DNA of 64,000 bases from Candidatus Hadarchaeota archaeon (lineage in GTDB: Archaea; Hadarchaeota; Hadarchaeia; Hadarchaeales; Hadarchaeaceae). The notes below the pieces were generated by a model. The model searched no databases, was not told the DNA's origin, and saw only the letters and a list, made by a program, of their open reading frames with translations. Where the stretch lies: contig CAZESD010000002.1 in NCBI GenBank assembly GCA_964514945.1, forward strand, positions 13,369 through 77,368. Reading direction: 5' to 3'. Below, piece after piece: positions 1 to 64,000 of this stretch. Made by a program: the position numbers and the translations under genes. The first letter of the stretch is position 1. Every line of letters begins with the position of its first letter.

Positions 1-2
1 AG

Positions 3-230
3 GTGCTGCCGCAGAGGTCGAACTTTATTAACCGAGCGTTTGATTACGTTAAGGAGCGTGATTTCGTGACAGGAAAGATTGAGGACATGGTAGCTGATTT
101 GATCGCCGAACTCAGACATCGGCTCGATGAGCTCGAGTGCCGCGTTGCATCTCTTGAGCTATCACTCGGAAAGGTCAAGCCACCCAATCGTGCTGGCAAG
201 ATTGTTAAGTCAAAGCGCCACAGCAGATGA
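3..230 (+). CDS. Hypothetical coiled-coil protein; the 5' end is cut off by the window edge
   Basis: ORF open from the window start; charged coiled-coil-like C-terminus (ELRHRLDELECRVASLELSL); its stop overlaps the start of the next ORF by 4 nt, consistent with an operon joined to the ATPase fragment. Confidence 0.3.
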   Translation: MLPQRSNFINRAFDYVKERDFVTGKIEDMVADLIAELRHRLDELECRVASLELSLGKVKPPNRAGKIVKSKRHSR

Positions 231-1405
231 TAATTATGGCGCTTCGGACCTATCGTTCCGGCCCACTCCAAGTTGCAGAAATCGAGTGTTATGGGTGTGA
301 AGGGCTGAGTTCACTCGAAGATAAGCGTTGTCGCGCCTGTGTGCTCGAGCAGCTCGGTGCGCAAAACTTGGTGGACCAAGTTACCCTTCGCCGGGCCTAT
401 AAACGGGTGTACTGTTCGAGCGAACTCTCAAAACTCGCCAGAACCCTAGCTGTGCTTAAGCAGCTCATTTTCGACCGTGCATCCTATGCGGTGAGTGAGA
501 AAGGTAAGTGCAAAGGTTGCGTGGATAAACGATGCAGAGAATTGACCGAACGATGGGAAAAACTTCTAGAAGCACCGCACGATTTTTCACCGACTGAGGA
601 ATTGGCGAAAAAATACAGTAGGCTCAAAGGAGAATGCGCAAAATGTACCGAGCGTTATTTCCTAAAACTCCTCGCGAGCGCAAAGACAGGGCTGGTGGGC
701 ATTACAGCCATCCAAAACGCTAACGGAATGAATTACGACGAGGTTTTTGCGGCGCGGGTGATGCCGTTTTTCGTCGAGGGGATTTGTCATCCGCCAAGGC
801 ACAGGTTAAAACTGCTTGAAACTTATGAGTTAGCCGAGCGGCGAGGCATCGTGCGGATTTATGAACAGCTCGATCGTCCGCTACCGTTTTACCAGCTTGA
901 TCTTCCAGAGCTCAAGATGCCCGCTGAGCACCTTCAGTTGCTGGATGATGCATATAAATTTGAGACGACGGCCAAGCCGGGACACGCCCGTTTTGCTTTC
1001 CCAACACGAATCTCGGGGTTCCTCGACGATTGGTACAATGTTTTGCTACACATCCTTCGGGAGCGCTCGGATATCAATATCCCCTCGAGTGAGCTTAGGG
1101 AACTGGCCAAACAGATGTCTGGCTGGCTTACCTACCGGTGGCTTGAACCCCTCAGTTACGATGACAAACTCACCGACATTTACATCCCCGCACCGCCCGA
1201 GCTTCAGCCTATTCGAGTCGTCCACGAACGTTGGGATATGTGCGAGACTGGTATCCATTGGACGACGCCGGCTCTGTTGGGATTTGGGGAAACTCTCGCT
1301 TCCCGCCTCGCGACATCGTTCGATGAAGTTCGCCCGCAGCTGGACATTGAAATTCCCGAGCTTGGAATGCGATTGTTTTTGAGTCGTTACCCGGCGGTAA
1401 AGTAA
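227..1405 (+). pseudogene. N-terminal fragment of a FlaI/TadA(CpaF)-like type IV pilus/secretion ATPase, cut off by an insertion
   Basis: The C-terminal third matches the conserved N-domain layout of archaeal FlaI/TadA ATPases (FYQLDLPELKMPAEHLQLL.., LTDIYI..IRVVHERW, PQLDIEIPELGMRLFL compared with PILDGRLPDGSRLQAT). It ends exactly where the linker to the Walker A region should begin. A continuation in the same frame is found at 27169 on the far side of a 25.8-kb insertion. The Cys-rich N-terminus (several CxxC pairs) may be an extra Zn module. Confidence 0.7.
1387..1396. repeat. Left copy of the 10-bp direct repeat TTACCCGGCG (candidate attL core or target-site duplication)
   Basis: An identical 10-mer is present at 27183..27192. 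Both copies encode Y-P-A in the ATPase reading frame (SRYPAVK* on the left, IYYPAIWS on the right). Confidence 0.7.
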
Positions 1406-1637
1406 CCACTTGTGAGAATTTGTACGCGGCTAAAGGATTACGAGGCCGTAAAGCTCTCAAGTGCAAGTATTACAAAAGAGGTTCAAAGGATCCATCGCGA
1501 CCTCACCTTCCCATGGAGAAAAGCATGCATAGACCTGAATTCTCACCAAATTCGGAAGAGGTCAAGTTTTCCAATAATCTGTTAGATGATAGAAAGCCAA
1601 AATTTATACGATATGAAAGCCAAGCAAACAGAAAGGG

Positions 1638-2348
1638 ATGAAAATGGGAATTCCTGAAATTTTGATGTGGTTAATTTTTGGAGCTATTATCGGTTTCGTG
1701 CTGCAAAATATACTATTTGAACTATTTGCTGGTCCAGAATTGCGATTCAAAATAAAGTATTACAGAAAAAAGCTTGGTAAAAGAATTAGAAATCCTCATG
1801 TAAAAACAGTTCTTACGACTAAAACAGACGATTTAATAGATAAAAATTTAGATCTCAATGAAATTAGAGAATTAATCAAGAACGAGTTAAAAAACAAAGG
1901 TTTCGAAGTAGAGCCTCGAGGAGAAGATCTCAAATTTAATTTCACAACAGGCAAAACAGAAATAAACGCTGATGTCATGTTTGCTCCCGAAGTTGTGGAA
2001 GAGGGAAAGGTAATAACCTCCGAAGTAGAGGTGAATCTCACGGCCTCCTGTGGGTACAACAACTTTGAAGGCTATATTTTGGATTTGAAAAAAGGTGCAG
2101 AAATGATAGAGAAATGTCTAAGGAAGGTTATCAAAGACGTGGAATTTAAAGGAGGAAACTTGACTTGTGAGCTGAAAAACCTATATGAATTAACAGGGAT
2201 CTTATCCGGACTTGAGTTAAGCTCCCTTGCGGCGAAAATTGGAAATCGGTACTCGATTGACTTGTTTAAAAATAGAATAATAACTTATGGTGACATAGAC
2301 CAAAATGTTACATCAATATTGCGAAAGATAATTACAGTATATCTCTAG
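1638..2348 (+). CDS. Hypothetical membrane-anchored protein (one N-terminal transmembrane helix plus a soluble domain)
   Basis: N-terminal hydrophobic helix IPEILMWLIFGAIIGFVL; AT-rich coding sequence; no recognisable motif. Confidence 0.5.
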   Translation: MKMGIPEILMWLIFGAIIGFVLQNILFELFAGPELRFKIKYYRKKLGKRIRNPHVKTVLTTKTDDLIDKNLDLNEIRELIKNELKNKGFEVEPRGEDLKFNFTTGKTEINADVMFAPEVVEEGKVITSEVEVNLTASCGYNNFEGYILDLKKGAEMIEKCLRKVIKDVEFKGGNLTCELKNLYELTGILSGLELSSLAAKIGNRYSIDLFKNRIITYGDIDQNVTSILRKIITVYL

Positions 2349-2353
2349 TAGTT

Positions 2354-3037
2354 TTACACCAATGGAAGAATATTATTTTTCACGAATTGCAATATCTCTT
2401 CCTCGCTCATTGCAGAAATAAATGCAATTCCCCCCGTTTGGCTTAGTCGAACCGTCAAGCCATTTTCTCTTAATGTTACCATGACCGAACTCTTGTGTCC
2501 GTGATCATCATATCTCTTATGATCAGGCGATCTCGATAAGTTTGTACCTCCCAAAGCGGCTTTTGAAATACCTGGAATATTGAGGTCAGACCAGTTACAA
2601 TGTCTCAGTACATGCGGGTTTTGACGCAGGAACATCTCAATCATCTTTGTCGAAAATGGTTGTTTGAGAATAATGTCAGCTTTAAAAAATGCTTTATTCA
2701 TTTTTGTTGCCGCGTTTTCTGCATCCCATCTACTAGCTAATAGAATGAAAAAAAGTGAACTGCCTAAAGTAAAAACGAACTTGACTTTAACTGCCTCTTT
2801 AACATAGTTTACCCCACCGTCTGTCTGCAAAATTGCCCGGGAGACCTCATAGATAATCGATCCATGAAGATCCTTTTCTTTCATAACGAGATCATCAATA
2901 ATAGTGAGTAATTCCAGATCCTCCTCATTCATTTTAACTTTAAATTTGTCGATTATCCTTTTCTCTTTCAGTTTCCTTTGCAGTTCTTTTAACGGGATGA
3001 CTTTTTCCAATCTAAATAATCTGCATGGGACAATCAT
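2354..3037 (-). CDS. Hypothetical protein
   Basis: Long ORF in an AT-rich cargo block; no recognisable motif. Confidence 0.45.
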   Translation of the reverse strand: MIVPCRLFRLEKVIPLKELQRKLKEKRIIDKFKVKMNEEDLELLTIIDDLVMKEKDLHGSIIYEVSRAILQTDGGVNYVKEAVKVKFVFTLGSSLFFILLASRWDAENAATKMNKAFFKADIILKQPFSTKMIEMFLRQNPHVLRHCNWSDLNIPGISKAALGGTNLSRSPDHKRYDDHGHKSSVMVTLRENGLTVRLSQTGGIAFISAMSEEEILQFVKNNILPLV

Positions 3038-3701
3038 CTTATGCCCCTTTTTCTTTCTTCACTGCACTTATAAACCTAAGTTTCTGGTTAAAAATAGAGC
3101 GTTGAATTCTGTTTCAGATTTTGTTTTAATAAACAATTAGAGTACTAAAATTATCTGACGGCCTACAATAAGGAAGGGCTTATTAACTAGTCCAAGCCTA
3201 AGCGATTACTTTTTCTTTAGATTTACTGCACATTTTCCGATGTACGAACGAACTGAAGGAGATGGGAGAAATTGGATGTGACAAACGGGAATAACTTCGA
3301 TGTTGTAAACCTTTTTGACTATTTCATTTACTGTTCTCGTTACACCCTCTTCCCTTCCGTAATCATCAAACACAACTACCGTTCATTTGTGCATAAATTT
3401 CTGAACGTGCAGATTATACTAACCTCTTTCTTTTCAAACTACGTGGTGCGTTCCTCGCTTCTCGCACAGTCGGCACGGCACGGCGGGCGAGGGCTTTGAG
3501 CTGTTTAAATATGGGTTCTGCCATTTTCCCCTCAAATTAACCATAATAGGCTGTCACCAGATTAATAAAGTTTTTATATGAAGGTTCTGCTGCGTATTAG
3601 GGACTTTTAGCATTTTTAGCCCTCGGTGGTGCAATTCGGGACTTGGATGCACGTGGCCGAGAACGGTGCCTCAAGCCACGTGCTGAATGCTAATTTGCAT
3701 C

Positions 3702-5456
3702 TCACGGTTTTGAGCCCGATGCTGAACGAGGCTGGGGATAAACATTCGGGAACTCGGAGTAGTAATCTAAAACGTTAAAGAATATCGGCTCGCCAGAAAT
3801 CGAAAGCGGAGAAATGGGTCCGTACACCATGAAGGGATACTGCTTTCCCCCCATTGTGAGTAATGTCGCGGGATCCCTGAAGCTCTGGTAGAGATCCAAG
3901 TATCCTCCTCCCCCTATCAGCTCTCGTATTGCTCTGAGTTCCCCTCCCCAAGAGAGCCCGTAACCAAAAAAACATATACGCATCTGTTTCAGTACCTCTA
4001 TATCCAGGCCCGCGATGGATGTGCTGATGAAAAGCCACCCAAATCCGTACTTTCTCGTTTCTCTGACGGCCGTCGTAAGCGTCCCCTTGAGATTCTTGAA
4101 ATCTTCGTCCACGGGCCTCTCTGAGGGAATGAATCTATGGGCCTCGTCCACCATCACGAGTAGGTTAAGCAACTCCCTCTCTCGGTACAGGGTCTCCGCG
4201 GCATCCCTCAGTTTTGCGAAGATTTCGTTCAGGACTATCGCCATGACTTCTGGACTCCAGAAGATTCCAGCGGCAGCGGTCTCCGAGAGGTCTATGATCA
4301 CGACGCACTTTTGCTTGCATATTTTCTGGATTAGATCATCAATCCTGACCTTTTGCGGAGCGACAACGAAAAGATCGGTGACAGACCTCCAGATGCTATA
4401 AAGATTTTGTCTCCTGTTAGCGATACAATTTCTAACCCGCATCTGTCCATCCGAACCCACATAGATTCTCTCCACATTCTGGTCGAGGTAATTCATGAGC
4501 TGGTCAAAAGCAGCTTGATGATTTATTGGAACAAAACCCTGTAGAGTGGAAACTCCGTGGGTCATTGGCGGGCGGGCAGACGGTTGTGTCAGAAACGACT
4601 CAATCAGGTAGAGCGCGTTTAACTGGTTTTCCTCCGCCACGACGCCGAGTTCGTGAAGGAACCTTGACCGGAGGAGGATTCGCTGAAGACTCGTGGGACT
4701 GGAAAGGCAGATGTCGCAGACCCTGTACACCTCGGGGGTTCTTCCTACTTGGCTCAGGAGCTTCACCAGATGCTCTTTATTCCTGACCTCGCTGGAGTAC
4801 TCACCGACAGGATCCAGCGCGAGGATTGACATCTGTGGGAACTTGGTGTAAATCGCAAGGAGCATCCTGGCCAAATAAGACTTTCCGGACCCAGTTTTTC
4901 CGAAGACCCCGATGTGGTACCCCTCCCCCAGTCCGCCGTTTTTCCCGAAGTGTTTGAAAAACATTGGAAGGAATATATCCGTGTTGTACAACTTCCCGAC
5001 ATAAGAAATGTCGGTCTGCGCCTTCACGAGTTCGTCCACGATCTCTTGGTTGAGGAGGAAGATTTTCGTCCCCGTTGGAGGAACTGAACCCAATGCGACG
5101 GGCAGTATCTTCCCCTTGTCCCAGGAATAGACCGATCCGACTGAGATCTCCATCCCCCTTACATCATGTTGCTCGGTCAACGGCGGCGCGCGCCCACGAA
5201 AGCTTGTGATCTTGCGAACCGAGTGTCGCTCGATGTACGGGTTCTCGAGCGAGATGGACACCACTTGCCCCATGGCGTAAACGGGCTTTCCATCTTGCCT
5301 GGATTCGGTGATACAGAAGTTTCCAACTATCCCCTTCTCGTATGCACCCTCGATTAAATCAGCGACCAGAGAGTGGCTGGATGACGGGGATCCAACGACG
5401 CCTATCCATTCCCCGCGCTGGACCTTACCGCCGAGCTCGTCCTGTTTTTCACTCAC
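3702..5456 (-). CDS. herA: HerA-like (DUF87/FtsK-HerA superfamily) hexameric ATPase/helicase
   Basis: Walker A GVFGKTGSGKSYLARML; Walker B/DEAH-like box LLVMVDEAHRF; an N-terminal region before the P-loop as in HerA HAS-barrel proteins; 4-nt start/stop overlap (ATGA) with the upstream NurA-like gene. Confidence 0.85.
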   Translation of the reverse strand: MSEKQDELGGKVQRGEWIGVVGSPSSSHSLVADLIEGAYEKGIVGNFCITESRQDGKPVYAMGQVVSISLENPYIERHSVRKITSFRGRAPPLTEQHDVRGMEISVGSVYSWDKGKILPVALGSVPPTGTKIFLLNQEIVDELVKAQTDISYVGKLYNTDIFLPMFFKHFGKNGGLGEGYHIGVFGKTGSGKSYLARMLLAIYTKFPQMSILALDPVGEYSSEVRNKEHLVKLLSQVGRTPEVYRVCDICLSSPTSLQRILLRSRFLHELGVVAEENQLNALYLIESFLTQPSARPPMTHGVSTLQGFVPINHQAAFDQLMNYLDQNVERIYVGSDGQMRVRNCIANRRQNLYSIWRSVTDLFVVAPQKVRIDDLIQKICKQKCVVIIDLSETAAAGIFWSPEVMAIVLNEIFAKLRDAAETLYRERELLNLLVMVDEAHRFIPSERPVDEDFKNLKGTLTTAVRETRKYGFGWLFISTSIAGLDIEVLKQMRICFFGYGLSWGGELRAIRELIGGGGYLDLYQSFRDPATLLTMGGKQYPFMVYGPISPLSISGEPIFFNVLDYYSEFPNVYPQPRSASGSKP

Positions 5457-6616
5457 TCGAATCCCCCCTCAGTTCTGTAGTCGTGAGATGCTAAAAAAAC
5501 ATCGACTGGAACACCGACTACTCGGTCCACATCGTTCAAAGCTGCCTCCCGGAGCTCGGCGAGGGCGAAGTACGCGTGCTTGACGAACTGGTCCGCGATG
5601 TAGAGAGGATACGGTTCGAAAATGCCGGGGATTCCGGATTGATCCATCAAAGCTTCTAGCAGCACCGCGACCCTGCGTTCGTCTTGGGCCACGTTCTCTG
5701 CTACCTCGAGTCTGAGCGCCGGGTGGGCTGGGGACACCTTGAAATAGAAAACTTGTAACTCCCACAGCGCATCGATTATCTTTTTTCTCAACCTAACGAA
5801 TACCTGATCGCTTTCCATTTCTCCGAGTGTGAGGTGCCAGCGGTCCTCCGGGCGGCTGAGCTTCACGGGTCCTACCACATCGCCGGGTTTCAGGGCTATC
5901 GACAGCAGTCCCTTATCGTCTATCCCCTTGAGGACTGCGTGGTTCATGTCTTCCTTTACCAGCAGTGAAAGAATCTCGCTCCGAGTGGTGTACTTCGGCA
6001 CGCCGACGTACATGATGTCGGTCCTTGGAGAAGTGAGGACCTTGAGGTAGTTCTCCAGCGTTGTTTTTTGTCTTGAAACGAACTCATTTTTGAGTTTTTC
6101 TGGGGCATGGCTGACCGCGCGAAATCCCTGTCCAATTTTTATAAGCTGGGTTGTGAGCGAGCCGTCCAAAAAAACGACACGATGGGGGGCGCTCGTGGCG
6201 AGATTAAGCTCGTAAGAAAACATAAGGGCACTACACACGGGTAGCGTTTCGGGTTTGTGCTCGACAGGAAAAATGCGGACGATGTGGTGCGGTTTCTCCC
6301 ACCGTCTGGTTTCTTTTGGTGGGACAAGTCCCTCAACCGCGACACCTGCAATTCCAGTCGTGTCCAGCGAGAGTTGTCGAATGACCGCATAGGTTCCATC
6401 CACACCAACGGTTGTCGGGTAGCTCTTTTGTCTCAACAACTCGTTCACATTTCTTAACTGCCCGAGCTCGATGAGCTTTTCCCTCACGGGGGTTTTTATG
6501 TTCTCTATCTCTCGTAACCTGTCACTCACACTTTGAACAACTTCGCCGTGTTTTTGGAGCATCTCGTCCACCATCGACTCAGGGAGAAAATCTAGTGGAC
6601 TTTCGTACTTCTTCAT
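5453..6616 (-). CDS. nurA: NurA-like 5'-3' nuclease, partner of HerA
   Basis: NurA signature motifs VGVDGTYAV (motif I, xDGS/T) and VVFLDGSL. It is translationally coupled to herA. I prefer the start at 6616 (MKKYESPL) over the track start at 6703 because 6703 would overlap the upstream gene by 85 nt. Confidence 0.7.
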   Translation of the reverse strand: MKKYESPLDFLPESMVDEMLQKHGEVVQSVSDRLREIENIKTPVREKLIELGQLRNVNELLRQKSYPTTVGVDGTYAVIRQLSLDTTGIAGVAVEGLVPPKETRRWEKPHHIVRIFPVEHKPETLPVCSALMFSYELNLATSAPHRVVFLDGSLTTQLIKIGQGFRAVSHAPEKLKNEFVSRQKTTLENYLKVLTSPRTDIMYVGVPKYTTRSEILSLLVKEDMNHAVLKGIDDKGLLSIALKPGDVVGPVKLSRPEDRWHLTLGEMESDQVFVRLRKKIIDALWELQVFYFKVSPAHPALRLEVAENVAQDERRVAVLLEALMDQSGIPGIFEPYPLYIADQFVKHAYFALAELREAALNDVDRVVGVPVDVFLASHDYRTEGGFE

Positions 6617-6618
6617 GT

Positions 6619-7464
6619 TCAATGCCTCGGTGCCTCCAAAATTAACAGCTTCTTGCGACCCCGCTCTCTCGCCATGACTTTCCATCCCGCACGCTTGAAA
6701 CAAAAACCTGGATCTGTGCTTTTAATTGCTTTTGGGTTAACATATGTGAATAAGCGTTTCCCCGACCATTTCTTTATGGCTTGCTTCACAGCTTCTTTGA
6801 TTAAATCACTCGATAGTCCAGCCCCCTCGTTTCTGAACAGCGCACACTCTACTCCCTTCTGTCCATCCCAGCGGATTTTGTTCAATCTCCAGACGAACAG
6901 GGCTCGTTTGTCTGGAGTTATCAAGACCAGTTTTTCACCTGGACCGCAGAAAAACCTCGCGCCCCTAGTTTTTCTGGAGTAGTGATTATCAGCTAGTCTC
7001 TTGGCATCCAAGTTCGCATCATGGGTCACCATCCACACAACTTTTTCTTTGCCCCCATCATAGTCCTCGCTCCAGCGATTGAACTTTGTGAACCCACCAA
7101 GAGCCCGCATTACCGAGCGCGAGCTAATGCCAACGGTAGTGGCTATTTTCTCATACGTAAAACCTTTCTCACGCATAGAAATCATTTTCGCTAAATCTCT
7201 GCGCGAGAGCTTTACCGGTCTCCCCTGCTTTGAGTAGTCATAGATCACATCGACCCTTTTTTGAAAGAGGTAATCTAGTGCTCTCCTGCTTGCATTTTTT
7301 CTCGCCGTTCGTGTGAGAGTTACCCTCTCCAGATTCGGGCATCGCTTCAAGAGAAGCTTTACCGTGTTGCAAGTAAGATAATTAACAACATGAACTTTTT
7401 TGGCGCATCGTGGAAGTCCGTCTATATCCTCATTTTTTCTTACAATCAAAATATCAGCCCCCAA
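6619..7464 (-). CDS. Hypothetical protein with an internal helix-turn-helix, first gene ahead of nurA-herA in the same operon
   Basis: HTH-like stretch TYEKIATTVGISSRSVMRAL; stop 2 nt before the preferred NurA start; unknown C-terminal domain. Confidence 0.5.
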   Translation of the reverse strand: MGADILIVRKNEDIDGLPRCAKKVHVVNYLTCNTVKLLLKRCPNLERVTLTRTARKNASRRALDYLFQKRVDVIYDYSKQGRPVKLSRRDLAKMISMREKGFTYEKIATTVGISSRSVMRALGGFTKFNRWSEDYDGGKEKVVWMVTHDANLDAKRLADNHYSRKTRGARFFCGPGEKLVLITPDKRALFVWRLNKIRWDGQKGVECALFRNEGAGLSSDLIKEAVKQAIKKWSGKRLFTYVNPKAIKSTDPGFCFKRAGWKVMARERGRKKLLILEAPRH

Positions 7465-7486
7465 ATAGGTGACATTTTGTTGAATA

Positions 7487-7990
7487 TTAACATTTTGTCA
7501 CTCCCCTCGCTCGCAGATTTTCACTTAAATTTTCGTCATTCTGTCGCTCCTCCGTTTCAAGTCTTTTGATGGTTCTGGTCTCTCTCTTTATCTCTTTGGG
7601 TCTTGGCCTAAGCTTCTTGTCCATCCTCTCCTTGAAGCGAACACCGACAACTTCTCTTGTAATGCCTAGTTCATAAAGTTCTTGAGGACGAACACAACCT
7701 TGGCGCAAAATCACCTCTGGGATTTTTTCTGGACTGGAGAAAATGCGAACCTCTACAGCAACCTTCAAAACACTTGGACCCGAATATCCCCGTCTGAATT
7801 CGATTAAAAATTTTGAACCCGATCGAGCAAGATATTGCTTCCCAACTGGGCTTGCCGCACTCCGAAATTCCCAGATCTTTTTCCCTTGCGCGATAAGGTC
7901 AAACCACTTCTTTTTAAGCGGGCAAAAAACCCTTCGCCATTTCTTAACACTTCCCATGATCAGATCCCCAAAAACCATCCGACCACCCAC
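7487..7990 (-). CDS. ASCH (PUA-like) domain protein
   Basis: KKWFDLIAQGKKIWEFR matches the ASCH core (hP.K..yfd.I..G.Kt.E.R); the C-terminal tail is basic. Confidence 0.55.
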   Translation of the reverse strand: MGGRMVFGDLIMGSVKKWRRVFCPLKKKWFDLIAQGKKIWEFRSAASPVGKQYLARSGSKFLIEFRRGYSGPSVLKVAVEVRIFSSPEKIPEVILRQGCVRPQELYELGITREVVGVRFKERMDKKLRPRPKEIKRETRTIKRLETEERQNDENLSENLRARGVTKC

Positions 7991-8343
7991 CCGATCGCGA
8001 ACCAGTAGAGCATGTCTAGGTTAAGCAGGAAAGACGCTTTATATCCGACGCCCTCCGCCAAGCGCCCGTAAACTTTCCTCCAAAGATGCGGATCGCCTAG
8101 TGCAATCAGTGGGTAGAGGCAGAACACCAGAGGCACGACGATAACGAAGCCGAAGTAGCTGGCCGACGCCCCGACCACGAACGCTAGGCCGCACTCGGCA
8201 CGGGCCAGAAGCGAGTAGATTGTCAACCTCCGATTGCCCTTCTTTATCTTGTGTCTCATTCGGGCCATGAACTTAGCATAGCCTTCGTCGAACCTTCGGG
8301 CCAAGAAGTCGCCTGGGGTGAGGATTAGGCGCTTGACGTTCAT
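7960..8343 (-). CDS. Small membrane protein, the full-length member (copy 1) of a family that recurs in this window
   Basis: 127 aa with two hydrophobic segments. Paralogous sequence recurs at 14583, 18249, 19277 and 20594. Confidence 0.6.
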   Translation of the reverse strand: MNVKRLILTPGDFLARRFDEGYAKFMARMRHKIKKGNRRLTIYSLLARAECGLAFVVGASASYFGFVIVVPLVFCLYPLIALGDPHLWRKVYGRLAEGVGYKASFLLNLDMLYWFAIGWVVGWFLGI

Positions 8344-8679
8344 TCCATTTCATCCTATTAATCTAGAGCAGCACGAGTCGCATGTTGCTTTTAATGTGCA
8401 CTCATTCATGCGGAGGATTTTTAGCAATTCTCCCATCTCCGTTTGTCTGCTCAAGAAAAATAACATCTCCGAAAACTCTGCAAGTTTTATACGGGTGTGA
8501 GGAGGGTGGGAAGTTGAGTCTTCTTCAAATCTCGAAAGATACAATCGCTCTCGTCCTTTGCAATCCTCGTTTCGGCGTGGACTTTCTTCTCAGGGGAGAT
8601 TTTTTTGGCTTGCAAAATGGGCCCTTTAATTGGGAGCTTAATTAATGTGCAAAGCCGAGTTAGATTTGAGGCATGTAAA

Positions 8680-9510
8680 TTAACGATCTATCTGGCTGAA
8701 CTTGGAAATAAGTTGCTCGATGGTTAATAACTCAGTGCTTCTGAACTTCAGAGCATTGTCTGTTACATTTTGTACTTCGTGTAGTTTCACTATTTTTTCG
8801 TCGCTTGACCATACAACCACGTATAGCGGAACATTAAGACTCTGTCTAAGAATATCCAAAGGTTTCCACCTGTTTATGTCTTTGGAAAAGTAAAGATTCA
8901 GATCATGAGATTTCACTGGAAATTTGCGAGTTCTACTGAATTCGAAAATAGCTTCCACCTCCTTGGCTATTTTGTTCAAGAGAAACCCATCAAGGTTACC
9001 TGGCCAAGGGACGCCGTGCCGTCGTAGGCACTGGTCTATGGATGATAATCGACCTGGCTCAACGAAACCTTTAGAGACATGAATTCCCTTCAGGCTTGAC
9101 ATCCACTGTGCGAGATCTTCGCATGAGTTAAACAACTTTTTATTTACAACTACTATCTGTCCCTCGTCTTTAGCATCTACAGACAAAAGCCAAAAATTTT
9201 CCCCCCCATCTTGCCATAGCAGGAGATACAGCGGAACATTTAGAGACCTAGCCAGCACTATCCTAGCAAGCCAAGGATCTTTGTCTTCTTTTGTTTCAAA
9301 CCACTTACAGATCTGAAGTTCTGTCCATTCTCCAACTCTGATTGTGGATTTGCGCCTTTCGAATAATGCGGTGACAATGTTGCCCCTAACGGAGTAACCT
9401 TCTACAGGGTAAAGTGGAATGCCTTTTTTAAGAAGGGATTCATATACCCAATTTTTGGCTTCTGGTGTATCTATCCGTAATTCTGCTGCCATAATTTCCC
9501 CTCCATTCAC
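8680..9510 (-). CDS. Hypothetical protein made of two tandem copies of one homologous domain
   Basis: The block ARSLNVPLYLLLWQDGGENFWLLSVD in the first half matches LRQSLNVPLYVVVWSSDEKIVKLHEV in the second half. Confidence 0.5.
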   Translation of the reverse strand: MNGGEIMAAELRIDTPEAKNWVYESLLKKGIPLYPVEGYSVRGNIVTALFERRKSTIRVGEWTELQICKWFETKEDKDPWLARIVLARSLNVPLYLLLWQDGGENFWLLSVDAKDEGQIVVVNKKLFNSCEDLAQWMSSLKGIHVSKGFVEPGRLSSIDQCLRRHGVPWPGNLDGFLLNKIAKEVEAIFEFSRTRKFPVKSHDLNLYFSKDINRWKPLDILRQSLNVPLYVVVWSSDEKIVKLHEVQNVTDNALKFRSTELLTIEQLISKFSQIDR

Positions 9511-9648
9511 TCTCGATCCTCCTTTGTGAAAACCTATAGCTTTATGCGCGACTATTAATTTTTAACCCAATATCTCTCAATGGGGGTTGCTCCTAAAATA
9601 GCTTCTGCTCCCAAGGTACTTTTAATATGCGGGCAGAAAATCGATAGA

Positions 9649-12336
9649 TTACCTCAAACTCTCCTCAATAATTTTCTTTTCAGATTCAGTTATACCATAC
9701 AAACTATAGACCAATTCGTCTATCTCCGCGTCTGTTTTATTTATTTCTTCTTCTATTCTCTGTCTTTCGTCTGTTTTTTTGTCCCCGATTTCATTGAGGC
9801 GTTTGTTAAGAGAGAGCATTTTGTCCACGAGTTTGATAAGGGGTTGTTGTTGGGTTTCTGGAATTATTTTAATCGGTAGTTCATCTATTTGAGTCCCCCG
9901 CAAATCCAGATATCCACCACCGACATGGGTGGTGCCAAAATTTACTTTGTAATAAAAATCAATCACTTTTGAATTTAAGAGTGCAGTTAAAAATCTGAGA
10001 TTGATTTTTTGTTCTTTTTTTGGGATTAAATAGTAAATTCTATCCATTATGAAATTACCGCCGCCTTCATACGCTGCTTTAAGACTTAAAACTGTTCGTG
10101 GCATGAGCACTTTCTCTTTCGACAAAATTTTATTTTGTAGATCAGAAACAACAAAAACATCATCAGAAAGTTTAGGTAAATACCCGCTAACATTTCTAGA
10201 AACTATGCACTTGTGTGAGTTTTTTGTCTTTTCATTTAGTATTTTTATCTTATTTTTTGGTGAACCTCTACGGCATGTGAACAAATCTTTTACCCTAACA
10301 CTCTTTTTAACAAACTTCTCTATTAATTGAAATTTAATGTTTCCAATTTCTTCAAGAAATCTATTATCTCGACCTTCTAGAAACTTGGATTGTTTTATTT
10401 TTACTGTATTCTTATTAAAATGTAAATCTTCTATCTCATTTATTTTTTGAAATGTTATTAAATTGTTTTTTCTATTCATCTCATTACCCTCTTTTTGTAG
10501 GATTGTGATAACTGGATATGTCGATGCATCTTTGAAAATCCTCAAATGAGATACATCAATCAAAGAGATGATCTTGCAGTTTTCAAGAATTATATCCCTT
10601 AATTTTTGGCCGTAGTCACTCGCAATAAATTTGTTAGAAGTGATAAATCCCAAGTATCCATTATTTCTTAATAACTTCATCCCAATTTCAAAAAATAAGA
10701 TATAGATGTCGTATTGTTCGTAGGCACTTGAATATTTCTTAGCGTGAAACAGTTTATCTTTATTTGGAAGATCAGTATTTCTAATGTAAGGCGGATTTCC
10801 GATAACAACATCAAAACCGCCTTCGTCAATGATTTGTTTGAATTCCTTTTCCCATTTGAAAGCCTTATCTCCCGCGACTTTTTCATCGTCAATCAAAGAA
10901 TTACCGCATTTGATGTTTTGCTTTAGCAAGGGCAATCTGTATCCTTTTTCCGTAATTTTCAACAAAAGATTTAACTGTGCGATCTCTACTGCTTGCTTGT
11001 CTAAATCAACGCCGAAAATATTGTTCTTCAAAATTTCTACTTTTTTTGTAAATGTCGTTCCTGTCTCTACATCCAAGCGTGTTTGATTGTAATCTTTATC
11101 CTTCTTGCTGTGGTATTCATTCAAAACATCAAAAGCTTTTATCAAAAATGAACCGGAGCCACAAGCAGAATCCAAAACCCTAATTTTTTCGACATCCACT
11201 GTTTTGTCTTTAAGCAACTCACCTAAAGTATTTCTTACGATATAATCAACAATATAAGTGGGCGTGTAGTAAATTCCCTGCTCCTTGCGGCGGGCGTGCT
11301 TTTTCGCCAAGGTGGCCCGCTTTGCGGTCTTCTTTAGAATGTGGCCCAAGTACTGCTCGTAAACATTACCAAGAACATCAGCATCTAGTGCGGAAAAATC
11401 ATACTTTATTGTCCTATCCTTTGTGTGATCAAGACCGTTTATTATTTCTTCAAGAACCTCATTACTCACATCTAATTGGTCGCATAAGTGAGGTTTAAAC
11501 AGCTCACTATTGTATTCATCCCAAAAATGGCGGAAAACATCAACTATACGTTCAGCAAGAGTGCCTCTATGTTTACTTTCCCATATCCGTAGCACGGATA
11601 ACAATGTTTCTTCTTCTAGTTTTCTATCTTCACAGTTTCTAATGAAAATTAGTCTATCTATAATTCTCTGAACAGCCTCGTCCAACTCCGCCTCAGTGAG
11701 TCGTTTGTCTTTGTTTCTCGCTAGAATATCCTTAGAAAGCTTGGCTCGCCATATTGTCAAATCGTTAAGCAACTGTTCGCCCACAGAACTTTTCTTAGAT
11801 TTTTTGCCCCATTTCTCAGCTTCTTTATCCAATAAGCCCTGTTCAAAACTTTCTTTAGACAGAAGCCACAATTCCTCAAATCTGTCTAAAAACTCTTGGC
11901 GAGGGATAGTTATCGGACGACTTTGAGACGGGTCGGTGGTTTTCCACTCTGCATTAAATATTTTTACGCCTTGATCAAAATCGGTAAGAACGGCCCAAGT
12001 GCAGCCCTTATGCCAAGCGTAATTTATTGCTTGTTCTGCAAACCTAGGATCATCCAAGTCCTCTTTTAGTGCTTTTGCTTCGAGAAAGAATTTTGGGATT
12101 CCATTAATTCTAAAACTGTAGTCAACCCGACCCTTTGATATTGTTTCTTCTCTGGTAACTTCATCGGGATGTGTTTTATTACGAACATCCCAACCCAAAG
12201 CTTCAAACAAGGGTTCTATAAATTCAGCTTTGGTATCCGCCTCAGTATACTTGCCGAATCTTTTTTCTTCGACGACTTTGTCGTATTTCTCAAGAAGCTC
12301 CTTTATTTGCTGTTTGGCGTTTTCCTTGTTTACCAT
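9649..12336 (-). CDS. Type IIG/IIL restriction-modification enzyme of the MmeI family (endonuclease fused to an N6-adenine methyltransferase)
   Basis: N-terminal PD-(D/E)xK layout matching MmeI (RVDYSF..FFLEAKALKEDL); methyltransferase motif I VLDSACGSGSFL and motif IV VVIGNPPY; C-terminal region the size of a target-recognition domain; 895 aa. Confidence 0.85.
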   Translation of the reverse strand: MVNKENAKQQIKELLEKYDKVVEEKRFGKYTEADTKAEFIEPLFEALGWDVRNKTHPDEVTREETISKGRVDYSFRINGIPKFFLEAKALKEDLDDPRFAEQAINYAWHKGCTWAVLTDFDQGVKIFNAEWKTTDPSQSRPITIPRQEFLDRFEELWLLSKESFEQGLLDKEAEKWGKKSKKSSVGEQLLNDLTIWRAKLSKDILARNKDKRLTEAELDEAVQRIIDRLIFIRNCEDRKLEEETLLSVLRIWESKHRGTLAERIVDVFRHFWDEYNSELFKPHLCDQLDVSNEVLEEIINGLDHTKDRTIKYDFSALDADVLGNVYEQYLGHILKKTAKRATLAKKHARRKEQGIYYTPTYIVDYIVRNTLGELLKDKTVDVEKIRVLDSACGSGSFLIKAFDVLNEYHSKKDKDYNQTRLDVETGTTFTKKVEILKNNIFGVDLDKQAVEIAQLNLLLKITEKGYRLPLLKQNIKCGNSLIDDEKVAGDKAFKWEKEFKQIIDEGGFDVVIGNPPYIRNTDLPNKDKLFHAKKYSSAYEQYDIYILFFEIGMKLLRNNGYLGFITSNKFIASDYGQKLRDIILENCKIISLIDVSHLRIFKDASTYPVITILQKEGNEMNRKNNLITFQKINEIEDLHFNKNTVKIKQSKFLEGRDNRFLEEIGNIKFQLIEKFVKKSVRVKDLFTCRRGSPKNKIKILNEKTKNSHKCIVSRNVSGYLPKLSDDVFVVSDLQNKILSKEKVLMPRTVLSLKAAYEGGGNFIMDRIYYLIPKKEQKINLRFLTALLNSKVIDFYYKVNFGTTHVGGGYLDLRGTQIDELPIKIIPETQQQPLIKLVDKMLSLNKRLNEIGDKKTDERQRIEEEINKTDAEIDELVYSLYGITESEKKIIEESLR

Positions 12337-12454
12337 GATATCCCTAGAATATTTGGAATTTTTGGGTATTAAACTGCTCTATCTCGTGAGGTCTAATCAC
12401 CGAACGATTTTTTGCGCAGAAAACTAATTATAGCACAAAGCCTTAAATTAGGCT

Positions 12455-12748
12455 ATGAATAAGAAAGTAGAGAATGCCCGTCTAGTTGCCTTTCTGAATA
12501 ATTATGACTATTCTTTTTGGTATCATAAAATACTTTCATTAGACGAGATTTACAAGGATGAAAATTTCATCAATAAAGTTTTGAGCAAAATGACAGGTAC
12601 TGGTATCGTAGAAATAAGAAGAAGTATCGAATTCGAGATGTTTATGGCCAGTCAGCACCTTATCGAGACCCTATTTATGCTGATAGGAGCAGGACGAAAA
12701 ACTAAAAAAAGACGAGGGTTGGCGGAGCGCTTAATGAGGGGTTATTAG
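12455..12748 (+). CDS. Small hypothetical protein
   Basis: ORF only; lies between two minus-strand cargo genes. Confidence 0.3.
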   Translation: MNKKVENARLVAFLNNYDYSFWYHKILSLDEIYKDENFINKVLSKMTGTGIVEIRRSIEFEMFMASQHLIETLFMLIGAGRKTKKRRGLAERLMRGY

Positions 12749-12843
12749 TGGCACGTATGTGGTAAATAGGGCGACATGACCCGACACCTAGTACGTAAGA
12801 AAATCATACCGAGAACCTTGCCGTGCGGGCAGGGCAAACTGTC

Positions 12844-14232
12844 TCAAGTACTCCAAAAAAATCCCGGAACATAAACTTCTTCGTGGGATAATCCACCATG
12901 TGAGGATTTGAAATGCGTGAATCCTGAACGATAATTTGAGAGGTCTAAGCCTCCGAGGTAACAATTCTCGAAATGAACAACTACTTCCCCAATATGAAAA
13001 TCAGTCCCATAGGACTCACCAGTAATCTCTTCAGTCGCGAATCGTTCAAGTGTTCCAGGCTTAAGCGTTTTCCATTTTTCACCTGCCCAATCATAGCCGT
13101 AAAAACCTGAGCCTTCCTTTTTCACCCGTACAAGTGCAGGTTCGATGTCAGATTTCATTATCAAGGGATGTAAATCCTCAGAATAAAGATTGAGAATAGT
13201 TTGATTCGTTGCATAAAATTTGTAGTTCTTACCTAGGTACTTTTTAAATTTAGGAAAGGGAACAAAACCTTCTGGAACAGGTTTGTGGCCATGATCAGAA
13301 ACAATGAAGGAAAGGGTCTGACCGGAGCCAGATTCTTTGAGTTTACTATCTAAGCTAATTATGTATTGAAAGATTTTGCACAATTCGGATGTGACTATAG
13401 GGTTATCCGCTCCGTACATGTGAGCTAGGTAATCAATTGTGAATCGAACGAAGAGAAGCCAAAACTTCTTTGTCTCGTTTCTCTTGATGTATTTCTCTGC
13501 TTCTTGGGATGTCTCTAGGTTACCTGTGGTTTTTACATAAGTTTCTCTAAATAATTCACTCCCAAAAAAGTAATCTAAGAAACGACGTCCTTCGCTTTGG
13601 CTGTGGGATTTTCCTGCGGTGATAAATCCCAATGCACCGTCTTTATCCATCAATGAGGAGAGCAGGAAATAGGTCGTGATGGGAACCACGCTGGGTAAAA
13701 GCAGCTTTGTATTGTCCGATAGGTTTGGTTTAACGTTGAATCTTTCCCCAGTGTCTACGTCCCAGAACCTATCTGCGAAAACTTTGTGCTCTATTGGGAA
13801 CGCACCTGTGAATAATGATGTTGTAGCTACTGTGGTCATCGATGGGAACGTTGTAAACATTGAAGCTATCTCAGGCTTTATTTTTTCGAAGAAGGGTTTA
13901 CCTGATTTGAAAAATGTGGTAAAGCCCATGCCATCTATCAGGTAAATGATAATGTGATTGAATGATTCTAAATTCACATGAAGTCGGTCCTCGATCACAT
14001 CTTCCAAGCTTGCTCCGCAGTATCCCAGGCGTTGAATGTCATAAAGCGTGTTTATCTTAATATCGGTACCTAACACTCCTGCCTCGAGTCTTCTCTTTGG
14101 AGGACCCTCCCTTTTTTCTAAATACCGCAATAAAGTAGGGGCTATATCGACAATCGAAAACTCGCCCTCGTCCAAATCACGAATTCGTGTGCATATCTTT
14201 AGGCCATGCTTTGTGTTTTCAACGGCTGTCAT
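12844..14232 (-). CDS. Alkaline-phosphatase-superfamily protein (type I phosphodiesterase / nucleotide pyrophosphatase-like; PglZ-like fold)
   Basis: Metal-ligand and nucleophile block IIIYLIDGMGFTTF...PSMTTVATTSLFTG, FIVSDHGH and C-terminal SHGGLSHEEVYVP are all typical of the AP/NPP clan; there is an extra N-terminal domain of ~90 aa. Confidence 0.7.
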   Translation of the reverse strand: MTAVENTKHGLKICTRIRDLDEGEFSIVDIAPTLLRYLEKREGPPKRRLEAGVLGTDIKINTLYDIQRLGYCGASLEDVIEDRLHVNLESFNHIIIYLIDGMGFTTFFKSGKPFFEKIKPEIASMFTTFPSMTTVATTSLFTGAFPIEHKVFADRFWDVDTGERFNVKPNLSDNTKLLLPSVVPITTYFLLSSLMDKDGALGFITAGKSHSQSEGRRFLDYFFGSELFRETYVKTTGNLETSQEAEKYIKRNETKKFWLLFVRFTIDYLAHMYGADNPIVTSELCKIFQYIISLDSKLKESGSGQTLSFIVSDHGHKPVPEGFVPFPKFKKYLGKNYKFYATNQTILNLYSEDLHPLIMKSDIEPALVRVKKEGSGFYGYDWAGEKWKTLKPGTLERFATEEITGESYGTDFHIGEVVVHFENCYLGGLDLSNYRSGFTHFKSSHGGLSHEEVYVPGFFWST

Positions 14233-14299
14233 TCATAAATTCTATTCTTTCCTCTCCTTTAAACAATTCTTTCCTGCCCAGTCATATTTTGAAACCTTT

Positions 14300-14356
14300 G
14301 CGCGTGGTCGGGAGGTGAGTAAGTGAAGGGATTTTCACTTAAGCCCGGCCACGCGC
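14300..14356. repeat. Nested inverted repeat (13-bp outer stem around a 7-bp inner stem) in the divergent intergenic region
   Basis: Outer stem GCGCGTGGTCGGG...CCCGGCCACGCGC with one mismatch; inner stem AAGTGAA...TTCACTT. Confidence 0.5.
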
Positions 14357-14582
14357 GGCCCGCAACCACTAACTTCCAGTTCTTGTGGAGGCTGAAAGCT
14401 TGGAGGCCGCGGATTGCCGATAAACGGTTTGGGGGCGGATAAAAAAGGGCTTCGGTTTTGGGACGTCCAGCGAGGGTTAGAGAAGTGATTTCATCGGAAA
14501 GATTGAGGTCAAACCGATGACTCACGCCCCGCCGAACGCCGAAAGTGATTTTGGGCGCGGGGATAAAAGCTGTTGCGATCGG

Positions 14583-14880
14583 ATGAACGTCAAGCGCCTA
14601 ATCTTCACCCCCGGCGACTCCCTGGCCCGGAGGTTCGACGAGGGATATACCAAGTTCATGGCCCGAATGAGGCGCAAGATGAAGAATGGCAATCGGAGGT
14701 TGGCGATCTACTCGCTTCTTGCTAGGGCGGAGTGCGGGCTTGCTTTCGTGGTCGGGGCTTCGGCGAGCTACTTCGGCTTCGTCATCGTGGTGTCTCTGGT
14801 GCTCTGCCTCTACCCGCTGATTGCTCTCGGTGACCCTTTCTTATGGCGCAGGACATACGGGCGCTTGGTGCGAGGCATCG
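14583..14880 (+). pseudogene. Small-membrane-protein family copy 2: the 5' part is intact and fused to an unrelated GC-rich tail
   Basis: MNVKRLIFTPGDSLARRFDEGYTKFMARM...YGRLVRG lines up with copy 1 up to about 14880, after which homology is lost. The ORF in the track runs on to 15065 through sequence of atypical composition. Confidence 0.5.
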
Positions 14881-15175
14881 ACCCGTCCCTGCCACATGTT
14901 CGCTTGTCGGCGCGATCTTCAACGCCGCCGATGCCTTTCGCCGCTCCCCTCTCTGCGTCCGCTGGTGCGGCCGGATGGATAACCTCACCCAAAAGCTTGC
15001 GCTCTCGGGAAACCGCACCAGCGGATTGCGCGAGCATTTCGGGAGTGAAGGCCATTCCTCCTTGACCTTCTTCGGCATTTTAACCTTGGTGGCGGACTGG
15101 AACCCGAATTATGCGACTGGCTGCACATCGGACGGGATCTCAGCATCTCGCCAGCACTCTCCCGCCAGCCCACTC

Positions 15176-15330
15176 TCGCCATCTCCTACTCACCTTCGAG
15201 GTACTTCCTCACCTTCCGCTGGCGCAGCACGTGCCTTCGGAGCATCGCCTTCCGCCTGCGCACCATCAAGAGCGCGTATCCGGCCGCCCCGACCGCGAGC
15301 ACTCCGACCCCGAGCTCGACCATCATCTCA
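15176..15330 (-). CDS. Small protein with one transmembrane helix (46 aa; translated by hand, below the track's length cutoff)
   Basis: MMVELGVGVLAVGAAGYALLMVRRRKAMLRRHVLRQRKVRKYLEGE; it is a tandem paralog of the gene just upstream. Confidence 0.35.
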
Positions 15331-15549
15331 TTTTTCCTCCTCGAACTTCCTCTTGAGCCTTTTTAACTTCCTCAGTTGCTCCTCGCGTATCTTGGTCCAC
15401 TTCGCCCTTCTCCTGTACTGGCGAACCGCATAGCCGGCCGCGCATATGGCGAGGATTCCGACCCCGAACTCCACTATCATTTTCTCCCCTTCGGCCTTCT
15501 TCGGCATTTTAGGCCACGGCGTGTAGGGGGCACGGTCGCGCGTAGCCAC
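15328..15549 (-). CDS. Small protein with one transmembrane helix (73 aa), paralogous to 15176..15330
   Basis: MIVEFGVGILAICAAGYAVRQYRRRAKW... followed by a basic coiled tail; DNA-level repeat with the neighbouring gene. Confidence 0.4.
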   Translation of the reverse strand: MATRDRAPYTPWPKMPKKAEGEKMIVEFGVGILAICAAGYAVRQYRRRAKWTKIREEQLRKLKRLKRKFEEEK

Positions 15550-15571
15550 TCAAGCGTCTTGTGGTCTATCC

Positions 15572-15871
15572 TCACTCCCCCTCGCCCGTACTCGATGAGA
15601 GAAGTCCTCTGAGTTCCTTGTGTTTTTTCAAGAACTCATAACCCCGCTCGGTGACCGCCCAGTTCGATGGCGAGTTGGTCTGGGCTTTTACCAGTCCGCC
15701 CTTGGCTAGGTCACTTATGTATCGCCTGCACCGGCCGAAGTTCAGGTTGGCCCTGTAGACGATGTGGGTTTTGCAGGCCCCGTCGTCGATAGCACCCAAT
15801 ATATCAGCGTAAATGTCAGTTAGACCCCTTCGCTTTATGCTGTCCATCCTCGGAATTTGCCCAGCCCCCAT
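15572..15871 (-). CDS. Winged-helix DNA-binding protein
   Basis: Pattern KRRGLTDIYADILGAI...RYISDLAKGGLV, similar to archaeal wHTH regulators. Confidence 0.5.
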   Translation of the reverse strand: MGAGQIPRMDSIKRRGLTDIYADILGAIDDGACKTHIVYRANLNFGRCRRYISDLAKGGLVKAQTNSPSNWAVTERGYEFLKKHKELRGLLSSSTGEGE

Positions 15872-15974
15872 TTTTCCAGCAGACTATTCGTGTATCTAAT
15901 TGATACACAAACATACTCTATATTACCCATCACCCTTTAAAGGGATGCCTAACAAGATACACGGATGATACATT

Positions 15975-16166
15975 ATGAGTGCGCTGCGGGATGTGCGGTT
16001 GAAGATACCAGAACCCATGCTCGAGGGGATAGACTTGGCGATAGAGATGGGTCAGGCTGCGACGAGATCCGACTTCATCCGCATGTCAATAGCCGATCGC
16101 CTCAAGGAACTCACGATCGTCGGGGAACTCAAGCTGAGGAAATTCGGAAAGGGTCGAAAGGGTTGA
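15975..16166 (+). CDS. Ribbon-helix-helix (CopG-like) protein
   Basis: RLKIPEPMLEGIDLAIEMG...SDFIRMSIADRL fits the beta-alpha-alpha RHH pattern. Confidence 0.55.
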   Translation: MSALRDVRLKIPEPMLEGIDLAIEMGQAATRSDFIRMSIADRLKELTIVGELKLRKFGKGRKG

Positions 16167-16227
16167 GGCCCCCCAGCCACGATTTTCTGTTCTCCATCAG
16201 TCACACGCCGAACAGTTCCGCGGTGCC

Positions 16228-16587
16228 GTGCAGGACGACCTTGTGAGGGAATACGGCCTCGATGTCTTGGAGTTCGTCCCAGACACCGCCGTTCTATGCC
16301 CATACTGCAGGGGGGTGATGGTTAGGAACGGCACAATAGCCATTGAAAAGTGGACGGCGCATAACTACCTCTGCCGAAAGTGCGGTAAACAGCGGAGAGT
16401 TCCGACCAAGGCTCAGATGAGAAGAATTGAGGGGTTGGCTTCGAAGCGAGAAGGGGTTACAAGAGTAAGCTCCGATGTTACGAGTCCCCCTAGTTCTTCT
16501 CCCTCATCTAAGAGACCCAAAAAGAGAAGAAAGCAACCGATCGTCCTTGACGGAGTTGGAAAATTTAAGACTCTCTACGAGTTTTAA
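16228..16587 (+). CDS. Zinc-ribbon protein with a basic Ser/Pro-rich tail
   Basis: CPYC...17 residues...CRKC forms a four-Cys ribbon; hairpin terminator-like inverted repeat at about 16600..16632. Confidence 0.5.
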   Translation: MQDDLVREYGLDVLEFVPDTAVLCPYCRGVMVRNGTIAIEKWTAHNYLCRKCGKQRRVPTKAQMRRIEGLASKREGVTRVSSDVTSPPSSSPSSKRPKKRRKQPIVLDGVGKFKTLYEF

Positions 16588-16660
16588 GGCACTTTAGGGA
16601 AACGTCGCCCTAGAGAGACGTTATCCCAAACTAAAAATAACGGAGATCCAAAGTAAAATT

Positions 16661-17689
16661 ATGTCCAAAAATACAATTAAAAAATTGAGAAGGGAAGGGG
16701 CTAAATCTTTCGAAGAATTTAAAAAACACCTAGCAAAATTCAAAATCATCTATATCACACTTTTTATTTGTCTCACATTTTTTTATCTGATCCCTTATAG
16801 TGAAGATGTAGGCTTTTTCTCTCTTTCTATTTTTCTACTTCTCCTCATGCCTGTGGAATACGGTATCATTAAAGGTGGTTCTAATAAAGCCGAATTAAAA
16901 ACGCTATGGAAAATTTTGACAGGTCTTATATTGCTCGAAACGTTGGTTCTCTTGCTTGTTTTTTACCGTCATATCCATTACTTTGTTGCTCACCCTGATT
17001 GGTTTCCATTCTTACTTTTTTTTGTCGGTCTCTTTTTACTAGGGGGATGTATAGGGGGTATGCTCTATAACTCATATATAGCATCATCTGGAACACTATT
17101 GTTAATTGCTTTTTACTATAATGTCTCCAAAGCGTGGTGTTATTTGCAAAGAAAGCCGAGTCCTAAGCCATTCTATTTTAAATTTTCTAACCAAAATCAA
17201 CTAAATCATAATATTCTCCAAGATTTTCTTTATTACTTTACTGAGATTCTTTGGTTTTCGTCATGGTTCATATTGCTTATAATAAGTACAATGACTGTGC
17301 CCCCCAAGGTGATTACATCTTTTTCGGAGATCGGGGGAATTAGTATCCTCCTGTGGTCAATTATTTCAAGTTTGTTTATTTTTCCGTTGTTTTTAGCGGA
17401 ATCATCGGGTGTCCTCTGGCAGGGGAAAACCGTAAGCGTCAAGCGATTTCATAAGTACTTGTCTATTTTCTTTCTCTTTGTTGTTGCAGTAAAATTTGCA
17501 ACTTGGGGAGAATCCTTTGTCCCCCAATTTTTGTATGCGTTGCTCTTATGCGTATTCGCACAATCCGGGCTTGCTTTTGGTTATGTTATCACAGAAAAGG
17601 TTGCAAATAAACGTTTTATTAGATTAGCATATTTCTTTTACAGATTGGGAAAATGGACTGGCCTTGAGGCATCCGCAAGCAATCCATGA
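16661..17689 (+). CDS. Polytopic integral membrane protein
   Basis: At least 8 hydrophobic segments; AT-rich. Confidence 0.55.
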   Translation: MSKNTIKKLRREGAKSFEEFKKHLAKFKIIYITLFICLTFFYLIPYSEDVGFFSLSIFLLLLMPVEYGIIKGGSNKAELKTLWKILTGLILLETLVLLLVFYRHIHYFVAHPDWFPFLLFFVGLFLLGGCIGGMLYNSYIASSGTLLLIAFYYNVSKAWCYLQRKPSPKPFYFKFSNQNQLNHNILQDFLYYFTEILWFSSWFILLIISTMTVPPKVITSFSEIGGISILLWSIISSLFIFPLFLAESSGVLWQGKTVSVKRFHKYLSIFFLFVVAVKFATWGESFVPQFLYALLLCVFAQSGLAFGYVITEKVANKRFIRLAYFFYRLGKWTGLEASASNP

Positions 17690-17848
17690 ATTTCATTTCG
17701 TCAAGCGTCAGCCGATTGCGAGAGAGGTGAGCTGCCGAAGGGATCTTCTTGCAACAGGTGCATTCACCCCCCAAATTCATATGAAAAACCTTAAAACTAT
17801 ATCTTGGAAAGTAGAAAAAAGGAGGCAAACCGTGCATGATGTGAGAAC

Positions 17849-18094
17849 ATGATCGTTACGACAACAGATACTATACCTGGAAAGAAAATTGTTAAGATCT
17901 TAGGAATTGTTTTCGCTTCAAGCGGATCGATGGCAAAGCCAACAATAGAAGAAGCACGAGAAGATGCATGTGAAAAATTAAAAAAAGAAGCGGAGAAGCT
18001 AGGAGCCAACGCGATAGTAGGAGTCAAAGCGGAGCACGTAGTTACACTGGCCTGTGCAATAACTTTAACTGGAACCGCCGTAGAAATAAAATGA
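17849..18094 (+). CDS. YbjQ/UPF0145-family (DUF74) protein
   Basis: MIVTTTDTIPGKKI...EEAREDA...LGANAIVGV matches the UPF0145 consensus. Confidence 0.6.
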   Translation: MIVTTTDTIPGKKIVKILGIVFASSGSMAKPTIEEAREDACEKLKKEAEKLGANAIVGVKAEHVVTLACAITLTGTAVEIK

Positions 18095-18248
18095 TTATCG
18101 AATAACCGCAGGTTTTTCAGCATCCCAGAGCAGGCTCGCTTTCACCGTCTGTTTCACGGGGACTTCTTCCAAGCAAACGATCCTGACCTCATATTTCTTG
18201 AGGCCGAATTTTCATCTGCCCTAACACCGATGGAAATCCAGCTGGTTA

Positions 18249-18470
18249 CTAGGCTAGACCAATCATCCACCCGGCCAGCCACCCGATCGCGAACCAGTAG
18301 AGCATGTCAAGGTTGAGGAGAAAAGACGCCTTGTAGCCGACGCCCCGCGCTAGGCGCCCGTAAACTTTCCTCCAAACATGCGGGTCGCCTAGTGCAATCA
18401 GCGGGTAGAAACAGAGCACCAAGGGCACCACTATGGCAAAACCAAAGTAGCTAGGTTTTCCTTAGCGGAG
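18249..18470 (-). pseudogene. Small-membrane-protein family copy 3, a fragment holding only the 3' part
   Basis: Homology begins at SYFGFAIVVPLVLCFYPLIALGDP...; a stop codon lies immediately upstream in the same frame. Confidence 0.55.
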
Positions 18471-18471
18471 A

Positions 18472-19188
18472 TTATTTTAGCCATCCTTCAGGATATGGTG
18501 CAATGTCTGATTTCCCAGATAGTTCATCAACCTCAACAAATAATATTTTTAAGTCGGGATGTTGTTCATTTTTTTCTTCAATGTATTTTTCGTATTTTTC
18601 TTTTAGATACCTTTTACATTCTTTTTTATGATATTGGTAAGCCTTTTCTTTTTTATCTGTCCGTTTTCCGCTCGCTTTTATAAACGAGAGGATATACGCA
18701 TGTGTGACCTTGTTCCCTTTGTCGGTTAACTTTTTGAAATCACGATTGAAATGGTTCTTAAAACTCCCGTAGTTGAGAGACCTTTTAATCGGCTTATCGG
18801 TTTCAAGATCAAACGAGAACTCAATTGCTACAAATGGGGTATTTTCTTTAGAACCTAAAATTGCGAGATCAAAACTAGCAAGAGTTCCATCGTTGACCAA
18901 TTTTTCCTTTATTATTCTGTATCGTTGTTTTGTGGGATGTCCCCCTCTTATTTCGCACTGTTTTAAATTCTGTTTTAGATTTCTGTAAAGTTTGTAATGC
19001 AGATATTTCTCGCCGAAAAACGAAAGCATTTCTCTCTCATTTTCACCCCATTGACGGTACTGTATGAATTGCTCTTTTAGTTTCTTGATACAACTTTCTA
19101 CTTTTTCAACACATTCTTTTTCAGAAATCATTTTTTCCACCCTAGCATCCACGCCTTGATAGCGCCAACAAGTTCCTTTAGGTCTCAT
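18472..19188 (-). CDS. Hypothetical Lys-rich protein, bracketed by partial small-gene copies in direct orientation
   Basis: 238-aa ORF, AT-rich, no recognisable motif. Confidence 0.45.
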   Translation of the reverse strand: MRPKGTCWRYQGVDARVEKMISEKECVEKVESCIKKLKEQFIQYRQWGENEREMLSFFGEKYLHYKLYRNLKQNLKQCEIRGGHPTKQRYRIIKEKLVNDGTLASFDLAILGSKENTPFVAIEFSFDLETDKPIKRSLNYGSFKNHFNRDFKKLTDKGNKVTHAYILSFIKASGKRTDKKEKAYQYHKKECKRYLKEKYEKYIEEKNEQHPDLKILFVEVDELSGKSDIAPYPEGWLK

Positions 19189-19276
19189 CTAAATCCCTGA
19201 GCTGGATTTTGTTTTCCGCCGATTTCGCCCGCTCCGCCGTAGAAGCGAAGGGTTGTCATTTTTCACCCTAGTCAAA

Positions 19277-19510
19277 CTAAAACACCGGTAAATAAAACCA
19301 CCCAACCGCCCACCCGATCGCGAACCAGTAGAGCATGTCTAAGTTTAGTAGAAATGAGGCCCTGTATCCGACGCCCCGCGCTAACCGCCCGTATGTCCTG
19401 CGCCACATGAAAGGGTCGCCCAGTGCAATCAGCGGGTAGAGGCACAACACCAAGGGCACGACGATAACGAAGTCGAAATAACTAGCCGTTGCTCCGACCA
19501 CCCATGACCC
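19277..19510 (-). pseudogene. Small-membrane-protein family copy 4, a fragment holding only the 3' part
   Basis: VGATASYFDFVIVVPLVLCLYPLIALGDPFMWRRTYGRLARG...; it is closest in sequence to copy 2. Confidence 0.55.
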
Positions 19511-20593
19511 ATGACCGCCCAGAATCTAACTTTTCAAACAGAAGCTACTTTTTAAACACGCTTCCGACTTTTTAAACAGGGGGCACTTTTTAAACAAAGC
19601 CGTTATTCTTTAGCTATACTGATAACATACGCTACTAAGACGGCAATCCCGATTATGAAAATCGCAACTCCCGCAGGTTGCAAAGGTGATGGATAAGCAG
19701 CTAGGGCCCCACCAATTAATAGAGCTGCAATACCAGCAGCTAGGGGGCTTTCTTTGCCAGCCACATTTTCACCTCCAAATTGGAGCTAGTTTCCACTAGT
19801 ATAAGCGTTTGGATAATTCATTTTGAACAGCCCGCTGTTATTGATAATCATTTTGCCTTTGGTTTGAGTATTCGGGTTATGTAAAGCGTGGTAATTGCAC
19901 CCATTATCATGCCGAATAATACGTATAATAAGTTCGATATGTCCATCTCAAATCACCCCCGTTCATTTTTTGACTTTAGGAGCAACCCCCAGAATTTAGG
20001 AGCAGAGTCCGAAAAGTGCTCCTAAAGTACCGTTTGTTTTAAATTTTTCAACCCCATCAGGAAAACTTGCTGGTACTAAAGGAATCTGTTTTCATACCAT
20101 GCCTTGCTGACCCATTTATGTTTTTCACATGCATTGAGTTTTGTTTCGGCATCGATCCTATGTTTTGGGTTGCAAAACGGGCAGTTATTGTTTTCAGTAA
20201 TTTTTAATTCGCCCTGCTGTAATGCTTTTTTAACCCAGCCCATCTCAATCTCCTTTGTCCATACAGAATGTTATATTGATTTTCATTTATTTCCCTTCAA
20301 ACTCTATTAGGTTCTGTTAACTTAAGTGGGTCTGATTTTTGTGGAGAGCAGGCTTTTCGGTTCTGTAAATTCTGCGGGGTTCAAGAAATCAATATACGAT
20401 GCCCACGTTGTGGATGGGGTTGCGAGGTTCGAGGAGGGCCAAGAGATCCCCCTCAAAAAAGAGCACGTGTCGATGTATATCGAATACGAGAAGATACTCG
20501 AGGCTCTGAAAGAAAAAATACTCAAAGAGGGCAGCGAATTTGAAAAAAAGCGCATAGAGGGCAGCGAGTTTTGCCTGGGCGAGGACGTATCCT

Positions 20594-20645
20594 CGATATG
20601 CTCTACTGGTTCGCACTCGGATGGGTGGTAGGGTGGATTTTATAA
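20594..20645 (+). pseudogene. Small-membrane-protein family copy 5, a remnant of the C-terminal tail
   Basis: Encodes LDMLYWFALGWVVGWIL* in the frame offset by +1 from ORF 20326..20631. Confidence 0.4.
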
Positions 20646-20781
20646 GAACTCAAGCCCCATGCTGCATCCGCTTTTTTATTCGTAGTTGTTCGGCCCGCAA
20701 TATTTTCATAACTCGCATCGCTATTTTCCATCCATCCTGATCGGAGATTAGAACCCTAAGGTGAACCAAACGAATATTAAC

Positions 20782-21603
20782 TCAGATTGAGATTTTAGAG
20801 TTACCATCAAAGACTCTATCGGTACTTCTTTTTCTAAATGGAATAGATGAAAGAAAACTTGGTAATTTTGGGTTTTCTTTCCCAAGAGATTCGAGATATA
20901 AGACATCTCCCTCCACCGCTGATATTGGGATGGGAAAAATCCTTTGTTCATCAGTCCAAGGGATTTTAACTAACCCATCATTTTTGACACGCCCATTTAC
21001 CCATTCTATCGCTCTTAGTAATTCATCCATCCATTCTTTTATCAATCGAAGGTCTTCAGTACGTTTGCTTTCCCATAACTTGTACGATATTGCATAGCAG
21101 TATCTGGTGATGTTGGTATCAAGAGGTTTGTTTTTGAGAATGATGTCTACTATTTCGGGGCTACTTTTTACCCTCTCTTCAAAAAAGAAATAAATCGGGA
21201 TTTCTTCACCTTTTATTTTCACAAGTTCGTCCAACAGCACAAACAGGCAAAATAATGCAGGATGAAGGTTTCCGACCTGTTGAATATGTTCCTTCACGCG
21301 TTTCCCATTGATCTCAATATGATAATCACCTTCCTGAGAATCTACGTCGTCTATTTTCCAAGTGAACCTGTTGTCCTCTTGATAACTCACCACCGTCAAT
21401 ATTCTTCCCATTCTAATGTGAACAAATCGAATGATAATCTCTCCATCTTTTAGGTCCCACTTTCCCTGAATCCATTGTAAATGTTTTTCTGGCTTGAAAT
21501 CGATATGCTCAGAATAACCCTTGTGTCTTTCAGGATTAGTGTCAATGGTGAACCTGAGGAATCCTATATCGGCTGTATTTGGGAAAATATTGGTATATCT
21601 CAT
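20782..21603 (-). CDS. Hypothetical protein
   Basis: 273-aa ORF, AT-rich, no recognisable motif. Confidence 0.5.
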   Translation of the reverse strand: MRYTNIFPNTADIGFLRFTIDTNPERHKGYSEHIDFKPEKHLQWIQGKWDLKDGEIIIRFVHIRMGRILTVVSYQEDNRFTWKIDDVDSQEGDYHIEINGKRVKEHIQQVGNLHPALFCLFVLLDELVKIKGEEIPIYFFFEERVKSSPEIVDIILKNKPLDTNITRYCYAISYKLWESKRTEDLRLIKEWMDELLRAIEWVNGRVKNDGLVKIPWTDEQRIFPIPISAVEGDVLYLESLGKENPKLPSFLSSIPFRKRSTDRVFDGNSKISI

Positions 21604-21673
21604 TATAATTACTCTTTAGATTCTTACCTAAAAGTTTTGAAAAAGTAATTTTTGTGCAAGCGGGGCAATTTTT

Positions 21674-22297
21674 GTGCAGAAAACCTATTATTGTGCAAAG
21701 CCTATTTTGCCAAAACGTTTAAATACCCCCTTTACCCATAAGTATGCCTGTGTGCTGAAACACACAGGAGTAATTTCAGTGATCGGCAACAGGTGGTTCT
21801 GCATGCCCGACGACGACCGAGAGCCTTGGTGCTTCCTCACCCTTGAGCTGGGTGCCGGGAAACGCATCACGGGCTGGCAGGCGGGGTACGGAAACCCGAG
21901 GAGGATAACCCGGATGCTCAGCGGCGACGGATCCAGCGAGGAGGAGATCGTCCGAGGGCTGTTCGAGGAGGTTCGATTCTGCAGGCGGAAGGGCGCGACG
22001 CTGATCACGCTCGGCGCGGAGGTTCTGCCAGCTCTCAGGACCCGAACCCTCCTGCTCGGGCTCGACGGGGCGGGCATAGGGAGGGTGAGGCACATCTGCA
22101 TCGAGAGGCTCCTGAGGGATCACTTCTTGGGATTCGAAGGGGGGATGGATCTACCGCACGCACGCCGCATCCTAGAGTCGGCCAAGGGTGCAGACGTCGA
22201 AACGGGCGGTCTAGACGGGCCCGAGGTGCTCTGGAGGTTATATTCGGTAGTGGGGCCCCTGCTGCCGAAGGGATGCTTCCGTGGGCCTCCCCCGTGA
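21674..22297 (+). CDS. Hypothetical GC-rich protein; the real start is probably the GTG at 21779, after an AGGAG ribosome-binding site
   Basis: ORF in a GC-rich block; an 8-bp hairpin and the motif CACACAGGAG lie just upstream. Confidence 0.4.
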   Translation: MQKTYYCAKPILPKRLNTPFTHKYACVLKHTGVISVIGNRWFCMPDDDREPWCFLTLELGAGKRITGWQAGYGNPRRITRMLSGDGSSEEEIVRGLFEEVRFCRRKGATLITLGAEVLPALRTRTLLLGLDGAGIGRVRHICIERLLRDHFLGFEGGMDLPHARRILESAKGADVETGGLDGPEVLWRLYSVVGPLLPKGCFRGPPP

Positions 22298-22543
22298 ATG
22301 CCGTTGGGAGGGGAAAGGGAGATAACGAAATCTGAACCCTGCTTCGCGCACTACTTGGCCCTCCCCAAGTGCAGGGAGTGCAGGATAGAGATGCCCTGCC
22401 TAAGAGCTACTCTGGGGGGCATGGCCGAGCGCGGTCTGCTGAGGGAACGGTTCGACCTGGGGCGGGGGGAACTCGTTTACTCGATCTCAGAGAGGGGAAG
22501 ACGGCGCTTGGAGAAGAGGGGGCTACTGAGGAAGGTGGATTAA
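22298..22543 (+). CDS. Winged-helix transcriptional regulator (PadR/ArsR-like)
   Basis: ERGLLRERFD...VYSISERGRRRLEK. Confidence 0.5.
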   Translation: MPLGGEREITKSEPCFAHYLALPKCRECRIEMPCLRATLGGMAERGLLRERFDLGRGELVYSISERGRRRLEKRGLLRKVD

Positions 22544-22544
22544 A

Positions 22545-23117
22545 TTGTTGCTGGAAAATCGCTATTTTTCCCCTTATAAACAACCTCCACCCAAAGACTC
22601 GGCGGGGAGAAACATATGGGAGGTGAAAGAAGTGTCAAAACGAAAATATCGAGGAAAGGGTCTGAAGAGTTACGAGCGTGAGCCCCTCAGTAGAGAAGAA
22701 ATCAGAGAGCTAATCCAAGCCCCAGACAACCTTCGTGACAGGCTGATTATCGCATTGCTCTACGACACGGGACTAAGGACAAATGAGCTGGCAGACCTCA
22801 AGCTGAGTGACATCGACCCGGAAAAAGGGATGATCAAGGTAGTCAGAGGAAAGAGGGGAAGAGACAGGCTGGTTCCCTATTCCAGGGAAAAGCTCGGCAT
22901 GCTCGTAGACCACTGGCTGAGAAAAGAAAGAGGTAGCTACCTGGATGCAGGGGACGACGATCACTTCTTCGTTTCGAGATATGGCAAGGGACTGAAACCG
23001 GATGAGATAAGAAAAATCGTCCGCAAAGCTGCCGAGCAAGCGAGGATTCAGAAGATCCACGGAGTGACGCCGCGTATCCTCAGACATTCCTTCGCCACTC
23101 ACGCTACAGAAAAATAA
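22545..23117 (+). pseudogene. Truncated tyrosine recombinase; the catalytic core is present but the segment carrying the C-terminal Tyr is missing
   Basis: LRTNELADLKLSDID...RILRHSFATHATEK contains the R..HxxR box, but the ORF stops before the LGH...Y motif. Confidence 0.65.
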
Positions 23118-23120
23118 TGG

Positions 23121-23615
23121 GTGAATGAATTGAGAGATAATCTCACAAGGATAAACATATCCCTGACGAAGGATCAGGCCAAGCGGTACAAGGAATATAG
23201 TAGGCACTGCCACGGTAGCCGGAGCCAGTTCCTGCGCTTGGCGGCGGAGAACGAGATCGAGAGACGCCAGAATGGCGGGGGCACGGCAGAAATTGATGTA
23301 ACCCTCAGACCTCTTGTAGAGAGGCTGGAAGAGGTAGAAAAAGCGGTCAAGCGGATCGAGGGGAGGTTGGAGAAGACCGAGAAGGGAGTCGACTTCCTCG
23401 TTGATAAACACGGAAGCAGGATCGAGAAAGTTGCAGACGATGTAGAGAAGCTACTCGAGGAACACGGCGGCGAACTCGGCGTGCCCGAGATGAGCGATTT
23501 ACTTCCATACGAACGTAGCGAGATCCTCTTAGGTGTCGAAGGGCTGGAGAACGTACATACGATTAAGCGGGTTGAGCAAGAAGGGGGAATAATAAAGTGG
23601 AAGATCAGGGGGTGA
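23121..23615 (+). CDS. RHH-like DNA-binding protein with a coiled-coil C-terminus
   Basis: INISLTKDQAKRYKEY...SRSQFLRLAAENEI. Confidence 0.5.
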   Translation: MNELRDNLTRINISLTKDQAKRYKEYSRHCHGSRSQFLRLAAENEIERRQNGGGTAEIDVTLRPLVERLEEVEKAVKRIEGRLEKTEKGVDFLVDKHGSRIEKVADDVEKLLEEHGGELGVPEMSDLLPYERSEILLGVEGLENVHTIKRVEQEGGIIKWKIRG

Positions 23616-24982
23616 AGCATGTGGCAAGTGAAAGCGAAATTGTGCAGACAGCGCTCGATGGCTTGTTAAAGGAAAGTGAGGGTGAAACAACGAAGGATGA
23701 AAGCAATGAAAAGGGATCCATCCAAGCTGGTTCACCAGAGACCTTTCTCGGGTCCTTCGCAAGGCGCCAAGAGCTATACGAACAGGGGCTTAGCGACTCC
23801 GCGATAGCGCGGGAGGAGGGTGTGAGCCGCTCCGCTATGAGAAGGAATTTGCCACGGAATTCGCATTTGAAGTCCTTCCCCCGTCGCCAAGAGCTATACG
23901 AACAGGGGCTTAGTGATTACGCGATCGCGCAGGCAGAAAGCGTCGCCAATCACGTTATTTGGATGTGGAGAAAACGACGAAATTTGCCTCCGAATCTGCC
24001 TTCGCCTCAAAAACATATAGCAGTGAAAAGCTATTTCATAAAAGAATATCTCAGGTATCTTGAAGATGAGGGCTCAAGTGTCGTCAATAATCATAAGTGC
24101 TGTTTGGCGATGTTCGAGAACTTCTTAAAGGGTAAACCGTTAGAGAAAGTCGCCCCGAGGGATGTTTGGGACTTTCTAAACAATTTGATGGTAAAGAGGA
24201 GGGCAAAAGGCACTATATCACACTATTTTTCAACAATTAAATCGTTTTACGAGTATTTGGACCTCTGCCATGACATTGACGTTTCAGAATTAAGGAGGAA
24301 GCTTCCAGAACTGAGGAGGCAGATAAAAAAGTATCGATCTGGAGTACGGAAGGGTGTTGGTCGAGAACCCCTTACGAGGGATGAGGTTCGCCGTCTAATT
24401 AATGCGCCAGACAGCCTGCGCGATACGCTCCTCCTCAGCATGCTTTGCTATACCGGAATAAGGGCAGGAGAAGCTGCAGGTTTAAAAATCGAAAAGGTCG
24501 ACACGAAGAGGAGGGAAATAGAGGTCGTTGGCAAGGGAGATAAGCCGAGAAGGGTACCATATCATCTCGACCTTGATAGGCTGATAGACAGGTGGCTGAA
24601 TAAGGTAAGGAGGAGCTATGTAAACTCAGGGAATAGCGATTATTTCTTCGTCTCGAAATCGGGGGCTAAATTGACGGTTCCTCAAATCCGCAAAATTGTA
24701 AATAAAGCGGCTGAAAAAGCAAGTATTCAAAAAGTAGTTTTAGTGAAACTTGATGGTGCGGTAATTTATAAGGTAAAGCCCCATGTCCTTCGGCACACTT
24801 TCGCGACCCATCTAGATGAGGATTTCGCGAACGCTTCTGAGGACAGAATTATTCCAAGGGAGGACATCCAACAGATATTGGGCCACGAGCAAATGAGCAC
24901 AACAAGAGAGTATATCCATTCTGATGTAAGATTCAAGTCTTACTGTAAGCACTTCAAGGCCTACTTTGGAAGAAATCCTTAG
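23597..24982 (+). CDS. Tyrosine recombinase/integrase (XerC/D-like)
   Basis: LCYTGIRAGEAAGLKIEKVD, HVLRHTFATHL, ILGHEQMSTTREYIH; the N-terminus has a tandem ~40-aa duplication (RRQELYEQGLSD.AIA); the start is uncertain. Confidence 0.85.
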   Translation: MEDQGVKHVASESEIVQTALDGLLKESEGETTKDESNEKGSIQAGSPETFLGSFARRQELYEQGLSDSAIAREEGVSRSAMRRNLPRNSHLKSFPRRQELYEQGLSDYAIAQAESVANHVIWMWRKRRNLPPNLPSPQKHIAVKSYFIKEYLRYLEDEGSSVVNNHKCCLAMFENFLKGKPLEKVAPRDVWDFLNNLMVKRRAKGTISHYFSTIKSFYEYLDLCHDIDVSELRRKLPELRRQIKKYRSGVRKGVGREPLTRDEVRRLINAPDSLRDTLLLSMLCYTGIRAGEAAGLKIEKVDTKRREIEVVGKGDKPRRVPYHLDLDRLIDRWLNKVRRSYVNSGNSDYFFVSKSGAKLTVPQIRKIVNKAAEKASIQKVVLVKLDGAVIYKVKPHVLRHTFATHLDEDFANASEDRIIPREDIQQILGHEQMSTTREYIHSDVRFKSYCKHFKAYFGRNP

Positions 24983-25249
24983 TCGAATAGGAAAACCCTA
25001 ATCCTTATTTTTAATGTTTTTTTACCAAGTGGAATGTAATAACTACACAACGTCGGCATTGTTCCAGATAGAAGGGTGCCCATGTTGTGTATTTATTGTG
25101 TATGAGAGAAGACCACAGCGGAAGGTGAATCGGCTCATTGAAAATGGGGTAATCGCCCGTGAAGGCAAGGAGAGAAACCCAACCCTTAGCGTTTGTTTAC
25201 AGAAATCTTTCCGCGTCTACCCCAACCTCGCGTGCGGGGGTGAGCCAAC

Positions 25250-25495
25250 ATGATGGATGGCCGCGTCGTCTACGTTCGGTACTGGGACCACGTTCTCTTC
25301 AAGGACGTTAACTCCAAGGCCTACGGACCGCAGGTGAGGGAAACTGTCGGTTGGCTTGCCGAGGATAACGGGGGCTACATCCGAATCGAGTGGGAGAGAT
25401 TTAACGGCTCAGCCGTGCCGGACAACTTAAGGCAGCGCTCAACGGGGCTCGTGATCCTCAAGTCCTGCATCCTCGAGCTGAGGGAGGTGGGGTGA
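25250..25495 (+). CDS. Hypothetical protein
   Basis: ORF only. Confidence 0.35.
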   Translation: MMDGRVVYVRYWDHVLFKDVNSKAYGPQVRETVGWLAEDNGGYIRIEWERFNGSAVPDNLRQRSTGLVILKSCILELREVG

Positions 25496-25499
25496 TGCG

Positions 25500-25721
25500 C
25501 TACTTTTCCCGTTTGAGCCATAGCTCGAGGGCTTCTGCGATAGCCTTGCCTAAAGCCCCTTTCTCCCCACCGTACTTGAGGGCCACCCTTGCCCGAAAGT
25601 CACGCTCCAGCTTTTCGGGCAGCTCAATGGTCATCCGTCCCATGCTTAAACGCCAGTGTGGTCCTATGTCGATATGCTTAAATAACACTTCCCTCATACG
25701 TATGTCTGTATGTATTAGCAC
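25500..25721 (-). CDS. RHH/CopG-family protein
   Basis: MTIELPEKLERDFRARVALKYG...KAIAEALELWLK. Confidence 0.55.
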   Translation of the reverse strand: MLIHTDIRMREVLFKHIDIGPHWRLSMGRMTIELPEKLERDFRARVALKYGGEKGALGKAIAEALELWLKREK

Positions 25722-25737
25722 ACAGGAGGTTCAGTGA

Positions 25738-27168
25738 GTGGTTTCAGAGTCCAGAGTCTTGGAGCGACTCGAAGGCGGGTTCGAGATCCGAAGAATCACG
25801 CACGGGCCTGAGGGCTACCAACTCGACAGACCAGTTGAGGTCAGGCTTCCGGGGGATATGAGCAGGGGCGAGGAGGATGTCTACGATTACATTATTCGCT
25901 CCCTCCTTAACGACACGCCTCGTCTGATCCCGTTCGCGTGCGAGAGCCGAGCGATATTCGACCTCGCAAAGTACCTGAGGCGGGGCCTCAGCTCTAGCGA
26001 GCATACCCTGCGCACCTACGTACACGGCGTTGCCCAGTTCTGCAGATGGGCTGGAAGGGCCCCCGACGAACTTATTTGCGAGTGCAAGACCTCCGATGGG
26101 CTGCCTGATCAAAAGAAGCTTGCCGAACACGCGAAACTCCTCGATGATTACGTCGGATCTCTGCAGGCGGACGGACTCGCACCGCTCACCATAGCGAATT
26201 ACGTCAAAGCCATCAAGAGCCTGTACCGAGCAAATGGTTTGGAACTCAGGCTCCTCTACCGACTCAAGCGTACGATCAAAAACGAAGACCGAGCTCCGAC
26301 GCCCGAGGAACTCCAGCGGATGATCGATTTGGGGAACCTCCGCGACAAAGCGATCGTTTCGATGCTAGCCCTAGGCGGCTTTCGGATAGGGACGCTCGCG
26401 CGGCTAAAGTACCGCCACGTCCGCGGGGACTTGGAACGCGGCATGGTGCCCGTGCAAGTGCACGTGGAGGCCGACATCACTAAGGGCAAGTATCACAGCT
26501 ACGACACCTTCCTAGGCAAGGAGGCCGCCGAGTACCTGAAAGCGTACCTCGACCTGCGGCGGCGTGGAACTTTAAGGGAACACCGAACCTCAAGCGGTCA
26601 CATACTTCGTGTAGGAATTCCCCCGGAACAAATCACGGACGAATCGCCGCTCATACGCGCTGATCGCGACATTAAGGTAAGGTCGGTGACCCCCCGCGTG
26701 ATTTACCACGTCATCAACTCGCTTTATCGAAGGGCCGGGCTCGTTTCAAGGAGGGGAAGTGGTCGGACCCGATACCAGCTCTGGGCCCACTCGATCCGTA
26801 AGTATTTCCGAACACAGTTAGCAGCACTCGGTATGCCGACCGACTACATTGAATACATGATGGGCCACAGGATCTCGACCTACCACGACATACGCATGAA
26901 GGGAATCGAGTTCCTCCGCAACGTTTACGCTAGCTCTGGACTATCGATTAGGTCCAAAACGAAGATTACACGCTTGCAGATACTGGAGCAAATGGTGAGC
27001 GCTTGGGGAATGGATCCGAACAAAGTCGTGGTGAAAGAAGCATTCGCTGAGCCACACCGGGTCTTCGTATCGCCGTACGATCGAGAGGAGAATCAGATGA
27101 AGGTACTGAGCAACGCGCTGAAAGAGATGATGCGAAAAGAGCTAGGGTCTGTGGGTCGTAGAAATTGA
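25738..27168 (+). CDS. Tyrosine recombinase/integrase lying at the right end of the element
   Basis: LALGGFRIGTLARLKYRHV, HSIRKYFRT, MGHRISTYHDI; it ends 15 bp before the right-hand direct repeat. Confidence 0.8.
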   Translation: MVSESRVLERLEGGFEIRRITHGPEGYQLDRPVEVRLPGDMSRGEEDVYDYIIRSLLNDTPRLIPFACESRAIFDLAKYLRRGLSSSEHTLRTYVHGVAQFCRWAGRAPDELICECKTSDGLPDQKKLAEHAKLLDDYVGSLQADGLAPLTIANYVKAIKSLYRANGLELRLLYRLKRTIKNEDRAPTPEELQRMIDLGNLRDKAIVSMLALGGFRIGTLARLKYRHVRGDLERGMVPVQVHVEADITKGKYHSYDTFLGKEAAEYLKAYLDLRRRGTLREHRTSSGHILRVGIPPEQITDESPLIRADRDIKVRSVTPRVIYHVINSLYRRAGLVSRRGSGRTRYQLWAHSIRKYFRTQLAALGMPTDYIEYMMGHRISTYHDIRMKGIEFLRNVYASSGLSIRSKTKITRLQILEQMVSAWGMDPNKVVVKEAFAEPHRVFVSPYDREENQMKVLSNALKEMMRKELGSVGRRN

Positions 27169-28242
27169 AGCAAGAGTATTTATTACCCGGCGATATGGTC
27201 GAGGAGCATCGCGATATCGGTTAGGAAGCGTCGCCGCCGAGCTTGGACCCAGCCACTCTTTCTCGAGCGGGGCACGCTCACACCTCTCGCCAGCTCGCTC
27301 GTGAGCAACCTCGTCCGGCGAGGTGCTTCAGCTTTTATCATAGGTGAGATGGGGAGCGCAAAGACCAGCGAAGTCGAGACGCTAGTGCCCGAGATAGGCC
27401 CCCACCAACGCATCATAGCATTTCAGGATACGGAGGAACTCCACCTCGAGGAGTTCGTTGCACACGGTTACTCAATCGAAAATGTGCGAATTGCCGATGC
27501 CGCGCATCTCCAGCGCCAAATTGATGCCTTCCTTCGGGGAGGCGCGGCATACTGGCTCATCACGGAGGTACGGGCGATGGAGGCGGTTAGGGCAGCTTTG
27601 GGGGCGGCAGCGCGGCAGGGAAGTCAACCAATCGTGAGCAGCTTTCACGCCCGCTCGAAGCGCGAGATGTTTGATCTGGTGTGCCGCATCATGGGATTGC
27701 ATGACGCAGCCTACAAGTACGTCGATCTTGTCGTCAGCACCGCCCGCTTTTCCACTCCCACCGGTACCATCAGGCGGGTGATAGAGGTGGCTGAGGTACT
27801 CAAAGATTGGGATGACAAGCCGAAGTATGCCGAGATTTTCACCGACGACCGCAAGCGCGATTTGCTCGTGCCAAGAAATTTCCTTCGCGGTGATAGGCGC
27901 CTTCTCGAGCGCTTGAACTCCTTTGATCTCTCGAAACTCAATGTCCTAGATGCTGCAAAACGATTGGACTTCTTGTCACCTGAAAGAGGCGGAAGCCAGC
28001 TCTTGCCCACTATGTGCAAGCGGTTCGCGATAAATGAGCGAGACTTCCTCACAGGCATTCTCGCAGAGGCTAAGATGAAATCTGACTTGCTTGGTTTGAC
28101 CAGACGCACTGGCGACATGAGCTACCTCGAGCTACCATTCGTGAGTCGTGCCTACGATGCTTACTTCTCCTTCGTTAAAGAAAATGCTCCAGAGTACGAG
28201 CGCGTTCTAACTAGGTGGCAGAGTTGGTTGAAGGCCCTTTAA
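27169..28242 (+). pseudogene. C-terminal ATPase-domain fragment of the split FlaI/TadA(CpaF)-like ATPase
   Basis: The frame is open from the integrase stop codon and has no ATG before the P-loop. ...ISVRKRRRRAWTQPLFLERGTLTPLASSLV.. aligns with FTIRKF...GTLS of secretion ATPases. The Walker A is degenerate (IIGEMGSAKTS). Blocks IIAFQDTEEL, YWLITEVR and SSFHARS follow the VirB11/TadA pattern. Confidence 0.75.
27183..27192. repeat. Right copy of the 10-bp direct repeat TTACCCGGCG (candidate attR core)
   Basis: Identical to 1387..1396. Confidence 0.7.
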
Positions 28243-30197
28243 AAGTAGAGAAATGGCTACCCGTGAGCGAGGATGTGCGAGAAATCCTTGAGCGCTTCAA
28301 ACAGGCTGAGAAACGTCCACCGTCCTTTTACGAGCGCCTGTGCAAGCTCGCGAATCGAATTTTTGGTCGGCTCACGCGCGGCATGGAAGTAACCAAAAGC
28401 ACCCAGCGTGAGCTCGAGCAAGCAAAGCTCAAAATTTCAACGAGAGAGTACTGGGCTGGGTTCTTCCTCATGTTAGGCATCCCCACCCTTATGAGCGTTC
28501 TCGGGTGGCTGCTAATCGGTCTAGCAGGCTCGGACATGCTCGCGATGTGGTGGCTCCCCGTGCTTGGCTTGGTGTTGGGATGCGCCTTGGGGATGGTCTT
28601 CTACCTCTATCCCCCAAGCCTCGCCGGGATAAGGCGAAGCGAGGCCCAAGGGGAAGCGATCCACACGATCATGTTGTTAAGCTTTGCTCTCTACCACAAG
28701 CCCGACCTGCGCGGGGCGACGATTCTAGCTGCTAACGAGAGCAAAGGCGAACTCGCGGGCGACCTCCAGCGCGGGCTGCTCGAGCTCGATACTCGCCACC
28801 GCTATGAGAGTGTCCGCCATATGCTTACGGTAATCGCTCATCGGTGGGGCGAGATCGATGAGGGCACGAGGCAGGCGCTTTTCGATATCCTCCGCTCTAC
28901 GGGTGCGCTGGAGGAAGCTTCTCGCACCTCCGATGTTGGCCGGGCGCCACAACGCGTGCTCGAGAGCAGCGAGGCTCAGCTGAGCAAGCGCTTGAACGCG
29001 CTCGTGATGCCTACAATGGCATTCATGGTATTCGGCTCGCTCGCGATCGTCGGGATGATTGGCCTCTCTCCATTGTTCGGTGCGATAGGGGCAAATTTTG
29101 TCCAGCTGCACTTCTTCGTGCTCGCAGCCCTCCTGCTCGTGGCCTCCTTTTTCGCCTTCACTACCTATATGGGCAGGCTCAGGCCCACGACCCTACCTCC
29201 TTCCGAGGTGCCTGAGGATGACCCCCGTCTACCCTCACGGGGGAATGCAAGGATCTTCGCGCGCGAGGTTCCCTCTTGGCTGCCATCGCTCTTGGTTTTC
29301 CTTGCCCTCGCTTGGCCAGGTTTCCTCTATTTTGTGGGCGTTCAGACAGGTGCGTTGGGAGCACTCGTCCAAGGGGTGAACACGTTTTGGTTCATCTGGG
29401 CTGCGGCTGCGGCGGTTGCTGTCTACGCATATCTCTACGCTGGGCAGCGAAGGAAGCTTCGGGAGGAAGAGCGAACGAAGGCGATCGACTGGGGATCGGC
29501 GCTCAACACCATAGGCTCACGCGTAATCGACGGAAAGCCGATGAGTCAGGCGATGGTCGAGACCGCCGAGTTGATGCCGGGATCGCCCGTTGCGAATCAG
29601 CTCCACGAAATCGTCGAGAGCACCGAGAAGCATGCGATAGATGTGCGCCGCGCGCTATTTGAGCGAGGGTTGATCAAGCGAACCCGTAACCCCCTCATCC
29701 AAAGCTTCCTAAACGTGATTACGCGCATTCGGCGGAGCTCGGAAGCGGCAGCGGGACAGGCGTGCATGATGGCAGCGGATTTCCTCTCGACGTTACACCG
29801 AGTTGAACACCGCTTCCGCGAGCGGATAGAGGAGGCGATGGGGAACCTCTGGTTGGTCACCGTGGTCCTGTTACCGATCGTCTGCGCGATGTCGGTCTGG
29901 GTGATGGAGTTCATGTCGGGCGTTTCGTTCACGGTGGCGGGCGAGGCTGCAGGTGCTGGATTGACGAACCTGCCTTTCTTATTGGGCGCGATGGAGGCCA
30001 ACGAACTCGTTCTCCTGAAGCTCGTGATGGGCCTAACGGCGATAGCCCTCGCGGCGGTGATGGCGCGCTACATCGCAGTGATAAGCGCAGGCAACGATAA
30101 GGTCGAGCTTTGGGCAACGATGGGTAAAACCGTCTTGTTCACTACAATAGTCTTCACTGTTGCATACTTGGGTTTCGGTTTAATTAAGGGGGCGTAG
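28215..30197 (+). CDS. Polytopic membrane protein, probably a TadC/FlaJ-like (T2SS-F) pilus assembly platform
   Basis: Lies directly downstream of the ATPase and overlaps it; multiple transmembrane clusters separated by helical cytoplasmic domains. Confidence 0.5.
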   Translation: MAELVEGPLKVEKWLPVSEDVREILERFKQAEKRPPSFYERLCKLANRIFGRLTRGMEVTKSTQRELEQAKLKISTREYWAGFFLMLGIPTLMSVLGWLLIGLAGSDMLAMWWLPVLGLVLGCALGMVFYLYPPSLAGIRRSEAQGEAIHTIMLLSFALYHKPDLRGATILAANESKGELAGDLQRGLLELDTRHRYESVRHMLTVIAHRWGEIDEGTRQALFDILRSTGALEEASRTSDVGRAPQRVLESSEAQLSKRLNALVMPTMAFMVFGSLAIVGMIGLSPLFGAIGANFVQLHFFVLAALLLVASFFAFTTYMGRLRPTTLPPSEVPEDDPRLPSRGNARIFAREVPSWLPSLLVFLALAWPGFLYFVGVQTGALGALVQGVNTFWFIWAAAAAVAVYAYLYAGQRRKLREEERTKAIDWGSALNTIGSRVIDGKPMSQAMVETAELMPGSPVANQLHEIVESTEKHAIDVRRALFERGLIKRTRNPLIQSFLNVITRIRRSSEAAAGQACMMAADFLSTLHRVEHRFRERIEEAMGNLWLVTVVLLPIVCAMSVWVMEFMSGVSFTVAGEAAGAGLTNLPFLLGAMEANELVLLKLVMGLTAIALAAVMARYIAVISAGNDKVELWATMGKTVLFTTIVFTVAYLGFGLIKGA

Positions 30198-30337
30198 TTA
30201 GCATCGACGAGTTATTTTATCAACTTTCATGTCCGCTTCATTCTCGAGTCATTCGATGATGATTTTCTTTTTCATCCCTTTCCTCGATCACAGAAATCTT
30301 CGATGTTCTACCACTTAACGAGAATCTTAAGCTTCTA

Positions 30338-30595
30338 CTATCTAAGCGCTTTCAAAAGGTATTTTCCTTTATCGGTTAGGAAATAGACCCTCCTTCTGCC
30401 CTCTTCTTTAAAATCCACAAACCCGCTTTGTCTAAGGTCCCCAAGATGCTCATAAGCAGATGAAAGGGAAATTCCCAACCTATTTGCCAACTCATACCCA
30501 TGAGTAGGTTTCTTCTTGATTTCGTTCAAAACTCTCCCCTTTGTCGAACTCAAGATTCTCGTGAAAAACCCCGGTGGGGACTTGGTATATGCCAT
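30338..30595 (-). CDS. ArsR-type winged-helix regulator
   Basis: THGYELANRLGISLSSAYEHLGDLRQSGFV...RRVYFLTDKG. Confidence 0.6.
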   Translation of the reverse strand: MAYTKSPPGFFTRILSSTKGRVLNEIKKKPTHGYELANRLGISLSSAYEHLGDLRQSGFVDFKEEGRRRVYFLTDKGKYLLKALR

Positions 30596-30876
30596 ACAAA
30601 TGATTTCCGAACTAATGATTTATAACAGGAAAATCCGATATATCAGGGGGTGTGAATTGGTGAACTGGATCTGGGAGGGTGAAGCCACGGGCATTTGCGT
30701 CGTGACCTGCACCAGCGAAGGCAGGCCTCGCAGGTTGCTCGGCGAGGGGGCTTAGGCATGTATATATCCCCCGCGCAATCTGCTGGTGTGGTTTCCCGAA
30801 AGGCACAAGCTTTTGGGTGAGGTTATCCATCCGACTGCACCAGCAGGCGCAGAGGGAGAAAATTAGGAGATCGACG

Positions 30877-31044
30877 ATGGGTTCTCGGAAAATTTCAAAA
30901 CTGATTCACGGGTCCGTGCGCTGCCCCCACTGTGGTAAACCAGCGTGGGTGATGGCGACGAAGGGAGAGCGAGCGGATCTACACTGCAGTAAGTGCGGGA
31001 TGTTCGAAATCTCCGTGCGGAAGCTGAAGCTTTTCCGGAGTTGA
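30877..31044 (+). CDS. Small zinc-ribbon protein
   Basis: CPHCGK...CSKCG; AGGAGA ribosome-binding site ahead of the ATG at 30877. Confidence 0.45.
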   Translation: MGSRKISKLIHGSVRCPHCGKPAWVMATKGERADLHCSKCGMFEISVRKLKLFRS

Positions 31045-31159
31045 TCATCTAAACGAAAGATGACTCAATGTCATTCATAAACCGCACCTGATTTATATAC
31101 CTCACTATATATCGGCGCCAAGTTTAAATGCGAGGCGTAATTAGGTGGGTGGTGGTGAA

Positions 31160-32482
31160 ATGGCTTCCAAATCCGAGATCATGCAGCTCGTGAAGAAAGA
31201 GGGAATAAAGTTCGTTCAGATGCAGTTCATGGACATCTTGGGCACCGTCAAAAACGTCACAATCCCGATCACCAAACTCGAAAAGGCTCTTGATGAGGGC
31301 GTGTTCTTCGATGGATCCTCGGTGTTGGGGTACGCTACGATTGAGGAGTCAGACATGCGTCTCAAGCCAGATCCGAACACCTTTGTCGTGCTTCCTTGGC
31401 TCCAAGACAACCTAAAAACAGCCCGCATCGTGTGCGATGTGTACGACCATGAAGACAACCAGTTCGATGGAGATCCACGGGCGGCCCTCCAAAGGCTGAT
31501 GAAGCGCGTCGGGAAGAAGGGCTGGATGTTCAACACCGCTCCGGAGTACGAGTTCTTCCTCTTCATGCCGGACGAGCGGGGGGACCCGACGACGAAGCCC
31601 TCCGATTACGGGGGCTACTTTGACTTGATGCGCGACCGCGGCGATAACGTTCGAAAGGAAATAGTCACCTATCTCAACGCGATGGGTTTTGACGTTGAGG
31701 CCTCCCATCATGAAGTTGCACCGGGGCAGCACGAGATTGACTTGGCGTACGCTGACGCTATAACCTCGGCCGATCGCGTTGCCATGATGAAGTACGTCAC
31801 GAAAACGATCGCCAGCAAGCACGGACTCTACGCCACCTTCATGCCTAAGCCGATCTTCGGGATCAACGGCTCCGGGATGCATGTCAACCAGTCGCTGATG
31901 GCGCAAAGCAAAAGCGTTTTTTACGACCCCAAGGGCACGTATAAGCTAAGCAAGCTCGCGCTCCACTTCATCGGGGGCATGTTGAAGTACGCGAGGGAGA
32001 CGTGCGCGATTCTCGCCTCATCGGTCAACTCCTATAAGCGCCTAGTCCCAGGGTACGAAGCACCCGTTTACATCTCATGGGCCAACCGAAATCGAAGCGC
32101 CTTCATTCGTGTGCCAGCTGGTAGGGGAGCACGAACGCGCATCGAGCTTCGTAACCCCGACCCGGCTGGCAATCCATATCTGCAGTTCGCGGTGATGCTC
32201 GCCGCAGGATTGAAGGGGATCGAGGATAAGATCGAGCCCCCCGAGCCAGTCGAGAAAGATATCTTCCGCATGAGCGCCGAGGAACGGGAGGCCCTGGGCA
32301 TAGGATCACTCCCTGAGAATTTGGGGGAAGCGCTCGATTGTATGAGACGAAGCAGCCTGGTGCGGGAAGCTCTGGGAGAGCACCTCTTCAGCCACTTCCT
32401 CTACATCAAGGGGCATGAGTGGGACAGCTACAGGGCCCAAGTCAGCGATTGGGAGATAAAGACACTTTTGCCAGCGCTTTGA
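31160..32482 (+). CDS. glnA: Glutamine synthetase type I
   Basis: MQFMDILG, DGSS, and the Mg/ATP-site blocks of GS-I are present; ~440 aa. Confidence 0.9.
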   Translation: MASKSEIMQLVKKEGIKFVQMQFMDILGTVKNVTIPITKLEKALDEGVFFDGSSVLGYATIEESDMRLKPDPNTFVVLPWLQDNLKTARIVCDVYDHEDNQFDGDPRAALQRLMKRVGKKGWMFNTAPEYEFFLFMPDERGDPTTKPSDYGGYFDLMRDRGDNVRKEIVTYLNAMGFDVEASHHEVAPGQHEIDLAYADAITSADRVAMMKYVTKTIASKHGLYATFMPKPIFGINGSGMHVNQSLMAQSKSVFYDPKGTYKLSKLALHFIGGMLKYARETCAILASSVNSYKRLVPGYEAPVYISWANRNRSAFIRVPAGRGARTRIELRNPDPAGNPYLQFAVMLAAGLKGIEDKIEPPEPVEKDIFRMSAEEREALGIGSLPENLGEALDCMRRSSLVREALGEHLFSHFLYIKGHEWDSYRAQVSDWEIKTLLPAL

Positions 32483-33087
32483 CAGTTCGATTTTGTTGTT
32501 TAAAAAAAGGTTTAATCATTTTATTTTGAATTCTTCTTCATCGGTTCGACTTAAATTTCTCACCACCTCTAGGACCAAAGAGCGGGTTGGGTACCACGTT
32601 CGCGTCTGAGAGTGCTTGGCCTCGAAGACATCGCAAAGCAATTCGCCAAACTCAACGTTGCCGTAGAAAGTGCGGGGATTCGACCACGCGACTACTCCGC
32701 GGCGGTTCGGTCATCCCTCTCCGCGCTTTTTGCCGTGCGATCTTTTTCCAGCACTTCGGCTTCAACGCACCCTACCGCGCGCTTTATCCACTGCCTTCCC
32801 TAGCCGCGCTAGGTTCTTCCATGACTCCCTTTTGCCCTTAGGCGAAAGTTCAGCCTTCTTTGCTGGCTTCCTCCCCACAATTAGCTTTTCAAAGGCATTC
32901 CACTATTTAAAGCTTTTGCGTGTTACTGAAAGTGTAACAATTAAGGTATAAACAAATTTGTTAAGTTGGCGTCAATTCTATCTTGTAATCTCTTCCCTCG
33001 CTATGTATTTTTTTAACTTTTGTGAGTTCTAATAAGATTTGATCTTTTTAATTTATACGCTTTAAAGTTGAAAAGTAAAATTAAAAT

Positions 33088-33798
33088 TTGTTGGCGGTTA
33101 GGATGTCCAAGTCGCAGGTTGACAAATGCGCTTCCGCTCCAACGCTTGCGGTCTTCACGATATTCGTGATTCTGTGCTCGAGCGTAGCGATAATTACTTT
33201 TCAGTCGTTGGAGGAACGAGAGGTCTCAACGATTATTCTGAAGAGCGCTGCTGACGTGATTCGCGCCACAGCATCGCAAGTTGAGAGCGAGCTAAACTCA
33301 ACGCTCGAGAGCTCGATAGCTGCTGCGATGTACGATGTCGGCTTAAAGGGTGGTACACGTGAAAATGTGGAAAATTACATTCGCGAGTACATGAACGCGC
33401 ATATCTCCGACATCAACGCCTCCTCGCGCTCAACCCTTAAGGTCGCCGTACCGCTATGCGACGAGAACTCGCTCATGATTGAGTGGTTACCTAATGGGGG
33501 CATTCATGCACGGGGTTACCTAAATGCCAGCTTTGAGCACGTGATGGGCCCTATGGCATTCGGGTTAAGTTTGCATGCGATGTCCCGCCCGAGATTCGAA
33601 CGGATAAGGCACGTAGCCGAGCTATCTGCGGTGCTGGTGGCGGGCGCGGAGAACCTCGCGGAGTTGGAGGAGTTGGAGCGAGCGCTTAACGAGAACTATG
33701 CGTGCGAAGGACTTGCAGTGGAGCTGGAGAATGAGAACAACATGGTCTACGTGACGGTGCAAGACATCTTCGGGGCTCGAGGAGTATTCGTTCCTTAA
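33088..33798 (+). CDS. Hypothetical secreted or membrane-anchored protein
   Basis: N-terminal hydrophobic helix. Confidence 0.4.
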   Translation: MLAVRMSKSQVDKCASAPTLAVFTIFVILCSSVAIITFQSLEEREVSTIILKSAADVIRATASQVESELNSTLESSIAAAMYDVGLKGGTRENVENYIREYMNAHISDINASSRSTLKVAVPLCDENSLMIEWLPNGGIHARGYLNASFEHVMGPMAFGLSLHAMSRPRFERIRHVAELSAVLVAGAENLAELEELERALNENYACEGLAVELENENNMVYVTVQDIFGARGVFVP

Positions 33799-34796
33799 AC
33801 CACGGCTTCTAACTCAGGCTCCGATTGAAAGACAAAACCAGGAGTATTTTCCATGTACCACCATTGTATCGCTTGATAGTGTAAGATGTAACTCTCAAAT
33901 TCGACCCGCCAAGTGAGGTAAGTGGAAATGTTGGTGGCCGCTGCAGCAGCTCGAATCGATGCGTTATTTGGTATGTTTACTACCGCGTTATCGCTTGTGC
34001 ACCGCCAGGTTCGCGAACGTAAATAGCCAAGCGTCCGCGCGGGCGAGTACAGCCATCCGCTCAAGTAGGCGTTTTCTGCACTTGGACAGGAAAAGGCAAA
34101 GGCATCGGTAAGTTCCCCTATGTAGTTCTCGATTTTTGAAATTATCCAAACGTTATCGATGAGCCCGACATTTTCCCAGTTTTCGTGCCCTTGAACGCGG
34201 AGCCAGATTGAACCAGCACGGACGAGTATCGAATCGCTGTTTTCCCATTTGTACGCGTCAATGTCACGGGACACGTCAAAGTAAGCGACGATAATCGCCG
34301 TTGCCTCGCGCTGGTTCTCTCGCGCGAAATAATAGAATTCCGGTGGTTCGCCTAGGGGTGTAGGAAGGATGTTTTCAGGCAACGCTTCAATCGGAGAGGC
34401 GCTGACGAGCACGGCATCACCTGAGCACATGAAGTAAACTCTTCCTCCAGGTATGAGGCTTGTGTTCTCCACCTGCAACCCGACGTTTGCGATGGTCCAG
34501 TAGCTTTCACCTGCCCCAGTCCCCCCGGTTATCCGCACGATGAAGGTCGAGCGGTTCTTGTCTATTTCGAGCTCATAACTTGAACCAGCTAATTGCAAGG
34601 GCAGGTCAAGAGTGGGTTGCTGTCCAGATAGAGCTGAAAAGCAAGTTTTGGCTAGGTCGTCCGCGAGCGCTTGGGCCTGAGCACTGACCTCGAATTCCCG
34701 CTGCTTCGTCAGCTGCATGAAGAAGACTCCCGCAAGCAGGATCGCCATGAGGACCCCGAAGAGCAGGTAGAAGGTCAGCTCGTGGGCATCAGACAC
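33795..34796 (-). CDS. Pilin-like protein (N-terminal hydrophobic helix resembling a class III signal peptide)
   Basis: LTFYLLFGVLMAILLAGVFFMQL; 8-nt overlap with the upstream gene. Confidence 0.5.
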   Translation of the reverse strand: MSDAHELTFYLLFGVLMAILLAGVFFMQLTKQREFEVSAQAQALADDLAKTCFSALSGQQPTLDLPLQLAGSSYELEIDKNRSTFIVRITGGTGAGESYWTIANVGLQVENTSLIPGGRVYFMCSGDAVLVSASPIEALPENILPTPLGEPPEFYYFARENQREATAIIVAYFDVSRDIDAYKWENSDSILVRAGSIWLRVQGHENWENVGLIDNVWIISKIENYIGELTDAFAFSCPSAENAYLSGWLYSPARTLGYLRSRTWRCTSDNAVVNIPNNASIRAAAAATNISTYLTWRVEFESYILHYQAIQWWYMENTPGFVFQSEPELEAVV

Positions 34797-35151
34797 TTAC
34801 CGTCACCCCGTTCTCCGTGCGCTTGAGCGTTAGTCGCGCCTGTTGTCCGCTGAGCGTCTGCCCGCTGACCGCAACGCCTGCATCAAAATTCTCCTGCGCC
34901 TGCCCGATCACAATCACCACCAAGTTCTCCTCGAACCGGAGCTCACAATTTGGGGGCACCACGATGTCAAAGGGTAGGGAAGCCCCTGCGTCTTGATCTG
35001 CTAGAAGCTTTACCTGCTGCGCGAGCTGCTCAGCCTGGCGCCTGAAAACGGCCTCCGCGCTCCCGCTCTGATATTGTAAGTAGAGGGCGGCGAAGATCGA
35101 GAGGAAAATCGTAGCGAAGATCACGCTCGCTAAGGTTCGAAGGGCCACCAT
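34789..35151 (-). CDS. Pilin-like protein
   Basis: LASVIFATIFLSIFAALYL. Confidence 0.5.
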   Translation of the reverse strand: MVALRTLASVIFATIFLSIFAALYLQYQSGSAEAVFRRQAEQLAQQVKLLADQDAGASLPFDIVVPPNCELRFEENLVVIVIGQAQENFDAGVAVSGQTLSGQQARLTLKRTENGVTVSV

Positions 35152-35450
35152 GCTATCGCCCTATTGTCTCACGCGGACCTTAACAAAAAGATTACTTTGC
35201 AGACTTTCTCTCTGTAGCAATAGATCCTCGATTCACTCTAACTTTCTTTCCTGATGTAAGAGCAAACGTGGAGATTGAGAAAGTGCAATCCATTAGGTTG
35301 GATCGCTTCGCGACGCCGCAGCTAACCAAGCGAAAATGTGGACTTGGATCATGAAATCAGGAAATCCGAGGTTAAAAGTATACGCTCTGATCGGACAGCA
35401 GCACGCAGCCATATGTTGTGCGCCGTTAACATTGCCAGTTCAGGTTTCGA

Positions 35451-36119
35451 TTACTCTACTTCCTCTTCTTCTGGTTTTAAATCCCTCAGCTTCTCCTCCA
35501 GGGTCTTGATTTTCTGCTCCGCCTCCTTCAGCTCCCGATCGACTTTCTGCTTTTCCGCGATTGCCTCTTCCGCCCTTTTTTCCTCCTCTGCTTTCTTTAT
35601 TGCTTCTTTCTTCCCCTTCTCCAGTCTCTTCTGCTCATTGTTTTTTCCACCGCTGGTAATGGCCCCACCAAAAATCCCTCCAGCGAGGCATGCGACAAAA
35701 GCAACGCCCAAGTTCGTTTCCATCCCTTTGACCCCGTCGACCAAGGTGCGAATCGTCTGATCAAATGAGAGCCCAGCCATAGACCCACTTATGAATCCCA
35801 GGACAACCCACACGACCGCCACGCTTAAAATAGCCATGATTACAGCTTTACCTGGACTTCTCGCAATCAATCCTCCAAGAAAGCCACCTACAACCCAAGC
35901 TACCATTGGAAGGAGAACGCCAAAGCTGTTATACATCGTATAAGGAGTCAAAAGGTAACTGAGAAAACTCGATGCCAGAAGTTTTCCCGCCTCTGGGTCC
36001 TCGAAAGCCTGCTTGATTTCTTCGGTACCCAAGCCCAAACCCTGAAAATAGACGATTGCAATCGCGACGATGAGACAAAGAAGTATTCCACCCACAAGGC
36101 TTCCTTTCATTTTTTTCAC
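35451..36119 (-). CDS. Membrane protein with a charged coiled-coil C-terminus
   Basis: Four transmembrane segments followed by a tail rich in EEEKRAEEAIAEKQK. Confidence 0.5.
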   Translation of the reverse strand: MKKMKGSLVGGILLCLIVAIAIVYFQGLGLGTEEIKQAFEDPEAGKLLASSFLSYLLTPYTMYNSFGVLLPMVAWVVGGFLGGLIARSPGKAVIMAILSVAVVWVVLGFISGSMAGLSFDQTIRTLVDGVKGMETNLGVAFVACLAGGIFGGAITSGGKNNEQKRLEKGKKEAIKKAEEEKRAEEAIAEKQKVDRELKEAEQKIKTLEEKLRDLKPEEEEVE

Positions 36120-36257
36120 CTCTTTTTGATTTTTCCCCGTGAAAATATTACCCGTTTAAGGAATATCAAACTTTTCTTTTCACATTAAATTATCATCGCC
36201 AGCACCACAGTTGTTACAAGTGGATAATGTTCTTTCAGCCAGAATGGCCATCACGAC

Positions 36258-37382
36258 TTACCGCTCCCACATCAGCAGGCCCTCCCGCGCTATTCCGACC
36301 TTCTTTCTCGCGGGAGTTGTACAGAAGCGCTTGTTTACCACGACCACGCGTTTGGCCCTGAACCCGGCGCGTTCGGCAAGCCTGCTAAGCGTTTCGCAGA
36401 CCTCAACAACACCTTCCGGGAAACATCCATCTGATGTCACCAAACAAACTCTCGCCCCGTGCTTGCAGACGCGATAAAGCTCTTTGATTACTGCGAACAT
36501 GTCCTTGAAGTAAAGTTTCGCTTCGATCGGTTTTTCCCCAACAAATTCCCCAACTTCAGAAAAATCCTCCACAGCGCCACCCTCACGCACGCTGATGAGC
36601 TGATCTGAAGCTGGAGCATCCAAGTCCAACAACTGCTGCTCGATGCGGTACGCGTTGATGTACTCCCGTTTGTTCAGGTAGGGCGGAGAGGTAACGACTG
36701 CATCAACACTCTCGTCGGCCAGCTTAAGCTTCCTCGCGTCGCAGTGCTCAATCGTTACCTTGCAGGCCTTTCCCTCGAATCGCTCGACATCGCTACACAT
36801 GTGCAGGAGTTGTCGTTTGAGCACATTTCGGAGGGGAGGCACCGGCTTCTTGACGAATCTTATCGCCGCGCCATCCTTGTGCGCCCAGCTGCATCGCATC
36901 GCCGCATTCATCAACCCGAGTAACAGAAATTCGCGAACCTTCTCGTTTTCAACCTCTATTATCTTTCGCTTGAAAAATGCGATGTCCTCCAGCAGGGGCT
37001 TTGGAAAAACGCGCGCGGCGAAACCCGGCATTTCAACTTCTAGTTTTTCGAACTTCGATTTCATCAACCTTCGAACTGCTGCCCTGAGCTCCTCCACATC
37101 GTAATCCCTTAATTTCACGCGCGAGGCGAACAACATGATTGGATGTACATCATAACCGACGCTGCCTACCCCAAGTTGTTTGCAGGCAAGCGGCGTCGTC
37201 CCGCAGCCAACAAAGGGGTCAAGTACGAGATCGCCTTCGCCAAGTCCCCAAGTTTCAGCAAGTAGGAACACGAGGTCTCGGGAGAACGCCTCTTTGAAAT
37301 ATAACCAGTTGTAAACGGGAAGTCGCTTGTTGAGGAGGAAGGTCGCCAGCCTACCCAGTTTGAGCTTCTCGACTATCTTCAC
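36258..37382 (-). CDS. SAM-dependent methyltransferase, N6/N4 DNA-MTase-like or UPF0020 RNA-MTase-like
   Basis: Motif I DPFVGCGTT and motif IV VTSPPY. Confidence 0.55.
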   Translation of the reverse strand: MKIVEKLKLGRLATFLLNKRLPVYNWLYFKEAFSRDLVFLLAETWGLGEGDLVLDPFVGCGTTPLACKQLGVGSVGYDVHPIMLFASRVKLRDYDVEELRAAVRRLMKSKFEKLEVEMPGFAARVFPKPLLEDIAFFKRKIIEVENEKVREFLLLGLMNAAMRCSWAHKDGAAIRFVKKPVPPLRNVLKRQLLHMCSDVERFEGKACKVTIEHCDARKLKLADESVDAVVTSPPYLNKREYINAYRIEQQLLDLDAPASDQLISVREGGAVEDFSEVGEFVGEKPIEAKLYFKDMFAVIKELYRVCKHGARVCLVTSDGCFPEGVVEVCETLSRLAERAGFRAKRVVVVNKRFCTTPARKKVGIAREGLLMWER

Positions 37383-37398
37383 AGAAAAACCTTCTGAA

Positions 37399-38637
37399 TC
37401 ATCGCATCGACATAAGATAATCAGCCTCAGTGTCGCTCAATTCGAGTTCGGCCGCGATTCGAGATGCAGCCTTCTTGTCGTGTTTGAATATCAGGTGCAA
37501 GTAGGGCAAGAAGTGTTTTCGCGCAACTTTCGAGGAGGTGTGGCAACGAGCAGCGATTTTTTTCGCTGTGCTATCACGCACGGCTCGAGCAGCCCTAGTT
37601 CTGCCAAAATATTTTCCAGAACTGGGGGGTTGGAAGCGGACAAATTTTAACTCACCCTCACGAGAGAGAGCGACCCCGGCGCTCATTAGGTCACTGGCGT
37701 ACCTCCACAGCCCGTAAGCTTGTCTTCTTCGGGCGCGGCCTAGAAAAGTATCGGCCCGCGAAATGGCGTCGTAGGCCTGAACCCGGTCAGCTGGGTCGGC
37801 AAACATCCGTGGGATATTTTCATCAATCCACGCGAGGGCATCGTCAGGCGCCTTGTCGAGCGCCCATAGCAACTCTCGGGCTTCCCTGACTCCCTTGGCA
37901 TAGACGAGTTGCTTCAGCACGTCGAAAATGCTCGCTTCCCGGTCGCGTCGGTAAAGCACGACATCCTTTATGGCTAAGCGCTTTCTGCCGGCTGCAATGG
38001 TTTGCAGATCATTTATCGCGGAGCGCAGGTCGCCCCGTACAGTTTCAGCGATTACGTTCAACGCAATCGGGTCGACTTCGATGTGCTCCGCGCGGCATAT
38101 CCGTTGGAGTACGCTTGCGATTACATCCTTAGTCAAGCGCCTGAAGTTTATGGCGAGGCAGGTGCCCCTTATTTTCCACGGAATCGCATATTGGTCATTG
38201 GCAATTAGCACCACTGGGTTCTGAGTCTGCTTGAGCAATTCCTCGATCGCGCGGTATCCACCCCTGTCTGTAGTTCCGTAGACGTTGTCGGCTTCGTCGA
38301 GCACGACCAACCGCTTGCCCTCAGTTCCTGCAAAAAGAGTGCCAGTCGTCGCTGCTGTGCCGGCGACCTGTTGGACTATTTTAAGGGTGCGTTTGTCGCT
38401 AGCGTTGAGCTCAATCAGATCCCATCCAAATTCCCGGGCCAATGCAGCGGTGGCAATTGTCTTTCCCGTCCCCGCCGCCCCGTAGAGCAGGAGGGCGGGT
38501 TTTTTTGGCTTGCCCTTCCGCCACCCTTCAGCCCAGTCAAGCATTGCTTTAAGAGCTTGGGATTGTCCAATTACTTCCTTGAGTTTGCGGGGTTGGTACT
38601 TGTCGACCCAAGATTCTGACATGGAGGTACCAAACAC
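37399..38637 (-). CDS. rfcL: Replication factor C large subunit (AAA+ clamp loader)
   Basis: WVDKYQPRKLKEVIGQ; LLLYGAAGTGKT; ELNASDKR; the SRC-like region. Confidence 0.7.
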   Translation of the reverse strand: MFGTSMSESWVDKYQPRKLKEVIGQSQALKAMLDWAEGWRKGKPKKPALLLYGAAGTGKTIATAALAREFGWDLIELNASDKRTLKIVQQVAGTAATTGTLFAGTEGKRLVVLDEADNVYGTTDRGGYRAIEELLKQTQNPVVLIANDQYAIPWKIRGTCLAINFRRLTKDVIASVLQRICRAEHIEVDPIALNVIAETVRGDLRSAINDLQTIAAGRKRLAIKDVVLYRRDREASIFDVLKQLVYAKGVREARELLWALDKAPDDALAWIDENIPRMFADPADRVQAYDAISRADTFLGRARRRQAYGLWRYASDLMSAGVALSREGELKFVRFQPPSSGKYFGRTRAARAVRDSTAKKIAARCHTSSKVARKHFLPYLHLIFKHDKKAASRIAAELELSDTEADYLMSMR

Positions 38638-38749
38638 AATTTGGCTGGGTTTGATTAAAATGATTGGGGCGCGGAAAACAGAGAATATTCTTGACCCCTC
38701 TCCTGAAAATTGTCTTAAGTTCTAGTCCCATATACTGAATGGGATAACG

Positions 38750-40051
38750 GTGAAAATTGCGGTTATCGCTGACACTCACCTGGGGACGAAGTGGGGGACC
38801 CCGCGGGAACAAGATTCTTTCGAGCAGGCTAGGGAGATCATCGAGCAAGCGCTTGAACTTGGTGCGGAACTCATTCTCGTGCTCGGCGATATTTTTGATA
38901 TGAGAACTCCCCGCCAAGAAGTTTGGGCCCAAGCCATGCGCATTCTCTCAATTCCACTAGCAAAGGGACGGAACGAGATCACGCTCAGCCGTGTTATAGA
39001 CAAAAATCAGGATGATTTCTCCCCAGTGGCGCTCCGCGGGACACCCGTAATCGCTTTACACGGAAATCACGAGCGGCGCACCCGAGGATTCGTTAACCCT
39101 GTAGAGGCTCTTGAAGCTGCGGGTCTCCTCATCCACCTGCATCACAACACGCTGGTTTTTAACACCTCAAGTGGCACGCTAGCGATTCACGGCATGAGCA
39201 ATGTGCCCGAGCAACATGCAAAAAATGTGCTCGCTACCTGGAACCCCAAGCCTGTGGAAGGTACGTTCAACATCATGATGCTTCACCAATCTGTAGGACA
39301 GTACGTGTACTCGAGCGAGGAGTTCCCAACGATCGACCTCGCGGACCTGCCGTCCGGGTTTGACCTCTACCTCTGCGGACACATTCACTATCATGCAGAA
39401 GCTACCGCGCACGGGAAGCCATTACTCTTTCCAGGGAGCACCGAACGGACCCAGCTGCTTCAAGTGGAGGCCGAGGTGCCAAAGGGGTTCTACATGCTCG
39501 ACCTCGATGACAGACTCAGCTACGAGTTCATCGAGCTTAAAAGTGCGCGAGATTTTTACTATGAGGAAATGAAATTCGAGAGCGTTGGGATCCTTCAGTT
39601 GAGTGAGGCGGTAAGAGCAAAGGTACGGGAGCTGCTGGGGCGACCCAGGCGCAATTTCGAGAAGCTCCCCCTGATCAGGCTGAGGCTCACGGGGACTCTC
39701 TCAAAAGAGGCATCGCGCAGCGAGTTCGACGAGCGATCGATCATTCAGGAGTTCGCCGATCGAGCGTTGGTCGCTATAAGCAAGGGCGACCTCACCTCCC
39801 CAGGGCTCGAGGAAAAAGTGCAGCTCCTGCGCAAGTTGAGGGAGCGACGCTTGCCCATAGATGAGATGGCGATGGGTCTGCTTGAGGCAAACCTTCGCGA
39901 GGTTAGTTACGACCAACCGTTCGATGTACGCGTACTCTACAATCTTTTGGTTGAGGACAGGGCCGAGGAGGCGCTTCAAAAGGTGTTTGATGTGGTGGAA
40001 GAGCAGGTCAAAACTGAGCTGGAGAAAAAATCAGATGATAACCCAAGTTAA
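38750..40051 (+). CDS. mre11: Mre11 double-strand-break repair nuclease (calcineurin-like phosphoesterase)
   Basis: AVIADTHLG, GDIFD, LHGNHERR, GHIHY. Confidence 0.85.
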   Translation: MKIAVIADTHLGTKWGTPREQDSFEQAREIIEQALELGAELILVLGDIFDMRTPRQEVWAQAMRILSIPLAKGRNEITLSRVIDKNQDDFSPVALRGTPVIALHGNHERRTRGFVNPVEALEAAGLLIHLHHNTLVFNTSSGTLAIHGMSNVPEQHAKNVLATWNPKPVEGTFNIMMLHQSVGQYVYSSEEFPTIDLADLPSGFDLYLCGHIHYHAEATAHGKPLLFPGSTERTQLLQVEAEVPKGFYMLDLDDRLSYEFIELKSARDFYYEEMKFESVGILQLSEAVRAKVRELLGRPRRNFEKLPLIRLRLTGTLSKEASRSEFDERSIIQEFADRALVAISKGDLTSPGLEEKVQLLRKLRERRLPIDEMAMGLLEANLREVSYDQPFDVRVLYNLLVEDRAEEALQKVFDVVEEQVKTELEKKSDDNPS

Positions 40052-42437
40052 ACTAAAAAATTGGAAGTCGCACCGCAACACCGACTTGCATTTTGGCGAC
40101 GGCACGAATGTTCTCGTAGGAACCATGGGTGCTGGAAAGTCCGCAGTATTGGATGCGATTACCTACGCTCTCTTTGGGACCCTGCCGGCGGTGCAGACCC
40201 GACGCATCAGGCTCGAGAACCTCATAATGAACCGACCTGACACGATGGATCGAGCAGAGGTCGAGGTTAGATTCCTCACACCTAACGGCGACGAATTTAC
40301 GGTCAAACGTGTCATCGAGCGGGGGAAGGGGACGGTGCTTTCGGAACTTCGGAAGGCTACCGGGGAGTTGGTCGAGAGCCCAAGTGCGACGCGCGTGAGC
40401 GAGAACATCCACTCCCTCCTCAAACTCGATTACGATCTCTTCGAGCGAGCGATTTACGCGGAACAAAATCGTTTGGATTATTTCCTGACCCTGCCGCGCG
40501 GCAAACGAATGGAAAGCATCGATGAGCTTTTGGGCATAAACAAACTTGAGCTGGCACGCAAAGAAATCGGATCGCTCACGAATCGCGTCCGAGACCGCAC
40601 TGAGGAACGAAAGAGGACCATAAGCCAGCTCGGACAGGACGTTTCGCTAGCTCTCTTGCCGACCCACGAGCAGGAGATGAAGGATATTGAACTCTCGAAG
40701 CAGGAGACCCAGAGGAGGCTTCAGCAAATTCAACCAGAGCTGGAGGCGACCTCCTCCCAACTTCAGCAGTTACGCAAAACCGAGCAGGAACTCGCAAGGT
40801 TGGAGAGCTCATCCCGAGAAGTCGATGGGGCGATAAACGCGTTGGATCGTCAAATCGAGCAGGTCAAAGGGAGGTTAGGGGCTGCTGTCAGGTTTGCTCC
40901 CGAAGAACTCAAGCGACGGGTGGCAGATCTTGAACAGGCCTGCCGCAAGACCGATGCCCGGGCGAGCGAGCTCAACTCTAATTTAACTACTAGCAGTTCG
41001 AGAGTGCGGGAATTAGAAACCAAGATAGGGATGATTCATGAACGCTTGGAAAGGCTCGCGAGCGAGATAGAACGGAAAAACAAGTTGAGTGAGGAGTTGG
41101 AAAAATTAAGATCACAAGAACTGGCGAAGCTGATTGAAGAACTGCAGCTCAAGTCTAGACGCGCTGGCGATGAACTTGCAGCTTCTCATGCCCGAGCGCA
41201 GGATCTTCGGCAGGTAATGGATGAACTTGCAGCAGCTGGTTCAACATGTCCAGTCTGCGAAAGCCCCCTTGAGGAGGGTAAAAAGCAGCAATTATTGGAG
41301 GAGCGCAGGGGACAGCTCGAGGCGAAAATCAAACGCGCAGCCGAACTTGAGGCACACGTGAAAGAATTAAATAAAAATTTGAATGAGAAGCTCAAACTTC
41401 AGAGGAGAGCCCAGTTATTGGAGAAGGAGATCGAGGAGCTTCCTGCGCGAGAGGCGGAGCGTTCTCAGCTCTTCCAACAAATTCAGAATTTGGAACGGGA
41501 ACTTCCAAACGTGCGGGAAGCAACAAGAAAGCTCACGATTGAGGTTGAGGGGACACGCAAGGAAGCGGAAACGCTCCGTGGGCAATTCACCGCGACCAAG
41601 CAGTCACTTCAGCTGAGGCTTGACTTGGACCAGCTCGAGATCGAGCGCAAGCAGAAGTTTACTGAGCAATTACGTGTACAGCGCGAGCTACAACAGTTGA
41701 GGCGCGCCTACGACGAGGCACGAGCGAAAGAACTCGAGCGCCACCACGAGGAGCTCATTCGCATTCACGAGCGTTTGCGCACCGAGCTCGTCGGGAAAGA
41801 ACAGTTAATCGTGGAGAAGCGGAAGCTCATCGAGAGCATTCGGGAAAAGCGCGAGACGATTATGCGATGTGAGGTGGAGGTCAAACATCTGGAAAACGCA
41901 GCGAGGAGCCTGACCACAATTCAAGCCGCGCTCGCGCGAACCCAAGTGGCTATGCGCAGGGAATTCATCGATGGGGTTAACGAGGCGATGAGCGAGCTCT
42001 GGGAGAGCATCTACCCTTACGGAGATTTAACAGGCATTAAGCTCGCTGTTGAGGGGGGCGAGCGGGGAAGCGATTACGTGCTGCAGCTCCGTGATCGCGC
42101 TGGAAACTGGATTCCGGTCGAGGGGGTCGCGAGCGGGGGTGAACGCACCGATGCCTGCCTAGCACTCCGGATAGCGTTCGCGATCGTGCTAGTGCCCACA
42201 CTCAGCTGGATCGTGCTCGATGAACCGACGCACAACCTCGATGAGGAGGGCATTCAGGAGCTCGCGAAGGTCCTGAGGGAGCGCCTTCCCGAGATCGTGC
42301 AGCAGATAATAATCATAACTCATGAACAGCGGTTGGAGGAAGCGGTGAGTGGTTACCTCTATCGTTTTTCACGGAACAAGGACGCGGATGAGCCGACGAG
42401 AGTCGAGCGAGTAACAGTTCCCGAGAGATTTGATTGA
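40035..42437 (+). CDS. rad50: Rad50 ATPase (SMC-like)
   Basis: Walker A GTMGAGKSAVLDAI; long coiled coils; zinc hook CPVCESPL; signature SGGE; Walker B VLDEPT; 17-nt overlap with mre11. Confidence 0.9.
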   Translation: MITQVKLKNWKSHRNTDLHFGDGTNVLVGTMGAGKSAVLDAITYALFGTLPAVQTRRIRLENLIMNRPDTMDRAEVEVRFLTPNGDEFTVKRVIERGKGTVLSELRKATGELVESPSATRVSENIHSLLKLDYDLFERAIYAEQNRLDYFLTLPRGKRMESIDELLGINKLELARKEIGSLTNRVRDRTEERKRTISQLGQDVSLALLPTHEQEMKDIELSKQETQRRLQQIQPELEATSSQLQQLRKTEQELARLESSSREVDGAINALDRQIEQVKGRLGAAVRFAPEELKRRVADLEQACRKTDARASELNSNLTTSSSRVRELETKIGMIHERLERLASEIERKNKLSEELEKLRSQELAKLIEELQLKSRRAGDELAASHARAQDLRQVMDELAAAGSTCPVCESPLEEGKKQQLLEERRGQLEAKIKRAAELEAHVKELNKNLNEKLKLQRRAQLLEKEIEELPAREAERSQLFQQIQNLERELPNVREATRKLTIEVEGTRKEAETLRGQFTATKQSLQLRLDLDQLEIERKQKFTEQLRVQRELQQLRRAYDEARAKELERHHEELIRIHERLRTELVGKEQLIVEKRKLIESIREKRETIMRCEVEVKHLENAARSLTTIQAALARTQVAMRREFIDGVNEAMSELWESIYPYGDLTGIKLAVEGGERGSDYVLQLRDRAGNWIPVEGVASGGERTDACLALRIAFAIVLVPTLSWIVLDEPTHNLDEEGIQELAKVLRERLPEIVQQIIIITHEQRLEEAVSGYLYRFSRNKDADEPTRVERVTVPERFD

Positions 42438-42757
42438 TCGACGTTATCCTTAAGCGCACGCCCGAACTTGCCCTGCAACAACTCGCTGAAAACCTTGAGT
42501 TCCTCGCGCAGAATTTTCGCCGTACCCACTTTGTCCACGCTTGAGGCGAGAGAAATGAGCTTGTTTAGGTTGTGGTTACAGGGGTGTGTTTTCTCACGCT
42601 TCAGCCATGCGTGGACGGCCTGCCGGGTCACGCCCAGAGCAGCCGCCAACTGGACTGTGGACCAACCGTTGCGGAGCAGGAGCTTGATAAGTTTCGCCCT
42701 TCCACTTCGGCTCACGAATTCGCTTAGCCCGTCACGTGGACCCATCTTCCCGCCCAA
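42359..42757 (-). CDS. HTH DNA-binding protein
   Basis: WSTVQLAAALGVTRQAVHAWL; its 3' end is convergent with rad50 and overlaps it. Confidence 0.45.
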   Translation of the reverse strand: MGGKMGPRDGLSEFVSRSGRAKLIKLLLRNGWSTVQLAAALGVTRQAVHAWLKREKTHPCNHNLNKLISLASSVDKVGTAKILREELKVFSELLQGKFGRALKDNVDQSNLSGTVTRSTLVGSSASLFREKR

Positions 42758-42792
42758 GCTTTGGGTGGAAGTTCTTTATAAGAGGAAAATAG

Positions 42793-43022
42793 TGTCAACT
42801 CCCCAGTTTACACGCGCGCCAAGTTCCCATTTAACAAAATTTGAACGAATCTCCTTTTGACGGGACAAGCGATGGATTTTTCTTTGTCAACTCCCCAGTT
42901 TACATCCTCGTGCTGGCCTCCCGATGTTGTCAACTCCCCAGTTTACACGAAAGAAGTGTAAAATATCATTTGACATACTTAGTGGCAAGATATCTAAGAT
43001 TTGTCAACTCCCCAGTTTACAC
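42793..43022. repeat. Four direct 21-nt repeats TGTCAACTCCCCAGTTTACA(C/T) with irregular spacing
   Basis: Copies at 42793, 42885, 42928 and 43002; the spacers are 71, 22 and 53 nt long. Confidence 0.7.
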
Positions 43023-43048
43023 AATTTGTAAGTCTCCATGCACCAGAC

Positions 43049-43570
43049 TCAGGCCTTGGCGATCTCGAATATCCTCACGGTCACGGGTATCCTTACGGTC
43101 ACGGGTACGGCTACGTTCTCCCTGCCGGCCATGGTCAGGCGCACTTCACCCTGCCTGGTGAACTGTTTCACTCCAGCTCCTGGCATCGCCGCATCGCCCG
43201 GGTACACCTGAACCCACTCTCTGCCCTCGTTCTCGTTCACCAGCCTCACCATAACCCCATACCCGGACGGACGGAGGTATTCTAGAACGTTTTCCATAGC
43301 TGAGCGCAGGTGGGGCTCGGGCACGACTGGTTCTTCAAGCAGGAGGTTCTCGGCAGCTGCACGCAGAAAGCTCATGCTGTACGGCTCGACCCAGGCGAGC
43401 TCCAAGGTCATGTACAAATGTTCGCTCTTGAGCTCAAGTTGGCGATCGGTGGCCGCCCGGAGTGGCCTCAGGCTATAGGCGTGCATGAACACCGCGGCGA
43501 GGACTAGCATTACAAACATGAATGCGATTGCGAGAACATCTGCAACGCCGTGATCGTCTAAGCGCGCCAT
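43049..43570 (-). CDS. Pilin-like protein
   Basis: VLAIAFMFVMLVLAAVF. Confidence 0.45.
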   Translation of the reverse strand: MARLDDHGVADVLAIAFMFVMLVLAAVFMHAYSLRPLRAATDRQLELKSEHLYMTLELAWVEPYSMSFLRAAAENLLLEEPVVPEPHLRSAMENVLEYLRPSGYGVMVRLVNENEGREWVQVYPGDAAMPGAGVKQFTRQGEVRLTMAGRENVAVPVTVRIPVTVRIFEIAKA

Positions 43571-43992
43571 GCAATCACACCTAACTTGGCTGGTAGGAAC
43601 CGGCCGTTCTCGTAGAGGGCGCATGCCACCGCCAACGAGCACCTCGCCCTATCATCGGGTGGGGCTGAACCGTAGGATTTAGGAACGCACTCGCCCCCAG
43701 CCTCGTAGCTCATGGACACCTGAAAATCGTAATTCTCTCCACCGATCAGTTGCCTAGTTTGGAGGTTATCGAGTTTCGCGGGGTCGAGGGCGTACATGTG
43801 TAGCTTACCATCGTTGTCTACGTATGCCAGCTCCTCCACAGATAGACGGATGACGATCGCAGAGGTAGCATCGCTGAGTTCCGCGAGTGCGGAAATTGAA
43901 CGGTATTGTTGGTATGCAGAGACGGTCACGAGTAAAAATGAGATTACGAGAATGCATGTGGCGAGCGTTTTCAAGATTTGCGTTAATATCAC
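43558..43992 (-). CDS. Pilin-like protein
   Basis: LATCILVISFLLVTVSAY. Confidence 0.5.
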   Translation of the reverse strand: MILTQILKTLATCILVISFLLVTVSAYQQYRSISALAELSDATSAIVIRLSVEELAYVDNDGKLHMYALDPAKLDNLQTRQLIGGENYDFQVSMSYEAGGECVPKSYGSAPPDDRARCSLAVACALYENGRFLPAKLGVIAWRA

Positions 43993-44342
43993 TCGCCCAC
44001 CACCACTGAATTATCTCTAATTTTTATGATTAATCGGTGGAAACCCTCGCCCAGCGTGTGACCGACGAGAGGTAGCGGGTACTCGTTTTCGGGGAGCGTG
44101 AAACCATTGATACTCAAGCGTTGGTTTTCAAACCTGAGTTCATAGCCGGGGGGTATGATGATCTCAACAGTACGATTGTCTCCATACGTGATCGTGGTCA
44201 AAATACCTTGGTTCAACTCGAGCGCGGCATCTCTCGCTCCACGTTCCCGGTCGAGGCCTTGAAGGAACTGGTAACCTAATATGAATATCGAAACCACGAA
44301 AGCCGCAAGTATCACTAGTGCGAGGGTTCTGAAAGCTGGCAT
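43989..44342 (-). CDS. Pilin-like protein
   Basis: LALVILAAFVVSIFILGY; 4-nt overlap. Confidence 0.5.
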   Translation of the reverse strand: MPAFRTLALVILAAFVVSIFILGYQFLQGLDRERGARDAALELNQGILTTITYGDNRTVEIIIPPGYELRFENQRLSINGFTLPENEYPLPLVGHTLGEGFHRLIIKIRDNSVVVGE

Positions 44343-44347
44343 CCTTT

Positions 44348-44815
44348 CTAGTCTACGATCGTCAGCTCAAATGTTGTGCTCTTTGTGGTATCGTCTTCGC
44401 CTGTCCCGCGGATAGTTATCGTAGTGGTGCCGAACGCAGTATTGTCAACGCTTATGGTCATGGTCGAACCGAACTCCGGGATGCCACTCTGGGGGGAGAA
44501 ACTTACGTTTACTCCTGTTGGCATTCCAGTCGCGCTGAGCGTCACCTGCTTGTCGTAACCCAGCACCGGTTGGACGGTGACTTGTGCAGTAATCGTGTTC
44601 TTGCCAGTAGTTGGTATTCCAATCGTTGCGCTCGTGGGCGAAACGTTTACGCTGAAGCTAAGCGTCTGCTCTGCGCCCATACCCGCCTGCTGGTAAAGCG
44701 CCACTCCTATGCCCAGTCCCACCGCAAGCAAGATTATGCCAGCCATGATTTTCATCACGATCGGCTCGACTCCGGCTTCATCCTCCAATAATCCCTTCAT
44801 CCTACTCACCTCCAT
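44348..44815 (-). CDS. Pilin-like protein (Flp/TadE-like)
   Basis: IVMKIMAGIILLAVGLGIGVAL. Confidence 0.5.
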   Translation of the reverse strand: MEVSRMKGLLEDEAGVEPIVMKIMAGIILLAVGLGIGVALYQQAGMGAEQTLSFSVNVSPTSATIGIPTTGKNTITAQVTVQPVLGYDKQVTLSATGMPTGVNVSFSPQSGIPEFGSTMTISVDNTAFGTTTITIRGTGEDDTTKSTTFELTIVD

Positions 44816-44887
44816 AGCTTAGATGCTATTCACTTTTAAAGTATTAAGTTAATAATGCTTGCTCGTAGAATATAATTTGACGGAGCT

Positions 44888-45667
44888 GTGAGAAGTTTGG
44901 CCAAAAGGAAGAAACGCGCGGCTGGGCGAGGCTATTTGAAATGGGCCATAGTGGTGCTGCTCGTCTGCGCTGCCATATTCTTCGTAGGCGATTGGTATTC
45001 AAAATACATAACCCGCATCGGGGTGATCCGCGTGAGCGGGAGCATCGACGACTTCACTTATGCAAATCAGGCATATGGTGCGCTTAGTGATCCTAACATC
45101 AAAGCTGTTATCGTGGTCGTCGACAGCTCAGGTGGAACGGTACAAGCGTGCTTTGAGGCCGAGGCTGCGTTCAGAGAGTTAAACAGGGAAAAGCCAGTGG
45201 TTGTGACGATGGAGGAATATGCCGCATCCGGGGCTTATCTCATCTCGACGGCGTCCGACTACATCTTCGCGCGCAGTGCCACGGTTACCGCGGGGTTGGG
45301 CGTCATCGCGATTTGGGTCAGCTACGAAAACAAGTTGAAAGCGGAGGGTATCGATTACTACGTGTGGAAGTCAGGGGAGAGCAAGGACCTAGGTGCGGAG
45401 TATCGTCCCCCCACCGAAAATGAAAAAAAAGAGATGCAAAGTTATGTAGATAATCTAATGTCCGAAATGGTGGCGCGTATTAAAACGAACCGTCCCCAGG
45501 TCACAAACACTATCGATGAGCTAATGGACGGATCTACCCTCTACGGCTCGGAGGCCCTGCCCTATAAACTGGTGGACGAAATCGGGATTTATGAAGATGC
45601 TGTAAAAAAGGCGGCCAAGCTAGCTGGCCTAGCGGAAGGCTCCTACACCGTTGTCGGGCTGACGTAA
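44888..45667 (+). CDS. sppA: Signal peptide peptidase SppA (S49 family)
   Basis: IRVSGSI, VVVDSSGGTV, YAASGAYLIS. Confidence 0.75.
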   Translation: MRSLAKRKKRAAGRGYLKWAIVVLLVCAAIFFVGDWYSKYITRIGVIRVSGSIDDFTYANQAYGALSDPNIKAVIVVVDSSGGTVQACFEAEAAFRELNREKPVVVTMEEYAASGAYLISTASDYIFARSATVTAGLGVIAIWVSYENKLKAEGIDYYVWKSGESKDLGAEYRPPTENEKKEMQSYVDNLMSEMVARIKTNRPQVTNTIDELMDGSTLYGSEALPYKLVDEIGIYEDAVKKAAKLAGLAEGSYTVVGLT

Positions 45668-45893
45668 TTAGACAGTTCCATGCTGGTAAGTTGTGTCAGG
45701 TAAAGGAGTAAAATTAGTCGGGCAGGGAATTTACAGACGAGTGTTTAAGGCCAAAATTTCGTATGTGTATTTAGCTATTTGATATTTAATGAAAGTTTGC
45801 TTTGGGATGTATATACGTCGGGGCATCCTGCGAATTATAAAAAAGAAAAAAATGGGGGTTGCGTTTTGCCCCCATTGTCCTGTTTTTATGCCG

Positions 45894-47603
45894 CTATGGT
45901 ACCGTTATACTATCTTGCGTCTCAACGTTTGCTTCGGGGTCGTATGTCCACCCTTCTTTGACGATATTATCTACCACGAAAGTGAACGTCGTCCCACTCG
46001 GGGCCTTCTTTATTGAGTCAGATTGTAAGCTCCATCTCTCTACTATCCCATTGTTATCTGATACTCCAGAATCGGAATCGGAGGTTGCATTCTCCCAGTG
46101 ACCATACAGCGTGGCAGCCTCAACTGGATTGTTACCGGCATCTTGGATAGTCACCTCTGCCATAGCGTTTGTGTTTACGCCAAGAGTTTGAAGAAACATA
46201 TCGATGTTGGCGACGTGCATAACCGTTGCCCCCGCTTCTTGTGTTGTGAAGCTGTACTCAGAACTTTCGGAACTGTTGTTGCTCGGGTCTGTGCTCTTGA
46301 CGACGTAATAGTAAGTCGTGTTTTCTGTCAGGTCGGTGAGTCCGATGCTGTGCGACGTTACGTAAGCTGAGTCGTATTTGTTATCCGTGTAATTCCCTGG
46401 TGAAGTGCCATACTTGACCAAGCTGTCCGCGATTTCATCCGTGTCCCAAGTGATGGTTGCTGAATTGCTCGTTATGGCTGATGAGGCGACATTCTCTATG
46501 GTGGGCGGCGTTGTATCTGGTGTCGTGGTGGTGAATGTGTAATACGACCCGTTATTGTCGTCGACTGCAGTGTTTGAACTCGAGTCCGTCGATTTCACCT
46601 CATAATAATACGTTGTAGATGCGGAAAGTTCCGTGAGAGTTATTGAGTGGCTCGTGACCATCGTTGCATCCGATTCCGTACTGCCCAAAGCCGTAGTGGT
46701 TCCATAATTAACCACACTATCGCTGAGTTCATCCGTATCCCACGTGATTTTTGCACTTGAACTCGTGATTTCCGAAGAAGCCACGTTCGATATCACCGGC
46801 GGCGTGTTATCCGGACCCGCAGTGCTCATTTCTTCTATCATTGCCCAGGTCAGACGATCTGCCGTGTCGTCCCAATTCTCATTTTCTATGGCACCAGTGA
46901 TAATGTAGCTCGTACCGGCCACTCCGTGGTCTTTGAACATCGGCCATACGTTCTCGTAGTCGGATTTCCAGCAGTCGTCGAAGGTGAAGACCACCATCGC
47001 CTTGCCTTGCTCGGCAGTGCTCCAGTAGTCGTACGCCTCCGCTATCGTTACTATCTCTAATAGACCAGCATCCTGTTTTCCAACGGCATAGTCCAACGAT
47101 TGATGAAGCTTTTCTGGCGTGCAACCATAATTGCTGGGGTTCGCGCTCACATCGTGAGTCAATATAACCAATAGCGCAGCATCCGCCACACAGTCGTCTA
47201 TCCATCCTTGGATTTTGCCCAATGGAGTGGAGCGTTTTAATTGAGCACCCTTCAGTTCATACCAGTTTGTTATGGGATATGTACACATAAAACCCCATAC
47301 CATTCTACCACTGAGTCGATACTCCGCAAGTACTGCTTCGACCTCGTCGCCATAACCTCCGAAAGGATACGCGTGGTGTTTTGGAGTGGCGTAACCATGT
47401 GCTGTAAACGCAGCGTCCACAGCCTCCAATTCCGCACGAATTTCATTCTCGGTTAATTGAGTCAAATTTGCGTGGGTGTGCGTGTGACACTCGAAATTCC
47501 AAACTGTACTCCCAGGATCGGCGGATATTGGCTCAGCAACTTCTAGCACACCAATAACCCCTGCAACCAGCATTGCAATCAAAACAAGTCCAGCCCATTT
47601 CAT
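45894..47603 (-). CDS. Secreted polysaccharide deacetylase with a circularly permuted NodB domain, followed by two FN3 domains
   Basis: Signal peptide; HTHTH (NodB motif 2) and HHAYPFGGY (motif 3) come before FTFDD (motif 1); two repeats of ITWDTDE...YYYEVKSTD. Confidence 0.7.
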   Translation of the reverse strand: MKWAGLVLIAMLVAGVIGVLEVAEPISADPGSTVWNFECHTHTHANLTQLTENEIRAELEAVDAAFTAHGYATPKHHAYPFGGYGDEVEAVLAEYRLSGRMVWGFMCTYPITNWYELKGAQLKRSTPLGKIQGWIDDCVADAALLVILTHDVSANPSNYGCTPEKLHQSLDYAVGKQDAGLLEIVTIAEAYDYWSTAEQGKAMVVFTFDDCWKSDYENVWPMFKDHGVAGTSYIITGAIENENWDDTADRLTWAMIEEMSTAGPDNTPPVISNVASSEITSSSAKITWDTDELSDSVVNYGTTTALGSTESDATMVTSHSITLTELSASTTYYYEVKSTDSSSNTAVDDNNGSYYTFTTTTPDTTPPTIENVASSAITSNSATITWDTDEIADSLVKYGTSPGNYTDNKYDSAYVTSHSIGLTDLTENTTYYYVVKSTDPSNNSSESSEYSFTTQEAGATVMHVANIDMFLQTLGVNTNAMAEVTIQDAGNNPVEAATLYGHWENATSDSDSGVSDNNGIVERWSLQSDSIKKAPSGTTFTFVVDNIVKEGWTYDPEANVETQDSITVP

Positions 47604-47825
47604 ATGTATTCATCCTCTTTTTAAGTTGGTTTAAAACTCCGCAAGTGAGGTTATCCATCCTACTTGTTTCATTGTAAAAGCACTAAAGTTCATTGTAATA
47701 CTTAAAGATTGTGGCTCTGAGCGGGCTATATTTCATGTTTTTTCACCAAATATGGTAATTTTGATGAAAAACGTGCCAAAGTCAACTTTTTAAGCTCAAT
47801 AAGTTTAATTTTAAAGGGAGTCTTC

Positions 47826-48563
47826 ATGACCTCGGCATTAGTAGAAATGAAAAATATCCACAAGCGGTTTGGAAAGGTTCATGCGCTGATAGGCGTTGAT
47901 TTTTCCGTAAACCCCTCTGAAATTGTGGGGTTGGTAGGAGATAACGGCGCTGGGAAAAGCACATTGATTAAAATCCTGACGGGAGTTCTTTCACTAGATG
48001 AAGGAGAAATACATTTCAACGGAAAAAAAATTAAATTCTCCTCCCCAAGAGAAGCGAGAGATAATGGGATTGAAACAATATATCAAGAGCAAGCATTGGC
48101 GGATGATTTAAGCGTGACAAGAAACCTGTTTATGGGAAAAGAGCTACAAAAATCCATAGGCCCTATAAAACTTCTCGATCATAAAAATATGAAAAAAGAA
48201 AGCGAAAATATATTGAGTGGACTTGGTTTAAGTATATCGTCCATGGACCAAGAGACTAGGTTTTGCTCTGGAGGAGAAAGACAAGGGATAGCAATAGCAA
48301 GAGCGATGTATTTTAAGGCTAAGCTTGTCATATTGGACGAACCAACAAGAGCCTTAGGAGTTGCCGGAGTTCGGCGAGTACTGGAGCTCGTCAAAGAATT
48401 GAAAAGCAGAGGGATTGCAAGTATTTTTATAACTCACAACCTTCACCATGTGTACCCTGTCGCGGATAGATTTGTTATTCTTGTTCGGGGAAAGAAAGTA
48501 GGAGATAGCTTGAAAAAGGATACTTCGGTAGATAAACTCACCGAGCTTATGATTAAAAGATAA
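47826..48563 (+). CDS. ABC transporter ATP-binding protein
   Basis: GDNGAGKSTL, signature CSGGERQ, ILDEPT. Confidence 0.85.
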   Translation: MTSALVEMKNIHKRFGKVHALIGVDFSVNPSEIVGLVGDNGAGKSTLIKILTGVLSLDEGEIHFNGKKIKFSSPREARDNGIETIYQEQALADDLSVTRNLFMGKELQKSIGPIKLLDHKNMKKESENILSGLGLSISSMDQETRFCSGGERQGIAIARAMYFKAKLVILDEPTRALGVAGVRRVLELVKELKSRGIASIFITHNLHHVYPVADRFVILVRGKKVGDSLKKDTSVDKLTELMIKR

Positions 48564-48627
48564 ACCAGTTAAATTAGAACTTTTAGTCGAAATTGTTGGG
48601 TTGCCGGAACTCACGACAAAAATCTAT

Positions 48628-51600
48628 TTAGGATAAAACCCCATCGATCCGTTCCACCCGGCCTTCGCGCACATCCCGCGCTAAAGGAGTCCCCAAGGTA
48701 TCTCCGGACACGGTTTTCTCTTCTCCGCCATAATATCTCAGCCGGTAAGAGATGACTTTTACTCCATCTTTGCCGAAAGTGTTTTTTCGCTTTTGATTAT
48801 GGTAGACCACTAGAGTTTTGCCGAGGAACTTGAACGCGAAAGCATTTTTCGGGATTGCTACTCTTCTTAATCTTCCCTTCCCATCGTAATAATTGAATGC
48901 CTTTTTTTCCTGGGTGAAAAGCCAACCGGGAAGAGCGGGCCGGAGTTTAAGCATGAGTTGCTTTTTTCTATTCAAGAAGAAGGGATTTTCACTCACCGCC
49001 ATGTGGAACCACATATTGAGCATCTCACTAGTGAGACCGCTTAAGCGGGGCTGGTATCCCCAACCGTGGAGTTTCTTGTCCGGAAAGACGCTGCTGACGA
49101 TGATGGATCCCCCCTCCAGAATGCTTCTCCCGTACATTTCCGGATTGAGGAATGGAATTAGGGCGGTTTTGATGTCCCGGTAGAATTCTTGGTAAAAACC
49201 GCTCCGCAACATCTCCAAAAGCCACTTGTATTCCATGTGAAGGTAGATAGCCTCGTTCTCAAGCCATCCCCTAGCGTAAGCGCGAATCCTCCCGACTTCA
49301 AAGGGTTCTTTTTCCAGGGACTCGCAGACTTTGTACATCTTAAGTTCCCTATCGTAGAGTGGACTTCTTCGAACACTTTCGTAAATTTGCTTGTCCCACT
49401 CTCGGTGAACCCTCAACAAATGAACCGGGCCTTCTAGGAAGAGGGACACCGGGCGCTGGCAGAATTTTTTAGCTCTAACTAAAGGATATCCTGAGTGGCT
49501 GAGCGCGGGTATTTTTTTCTTCCGGTCTTTCCATATCGGCTCGTACTCTTTGACCTCGTTAACGAAATATGTATAACAGACGCCATTTTTATGAAAGATT
49601 TTGTTCTTGTTTTCCGGCTTGAAAACCTCGTTGAGAATCCTCAGACATGCGTCCAAGAAACGCTTCACTTCGGCAACCGTCATTTTCCGTTCTCGCCCGC
49701 TGACCCCCATTTTTGTCCTTTCCCTGTAACGCTCTTTCAGCCGGTTGCTCTCCTCCCAGTAGAGTAGGGCCCTTTCTCCTTTTTTGGAGTTTAACTTTCT
49801 CTTCATCGCCCGGATTAAACCCCTCATGAATTCATACAACTCTTCATAGAGAGTGACCGAAGCGCTGCCTTTTAGATTAAGCTTATCCAAATTTTCCCTT
49901 AGAAACAGGCAGTGCCTTTCCAGTTCTATAGTTTCGCATAGAGATGACCCTAGAAGCCCTGGCAGCCCGTTTATGGCATCACACCAGCCGGGCTTATCGG
50001 CCTCCATTTCTATCCCGATTCCTTGCGGGTCTAGCGTGGCAATCTTGTTGGCTATAATGGAGAGGAGCTTCACTACAAGGTTGGTTTGGTAGATGCGGCC
50101 ACGACCGTATTTAGTCCGTACCTGAGTCGGAAGCTCCCGGCGACTTTTGATCATTCGAAGTTTTTCGGGGTCGCGAATTACCGCACCGTATTGTCGAACC
50201 TGCCCATTAATCAAAACGTATTTCTTATCTCGGGGCAAGACGATATCCGGATTATCGTAGAAAGTGAATATTTTTCGGCCAATTAAAATCTCTTTAAGCC
50301 TTTCCGGGTATATCGCCAAGAAACTGTTGATTTGGTCGATGTTGTAGGTCCAGTGATCCATCCAGAACCCTTCATGTAAATCGCCTACATCATTTTGCCG
50401 GCAGAAAAGCAAAAGTTCCTCCAAAATTCTTTCGTATTTCCTTGGACTCCTGGCCTTGTCCCCCTCCAGTTTCATGATGAACTCTCCGGGAGTGAAGGGT
50501 CGGCTAACCATCTCTAAAAGCTCGCAGAATAGCTTTTTGTCCTTAACAATACTCCCCAGCCATTTTTTGACCCCCCTGATATCCTCGGCGGTATAAGTCA
50601 GCCCTGTGACTACCTGTGGATTGTAACCGTCGGTCTGGAGCATGTTGAGGAAGGTGACCATGTTAAAGTCTTCCACTTCGGGAAAGAACCAGACACCAGT
50701 TCGACGGTTCTGGTTGACATCGCGGTAATACTCATTTCCTTGGGAGAGATATGTGGGCTCCAGAATGAGGTAGTGGTAATCTCTCTCCAAGTCTCCGTGA
50801 ATTCGAGAGTAGAGGTGAAAAACACTTTTTCCCCTTGACGTACGGAGCACGAGAGGCATGCCGCCCCTGAGCACGTTGTCGAAGAATGTCTGCTGGCAGT
50901 ACTGGTCGAACTCCGTGGAACTTGAGACGGTGAAGGCGTGGCTTTTAATTTGTCCGATTATCTTCAGGTGTTCCTCGCGTTTGTGGCGGAAGGAATTCTT
51001 TTTTCTGAGAACTTTCAAAAGGTTGCGCAATTTTTCTTCATTGGGGGTACTCCCAATCAACGAGTATAAGGTAATCTCCCCACCAGCTGGCAAGTTCAAA
51101 GAAAGAGCTGTAAAGGCGCAGGGGGTTCTGTTTTCGTGAATCTGTTTTATTTTCAGGAGGTCTTGAACGGATTTTTCCTCAAAAACCCAAGGATGATCGT
51201 AGGTTTGTGACTCGCCGAAGATAACGGATGGATCAGCTATAAAATGATCCTTCAATATTTTGTTCTCCTCGCTGGGGATTGTTAAATAAAAATTACCCCC
51301 GTGGAATTTTCCAACCTGCGAAATATCTTCCGGCGTTTGCTTCAGACGGAAAAGGAGAACACCATCAAGTTGCTCCACACCCATCATGGCTTCAATGTGC
51401 TGAGGAATAAATTTGAGGTGGTTCTGGTTCAGACCATAAGGCAGGATTCGTGGGAGGCCGTCAATTAACTCCAGTTTGATGGGATGAGCACTGAGATTCT
51501 TTATCCTCAGTTCCCTCACCAGGGCTGGGATTGGCTCGTTGACCAAGGGGAAATAGAGCACATTTGTTTCTATCCCCAGTTCTGGGTTGATATCGTTGAT

Positions 51601-51954
51601 TTCCAGTTCTTCGGCGGAGACAATCATTTTCTGTTTGATTTCTTTCTCCTTGTTTTTTTGAAAGGGCTCGTAGACCGTGTAACCGTTAATTTTTAGGAAA
51701 GTTCGGAACCCCTGCTGACTGACGAGCTGAAGGGCCTTATTAAAGGAGTAGAATTCGAGAATCGCGTGATCTTTATCCCTCACACCCATACTGCAGATGC
51801 CCTGCCCCCTGCTGACATAGTAGATCCACATTGGGATCCCCCACTTGCCTCCGATCCCGGGGAAAAAATCGGAGAACGCTTTGGCCCAGTTGTAATTCTC
51901 CACGACGAAGCGGTACCTCGAATCAAGGTAAAACCTAACGGGTTGTTGATTCAT
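48628..51954 (-). CDS. Large glycoside-hydrolase-like or glycan-phosphorylase-like protein; family not resolved
   Basis: 1108 aa; N-terminal FPGIGGKWGIPMW resembles the GIGTG beta-sandwich seen in GH116 and GH94 enzymes; AT-rich. Confidence 0.35.
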   Translation of the reverse strand: MNQQPVRFYLDSRYRFVVENYNWAKAFSDFFPGIGGKWGIPMWIYYVSRGQGICSMGVRDKDHAILEFYSFNKALQLVSQQGFRTFLKINGYTVYEPFQKNKEKEIKQKMIVSAEELEINDINPELGIETNVLYFPLVNEPIPALVRELRIKNLSAHPIKLELIDGLPRILPYGLNQNHLKFIPQHIEAMMGVEQLDGVLLFRLKQTPEDISQVGKFHGGNFYLTIPSEENKILKDHFIADPSVIFGESQTYDHPWVFEEKSVQDLLKIKQIHENRTPCAFTALSLNLPAGGEITLYSLIGSTPNEEKLRNLLKVLRKKNSFRHKREEHLKIIGQIKSHAFTVSSSTEFDQYCQQTFFDNVLRGGMPLVLRTSRGKSVFHLYSRIHGDLERDYHYLILEPTYLSQGNEYYRDVNQNRRTGVWFFPEVEDFNMVTFLNMLQTDGYNPQVVTGLTYTAEDIRGVKKWLGSIVKDKKLFCELLEMVSRPFTPGEFIMKLEGDKARSPRKYERILEELLLFCRQNDVGDLHEGFWMDHWTYNIDQINSFLAIYPERLKEILIGRKIFTFYDNPDIVLPRDKKYVLINGQVRQYGAVIRDPEKLRMIKSRRELPTQVRTKYGRGRIYQTNLVVKLLSIIANKIATLDPQGIGIEMEADKPGWCDAINGLPGLLGSSLCETIELERHCLFLRENLDKLNLKGSASVTLYEELYEFMRGLIRAMKRKLNSKKGERALLYWEESNRLKERYRERTKMGVSGRERKMTVAEVKRFLDACLRILNEVFKPENKNKIFHKNGVCYTYFVNEVKEYEPIWKDRKKKIPALSHSGYPLVRAKKFCQRPVSLFLEGPVHLLRVHREWDKQIYESVRRSPLYDRELKMYKVCESLEKEPFEVGRIRAYARGWLENEAIYLHMEYKWLLEMLRSGFYQEFYRDIKTALIPFLNPEMYGRSILEGGSIIVSSVFPDKKLHGWGYQPRLSGLTSEMLNMWFHMAVSENPFFLNRKKQLMLKLRPALPGWLFTQEKKAFNYYDGKGRLRRVAIPKNAFAFKFLGKTLVVYHNQKRKNTFGKDGVKVISYRLRYYGGEEKTVSGDTLGTPLARDVREGRVERIDGVLS

Positions 51955-52230
51955 GTCGACCTCCCAGTCATTAAAGTATACAGATAATTTTTAAAGGCTT
52001 TGGTTTGGGGATTTTTTTCATGACTAAATTATATAAATAGGACGAAAATCGATTTTCTTAAAGCTCTTTTCGCCTACCCGGTACATTCGACCTCAAAACT
52101 CTTTATTGACTTAAATTGGATTTAGAGAATTTTTAATTGAACACCCCTAACCTCATGCTCCTTGTTCACGAGATACACACCAGTCTCACAATTTTTTAAT
52201 AGCGAGGAAAGATAACTATGGGCGATTCAA

Positions 52231-53589
52231 ATGCCTAAACTATTTGGAACATTTGGAGTCCGTGGCGTGGTCAATCAAGAGCTCACGCCCGAGTTTGGGT
52301 TTGAGATGGGGCTCGCCCTCGCCACCTACATGAAAGGAAGTGGAAAGGTGGCAGTCGGTTATGACACAAGGACATCAAGCGTGATGTTCGAGCAGGCGAT
52401 AACTGCCGGACTCATCTCGGGGGGATGTGATGTGGTCGCCATCGGGACCTCACCAACTCCGGTTTTATCATTTGCAATCCGCTACTTCTCCTGTGATGCC
52501 GGAGTGATGATAACGGCATCTCACAACCCGCCCCAATATAATGGCATCAAGCTCTGGGGGTCAGATGGAGGCGCATTTTCCCGAGAAGGGGAAAAGGAAA
52601 TCGAACGAATAATCTCGGAGAAATCTTGGAAGCGGGCCTCTTGGGATAAAATAGGGAAAATCGGACAAGCCGACGCTCTCACCCCCTACATTAAGGGAAT
52701 TCTAAACCGCATCCCCAAGTTTGAGCGGAAATTAAAAGTGGTGGTGGACTGCGCCAATGCGACGGGGAGCTTGGTCACCCCAAGACTCCTCAGAGAGCTT
52801 GGTTGCAAGGTGATCTCGATGAATTGTCAGATAGACGGAACTTTTCCAGGGAGGAATCCAGAACCAACTCCAGAAAACATCAAGGAACTCTCAAAGGCAG
52901 TGGTGGCCTGCGGTGCGGACTTAGGCATAGCCCACGATGGAGATGCCGACCGAACCGCTATTGTAAATGAAAAAGGAGAAGTGCTCGCCGGAGACAGGGT
53001 GTTTGCGCTGGTGGCTTTTCACCACCTTCGGGGAAAGAAACATCCGAAGATAGTAACAGATATCTCCGCCAGTTCGGTGTTGGACGATGTTGCGAGAGAG
53101 CTGGGCGGGAGTGTTGTAAAAACGCCTGTGGGTGAGCCCGAGATAGCGCAGGAGATTCGGGAGCACGGATGTGAGCTAGGTGGGGAGGAAACTGGGAGTG
53201 TTATCTTTCCGGACTGGGCTTTATGTAGGGAAGGAGTGATGACTGCCCTGAAGTTCATTGAGGCTCTCGTCCAATCAGGTGAAAAAGTTTCGGAGTTTGA
53301 TCGTACTCTACCACAATATTTCCTGATCAAGCAGAAAATAAAATGTCCAAATGAGATCAAAGGGCAAGTGTTAAATTTGCTTTCAGAACGGTTCGCCCGG
53401 TACAAACTAAACAGGATTGATGGTTTACGCGTGGATTTTGATGACGGGTGGTTGCTACTTAGACCCTCTGGGACTGAACCAATTTTCAGGTGCTTTTCGG
53501 AGGCTAAAAATTCTGAAAGGGCCAAGGAACTCGCAGAGCTTGGGATGCGGGAACTTGAGGCGTGCGCCAAAACTGTAGGTTCTAACTAA
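52231..53589 (+). CDS. Phosphoglucosamine/phosphomannomutase family protein (alpha-D-phosphohexomutase)
   Basis: Active-site block TASHNPPQYNGIK, metal loop DGDADR, GEESG. Confidence 0.85.
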   Translation: MPKLFGTFGVRGVVNQELTPEFGFEMGLALATYMKGSGKVAVGYDTRTSSVMFEQAITAGLISGGCDVVAIGTSPTPVLSFAIRYFSCDAGVMITASHNPPQYNGIKLWGSDGGAFSREGEKEIERIISEKSWKRASWDKIGKIGQADALTPYIKGILNRIPKFERKLKVVVDCANATGSLVTPRLLRELGCKVISMNCQIDGTFPGRNPEPTPENIKELSKAVVACGADLGIAHDGDADRTAIVNEKGEVLAGDRVFALVAFHHLRGKKHPKIVTDISASSVLDDVARELGGSVVKTPVGEPEIAQEIREHGCELGGEETGSVIFPDWALCREGVMTALKFIEALVQSGEKVSEFDRTLPQYFLIKQKIKCPNEIKGQVLNLLSERFARYKLNRIDGLRVDFDDGWLLLRPSGTEPIFRCFSEAKNSERAKELAELGMRELEACAKTVGSN

Positions 53590-53657
53590 AATCTAAATAC
53601 GTACAAGGTGCAATATCACTGGAAGTCGGGTTGTAATTAATCTTGGGAGGTTGAAAA

Positions 53658-55862
53658 GTGCGCCCCGCAGCACTCAGAAAGACGGCTGGGAGTCGGATGA
53701 ACAGGGAATCTGTGGATATGCAAGCGGTCCGCGCAATCGTAGTGGCAGTTTTGGGGGCACTAGTACTACTGGTGTTGGTATCGACCCCAGTGACGGGAAC
53801 GATCACGACCCAACACGCGCCGATCTTCATTAATGGCGATAATTCTTTCACCCCGAGCAACGGCGTCGTCTTGGGCTCTGGGACCGCAGACGATCCCTAC
53901 ATCATCGAGAACTGGGTGATCGACGCCTCAGATAACCACGGGATCTGGATCGAGAACACGACCAGGTACTTCGTCATTCGGAACTGCGTAATCGAGAATG
54001 GCGGAGACGCTCACTGGGGAGTCTACTTAGAGAACGTGCACAATGGAAAAGTCGAGAACAATACCTGTGTGAATAACGTGGACGGAATCTGCTTGGTTTT
54101 CTCAGATAACAACATCCTCTCCAACAACACCTGTGGGAACAATTTTTGGGCTGGCATTACTCTAGTCTCTTCGACCAATGGCATTCTAAACAACAACACT
54201 TGCTCAAACAACTCCAACGTGGGCATCTACCTGTACTCCTCGTCTCACAATAAGCTGGTTAGCAACACCTGCGAGAACAACAACTACGGTGTTCACTTAC
54301 TCTCCTCGTCTAACCATAATAGTTTGCGCAACAACGTTTGCTCGAACAACGCCAAAGAAGGCATTTGCTTGCGTCGTTCGTCCTTTGGCAACTTGGTCGG
54401 CAATATCTGCGAAAACAACTACGTGGGTATCTCCCTGATCTTCTCTTCCAACGATAACCTAATTAACAACACTAGTGTGCGCAACTCCAGCGGCATCTAC
54501 CTGGAATCCTCGGACAACAGCGTTCTCTTCAACAACACCTGCGAGAACAACTGGCGCGGTATCCGGCTGTGGGAGGCCTCTAGAAGCATTCTCTCCAACA
54601 ACACCTGCGAGAACAACTCCCGTAATTTCGGCGTGGTGGGCTCGAATGTTTCACACTTTGACCACGAGATCGATACTTCGAACCTCGTCAACGGCAGGCC
54701 GATCCATTACATTAAGGACAACTCGGACCTGGTGATAGGTCCCTCCCTGAACGCGGGGTACCTCGCGCTCGTGGGATGCGACAACATCAGGGTGGAGAAC
54801 CTAGTGTTCGAGAACAACGGGCAGGGAATTCTCTTCGCTTCTACCGAAAACAGCCGGATAGAGAACTGCACTTTCTCGAGCAACACCGAGGGTATCTCCT
54901 TGTGCTCTTCCTCCTACAATAAGCTAGTTAACAACATCTGCGATAACAACGATTACGGCATTCGGCTATGCTCCTCGTCTAACTACAATAGTTTGCATAA
55001 AAACACATGTTCGAACAACGCCTCTGATGGTATTTGTCTAAGTTACTTATCTAGCAACACTCTCTCTAACAATATCTGCTCGAACAGCATCTGCGGCATT
55101 CGGCTGTGGGAGGTCTCCAAAAACGTTCTTTTTAACAATATCTGCTCGAACAACAGCTATGGCCTCTGGTTATTCTCTGCCACTAATAACATAATCTTCC
55201 ACAACTACATGTCCAGCAACACTTCGCACAACGCCTATGATGACGACACTAACTACTGGGACGAGAACGGAGAGGGGAACTACTGGGGCGACTGGCAGCC
55301 CCCCGACCATCCCGACGCCGATGGGGACGGGATAGTGGATGAGTCCCGACCAATTGCGGGCGGAACCAATCAAGACAGCTATCCACTCGTGCTCGACCCT
55401 TCGCTCCCGCCGTTCAATGAACTACCCACCGCCGACGCGGGTGGCCCCTACTCAGTCGACGGGGGTGAGACTGTCGAGCTGGACGGGACTGGGAGTTCTG
55501 ATCCGGACGGCACGATTGTGAGCTACTCTTGGACGATCACTAGCGATCCGACGGGCGAGGCGAGTCTGGCCGGGACTGACAACGTTATCTCGACATTTCA
55601 TGCTCCTTTCGTTGAATCGAGCGCGAGTGTGACTGTCAGTCTGATCGTTGAGGACAATAGTGGAGCCACTGACAACACTATTGCAACCATTACGATCCAG
55701 CCACCCTCCGGTGAGACGCCGTATGCGCTTTACGTCGGGATAATAGCGATCATAATTATCGTTGGGCTTCTTGCGTATTTCGGAATCAGAAGAGGTGTTG
55801 TCCAAGGATGCTTATCGAAAATGCCGGGCTTTCGAAATAAACGGCTAGCCAAACGTTTTTGA
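53658..55862 (+). CDS. Cell-surface protein with a parallel beta-helix (NosD/pectate-lyase-like repeats), a PKD-like domain and a C-terminal transmembrane anchor
   Basis: More than 15 repeats of the N.C.NN..GI.L pattern; C-terminal IIAIIIIVGLLAYF. Confidence 0.7.
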   Translation: MRPAALRKTAGSRMNRESVDMQAVRAIVVAVLGALVLLVLVSTPVTGTITTQHAPIFINGDNSFTPSNGVVLGSGTADDPYIIENWVIDASDNHGIWIENTTRYFVIRNCVIENGGDAHWGVYLENVHNGKVENNTCVNNVDGICLVFSDNNILSNNTCGNNFWAGITLVSSTNGILNNNTCSNNSNVGIYLYSSSHNKLVSNTCENNNYGVHLLSSSNHNSLRNNVCSNNAKEGICLRRSSFGNLVGNICENNYVGISLIFSSNDNLINNTSVRNSSGIYLESSDNSVLFNNTCENNWRGIRLWEASRSILSNNTCENNSRNFGVVGSNVSHFDHEIDTSNLVNGRPIHYIKDNSDLVIGPSLNAGYLALVGCDNIRVENLVFENNGQGILFASTENSRIENCTFSSNTEGISLCSSSYNKLVNNICDNNDYGIRLCSSSNYNSLHKNTCSNNASDGICLSYLSSNTLSNNICSNSICGIRLWEVSKNVLFNNICSNNSYGLWLFSATNNIIFHNYMSSNTSHNAYDDDTNYWDENGEGNYWGDWQPPDHPDADGDGIVDESRPIAGGTNQDSYPLVLDPSLPPFNELPTADAGGPYSVDGGETVELDGTGSSDPDGTIVSYSWTITSDPTGEASLAGTDNVISTFHAPFVESSASVTVSLIVEDNSGATDNTIATITIQPPSGETPYALYVGIIAIIIIVGLLAYFGIRRGVVQGCLSKMPGFRNKRLAKRF

Positions 55863-56293
55863 GCGTTCGCTAACATCCTTAGGGCGGAGTAACTCATAGT
55901 GGATTGGACGGTTTTGCCTAAGCTCGACATCAAGAGGATTAAGCGGAATTACGGGAAGGCTTGGATAGGCTCCGGGAAATCTATTCGAAAGCGGGGGAAA
56001 TTTTTCTTGCCCAAGGATACAGAGGAGTCGATCCCACCGGAAACCAAGCAAACGACTCGTTCTTTCACCTAAACCACAGATGTTTTATCGATGTTTCAAT
56101 AAAAAGAAGGATGTGCCGGGGTAGCCCAGTCAGGAGAAGGCAGCCCTCAGGTGAAAAAAGGTGCCACACCAACTCCGATGAGGCATGTTATAATATGAGT
56201 AATCATCAGCTCAAACTGAGGGAACCAAAGAAGAAAAAATAGAAAGGGATTTTCGGCGTTTATCCCTTTCGTCCTTTCGGATCCTCTGATGCC

Positions 56294-59200
56294 TTAAGGA
56301 TTCAAGTTTTGCACTCGATAGTACCAATCCTCGCCCGTTGGCCTTGGATGATAAGGTTGTGGCCGATACTTCTTCAGGACCCTTATCAACGTCAGAAAGT
56401 CGTACCTGAGCGAGATATGCGTTCCACCCCAGTGCTGCGCCAGGACATCATACGCCCCGTGCATATCCTCTCTCATGGCATTCCATTCAGCGTCTGACGG
56501 TACGCCATTTGCAAAGAAGGTTCTCAATTCCGCGAGGAAGTTCTCTATGTCGGTCCACGTGATTTCGGCATCATAGATGTCAGTGGTTTCGTTGTTCATC
56601 GCATCCGTTATAGCACGCACCGTCGGAACATGGGAAGCAAACCCGCCCATGTCAAAGTTCTCGCAGATGTCTGTTGAATTCAGTGCCTGCTCTCTATTGG
56701 TTGAAAACAGCTTCTTTGCCTCCAGGGAGCCCATCCCTCTGTTATAAGCAAACGTTAGTATCACAAACTCTGCCCATTCATCTTTTGCGTTGGCCATAAA
56801 CTCAGTGTACTCTGCTTCTGGTACTGCATTTAGCATCTCCCTTGACACAGTTAAACTTATGCCTGCGACAATCGCGGAGCTTATCCAATTCGGATCACTC
56901 ATATCGTCCGAGACCTTGGTGTAATTGTCGTGGGAAGCACTGGGAGGGAAGTAATCCGGGAAGAAGCTGACCATATCATTGAAATTCCCACTCTCCACCT
57001 GGTAAGGCCCATCAGGGTGATCTATTTGGATTGGCCATACCCATTCTTCGCCATCGATGACCACTATGATGCCCTGGGTTACACTAGGATCTTTAGTTAC
57101 ACATGCTGCCCAATCCTCCTTCGAGCCTAGTGCAGCCAGATAATTGGGGTTGATGTTAAGCTCTTCCAACACAAAGCCCAGTCCCATAGCCATGTACTTT
57201 GTAGGTATCCAAGCTCGGACATCAGTTGCTCCGTTCACAGGATAATCTATGTTGGGGGCCAGACCTATCTGGATTTGTGTATCGCTGGGCGGATCGTACA
57301 TAATGAGCTTATCTTGAATGGGTGGCAGATTGGGGTTGTAGTACTCAGCCTGATTGAATATGAGGTCCTCCGCACTTAGATCAGGTTTCTGTGGTGCCCA
57401 GCTCGGCGGTAAGCCTTGGTACTCAGGATAAGTGATATTCTCCCCTCTCACGTAATGTGTCTTAAACTGCTGAGGATATACTTTTGAGCCACTTTTTGTT
57501 GCTTCTATTTCTATTTCAACAGACGTACCATAGGGGAATAAACTTTGCCAGCTTAGGTCTAATGTAACAACATCTCCTTCAACAGTGTAACCAAGACTAC
57601 TACCATCAGAGCATTTCATGCTCGTAATCTGCGACGTCGTCTCAAACTCCGCCGACCGTATCGCAAAATAGGTTCCATTCCACACGTAACTGTTATTGGG
57701 GTTTTCTAACGTTATCTTTCCCGTAAATGAAGCATTATCTTCACTCGTAGTAGTATAAGTTGTTCTCAACTCGTCTAGTGCTACCTCGGTGGTCGCGCTC
57801 GCCTCTGCTGAAGGATCTGACTCGTTCTGGCTCGTGTCCACTGCGGTCACCTTGTAGTAGTAGGTGGTGCTCGCGCTGAGGCCAGTGTCCGAGTAAGCAT
57901 TCTCGGTTGTATTGTCCACGAAGTTTCCGGCGCCAGGGGTGAACCCGCTGGTCGTGCTCCTGTAGACGCTGTAGTGGTCCAAGTCAGTCTCGGTGTTGTT
58001 GGCCCAGTCCAGGTCTATCTGCGAGGAGCTCACAGCAGTCGCAGTGAGACCTGTAGGAGCTGCCGGAGGCTCTGCCGGTCCAGCCATCTCCTGTATCTGT
58101 GCCCAGGTCAGGGAATCGGCAAAATTCCCGTCTTGGGCGTTCGGGTAGAGGTAGCTTGTACCCACGAAGCCGTATTCGTTTTTGAGTATTCCCCATGTGG
58201 TGGTGTAGTCAGTTGTATAACCGTCGTCGAAACCGAGCGCTACGACTGCCTTTGTGCCGTTCCAAGAGGTGTATGCATCTCTCATCGGCAGAACCTGTAG
58301 TTGACCAGCGTTCTGTTTATCGAGGAGGTAGTCACATACTGCCCTAAGCGTTGCTGGCGTACAGGCATACTGGGGAGGGCTTTCCATCACTCTGTGGGTG
58401 AATATGTTCAGCAGCGCGTCGTTCGTTATTGCTTGATCTATATATCCCGTGATGGTACTAACAGCTGTTGACGATTGTATCTCCACAGCATTCATTGCGT
58501 ACCAGTCTGCCATGGGATAGGTGTTTATGGCGCCGGTCACAGCCCAAGCTGCTCTGCCAGTTAGCCGATACTGTGCAACTACTGATTCAACTGTGGCGTT
58601 ATACTCTCCGTACGGGTACGCATGATGTTGTGGTGCTGGGAGACCATGTGCTGCGAATGCATCGTTCACTTGTTGCAGTTCCGATTGAATTTGGGCCTCG
58701 GTCATCTGAGTAAGGTATGGGTGGGTGTAAGAGTGGCACTCGAAATCCCAGCCTCCAACAGGTGGTGCTGCCTGAGTAGTCGCGCTCGCCTGCGCTGAAG
58801 GACTTGACTCGTTGTTGCTCGTGTCCACTGCAGTCACCTTGTAATAGTAGGTGGTGGAAGCACTTAGTCCAGTGTCCGAGTAATTGCTCACGGTCGTATC
58901 AGCCACGAAGGTTCCGGTGCCAGGAGTGAAGCCGCTCGTCGTGCTCCGGTAGACACTGTACTTCGCCAAGTCAGCCTCGGTATTGTTGGCCCAGTCCAGG
59001 TTGATCTGCGAAGAGCTAGCAGCCGTGGCCGTGAGGCCTGTAGGAGCTGCTGGAGGCGTCGCGTCTGGCGCCTCAGTAGTTGCGCTCGCCTGCGCTGAAG
59101 GACTCGACTCGTTGCCGCTCGTGTCCACTGCAGTCACCTTGTAGTAGTACGTGGTGCTCGCGCTGAGGCCAGTGTCCGAATAATTGCTCACGGTCGTCTC

Positions 59201-62200
59201 AGCTACGAAGTTTCCGGCGCTAGGGGTGAAGCCGCTGGTCGTGCTCCGGTAGACCTTGTACTTCGCCATGTCAGCCTCGGTGTTGTTGGCCCAGTCCAAG
59301 TCAATCTGTGATGGACTAACAGCCGTGGCAATGAGGCCCGTAGGAGCTGCTGGAGGCGTGGTGTCTGCAGTTGGCTCATTTCCGTAGATCAGGGACCCAT
59401 CCTTATAGACGGGAATGTAGGTGGTAGTTACCCAAGTATTGATAATCAGCCCTGTCCTTGACCAGTCATTGCTTGCATCCCAGTTCGTTGACCAATCGCT
59501 AAGGTAAATGCGATATCTTAGCTGTGTGCTGCTCCCGGCTGCCAGGGAGTAGGTGCCGTAATCCATCGTGTAGTAGTAGATGTAGTTGGGAGCATCGTAG
59601 GCTGTGGGGCCCGAGACAGTCACCGCACCGCTCTGATCCCAGTCTTTCGCGAAAACCAAATTCGAGGCAGAATACCCAGCCGCATAGATCTCCGTTAGAT
59701 CCATAAAGTACTTGGCTGAAATGCCACTTATCGCTGAAGTACCGTCATTAAAGATCTTCTGGTATATCCCAGTTGATTGACTAGAATCAGTTGCCAACAA
59801 AGCCTCCACATGTACCTCACCGGCAGGAGGCGTCTCAGTAGTTGCGCTCGCCTGTGCTGAGGGATCTGACTCATTGTTGCTCGTGTCCACTGCAGTCACC
59901 TTGTAGTAGTAGGTGGTACTTGCACTGAGGCCAGTGTCCGAGTAGCTGCTCACGGTCGTATTCGCCACGAAGTTTCCGGTGCCAGGGGTGAAACCGCTCG
60001 TCGTGCTCCGGTAGACGCTGTAGTGGTCCAGGTCAGCCTCGGTGTTGTTGGCCCAGTCCAAGTCAATCTGCGAGGGACCAATAGCAGTGGCAGTGAGGCC
60101 CGTAGGAGCCGCCGGAGGCGTGGTGTCTGCCGGTCCAGCAGCCATCTCTTGCATCTGCGCCACGGTCATGCCGACACCAGCCGTGTAAATGTAGCTTGTA
60201 CCTATGAAGCCGTATTCGTCTCTGAGTATTGGCCATGTGGTGGTGTAGTCAGTTGTATAACCGTCGTCGAAACTAAGCACTACGACCGCCTTTGTGCCGT
60301 CCCAAGAGATGTATGCATCTCTCATCGGCAGGACCGTTAGTTGGCCAGCGTTCTGTTTAGCAAGGAGGTAGTCACATACTGCTCTAAGCGTTGCTGGCGT
60401 GCATGCATACTGGGGAGGGCTTTCCATCACTCTGTGGGTGAATATGTTCAGCAGCGCGTTATTCGTTATTGCTTCGTCTATCCATCCCGTGGCCTCACTA
60501 ACGGCTGTTGTATTTTGTATCTCCATAGCATTCATTTGGTACCGGTCTGCCATGGGATAGGTGTTTATGTGGCTGTCCACATCCCAAGCTGCTCTGCCAG
60601 TTAGCCGATACTCCGCGACTACTGATTTGACTGTGTCGTTGTAATCTCCGTAGGGATATGCCATGTGTTCCGGTGTGTATCCAAGATTTGCTTGGAAGTA
60701 AGAGTTCACCTGCTCCAGTTGCGATTGAATTCCAGCCTCGGTCAGCTGAGTAAGGTATGGGTGGGTATGAGTGTGGCCCTCGAAATCCCAGCCTACAGTT
60801 GGTGGTGCTTCTGCCTTAGTAGTTGCGCTCGCCTCTGAAGAGGCAGACGACTCGTTCCCGAACAAGTCCACTGCAGTCACCTTGTAGTAGTACGTGGTGT
60901 TCGCGCTGAGGCCGGTGTCCGAGTAGGCGCTCACGGTCGTATTCGCCACGAAGTTTCCGGTGCCAGGGGTGAAGCCGCTGGTCGTGCTCCTGTAGACGCT
61001 GTAGTAGTCAAAGTCGACCTCGGTGTTGTTGGCCCAGTCCAGGTCGATCCGAGACATGCTCACAGCCGCGGCAATGAAGCCACTCGGAACTGCTGGAGGC
61101 GTGTTGTCCGGCGGTGGAGGGAACGCGTCTCTCAGGGTAAAGTCTACCCAGAATATTCCCATATCGTTGGGAATTGCCGCGTCTAACGCATCTCCGATGT
61201 CCTTCGGCGGATTATCCAGGTTGTCCCACCAAACCTTGTCGGCCTCGTACCCGACCTGGAACCATACGGGGTTGGGGTAGAAGAATGGGGCCCAATTATC
61301 AGCGAACTCGGCAACCATGTCAGAGAGGTTGTCAAAAATCTGGTAGTCATCGTTAAAGATTATGTCACCTCTGTAATTCGGCGGCATCCAATCCCGATAA
61401 AAGTGCTTGAGGTACAACGTATAATTGGCGCTGTGGGACTTTACTGCGCTTTCCCAGGCTTCCGCCTCAGCATCAGTAACTGGTACACCCATGTCGTTCG
61501 TCGCACTGTATTTGTACCACTCCACGTCCACGCCGAAGCCTTTTACACACGAGTGGTGTCCGTACTGGTTCAATACTAGGTCAATCAGAGTCCCCACATC
61601 TGCATCTGCTGGTTCGACCTGTAGCCATACGTCTATCCCGTGGGTATCGAAGTAGTCAAAGTATGGCTCATGAAAGTCTGTGTCCGAGAATAGTATATTC
61701 GGGTCGGTGCTAGTCCCCGGGAATTCCAGATGGCAATCGTTTGGATCCCACATGACTCCCACATTCCAGATTCCGGTTGGTTGAGAGCCGGTCCAATAAC
61801 TCGCCATTTTCTTCATGTCATTCTCCCACTCTTCTGCACTCGGGAATGGGCTTATGCCGTAAGTGGATTCTCTCACCCCAGCGTGTGTCACGCTTGGTGC
61901 TGCTGCCTCGGTAAACAACGCATACACGTAGTCGATGTTTAGCGGTTGTGAGTCCGCACTTTCGTACACGCCCCAAATTATCTTTCCGCTAGCGTCGATG
62001 TAGTTAGCAATATCGACAGTTATGGTTCTGGTAATCGTGCCATCCGCACCCGTAGCGATTGACTCGGTGGTGCCTATTTGGTCCCATTCACCGTTGACCA
62101 AATCGCGAGCCCATATGCTGAAGTTGGCCGATTCGCTCGAGAGGTATCCTTCAAAGTGAAGCTCGATACTGCCGATAGTCTCAACCGCCATCTCGGTATA

Positions 62201-63994
62201 CATTTCCAACCAGAGGAAGACCTCGTCTCCATAACCCGGGTCTGGCGTCGTCCATCGACTGCCGTCGGAGCTTGCTATCGCGGTATACTCAGAGCTCGTC
62301 GCCTCAGTCTTCGAGTTCAGGTTGCCTCCGACGGTCATCGGGAGGGCAGATGACATCGTATCGACGTCGCAATAGTAAGCGGTCATAGTTGGTGGTGCTG
62401 CTTCAGTAGTTGCGCTCGCCTGTGCTGAGGGATCTGACTCGTTGCCGCTCGTGTCCACTGCAGTCACCTTGTAGTAGTAGGTGGTACTTGCACTGAGGCC
62501 AGTGTCCGAGTAGCTGCTCACGGTCGTATTCGCCACGAAGTTTCCGGTGCCAGGAGTGAAGCCGCTAGTCGTGCTCCGGTAGACGTTGTAACTCGCCAAG
62601 TCAGTCTCGGTGTTGTTGGCCCAGTCCAGGTTAATCTGCGAGGAGCTCACAGCAGTGGCCGTGAGGCCGGTCGGAGCTGCCGGTGGCGTCGTGTCCGGCG
62701 GAGCGAACACGTCTCTCATGGTAAAGTCTACCCAGAAAAGCCCGCAATCCTGCGGAATTGCAGCGTCTATCGCATCTCCGATATCCTTCGGCGGATTAGT
62801 CAGAGTTTCCCACCAAACCTGGTCGACCGGATACCCGTACTGGAACCATACAGGGTTGGGGTAAAAGTAAGGGGCCCACTCATTTGAGAACTCGTCAACC
62901 ATGTTATATGTACCAGGTGTATCGAGGCTTTCGAACTCTTGGCTATCACTACAAAAGATTATATCACCTCTGTACGTCGGCGGCATCCGACCCAAGGTCC
63001 AGTACTTGATGAAGAGCGTATAACTGCTGCTGTGGGACTTTACTGCGCTTTCCCAGGTTTGCGCGTTAGAGTCAGTCACTGATGCACCCGTAGTCGTGTA
63101 CCACTCCACATCCACGCCGAAGCCTTTTACACAAGAGTGGTTTCCGTACTGGTTCAACACGAGGTCAATCAGAGTATCCATATCTGCATCCCCTGGTTCG
63201 ACCTGCAGCCATACGTCTATCCCGTGGGTATCGAAGTAGTCAAGGTAGCTCTCGTGACGGTCTACGGTATCGAATACTATGTTCGTGTAGGGACCCCCAG
63301 CTGGCTCTGGGAATTCTAGGCGACAAGTGCTCCCGAGTACGTCGGGAACATCCATTATTCCCACTATCCAGATTGCGGTTGGTTGAGAGCCTGACCAATA
63401 ACTCGCCATGGTATTCATGTCGTTTGTCCACTCTTCTGCACTCGGGAATGGGCTAGGAGCACCATAAGTTGAAGACCTTAATCCAGCGTGTGTCACCGGT
63501 GGTGGTACTGCTTCAGTAGTTGCGCTCGCCTGCGCTGAGGGATCAGACTCGTTGCCGCTCGTGTCCTCGGCGGTCACCTTGTAGTAGTAGGTGGTGCCAG
63601 CGCTCAGCCCGGTGTCCGAGTAATTGCTCGCTGTAGTCTCAGCCACGAAGGTTCCGATGCCGGGGGTGAAGCCGCTCGTCGTGCTCCGGTAGACGCTGTA
63701 CTTCCACAGGTCGGCCTCGGTGTTGTTGGCCCAGTCCAAGTCGATTCGCGAAGAGCTCACAGCAGTGGCCGTGAGGCCGGTCGGAGCTGCCGGAGGCGTG
63801 GTGTCTGGCGTGAGGGTGGTTGCGCTCGCCTGCGCTGAAGGATCTGACTCATTACCGCTCGTGTCCTCGGCGGTCACCTTGTAGTAGTAGGTGGTCTCGG
63901 TGCTCAGCCCGGTGTCCGAGTAATTGCTCACGGTCGTATTCGCCACGAAGTTTCCGGTGCCAGGGGTGAAGCCGCTCGTCGTGCTCCTGTACAC
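56294..63994 (-). CDS. Giant secreted multidomain protein of at least 2566 aa; its N-terminus lies beyond the window
   Basis: Repeated units: FN3 (YSVYRSTTSGFTPG...YYYKVTAVD), circularly permuted NodB-deacetylase domains (HTHTHPYL...SFDDGYTTDY), and ~300-aa glycosidase-like domains (GIDVWLQVEP...GFGVDVEWY). Confidence 0.8.
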   Translation of the reverse strand: MYRSTTSGFTPGTGNFVANTTVSNYSDTGLSTETTYYYKVTAEDTSGNESDPSAQASATTLTPDTTPPAAPTGLTATAVSSSRIDLDWANNTEADLWKYSVYRSTTSGFTPGIGTFVAETTASNYSDTGLSAGTTYYYKVTAEDTSGNESDPSAQASATTEAVPPPVTHAGLRSSTYGAPSPFPSAEEWTNDMNTMASYWSGSQPTAIWIVGIMDVPDVLGSTCRLEFPEPAGGPYTNIVFDTVDRHESYLDYFDTHGIDVWLQVEPGDADMDTLIDLVLNQYGNHSCVKGFGVDVEWYTTTGASVTDSNAQTWESAVKSHSSSYTLFIKYWTLGRMPPTYRGDIIFCSDSQEFESLDTPGTYNMVDEFSNEWAPYFYPNPVWFQYGYPVDQVWWETLTNPPKDIGDAIDAAIPQDCGLFWVDFTMRDVFAPPDTTPPAAPTGLTATAVSSSQINLDWANNTETDLASYNVYRSTTSGFTPGTGNFVANTTVSSYSDTGLSASTTYYYKVTAVDTSGNESDPSAQASATTEAAPPTMTAYYCDVDTMSSALPMTVGGNLNSKTEATSSEYTAIASSDGSRWTTPDPGYGDEVFLWLEMYTEMAVETIGSIELHFEGYLSSESANFSIWARDLVNGEWDQIGTTESIATGADGTITRTITVDIANYIDASGKIIWGVYESADSQPLNIDYVYALFTEAAAPSVTHAGVRESTYGISPFPSAEEWENDMKKMASYWTGSQPTGIWNVGVMWDPNDCHLEFPGTSTDPNILFSDTDFHEPYFDYFDTHGIDVWLQVEPADADVGTLIDLVLNQYGHHSCVKGFGVDVEWYKYSATNDMGVPVTDAEAEAWESAVKSHSANYTLYLKHFYRDWMPPNYRGDIIFNDDYQIFDNLSDMVAEFADNWAPFFYPNPVWFQVGYEADKVWWDNLDNPPKDIGDALDAAIPNDMGIFWVDFTLRDAFPPPPDNTPPAVPSGFIAAAVSMSRIDLDWANNTEVDFDYYSVYRSTTSGFTPGTGNFVANTTVSAYSDTGLSANTTYYYKVTAVDLFGNESSASSEASATTKAEAPPTVGWDFEGHTHTHPYLTQLTEAGIQSQLEQVNSYFQANLGYTPEHMAYPYGDYNDTVKSVVAEYRLTGRAAWDVDSHINTYPMADRYQMNAMEIQNTTAVSEATGWIDEAITNNALLNIFTHRVMESPPQYACTPATLRAVCDYLLAKQNAGQLTVLPMRDAYISWDGTKAVVVLSFDDGYTTDYTTTWPILRDEYGFIGTSYIYTAGVGMTVAQMQEMAAGPADTTPPAAPTGLTATAIGPSQIDLDWANNTEADLDHYSVYRSTTSGFTPGTGNFVANTTVSSYSDTGLSASTTYYYKVTAVDTSNNESDPSAQASATTETPPAGEVHVEALLATDSSQSTGIYQKIFNDGTSAISGISAKYFMDLTEIYAAGYSASNLVFAKDWDQSGAVTVSGPTAYDAPNYIYYYTMDYGTYSLAAGSSTQLRYRIYLSDWSTNWDASNDWSRTGLIINTWVTTTYIPVYKDGSLIYGNEPTADTTPPAAPTGLIATAVSPSQIDLDWANNTEADMAKYKVYRSTTSGFTPSAGNFVAETTVSNYSDTGLSASTTYYYKVTAVDTSGNESSPSAQASATTEAPDATPPAAPTGLTATAASSSQINLDWANNTEADLAKYSVYRSTTSGFTPGTGTFVADTTVSNYSDTGLSASTTYYYKVTAVDTSNNESSPSAQASATTQAAPPVGGWDFECHSYTHPYLTQMTEAQIQSELQQVNDAFAAHGLPAPQHHAYPYGEYNATVESVVAQYRLTGRAAWAVTGAINTYPMADWYAMNAVEIQSSTAVSTITGYIDQAITNDALLNIFTHRVMESPPQYACTPATLRAVCDYLLDKQNAGQLQVLPMRDAYTSWNGTKAVVALGFDDGYTTDYTTTWGILKNEYGFVGTSYLYPNAQDGNFADSLTWAQIQEMAGPAEPPAAPTGLTATAVSSSQIDLDWANNTETDLDHYSVYRSTTSGFTPGAGNFVDNTTENAYSDTGLSASTTYYYKVTAVDTSQNESDPSAEASATTEVALDELRTTYTTTSEDNASFTGKITLENPNNSYVWNGTYFAIRSAEFETTSQITSMKCSDGSSLGYTVEGDVVTLDLSWQSLFPYGTSVEIEIEATKSGSKVYPQQFKTHYVRGENITYPEYQGLPPSWAPQKPDLSAEDLIFNQAEYYNPNLPPIQDKLIMYDPPSDTQIQIGLAPNIDYPVNGATDVRAWIPTKYMAMGLGFVLEELNINPNYLAALGSKEDWAACVTKDPSVTQGIIVVIDGEEWVWPIQIDHPDGPYQVESGNFNDMVSFFPDYFPPSASHDNYTKVSDDMSDPNWISSAIVAGISLTVSREMLNAVPEAEYTEFMANAKDEWAEFVILTFAYNRGMGSLEAKKLFSTNREQALNSTDICENFDMGGFASHVPTVRAITDAMNNETTDIYDAEITWTDIENFLAELRTFFANGVPSDAEWNAMREDMHGAYDVLAQHWGGTHISLRYDFLTLIRVLKKYRPQPYHPRPTGEDWYYRVQNLNP

Positions 63995-64000
63995 GCTGTA

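What the first reader, a model, noticed from the sequence alone, without database searches (positions are those of the whole stretch)
7960..20645. A dispersed family of one full and four partial copies of a small membrane-protein gene, which look like nested att-site duplications
The full copy lies at 7960..8343 (minus strand). A 5' portion fused to unrelated GC-rich sequence lies at 14583..~14880 (plus strand). 3'-only fragments lie at 18249..18470 and 19277..19510 (minus strand). A 17-codon tail lies at 20594..20645 (plus strand). Each fragment ends at a clean homology breakpoint; for example, a stop codon sits immediately 5' of SYFGF in copy 3. The copies are not identical (HLWRKVYGRLAEG, FLWRRTYGRLVRG, HVWRKVYGRLARG, FMWRRTYGRLARG). 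This pattern is expected if elements that integrate into the 3' end of this gene each bring their own att-gene fragment. It fits the three recombinase genes nearby.
Basis: seen in the sequence. Interest (0 to 1): 0.65.

Follow-up and report, generated by a model that had tools for sequence, protein, structure and literature searches.

The report
Relics of an island-borne membrane gene
The five copies and part-copies are real; they are separately acquired versions of a small membrane-protein gene found only in Hadesarchaea, left as seams inside a 25.8-kb patchwork island that splits a pilus ATPase gene, and they are not a tidy stack of elements inserted into one resident gene.

Summary
In detail: there is one full and four partial copies of a 127-aa membrane-protein gene (G), 80-85% identical at the DNA level. 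G belongs to an orphan family seen only in Hadesarchaea. The family occurs in several copies per genome, evolves under purifying selection (dN/dS about 0.15), and normally follows a conserved, hairpin-rich leader of about 300 nt. Full and broken copies recur at the joints of variable, defence-rich DNA in other Hadesarchaea contigs. A 27-30-nt stretch near the 3' end is conserved even at silent sites, and breakpoints cluster around it.

All five window copies lie inside a 25.8-kb insertion (1397-27182). This insertion splits a type-IV-pilus-like ATPase gene at a 10-bp direct repeat, and an integrase sits at its right edge. A serine-recombinase remnant and a segment 90-94% identical to one in another genome show that the island is a mosaic of mobile DNA.

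The idea that each incoming block brought its own copy is supported. Simple nested integration into the 3' end of one resident gene is not supported. The 3' fragments lie upstream of the full copy. Two pieces are inverted. The 5' breakpoints differ. The integrases lie outside the bracketed segments, and the best-supported attachment site in the window is in a different gene.

The parts
7960..8343 (-). c1: the only full-length G gene (127 aa). It has no leader; homology to other copies starts 5 nt before the ATG.
14286..14582 (+). Conserved structured leader of the G module, the only copy in the window. It has a sharp left edge at 14286/14287 and a 5' hairpin GCGCGUGGUCGG...CCGGCCACGCGC.
14583..14880 (+). 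c2: codons 1 to about 99 of G, then unrelated GC-rich sequence. The ORF is annotated elsewhere as the 182-aa protein P0094.
18258..18454 (-). c3: 3' fragment of G, from about codon 52 to the end. It starts 18 nt after the stop of the 238-aa ORF 18472-19188.
19291..19505 (-). c4: 3' fragment of G, from about codon 46 to the end.
20588..20649 (+). c5: tail of G (the last 17 or so codons) plus about 17 nt that match the start of the downstream gene H seen in other loci.
7987..8016 (-). 30-nt core in c1. Exact copies are at 18279-18308 (-) and 19310-19339 (-). The 17-nt centre is also at 20598-20614 (+). The core is conserved at silent sites across the family.
1397..27182 (.). 25.8-kb composite island, absent from the syntenic locus of L015. 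It contains all five G pieces, HerA/NurA, a type IIG restriction-modification gene, a serine-recombinase remnant and three tyrosine-recombinase ORFs.
1387..1396 (+). Left copy of the 10-bp direct repeat TTACCCGGCG, at the end of the N-terminal half of the ATPase gene (ORF 227-1405).
27183..27192 (+). Right copy of TTACCCGGCG. Homology to the C-terminal half of the ATPase resumes here (tblastx from about 27205; called ORF 27301-28242).
25738..27168 (+). Int476, a tyrosine recombinase that abuts the right island junction. L012 has a 49%-identical homologue 2.4 kb from a G module, and L151 has a 27%-identical relative directly upstream of a G module.
23597..24982 (+). Int461, a Xer-like tyrosine recombinase with an N-terminal HTH extension.
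21674..23117 (+). Three contiguous ORFs (207, 81 and 190 aa). The last is the catalytic part of an integrase, 47% identical to Int461. Together they are probably one degraded integrase gene.
16228..16587 (+). Remnant (C-terminal 75 aa, 71% identical) of a large serine recombinase. The same gene is intact next to G in L008.
15307..15868 (-). Small membrane protein plus HTH_45 gene, 90-94% identical in DNA to L020 15508-16337. This is a recently shared mobile module.
9649..12336 (-). Type IIG restriction-modification gene. It is cargo of the low-GC segment bracketed head-to-head by c1 and c2.

Best explanation
The repeated unit is a module found only in Hadesarchaea. It consists of a structured leader of about 300 nt followed by a 125-130-aa helical membrane-protein gene (G), sometimes with a 67-aa gene (H) overlapping its stop. 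I infer that the module travels with mobile and defence DNA rather than being one fixed chromosomal target.

In this window at least five independently acquired versions ended up inside one 25.8-kb patchwork island. That island was inserted, probably by the adjacent integrase Int476, into a type-IV-pilus-like ATPase gene at the sequence TTACCCGGCG.

The four partial copies are seams. I infer that blocks of foreign DNA were joined, inverted or deleted by recombination that started or ended inside a module copy, so each break left a piece that keeps one natural end of the module. The last 50 nt or so of G are a preferred joint and may be a recombinase site. This stretch includes a 27-30-nt core that is conserved even where the protein does not require it.

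Shown by the tools: the copies and their limits; the family and its copy number; purifying selection; silent-site conservation of the core; recurrent fragments in other genomes; the island, its repeat and its integrase; the recombinase remnant; and the recently shared segment.

Inferred: that the module is carried by the mobile blocks; that the joints arose by recombination within module copies; and that the core is a recombination site.
For: 1. Family and selection. There are 122 homologues; every source name given is Hadesarchaea or an unassigned metagenome label, and several copies share a contig. Only 39 clusters exist among 1.84 billion representative proteins, with no known relatives. 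There is no Pfam or NCBIfam hit. Median dN/dS is 0.15 with dS about 0.9.
2. Separate lineages. All pairs of window copies are 80-85% identical, and the best outside matches are 83-90%. Third-position changes dominate, at 19/29, 24/38 and 24/33 mismatches, even in the fragments.
3. Module limits. The left edge is sharp at query position 187-191 in L001, L006, L018-L022 and L082. The right edge lies within the last few codons.
4. Leader. The leader is more conserved than the gene, and its 5' hairpin keeps its pairing in 19 sequence variants.
5. Fragments elsewhere. Tails occur in L014, L016, L020, L044, L057, L062, L122/L153, L129 and L141. Leader-only pieces occur in L001, L004, L011, L020, L151 and L153. 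One case (L001) is a precise split at the ATG by a 724-nt insert.
6. Breakpoint clustering. Breakpoints cluster at profile positions 342-349 and 368-373, just 5' of the core. About 9 of 25 breakpoints fall in 50 of 670 nt, binomial P about 5e-5.
7. Core. Codons 110-118 use one codon in 85-94% of copies at 2- to 6-fold degenerate sites, against 35-60% at most other 4- to 6-fold sites.
8. Neighbours. The surrounding genes are defence or mobile genes: restriction-modification, TIR, AbiJ, SLATT/ThsB, HNH, MCM and integrases.
9. Island. In L015 one 739-aa ORF equals window ORF392 plus orf313, so 25.8 kb is missing there. The exact 10-mer occurs only at the two junctions. The integrase is at the edge. 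GC content is mosaic, from 0.31 to 0.57.
10. Mosaic of mobile DNA. There is a serine-recombinase remnant, and a 560-nt segment is 90-94% identical to L020, where G itself is only 81% identical.
11. Strain comparison. L003 and L004 share the same G allele at 99.8% over only 2.1 kb. The left break falls exactly at the end of a leader fragment.
Against: - No pair of near-identical contigs was found that differs by a block inserted at a G module, so no joint has been caught in the act.
- The excess of tail fragments may be partly a detection bias. The core and the leader hairpin are the best-conserved parts, so short pieces that contain them are the easiest to find.
- Silent-site conservation of the core could instead serve RNA structure, translation of the downstream gene, or a regulator.
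- In one lineage G sits within about 20 nt upstream of a pilus platform-like gene (L013, L044, L112, L139, L145). That looks like an ordinary chromosomal operon rather than mobile DNA.
- Integrases were detectable near G in only 4 of about 35 loci.
- L015 is a distant relative (proteins 55-67% identical), so the 25.8 kb need not have arrived in one event.
Confidence: 0.5

Rival explanations
1. G is a resident chromosomal gene whose 3' end is the attachment site of integrative elements. Each element carries a 3' part-copy that restores the gene, and repeated integration by the nearby integrases stacked up the displaced fragments.
For: All 3'-bearing pieces share the same 3' limit and an exact 17-30-nt core. 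Tail-only fragments that start 7-15 nt before the core recur in c5, L020, L122/L153 and L044. The core is conserved at silent sites. The copies are separate lineages. c2 and c5 are co-oriented and could be the two halves of one split gene, with a serine-recombinase remnant between them. Integrases lie next to G in L008, L012 and L151.
Against: The order and orientation are wrong. c3 and c4 lie upstream of the full copy c1, and no tail lies downstream of it within the island. c2 and c5 leave about 25 nt unaccounted for, so they are not a clean split. The 5' limits of the fragments differ and are scattered across the family. No intact integrase lies inside any bracketed segment. The three integrases sit at the edge of a larger island whose junction repeat is in another gene. 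Leader-only fragments and 5' fragments are as common as tails. No syntenic empty site with an intact G was found, and G occupies many different contexts. No relative of G or of the leader block was found in IMG/VR viral contigs.
Confidence: 0.2
2. The partial copies c3 and c4, and similar short genes elsewhere, are working short paralogues. They would be two-helix proteins expressed from their own starts, not relics.
For: The retained parts keep nearly all of the family's invariant residues, and their differences from full copies are mostly synonymous. Both start with GTG ORFs. AT-rich repeats containing TTTTTAAA lie 30-90 nt upstream of c4. Short family members of 70-100 aa are called in other metagenomes.
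Against: The start points differ from copy to copy. Many of the short proteins elsewhere are cut by contig ends. c3 begins 18 nt after another gene's stop, with no leader. c5 and c2 cannot be explained this way. The same third-position pattern is expected from recent truncation.
Confidence: 0.1
3. The copies form an invertible switch similar to a shufflon. Recombinases would flip segments between inverted G pieces to change the 3' end of the gene, or to connect the leader to a full gene. For example, inversion between c1 and c2 would join the c2 leader to the c1 3' part.
For: c1 and c2 are 259-290-nt inverted repeats that face each other across 6.2 kb. c4 and c5, and also the full copy and tail in L020 and in L153, are inverted pairs. 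Recombinase genes are nearby. c1 lacks a leader, while the only leader is attached to the truncated c2.
Against: The alternative tails encode almost the same peptide, so nothing is diversified. c3 and c4 are in direct orientation to c1. Apart from the core itself, no short conserved sites were seen at the segment borders. The repeats are only 82-86% identical. The recombinases are 1.9-5 kb from the nearest piece.
Confidence: 0.05

Closest known systems
Genomic islands built by repeated integration at tRNA or tmRNA genes, leaving arrays of partial target repeats (for example tycheposons of Prochlorococcus and enterobacterial tRNA-linked islands). This comparison rests on my own knowledge.
   Same: Partial 3'-end copies of one short gene punctuate blocks of cargo that differ in composition. 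Tyrosine and serine recombinases are nearby. The cargo is rich in defence genes. Each fragment keeps the natural 3' end.
   Different: The repeated unit is a protein-coding gene with a structured leader, not a tRNA. The fragments are 80-85% identical rather than near-identical. Orientation and order do not follow the full gene, element, fragment rule. Leader-only and 5' fragments also occur. The unit is present in many copies and many contexts.
Integrative elements that insert into protein-coding genes (for example archaeal casposons at the 3' end of the aEF-2 gene, and large-serine-recombinase prophages that split sigK or spsM). This comparison rests on my own knowledge.
   Same: The whole 25.8-kb island splits a protein-coding gene, the pilus-like ATPase gene. 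It has a short direct repeat at both ends and an integrase at one edge.
   Different: This applies to the island as a whole, not to the G fragments. There is no Cas1 or PolB and no terminal inverted repeats were looked for. The integrase is Xer-like and intact, not split as in the SSV type.
Orphan C-terminal fragment arrays of Rhs and CdiA toxin genes. This comparison rests on my own knowledge.
   Same: One full gene is accompanied by several 3'-only pieces that share a conserved stretch able to recombine with the full gene.
   Different: Here the 3' pieces encode the conserved part, not variable toxin tips. There are no immunity genes, and the pieces are not downstream of the full gene.
Integron cassette arrays
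   Same: Single cargo genes are each followed closely by a repeated element (238-aa ORF followed by c3; similar cases in L014, L016 and L020). Tyrosine recombinases are transcribed away from the array.
   Different: The tails do not fold like attC sites; z-scores range from -1.0 to +1.1. The recombinases score as Xer-like, far below the integron-integrase cut-offs. c5 is inverted relative to c3 and c4.

Membership tests
att-site duplication from integration into the 3' end of a target gene | The restored full gene is followed downstream, on the same strand, by the displaced 3' fragment(s). | tested here: not met
   c3 and c4 lie upstream of c1, and c2 and c5 are on the other strand. There is no tail between c1 and the island's left end.
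att-site duplication from integration into the 3' end of a target gene | An identical core is shared by the two junctions. | tested here: inconclusive
   A 17-30-nt exact core is present in c1, c3, c4 and c5. The same core is exact in most family members everywhere, so it does not mark particular junction pairs.
att-site duplication from integration into the 3' end of a target gene | An integrase gene lies inside the bracketed element, next to one junction. | tested here: not met
   The three tyrosine-recombinase ORFs lie at 22.5-27.2 kb, outside every G-bracketed segment. Only a 75-aa serine-recombinase remnant lies between c2 and c5.
att-site duplication from integration into the 3' end of a target gene | A related genome has an uninterrupted gene at the same locus (an empty site). 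| tested here: not met
   No syntenic empty G site was found. G sits in many unrelated contexts. The syntenic comparisons (L010, L015) show a different target gene.
Integrated genomic island (site-specific recombinase type) | Present in this genome and absent from the syntenic site of a relative. | tested here: met
   In L015 one 739-aa ORF joins what window 227-1405 and window 27205-28242 encode separately.
Integrated genomic island (site-specific recombinase type) | A direct repeat lies at both junctions. | tested here: met
   TTACCCGGCG occurs at 1387-1396 and 27183-27192. These are the only exact copies in 64 kb.
Integrated genomic island (site-specific recombinase type) | A recombinase gene lies at one end, and the composition is atypical or mosaic. 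| tested here: met
   Int476 ends 15 nt before the right repeat. GC ranges from 0.31 to 0.57 inside the island, against about 0.49-0.59 in the flanking sequence.
Shufflon or invertible gene-end switch | Alternative 3' segments in inverted orientation that encode different ends, each bordered by a short conserved site. | tested here: not met
   The tails encode almost the same peptide. c3 and c4 are direct, not inverted, relative to c1.
Integron | attC-like folded sites and an IntI-type integrase. | tested here: not met
   The tails fold no better than shuffled sequence. The integron-integrase models score 20-64 bits against cut-offs of 265-435.
Diversity-generating retroelement (template and variable repeats) | Mismatches are confined to adenines of one copy. 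| tested here: not met
   Mismatches involve all four bases in both members of each pair. No reverse transcriptase was seen among the ORFs that were scanned, but not every ORF of the window was scanned.
Functional protein-coding gene family | Purifying selection and conserved residues across copies. | tested here: met
   Median dN/dS is 0.15. There are 14 invariant and about 50 nearly invariant columns.

The most novel reading that the evidence does not exclude
The leader-plus-G module is a previously undescribed archaeal gene-capture or recombination platform. In this reading the conserved 5' hairpin of the leader and the 27-30-nt 3' core are its two recombination ends. Cargo genes are slotted between or beside these ends, for example leader, 231-aa ORF, G in L001, and leader 5' part, two genes, tail in L020. 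The leader would be a new class of large structured RNA that takes part in the process.
Probability: 0.1. Interest if true: 0.8.

Novelty: new variant of a known kind. Interest (0 to 1): 0.45.

Why it matters
Almost nothing is known about mobile DNA in Hadesarchaea, a deep-subsurface lineage that has not been cultivated.

- **A marker for variable DNA.** This locus shows a lineage-specific module, a structured leader plus an orphan membrane-protein gene, that marks the seams of defence-rich variable DNA. It gives a practical marker for finding such islands in metagenome-assembled genomes.
- **A candidate recombination site.** The module contains a short DNA stretch conserved beyond what the protein needs. 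That stretch is a concrete candidate recombination site that can be tested.
- **An island inside a gene.** The window also documents a 25.8-kb island that splits a pilus-type ATPase gene.

If the module proves to be only a passive, frequently broken passenger, the finding is an ordinary genomic-island patchwork.

Tried and rejected
- tRNA and Rfam scans of the window found nothing: no tRNA, no Rfam family at gathering score, and no hit at E<1 around c2. A tRNA or known RNA target is therefore excluded.
- IMG/VR viral contigs gave nothing useful. The 17-nt core gave 8 hits whose flanks are unrelated, so they are chance matches. The protein profile found no relative. The conserved leader block found nothing.
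Only about 19 loci proved to be relatives.
- The AlphaFold model of G has mean pLDDT 57, all helical, which is too poor for a fold search.
- Pfam, NCBIfam and PADLOC gave nothing for G, H, or the single ORFs next to the fragments. The exception is a weak Mrr-like hit in L020.
- Folding the tails as attC-like hairpins gave no signal.
- A DGR-type adenine bias is absent.
- RNAalifold on six near-identical leaders gave no compensatory pairs because the sequences are too similar. Support for the hairpin came from 19 more divergent variants instead.
- Exact-sequence look-ups of the window's own proteins (238-aa ORF, P0094, P0001) found no record, so no strain-level comparison of this island was possible.
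- A literature search for Hadesarchaea, integrase and mobile genetic elements found nothing relevant.
- I looked for further copies of the island's junction repeat inside the island, which would indicate tandem accretion at one site. There are none.

Full report

Yes. A blastn search of 7701-8700 against the window finds four further matches:
- 14583-14868, 84.5% identical over 290 nt, E 4e-86, opposite strand.
- 18267-18452, 84.4%, same strand.
- 19294-19501, 80.1%, same strand.
- 20588-20641, 83.3%, E 4e-10, opposite strand.

The repeat finder gives the same picture (D3, I1-I3, I5-I7). The ORF list shows the full 127-aa gene at 7960-8343 (-) and the quoted peptide motifs. The alignment and a nucleotide profile place the limits as follows:
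- c2 covers codons 1 to about 99.
- c3 runs from about codon 52 to the end.
- c4 runs from about codon 46 to the end.
- c5 covers the last 17 or so codons.

All four pieces that contain the 3' end lose homology within the last few codons. A 30-nt block is exact in c1, c3 and c4, and its 17-nt centre is also exact in c5. None is expected by chance.

**2. What the repeated unit is**

The protein (G) has 122 homologues. Every source name given is Hadesarchaea or an unassigned metagenome label, and several often share a contig. A profile search of 1.84 billion representative proteins finds only 39 clusters and no known relative. Pfam and NCBIfam find nothing. The AlphaFold model is helical but of low confidence.

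G is a real gene. Among 13 full copies, median dN/dS is 0.15 with dS about 0.9.

The homology unit is larger than the ORF. In c2 and in L001, L006, L018-L022 and L082 it starts at a sharp left edge about 296 nt upstream of the ATG (window 14286/14287). This leader is more conserved than the gene.
- Its first 60 nt form a long hairpin with a conserved GC-rich base.
- The distal stem differs in sequence but stays paired in 19 variants.
- Shorter variants of 155-190 nt lack a middle domain.
- Rfam has no match.

In many loci a 67-75-aa gene (H) overlaps the stop of G. The window has a single leader, attached to the truncated c2. The only full gene, c1, has none.

**3. The copies are separate old lineages, cut recently**

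No two window copies are more than 85% identical, and their best matches in other genomes are 83-90%. Mismatches fall mainly on third codon positions, even for c2, c3 and c4 (24/33, 19/29 and 24/38). The retained parts keep almost all of the family's conserved residues. Each piece therefore diverged while it was part of a working gene. The truncations are recent compared with that divergence.

**4. A DNA-level element in the 3' end**

Across 42 distinct copies and fragments, codons 110-118 (GAC ATG CTC TAC TGG TTC GCG ATC GGG TGG) use one codon in 85-94% of cases, even at four- and six-fold degenerate sites. At most other four- to six-fold sites the top codon reaches 35-60%.

Breakpoints in the family cluster just 5' of this core:
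- Tails start at profile positions 368-373 in c5, L020, L122/L153 and L044.
- A second cluster at positions 342-349 comprises the end of c2, the end of the 100-aa short forms, and the tail starts in L057 and L129.
- Roughly 9 of 25 breakpoints fall in 50 of 670 nt (P about 5e-5).

One caveat applies. Short pieces that contain the best-conserved stretch are the easiest to detect.

**5. Fragments of every part occur elsewhere**

Other loci contain several kinds of pieces:
- Tail-only pieces occur in L014, L016, L020, L044, L057, L062, L122/L153, L129 and L141.
- Longer 3' pieces occur in L011, L119 and L112.
- 5' pieces occur in L004 and L151.
- Leader-only pieces occur in L001, L004, L011, L020, L151 and L153.

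In L001 a 724-nt insert with a 231-aa ORF sits exactly between the leader and the ATG. In L020 the 5' half of a leader and a tail bracket two unrelated genes, all on the same strand. Two strains that share one G allele at 99.8% identity diverge 334 nt upstream of it, exactly at the end of a leader fragment. A single break inside a module always leaves a piece with one natural end, and that is the pattern seen.

**6. Surroundings of the family**

The neighbours of G are defence and mobile genes. They include restriction-modification systems, Vsr, TIR/Roc, AbiJ-like and NucS-like proteins, SLATT/ThsB, HNH, MCM, a DDE transposase and integrases.

Integrases were detectable near G in the window and in L008, L012 and L151 only.
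- In L008, G is followed by a large serine recombinase and then a tyrosine integrase.
- In L151 an integrase ends 55 nt before the first 48 nt of a leader.

In one lineage G lies within about 20 nt upstream of a 499-aa homologue of window orf660.

**7. What the window itself shows**

In L015 a single 739-aa ORF corresponds to window ORF 227-1405 joined to 27205-28242. It is followed by the homologue of orf660. The 25.8 kb between these two halves is therefore an insertion into a type-IV-pilus-like ATPase gene.
- The exact 10-mer TTACCCGGCG occurs only at the two junctions.
- Int476 ends 15 nt before the right copy.
- All five G pieces lie inside this island, together with HerA/NurA, a type IIG restriction-modification gene, two further integrase ORFs, and the C-terminal 75 aa of a serine recombinase like that of L008.
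- A 560-nt segment is 90-94% identical to L020, where G itself is only 81% identical.
- GC content swings between 0.31 and 0.57.

L010 confirms the local synteny of G, the platform gene and glnA. It also shows that 30210-31144 is a further small insertion.

**8. Interpretation**

The specific mechanism, nested integration into the 3' end of one resident gene by the nearby integrases, fails its defining tests:
- The fragments lie upstream of, or inverted to, the full copy.
- The 5' limits differ.
- No intact integrase lies within a bracketed segment.
- The best-supported attachment site is in another gene.
- c2 and c5, the only co-oriented pair of a 5' and a 3' piece, leave about 25 nt unaccounted for.

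I therefore favour, at about 0.5, the following reading. The module is carried by mobile and defence DNA. The partial copies are recombination seams in a composite island. The 3' core is a preferred, possibly enzyme-recognised, joint.

The classical att model keeps about 0.2. Working short paralogues get about 0.1 and an inversion switch about 0.05. The attC-like and DGR-like readings were tested and rejected.

**9. Novelty and interest**

Patchwork islands with partial repeats are a known kind of feature. Four things are new here:
- The repeated unit itself, an orphan membrane-protein gene with a large structured leader.
- Its restriction to Hadesarchaea.
- Its silent-site-conserved core.
- The island splitting a pilus ATPase gene.

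The interest is moderate. It would rise sharply if the leader hairpin and the core proved to be ends of a gene-capture system.

Noticed in passing
window 14286-14585 (also L001 8985-9278, L006 9709-10003, L020 9872-10168, L022 374-670, L154 3149-3306): A conserved, hairpin-rich leader of about 300 nt lies upstream of G. Shorter variants lack a middle domain. Its 5' hairpin keeps pairing in 19 sequence variants, and it has no Rfam match. It may be a new structured RNA or a long 5' UTR.
   Followed up: partly
window 1387-1396 and 27183-27192: A 25.8-kb island splits a type-IV-pilus-like ATPase gene that is a single 739-aa ORF in L015. The split is at a 10-bp direct repeat, TTACCCGGCG, with integrase Int476 at the right edge.
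   Followed up: yes
window 14951-15032 and 30772-30854: An 83-nt inverted repeat, 89% identical, with an internal stem CUGCUGGUG...CACCAGCAG. One copy lies just after the c2 breakpoint. The other lies upstream of a Zn-ribbon ORF, in a 0.94-kb stretch (30210-31144) that is absent between the platform gene and glnA in L010. No Rfam hit.
   Followed up: partly
window 21674-23117: Three contiguous ORFs (207, 81 and 190 aa) are separated by an in-frame stop and a +1 shift. They look like one degraded integrase gene. The last part is 47% identical to Int461.
   Followed up: partly
window 16228-16587; L008 1957-3345: This window ORF is the C-terminal 75 aa (71% identical) of a 462-aa large serine recombinase. 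The intact gene lies between G and a tyrosine integrase in L008.
   Followed up: yes
window 15307-15868; L020 15508-16337: A small membrane-protein gene plus an HTH_45 gene are 90-94% identical in DNA between two genomes whose G genes are only 81% identical. This points to a recently exchanged mobile segment.
   Followed up: partly
L013 2178-2400, L145 10442-10503, L044, L112, L139; L015 9860-14003: In one lineage G is followed within about 20 nt by a 499-aa homologue of window orf660, a pilus platform-like protein. In L015 a 37%-identical G-like gene flanks the same pilus locus. G may have a native link to this machinery.
   Followed up: no
L020 10531-10734, L001 18173-18379 (-), L010 10354-10581; window 20642-20658: A 67-75-aa gene H (MNYxELKALARRADRARGEE...) overlaps the stop codon of G in many loci and has no Pfam hit. 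c5 keeps only its first 17 nt or so.
   Followed up: partly
window 14570-14582 and 7987-8003 (-): GCGATCGG occurs both just before the G start codon (TTGCGATCGGATG) and in the 3' core (TTCGCGATCGGGTG). Both places are recurrent breakpoints in the family.
   Followed up: no
window 23752-23813 and 23872-23933: A 62-nt direct repeat, 85% identical, lies inside the N-terminal HTH region of Int461. It is an internal duplication.
   Followed up: no
window 56294-63994: A 2566-aa ORF on the minus strand is built of repeats of about 300 nt (7-8 copies, 79-94% identical). It is probably a giant repetitive surface protein.
   Followed up: no
window 22566-22610 and 42745-42789: A 45-nt inverted match, 84% identical, links the start of the truncated integrase ORF and an HTH ORF 20 kb away.
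   Followed up: no

What the first reader, a model, noticed from the sequence alone, without database searches (positions are those of the whole stretch)
8680..14232. A defence-style cargo block: an MmeI-family type IIG RM enzyme next to an alkaline-phosphatase-superfamily protein and a protein with a duplicated domain
The 895-aa protein has the MmeI-type N-terminal PD-ExK nuclease, a gamma-class N6A methyltransferase (DSACGSGSFL / NPPY) and a target-recognition domain, so it is a single-chain restriction-modification enzyme. About 500 bp away on the same strand lies a 462-aa AP/NPP-clan phosphodiesterase-like protein (DGMGFTT..., SDHGH, SHGGLS). This pairing resembles the PglX+PglZ pair of BREX systems, but the other BREX genes are absent. 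The 276-aa protein made of two tandem homologous domains (LNVPLY..W motifs) completes the block.
Basis: partly seen in the sequence, partly recalled or inferred. Interest (0 to 1): 0.6.

Follow-up and report, generated by a model that had tools for sequence, protein, structure and literature searches.

The report
Restriction enzyme with an unrecognised partner gene
An archaeal chromosome carries a foreign three-gene block in which a single-chain restriction-modification enzyme is paired with an unannotated, widely conserved two-domain nuclease-like protein, while the neighbouring phosphodiesterase gene is a rare bystander and not a BREX-type partner.

Summary
All three ORFs and every quoted motif are present at the stated coordinates, in a low-GC block inside an archaeal chromosomal island.

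- **895-aa protein.** It is an intact type IIG restriction-modification enzyme. It is Eco57I-like, not MmeI-family in the strict sense.
- **462-aa protein.** It is an NPP-type (PF01663) phosphodiesterase with a complete catalytic residue set. It gives no PglZ signal in Pfam, PADLOC or a PDB profile search. Its family is very rare, and no other homologue sits beside a type IIG enzyme or a 276-aa homologue. The BREX-like PglX+PglZ reading is not supported.
- **276-aa protein.** This is the real finding. It is a true internal duplication (hhalign 98%) and belongs to an unmodelled family of 258 clusters. In 17 of 18 close-relative loci with enough flanking DNA, the family gene lies directly beside a ~950-aa Eco57I-type enzyme. 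The eighteenth follows a type III system. More distant members sit beside a type IIG C-terminus (two loci), a lone methylase and a phage Eco57I-type methylase.

The C-terminal domain keeps near-invariant D174, E190 and D211 and weakly resembles PD-(D/E)xK nucleases. I infer an accessory nuclease, which is untested. It is optional for the enzyme class: related plasmid-borne enzymes lack it, and the two examined pair with a second methylase.

The parts
9649..12336 (-). 895-aa type IIG restriction-modification enzyme, Eco57I-like: N-terminal PD-(D/E)xK nuclease (D72, E86-x-K88), gamma-class N6-adenine methyltransferase (DSACGSGSFL, NPPY), TaqI_C-type specificity domain
   Evidence: Pfam; PADLOC REase_MTase_IIG 5.9e-135; motifs read in the translation; the nuclease motif is retained in 10 of 11 aligned partner homologues, L024 unclear
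8680..9510 (-). 276-aa (or 270-aa from the ATG at 9492) conserved RM partner: two tandem homologous alpha/beta domains. The C-terminal domain carries near-invariant K147, D159, D174, E190 and D211. Probable accessory nuclease.
   Evidence: Duplication, hhalign 98%; family of 258 clusters; adjacency to type IIG or type III RM genes; AF2 pLDDT 91; weak PD-(D/E)xK fold matches; conservation
9511..9648 (-). 138-nt spacer between the RM gene and the partner gene, with GGAGG 7 nt before the GTG start
   Evidence: Sequence. In homologous loci this gap is -13 to +67 nt.
12844..14232 (-). 462-aa cytoplasmic NPP-type (PF01663) metallo-phosphodiesterase with a full catalytic residue set. Rare family. A neighbour of the RM module, not a conserved part of it.
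   Evidence: Pfam 2.8e-18; no PglZ hit; family alignment; contexts
12337..12843 (.). 507-nt spacer between the AP-family gene and the RM gene, with no convincing gene. The 97-aa + strand ORF at 12455-12748 has no family support.
7960..8343 (-). Full copy of a 127-aa small membrane-protein gene (here called m127) on the left flank of the block. Host-like GC 0.56.
14583..14879 (+). Diverged copy (residues 1-99, 85% identical) of the same 127-aa gene on the right flank, in inverted orientation. Together with the left copy it forms the 259-nt inverted repeat 8090-8348 / 14578-14836.

Best explanation
The region 8.35-14.58 kb is horizontally acquired, low-GC cargo in a variable island of an archaeal chromosome. 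It holds two separable things.

1. **A two-gene restriction-modification module.** The first gene is an intact Eco57I-like type IIG enzyme with nuclease, N6-adenine methyltransferase and specificity domains in one chain. Immediately downstream lies a conserved ~270-aa partner built from two tandem copies of a restriction-endonuclease-like domain.
   - Shown: the gene pairing recurs across many divergent loci.
   - Shown: the C-terminal copy keeps a near-invariant acidic cluster (D159, D174, E190, D211) plus K147, while the N-terminal copy is degenerate.
   - Inferred: the partner is a metal-dependent accessory nuclease, and its degenerate domain serves as a DNA-binding or pseudo-dimer half.
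   - Inferred: it adds a second cleavage activity to the RM enzyme, either cutting the second strand or acting as a back-up effector.
   - It is an optional add-on to this enzyme class, not an obligatory subunit.

2. **An unrelated neighbour.** This is a rare cytoplasmic NPP-type phosphodiesterase with an intact catalytic site. It is not PglZ and is not a conserved partner of the RM enzyme. Its homologues lie in variable islands, half of them gene-rich in defence-type functions, so it is most likely independent cargo.
For: **RM enzyme.** Domain matches are, and the motifs are read.

**Pairing with the 276-aa family.**
- Of 22 metagenome loci with a close 276-aa homologue, 17 carry an Eco57I-type ~950-aa ORF directly adjacent. 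Where measurable the gap is -13 to +67 nt. Two are convergent and one has the order reversed.
- L026 instead follows a type III Res-Mod pair. The other four contigs are too short to judge.
- No third gene is conserved.
- Remote members: L035 follows a type IIG C-terminus and L037 is convergent with one. L036 lies 3 nt after a lone 446-aa N6_N4 methylase. A Fusobacterium phage fragment lies about 500 nt after an Eco57I-type methylase.

**Independence from any one partner lineage.** The 276-aa homologues are 40-79% identical to the window protein (40-65% in the metagenome loci). Their partners are about 25-31% identical, apart from the two window-type loci L015 (65%) and L032. The partner gene is therefore more conserved than any one RM lineage.

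**Nuclease-like character.**
- AF2 models have pLDDT 91.2 (full length) and 84.6 (C-domain).
- The C-domain gives Foldseek matches to SPARDA DREN (probability 0.97), Hjc (TM 0.49) and a putative REase domain.
- BFVD gives 5 hits at E<=1e-3. Named hits further down are endonuclease, PD-(D/E)XK or YqaJ.
- Across 165 family members D174 is 99% conserved, E190 98%, D211 95%, K147 86% and D159 84%.
- The best hhalign path pairs D174 and E190 with the D and E of the type IIG nuclease motif.
- A family variant carries a Topo-I zinc ribbon at 3.8e-14.

**Partner is optional.** 74 plasmids carry RM895-like genes. Only one plasmid record has any 276-family match, a remote one in Halobaculum. The two plasmid loci examined pair the enzyme with a second N-6 methylase.

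**AP-family protein.**
- PF01663 2.8e-18, with no PglZ signal.
- 8 related clusters; one locus in 185,579 species genomes; none in viral contigs.
- Contexts are variable and never shared with the RM or the 276-aa family.
Against: - The fold assignment is weak. No PDB match reaches E<=1e-3. TM scores are about 0.4-0.5. YTH and DHH folds also appear in the list.
- The hhalign comparison with the type IIG nuclease domain is not significant, P 0.12.
- The canonical lysine of the ExK motif is absent; position 192 is S, R or A.
- All type IIG partners keep their own nuclease motif, so a second nuclease is not obviously needed.
- Some remote members have no methylase nearby: a Halobaculum plasmid-provirus copy next to a ribonucleotide reductase, and L039 in a Zorya/GmrSD island.
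- In the window the RM-to-partner gap is 138 nt, wider than in relatives.
- AP, RM and the partner share strand, GC3 and the same bracketed segment. A functional link peculiar to this locus cannot be excluded.
- Three of six independent AP-family contexts have a DNA methylase within two genes (and the window).
Confidence: 0.6

Rival explanations
1. Minimal BREX-like system. The type IIG enzyme acts as a PglX-like methyltransferase and the AP-family protein as a PglZ-like effector. The two work together without the other BREX genes.
For: - Both genes are on the same strand, 507 nt apart, with similar foreign GC3.
- PglZ and NPP enzymes belong to one clan. One AP homologue has a 'faint' PF08665 record.
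- RM895 shares its methyltransferase core with PglX/BrxX.
- The literature describes PglZ as a nuclease effector and reports stand-alone PglZ in BREX-related systems (PMC12839542).
- Three of six AP-family contexts have a DNA methylase nearby.
Against: - No PglZ hit for the window protein in Pfam at E<=5 or in PADLOC.
- The family profile finds PafA and ENPPs in the PDB and no chain named PglZ at E<=1.
- PglX NCBIfam scores fall far below their cut-offs.
- RM895 keeps its own nuclease and specificity domains, so it is a complete type IIG enzyme.
- No BrxA, BrxB, BrxC or BrxL among the neighbours scanned.
- The closest RM relative with flanking DNA (L015, 65% identical) and all the other 276-family loci have no AP homologue. 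No AP-homologue locus has a type IIG gene.
Confidence: 0.07
2. The 276-aa partner is a non-catalytic nuclease-fold protein. It could be a DNA-binding regulator of RM expression or establishment, or an assembly or targeting factor. An alternative version makes it a sensor of anti-restriction proteins rather than a nuclease.
For: - The ExK lysine is missing, and the N-terminal domain is clearly degenerate.
- The partner is more conserved than its RM partners and works with several RM types, which suggests a generic rather than a sequence-specific role.
- Variants carry added DNA-binding modules: a Topo-I zinc ribbon and a weak HTH.
- The type IIG partners already have a nuclease.
Against: - Near-invariance of four acidic residues and a lysine across 165 divergent members is typical of a metal-dependent active site, not of a scaffold.
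- In L036 the family member is the only nuclease-like gene beside a lone methylase. That arrangement resembles a classical methylase-plus-endonuclease pair.
Confidence: 0.22
3. The three genes are three independent cargo items that merely share a hotspot. The AP-family protein would be its own defence or counter-defence enzyme, for example one that hydrolyses nucleotide-derived signals. The 276-aa gene would be a selfish or mobility nuclease that rides with RM genes.
For: - Three of the five other AP-homologue contexts hold island-type genes: TIR_2 plus an Mrr-methylase fusion plus resolvases (L001); solo Cas1 plus NurA-HerA plus a Dam methylase (L003); an integrase (L007).
- The window block lies between rearranged copies of one gene, near three tyrosine recombinases.
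- Remote 276-family members occur in a provirus replication region and in a Zorya/GmrSD island.
Against: - The tight, repeated, often overlapping juxtaposition of the 276-aa family with Eco57I-type genes argues for co-expression and a shared function.
- No mobility genes are conserved around the pair.
- Nothing tested here bears on the substrate of the AP enzyme.
Confidence: 0.11

Closest known systems
Eco57I-type type IIG systems (R.Eco57I plus a separate M.Eco57I)
   Same: - RM895 has the same single-chain layout: PD-(D/E)xK nuclease, gamma-class N6A methyltransferase, C-terminal specificity domain.
- Its strongest Pfam match is PF07669 Eco57I.
- Relatives about 30% identical on bacterial plasmids are annotated as Eco57I-domain methylases.
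- Like Eco57I, it comes as a two-gene unit.
   Different: - In the two plasmid systems examined, the second gene is a stand-alone N-6 methylase.
- Here, and in 17 metagenome loci, the second gene is the 276-aa tandem nuclease-like protein and no second methylase is seen.
- Recognition site and cleavage behaviour are unknown.
Heterodimeric type IIS enzymes with a small nuclease subunit (BspD6I, BtsI, BsrDI; from general knowledge of these enzymes, not tested here)
   Same: A large, sequence-recognising subunit with one catalytic site is encoded next to a small PD-(D/E)xK protein that cuts the other strand. That arrangement would explain a nuclease-fold partner for a single-site type IIG enzyme.
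   Different: - There is no sequence or significant structural match to those small subunits.
- The partner here is a tandem two-domain protein.
- It also occurs with a type III system and with a lone methylase.
- Many RM895-like enzymes lack it.
BREX (PglX + PglZ)
   Same: - The gamma-class N6A methyltransferase core is shared with PglX/BrxX.
- An alkaline-phosphatase-clan protein is encoded nearby.
   Different: - The AP-clan protein is NPP-type (PF01663), 462 aa, with no PglZ profile match.
- No BrxA, BrxB, BrxC or BrxL is present.
- RM895 has its own nuclease.
- The pairing does not recur elsewhere.
Auxiliary or back-up PD-(D/E)xK nucleases encoded beside methylation-based defence systems (PMC12839542)
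   Same: A stand-alone restriction-endonuclease-fold gene is embedded next to the core genes of a methylation-based defence system, and its presence varies across related systems.
   Different: - That survey concerns BREX and BREX-related systems, not type IIG or type III RM systems.
- The family here matches no Pfam, NCBIfam or PADLOC model.
NPP / ENPP / PafA phosphodiesterases (PF01663)
   Same: AP462 matches PF01663 above the gathering score. It keeps the metal ligands and the Thr nucleophile: IDG, FPSMTT, D267/H271, DHGH, SSHGG. The nearest solved relatives are PafA and ENPP7, ENPP1, ENPP4 and ENPP5.
   Different: - No signal peptide is evident by inspection of the N-terminus.
- It has a ~95-aa N-terminal and a ~125-aa C-terminal extension.
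- The family is extremely rare and island-associated.

Membership tests
Type IIG restriction-modification enzyme | Nuclease and methyltransferase in a single polypeptide, with an N-terminal PD-(D/E)xK catalytic motif | tested here: met
   D72...E86-A-K88 read in the translation. Pfam HSDR_N 3.5e-9 at residues 66-122. The motif aligns in 10 of the 11 partner homologues compared; L024 is unclear.
Type IIG restriction-modification enzyme | Gamma-class N6-adenine methyltransferase motifs I (xxGxGxF) and IV (NPPY) | tested here: met
   DSACGSGSFL and GNPPY. Eco57I 8.8e-49 and N6_Mtase 1.3e-21. PADLOC REase_MTase_IIG 5.9e-135.
Type IIG restriction-modification enzyme | C-terminal target-recognition domain | tested here: met
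   TaqI_C 6.1e-13 at residues 734-822
Type IIG restriction-modification enzyme | Site-specific cleavage and methylation activity | not testable with these tools
   Needs biochemistry or methylome data
MmeI family (strict sense) | Best matches to MmeI-specific domain models or to the MmeI structure | tested here: not met
   Only MmeI_Mtase matches, at 51 bits against Eco57I at 166 bits. No MmeI N-terminal, helical or TRD model matches, and the specificity domain is TaqI_C. phmmer against the PDB returns M.BseCI, CamA and BrxX but no MmeI chain at E<=1e-3.
BREX | PglZ (PF08665) alkaline-phosphatase-family protein | tested here: not met
   No PF08665 hit at E<=5. No PADLOC PglZ hit. The family profile against the PDB gives PafA and ENPPs only. 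One homologue, P0005, has a 'faint' precomputed PF08665 record.
BREX | PglX/BrxX methyltransferase above family thresholds | tested here: not met
   NCBIfam BREX_1/2/5/6 MTaseX score 84-120 bits against cut-offs of 400-900. Only the methyltransferase core matches.
BREX | BrxC/PglY ATPase and BrxA, BrxB, BrxL in the locus | tested here: not met
   No such hits among the ORFs of 3.7-15.4 kb in Pfam or PADLOC. The only ATPase is a HerA with NurA, at host-like GC.
NPP / type I phosphodiesterase (PF01663) | Profile match above the gathering score, with metal ligands and Thr nucleophile conserved | tested here: met
   67.1 bits against 23. F129-P-S-M-T133-T134, D267, H271, D313-H-G-H316 and S443-S-H445-G-G are invariant in the 7-9 sequences that cover each position; the metal-ligand D of I-D-G is conserved in the six sequences that reach it.
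PD-(D/E)xK nuclease superfamily (276-aa protein) | [quoted passage not shown] | tested here: inconclusive
   - Secondary-structure order fits.
- Foldseek matches to DREN and Hjc have TM 0.4-0.5 and E>=3.9e-3.
- BFVD best hit is 3.7e-5.
- D174 and E190 are about 99% conserved, but the lysine is not in place.
- hhalign is not significant.

The most novel reading that the evidence does not exclude
The ~270-aa tandem-domain family (258 clusters at 50% identity, in archaea, bacteria and at least one phage) is a new accessory nuclease. Together with Eco57I-type type IIG enzymes, type III systems or lone methylases it would define a distinct two-component restriction architecture. It takes the place that a second methylase occupies in classical Eco57I systems. 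Its job would be to cut the second strand or to deliver a back-up double-strand break.
Probability: 0.35. Interest if true: 0.6.

Novelty: new variant of a known kind. Interest (0 to 1): 0.45.

Why it matters
- **Annotation and detection.** Type IIG enzymes are treated as self-sufficient one-gene systems by annotation tools and defence finders. [quoted passage not shown] A conserved, unmodelled partner gene beside many of them would change how these loci are annotated.
- **Mechanism.** It gives a concrete candidate for how a single-site enzyme achieves or reinforces double-strand cleavage.
- **Enzyme discovery.** It would add a nuclease family of possible use to enzymologists.
- **The negative result.** An alkaline-phosphatase-clan gene next to an N6A methyltransferase is not enough to call a BREX-like system.

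Tried and rejected
**AP-family protein.**
- PglZ membership was tested in Pfam, PADLOC, NCBIfam and a PDB profile search and rejected.
- A search for conserved AP-RM linkage covered 5 look-ups of AP-homologue contigs, one GTDB scan and one IMG/VR scan, plus tblastn of all window proteins against all loci. No recurrence was found.
- NurA-HerA occurs both in the window and in AP-homologue locus L003. The two pairs share no specific similarity, and the window pair has host-like GC. A common larger system was rejected.

**276-aa protein.**
- A controller-type small gene in the 507-nt spacer was sought and not found.
- The idea that the 276-aa protein supplies the only nuclease was rejected: 10 of 11 aligned partners keep D...ExK (L024 unclear).
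- The idea that it is an obligatory subunit was rejected: 74 plasmids carry RM895-like genes and essentially none has the partner.

**Flanking repeat.**
- The inverted repeat was considered as the ends of a mobile element. Homology starts exactly at the ATG of a duplicated gene and covers only coding sequence, so paralogous gene copies are the better reading.

**Searches that gave nothing or could not be run.**
- Full-length Foldseek against the PDB gave nothing usable. A PDB sequence search with the family profile gave 0 hits at E<=10.
- No tRNA and no Rfam family were found in the window.
- The literature searches found no description of this partner family.
Full report
**Observation**

All quoted motifs are in the translations.

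The block is compositionally foreign. It has GC 0.36-0.42 and GC3 0.35-0.40, against GC 0.52-0.56 and GC3 0.60-0.73 for neighbouring and housekeeping genes.

The window is archaeal chromosomal DNA. It encodes glutamine synthetase, an RFC-type clamp-loader subunit, Mre11-Rad50 and phosphoglucomutase. Three tyrosine-recombinase ORFs lie at 22.5-27.2 kb.

The block is bracketed by a 259-nt, 86% inverted repeat. The repeat is two copies of a 127-aa membrane-protein gene. Homology begins precisely at the ATG, and both copies point away from the block. A second assembly (Logan contig L010, 6,420 nt) holds exactly AP-RM-276 and breaks at that repeat.

**The 895-aa protein**

Pfam gives the following:

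| Model | E-value | Residues |
|---|---|---|
| HSDR_N | 3.5e-9 | 66-122 |
| Eco57I | 8.8e-49 | 438-601 |
| N6_Mtase | 1.3e-21 | 319-636 |
| MmeI_Mtase | 1.4e-13 | 379-571 |
| TaqI_C | 6.1e-13 | 734-822 |

PADLOC's best model is a type IIG REase-MTase at 5.9e-135. D72...E86-A-K88, DSACGSGSFL and NPPY are all intact, so it is a complete type IIG enzyme.

It is Eco57I-like rather than MmeI-family. No MmeI-specific N-terminal, helical or TRD model matches. A PDB sequence search returns M.BseCI, CamA and BrxX but not MmeI. PglX models match only the methyltransferase core, far below their cut-offs.

**The 462-aa protein**

It matches PF01663 (type I phosphodiesterase/NPP) at 2.8e-18. It matches no PglZ model in Pfam, even at E<=5, and none in PADLOC.

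A profile of the family finds PafA, ENPP7, ENPP1, ENPP4, ENPP5 and phosphonoacetate hydrolase among solved structures, and no chain named PglZ. The NPP catalytic set is conserved in the family: the metal-ligand Asp, FPSMTT with the Thr nucleophile, D267/H271, DHGH and SSHGG.

The family is very rare:
- eight related clusters in 5.8 billion proteins;
- one locus among 185,579 species genomes, an uncultured archaeon;
- none in IMG/VR or PLSDB.

Its homologues sit in unrelated neighbourhoods:
- next to TIR_2, an Mrr-methylase fusion and resolvases;
- after solo Cas1, NurA-HerA and a Dam methylase;
- next to a rhomboid and an integrase;
- next to an acetyltransferase.

None of these loci carries a type IIG enzyme or a 276-aa homologue. 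No locus of the 276-aa family carries an AP homologue, including the closest RM relative with flanking DNA (L015, 65% identity).

The AP gene is therefore neither housekeeping nor a recurrent partner of the RM gene. The PglX+PglZ analogy fails both on membership and on linkage. A link peculiar to this locus cannot be excluded. The three genes share strand, GC3 and the bracketed segment, and three of six independent AP-family contexts have a DNA methylase within two genes.

**The 276-aa protein**

*Duplication and family.* The duplication is real: hhalign gives probability 98%, E 1.7e-13. The protein matches nothing in Pfam, NCBIfam, PADLOC or PDB sequences. It nevertheless belongs to a well-conserved family. 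There are 46 clusters by word-indexed search and 258 clusters at 50% identity by exhaustive HMMER. All listed members are free-standing; the full-length ones run 250-416 aa.

*Linkage among close relatives.* Of 22 metagenome loci with a close homologue, 17 have a ~950-aa Eco57I-type ORF directly adjacent. Where measurable the gap is -13 to +67 nt; two are convergent and one has the order reversed. One locus (L026) follows a type III Res-Mod pair. Four contigs are too short to judge. No third gene is conserved.

*Linkage among remote relatives.*
- L035 follows the C-terminus of an RM895-like gene, and L037 is convergent with a type IIG C-terminus.
- L036 lies 3 nt after a lone 446-aa N6_N4 methylase in a bacterial contig.
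- A fragment in Fusobacterium phage FNU4 lies about 500 nt after an Eco57I-type methylase.
- There are exceptions. A Halobaculum plasmid-provirus copy sits beside a ribonucleotide reductase. L039 sits in a Zorya/GmrSD island.

*Relative conservation.* The family is much better conserved (40-79% identity) than its partners (about 25-31% in the methyltransferase core, apart from L015 and the short L032 fragment). Those partners also use different specificity domains, M_Eco57I_C or TaqI_C.

**Likely function of the partner**

*Structure.* AlphaFold models are confident: pLDDT 91.2 for the full length and 84.6 for the C-domain. They show two similar alpha/beta domains. Fold matches are weak but thematically consistent.
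- Against the PDB: SPARDA DREN-APAZ chains (probability 0.97, TM 0.41), Hjc resolvases (TM 0.49), a putative REase domain, and cap-snatching and splicing endonucleases.
- Against BFVD: five hits at E<=1e-3 to ~140-200-aa phage proteins. Named hits further down are 'Endonuclease', 'PD-(D/E)XK' and YqaJ.

*Conservation.* Across 165 family members D174 (99%), E190 (98%), D211 (95%), K147 (86%) and D159 (84%, plus 12% E) are nearly universal. All five lie in or just before the C-terminal domain. The equivalent N-domain positions are not as well conserved.

*Comparison with the type IIG nuclease domain.* The best hhalign path pairs D174 and E190 with the D and E of the D...ExK motif, but it is not significant (P 0.12).

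*Domain fusions.* One variant carries a Topo-I zinc ribbon (3.8e-14).

*Inference.* I infer a metal-dependent nuclease whose degenerate N-domain acts as a DNA-binding or pseudo-dimer half. This is inference, not demonstration:
- the ExK lysine is absent;
- YTH and DHH folds also appear among the weak hits;

**How it may work with the RM enzyme**

All but one of the eleven type IIG partners aligned keep their own D...ExK motif; L024 is unclear. The partner therefore does not supply the only nuclease.

RM895-like enzymes (about 30% identity from residue 3 onward) occur on 74 bacterial plasmids. Only one plasmid record has even a remote family member. In the two plasmid loci examined the second gene is a stand-alone N-6 methylase, the classical Eco57I arrangement.

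The 276-aa protein is thus an optional accessory. It occupies the position that a second methylase holds in classical systems. The most economical models are:
- a second-strand or reinforcing nuclease, by analogy with the small subunits of heterodimeric type IIS enzymes;
- a back-up effector of the kind catalogued beside BREX-type systems (PMC12839542).

A non-catalytic regulatory or targeting role remains a serious rival.

**Verdict**

Its central analogy (BREX-like PglX+PglZ) and the family label (MmeI) are wrong.

The noteworthy result is a conserved, unmodelled partner family for Eco57I-type, type III and lone N6A methylase genes. That makes this a new variant of a known kind of system, of moderate interest. 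Its mechanism still has to be tested.

Noticed in passing
window 7963-8343(-), 14583-14879(+), 18255-18461(-), 19295-19507(-), 20592-20642(+): One 127-aa small membrane-protein gene occurs as a full copy plus four partial copies: residues 1-99, 59-127, 54-124 and 109-125. The copies alternate with low-GC cargo genes (342-, 238- and 273-aa ORFs). Three tyrosine recombinase ORFs lie at 22545-27168. This looks like repeated integration or inversion at one target gene.
   Followed up: partly
window 3702-6703 (-) and 38750-42437 (+); L003 1827-4481: A HerA-NurA pair lies 32 kb away from Mre11-Rad50, next to an HTH protein. The AP-homologue locus L003/L004 also carries NurA-HerA plus a solo Cas1. 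The two HerA/NurA pairs share no specific similarity.
   Followed up: partly
L036 6658-9095: A remote family member (364 aa) starts 3 nt after a lone 446-aa N6_N4 methylase that resembles a type III Mod. The contig is bacterial and the layout is that of a classical methylase-plus-endonuclease pair.
   Followed up: partly
L040 (Halobaculum halophilum plasmid NZ_CP058532.1, 125550-126359): A 27%-identical family member lies between a B12-dependent ribonucleotide reductase and an AAA ATPase. The plasmid also encodes phage head-tail genes and no methylase is adjacent.
   Followed up: no
L039 6001-7251: A 416-aa remote family member sits in an island with Zorya-type genes (ZorA-like, OmpA, EH_Signature), GmrSD_N and a UvrD-RNase T helicase.
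   Followed up: no
L041 (Xanthomonas pXcaw19) and L042 (E. coli IncK2/Z plasmid): RM895-like type IIG genes on conjugative bacterial plasmids are paired with a second stand-alone N-6 methylase. In Xanthomonas a ribbon-helix-helix gene lies upstream.
   Followed up: partly
window 12844-14232 (protein P0056): In the 90%-identity protein collection the AP protein is filed in a cluster whose representative is a 48-aa fragment. This hid the self-hit in the homologue search.
   Followed up: yes
window 14880-16227: A high-GC (0.57) stretch right of the block has long overlapping ORFs on both strands and internal direct repeats (15273-15326 / 15427-15480 and 15056-15082 / 15485-15511). Nothing matched in Pfam.
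   Followed up: no
window 36258-37382 (-): A 374-aa N6_N4-type DNA methylase ORF lies directly beside the RFC-like clamp-loader gene, with no obvious nuclease partner.
   Followed up: no
window 56294-63994 (-): A 2,566-aa ORF fills the last 7.7 kb of the window. It was not analysed.
   Followed up: no
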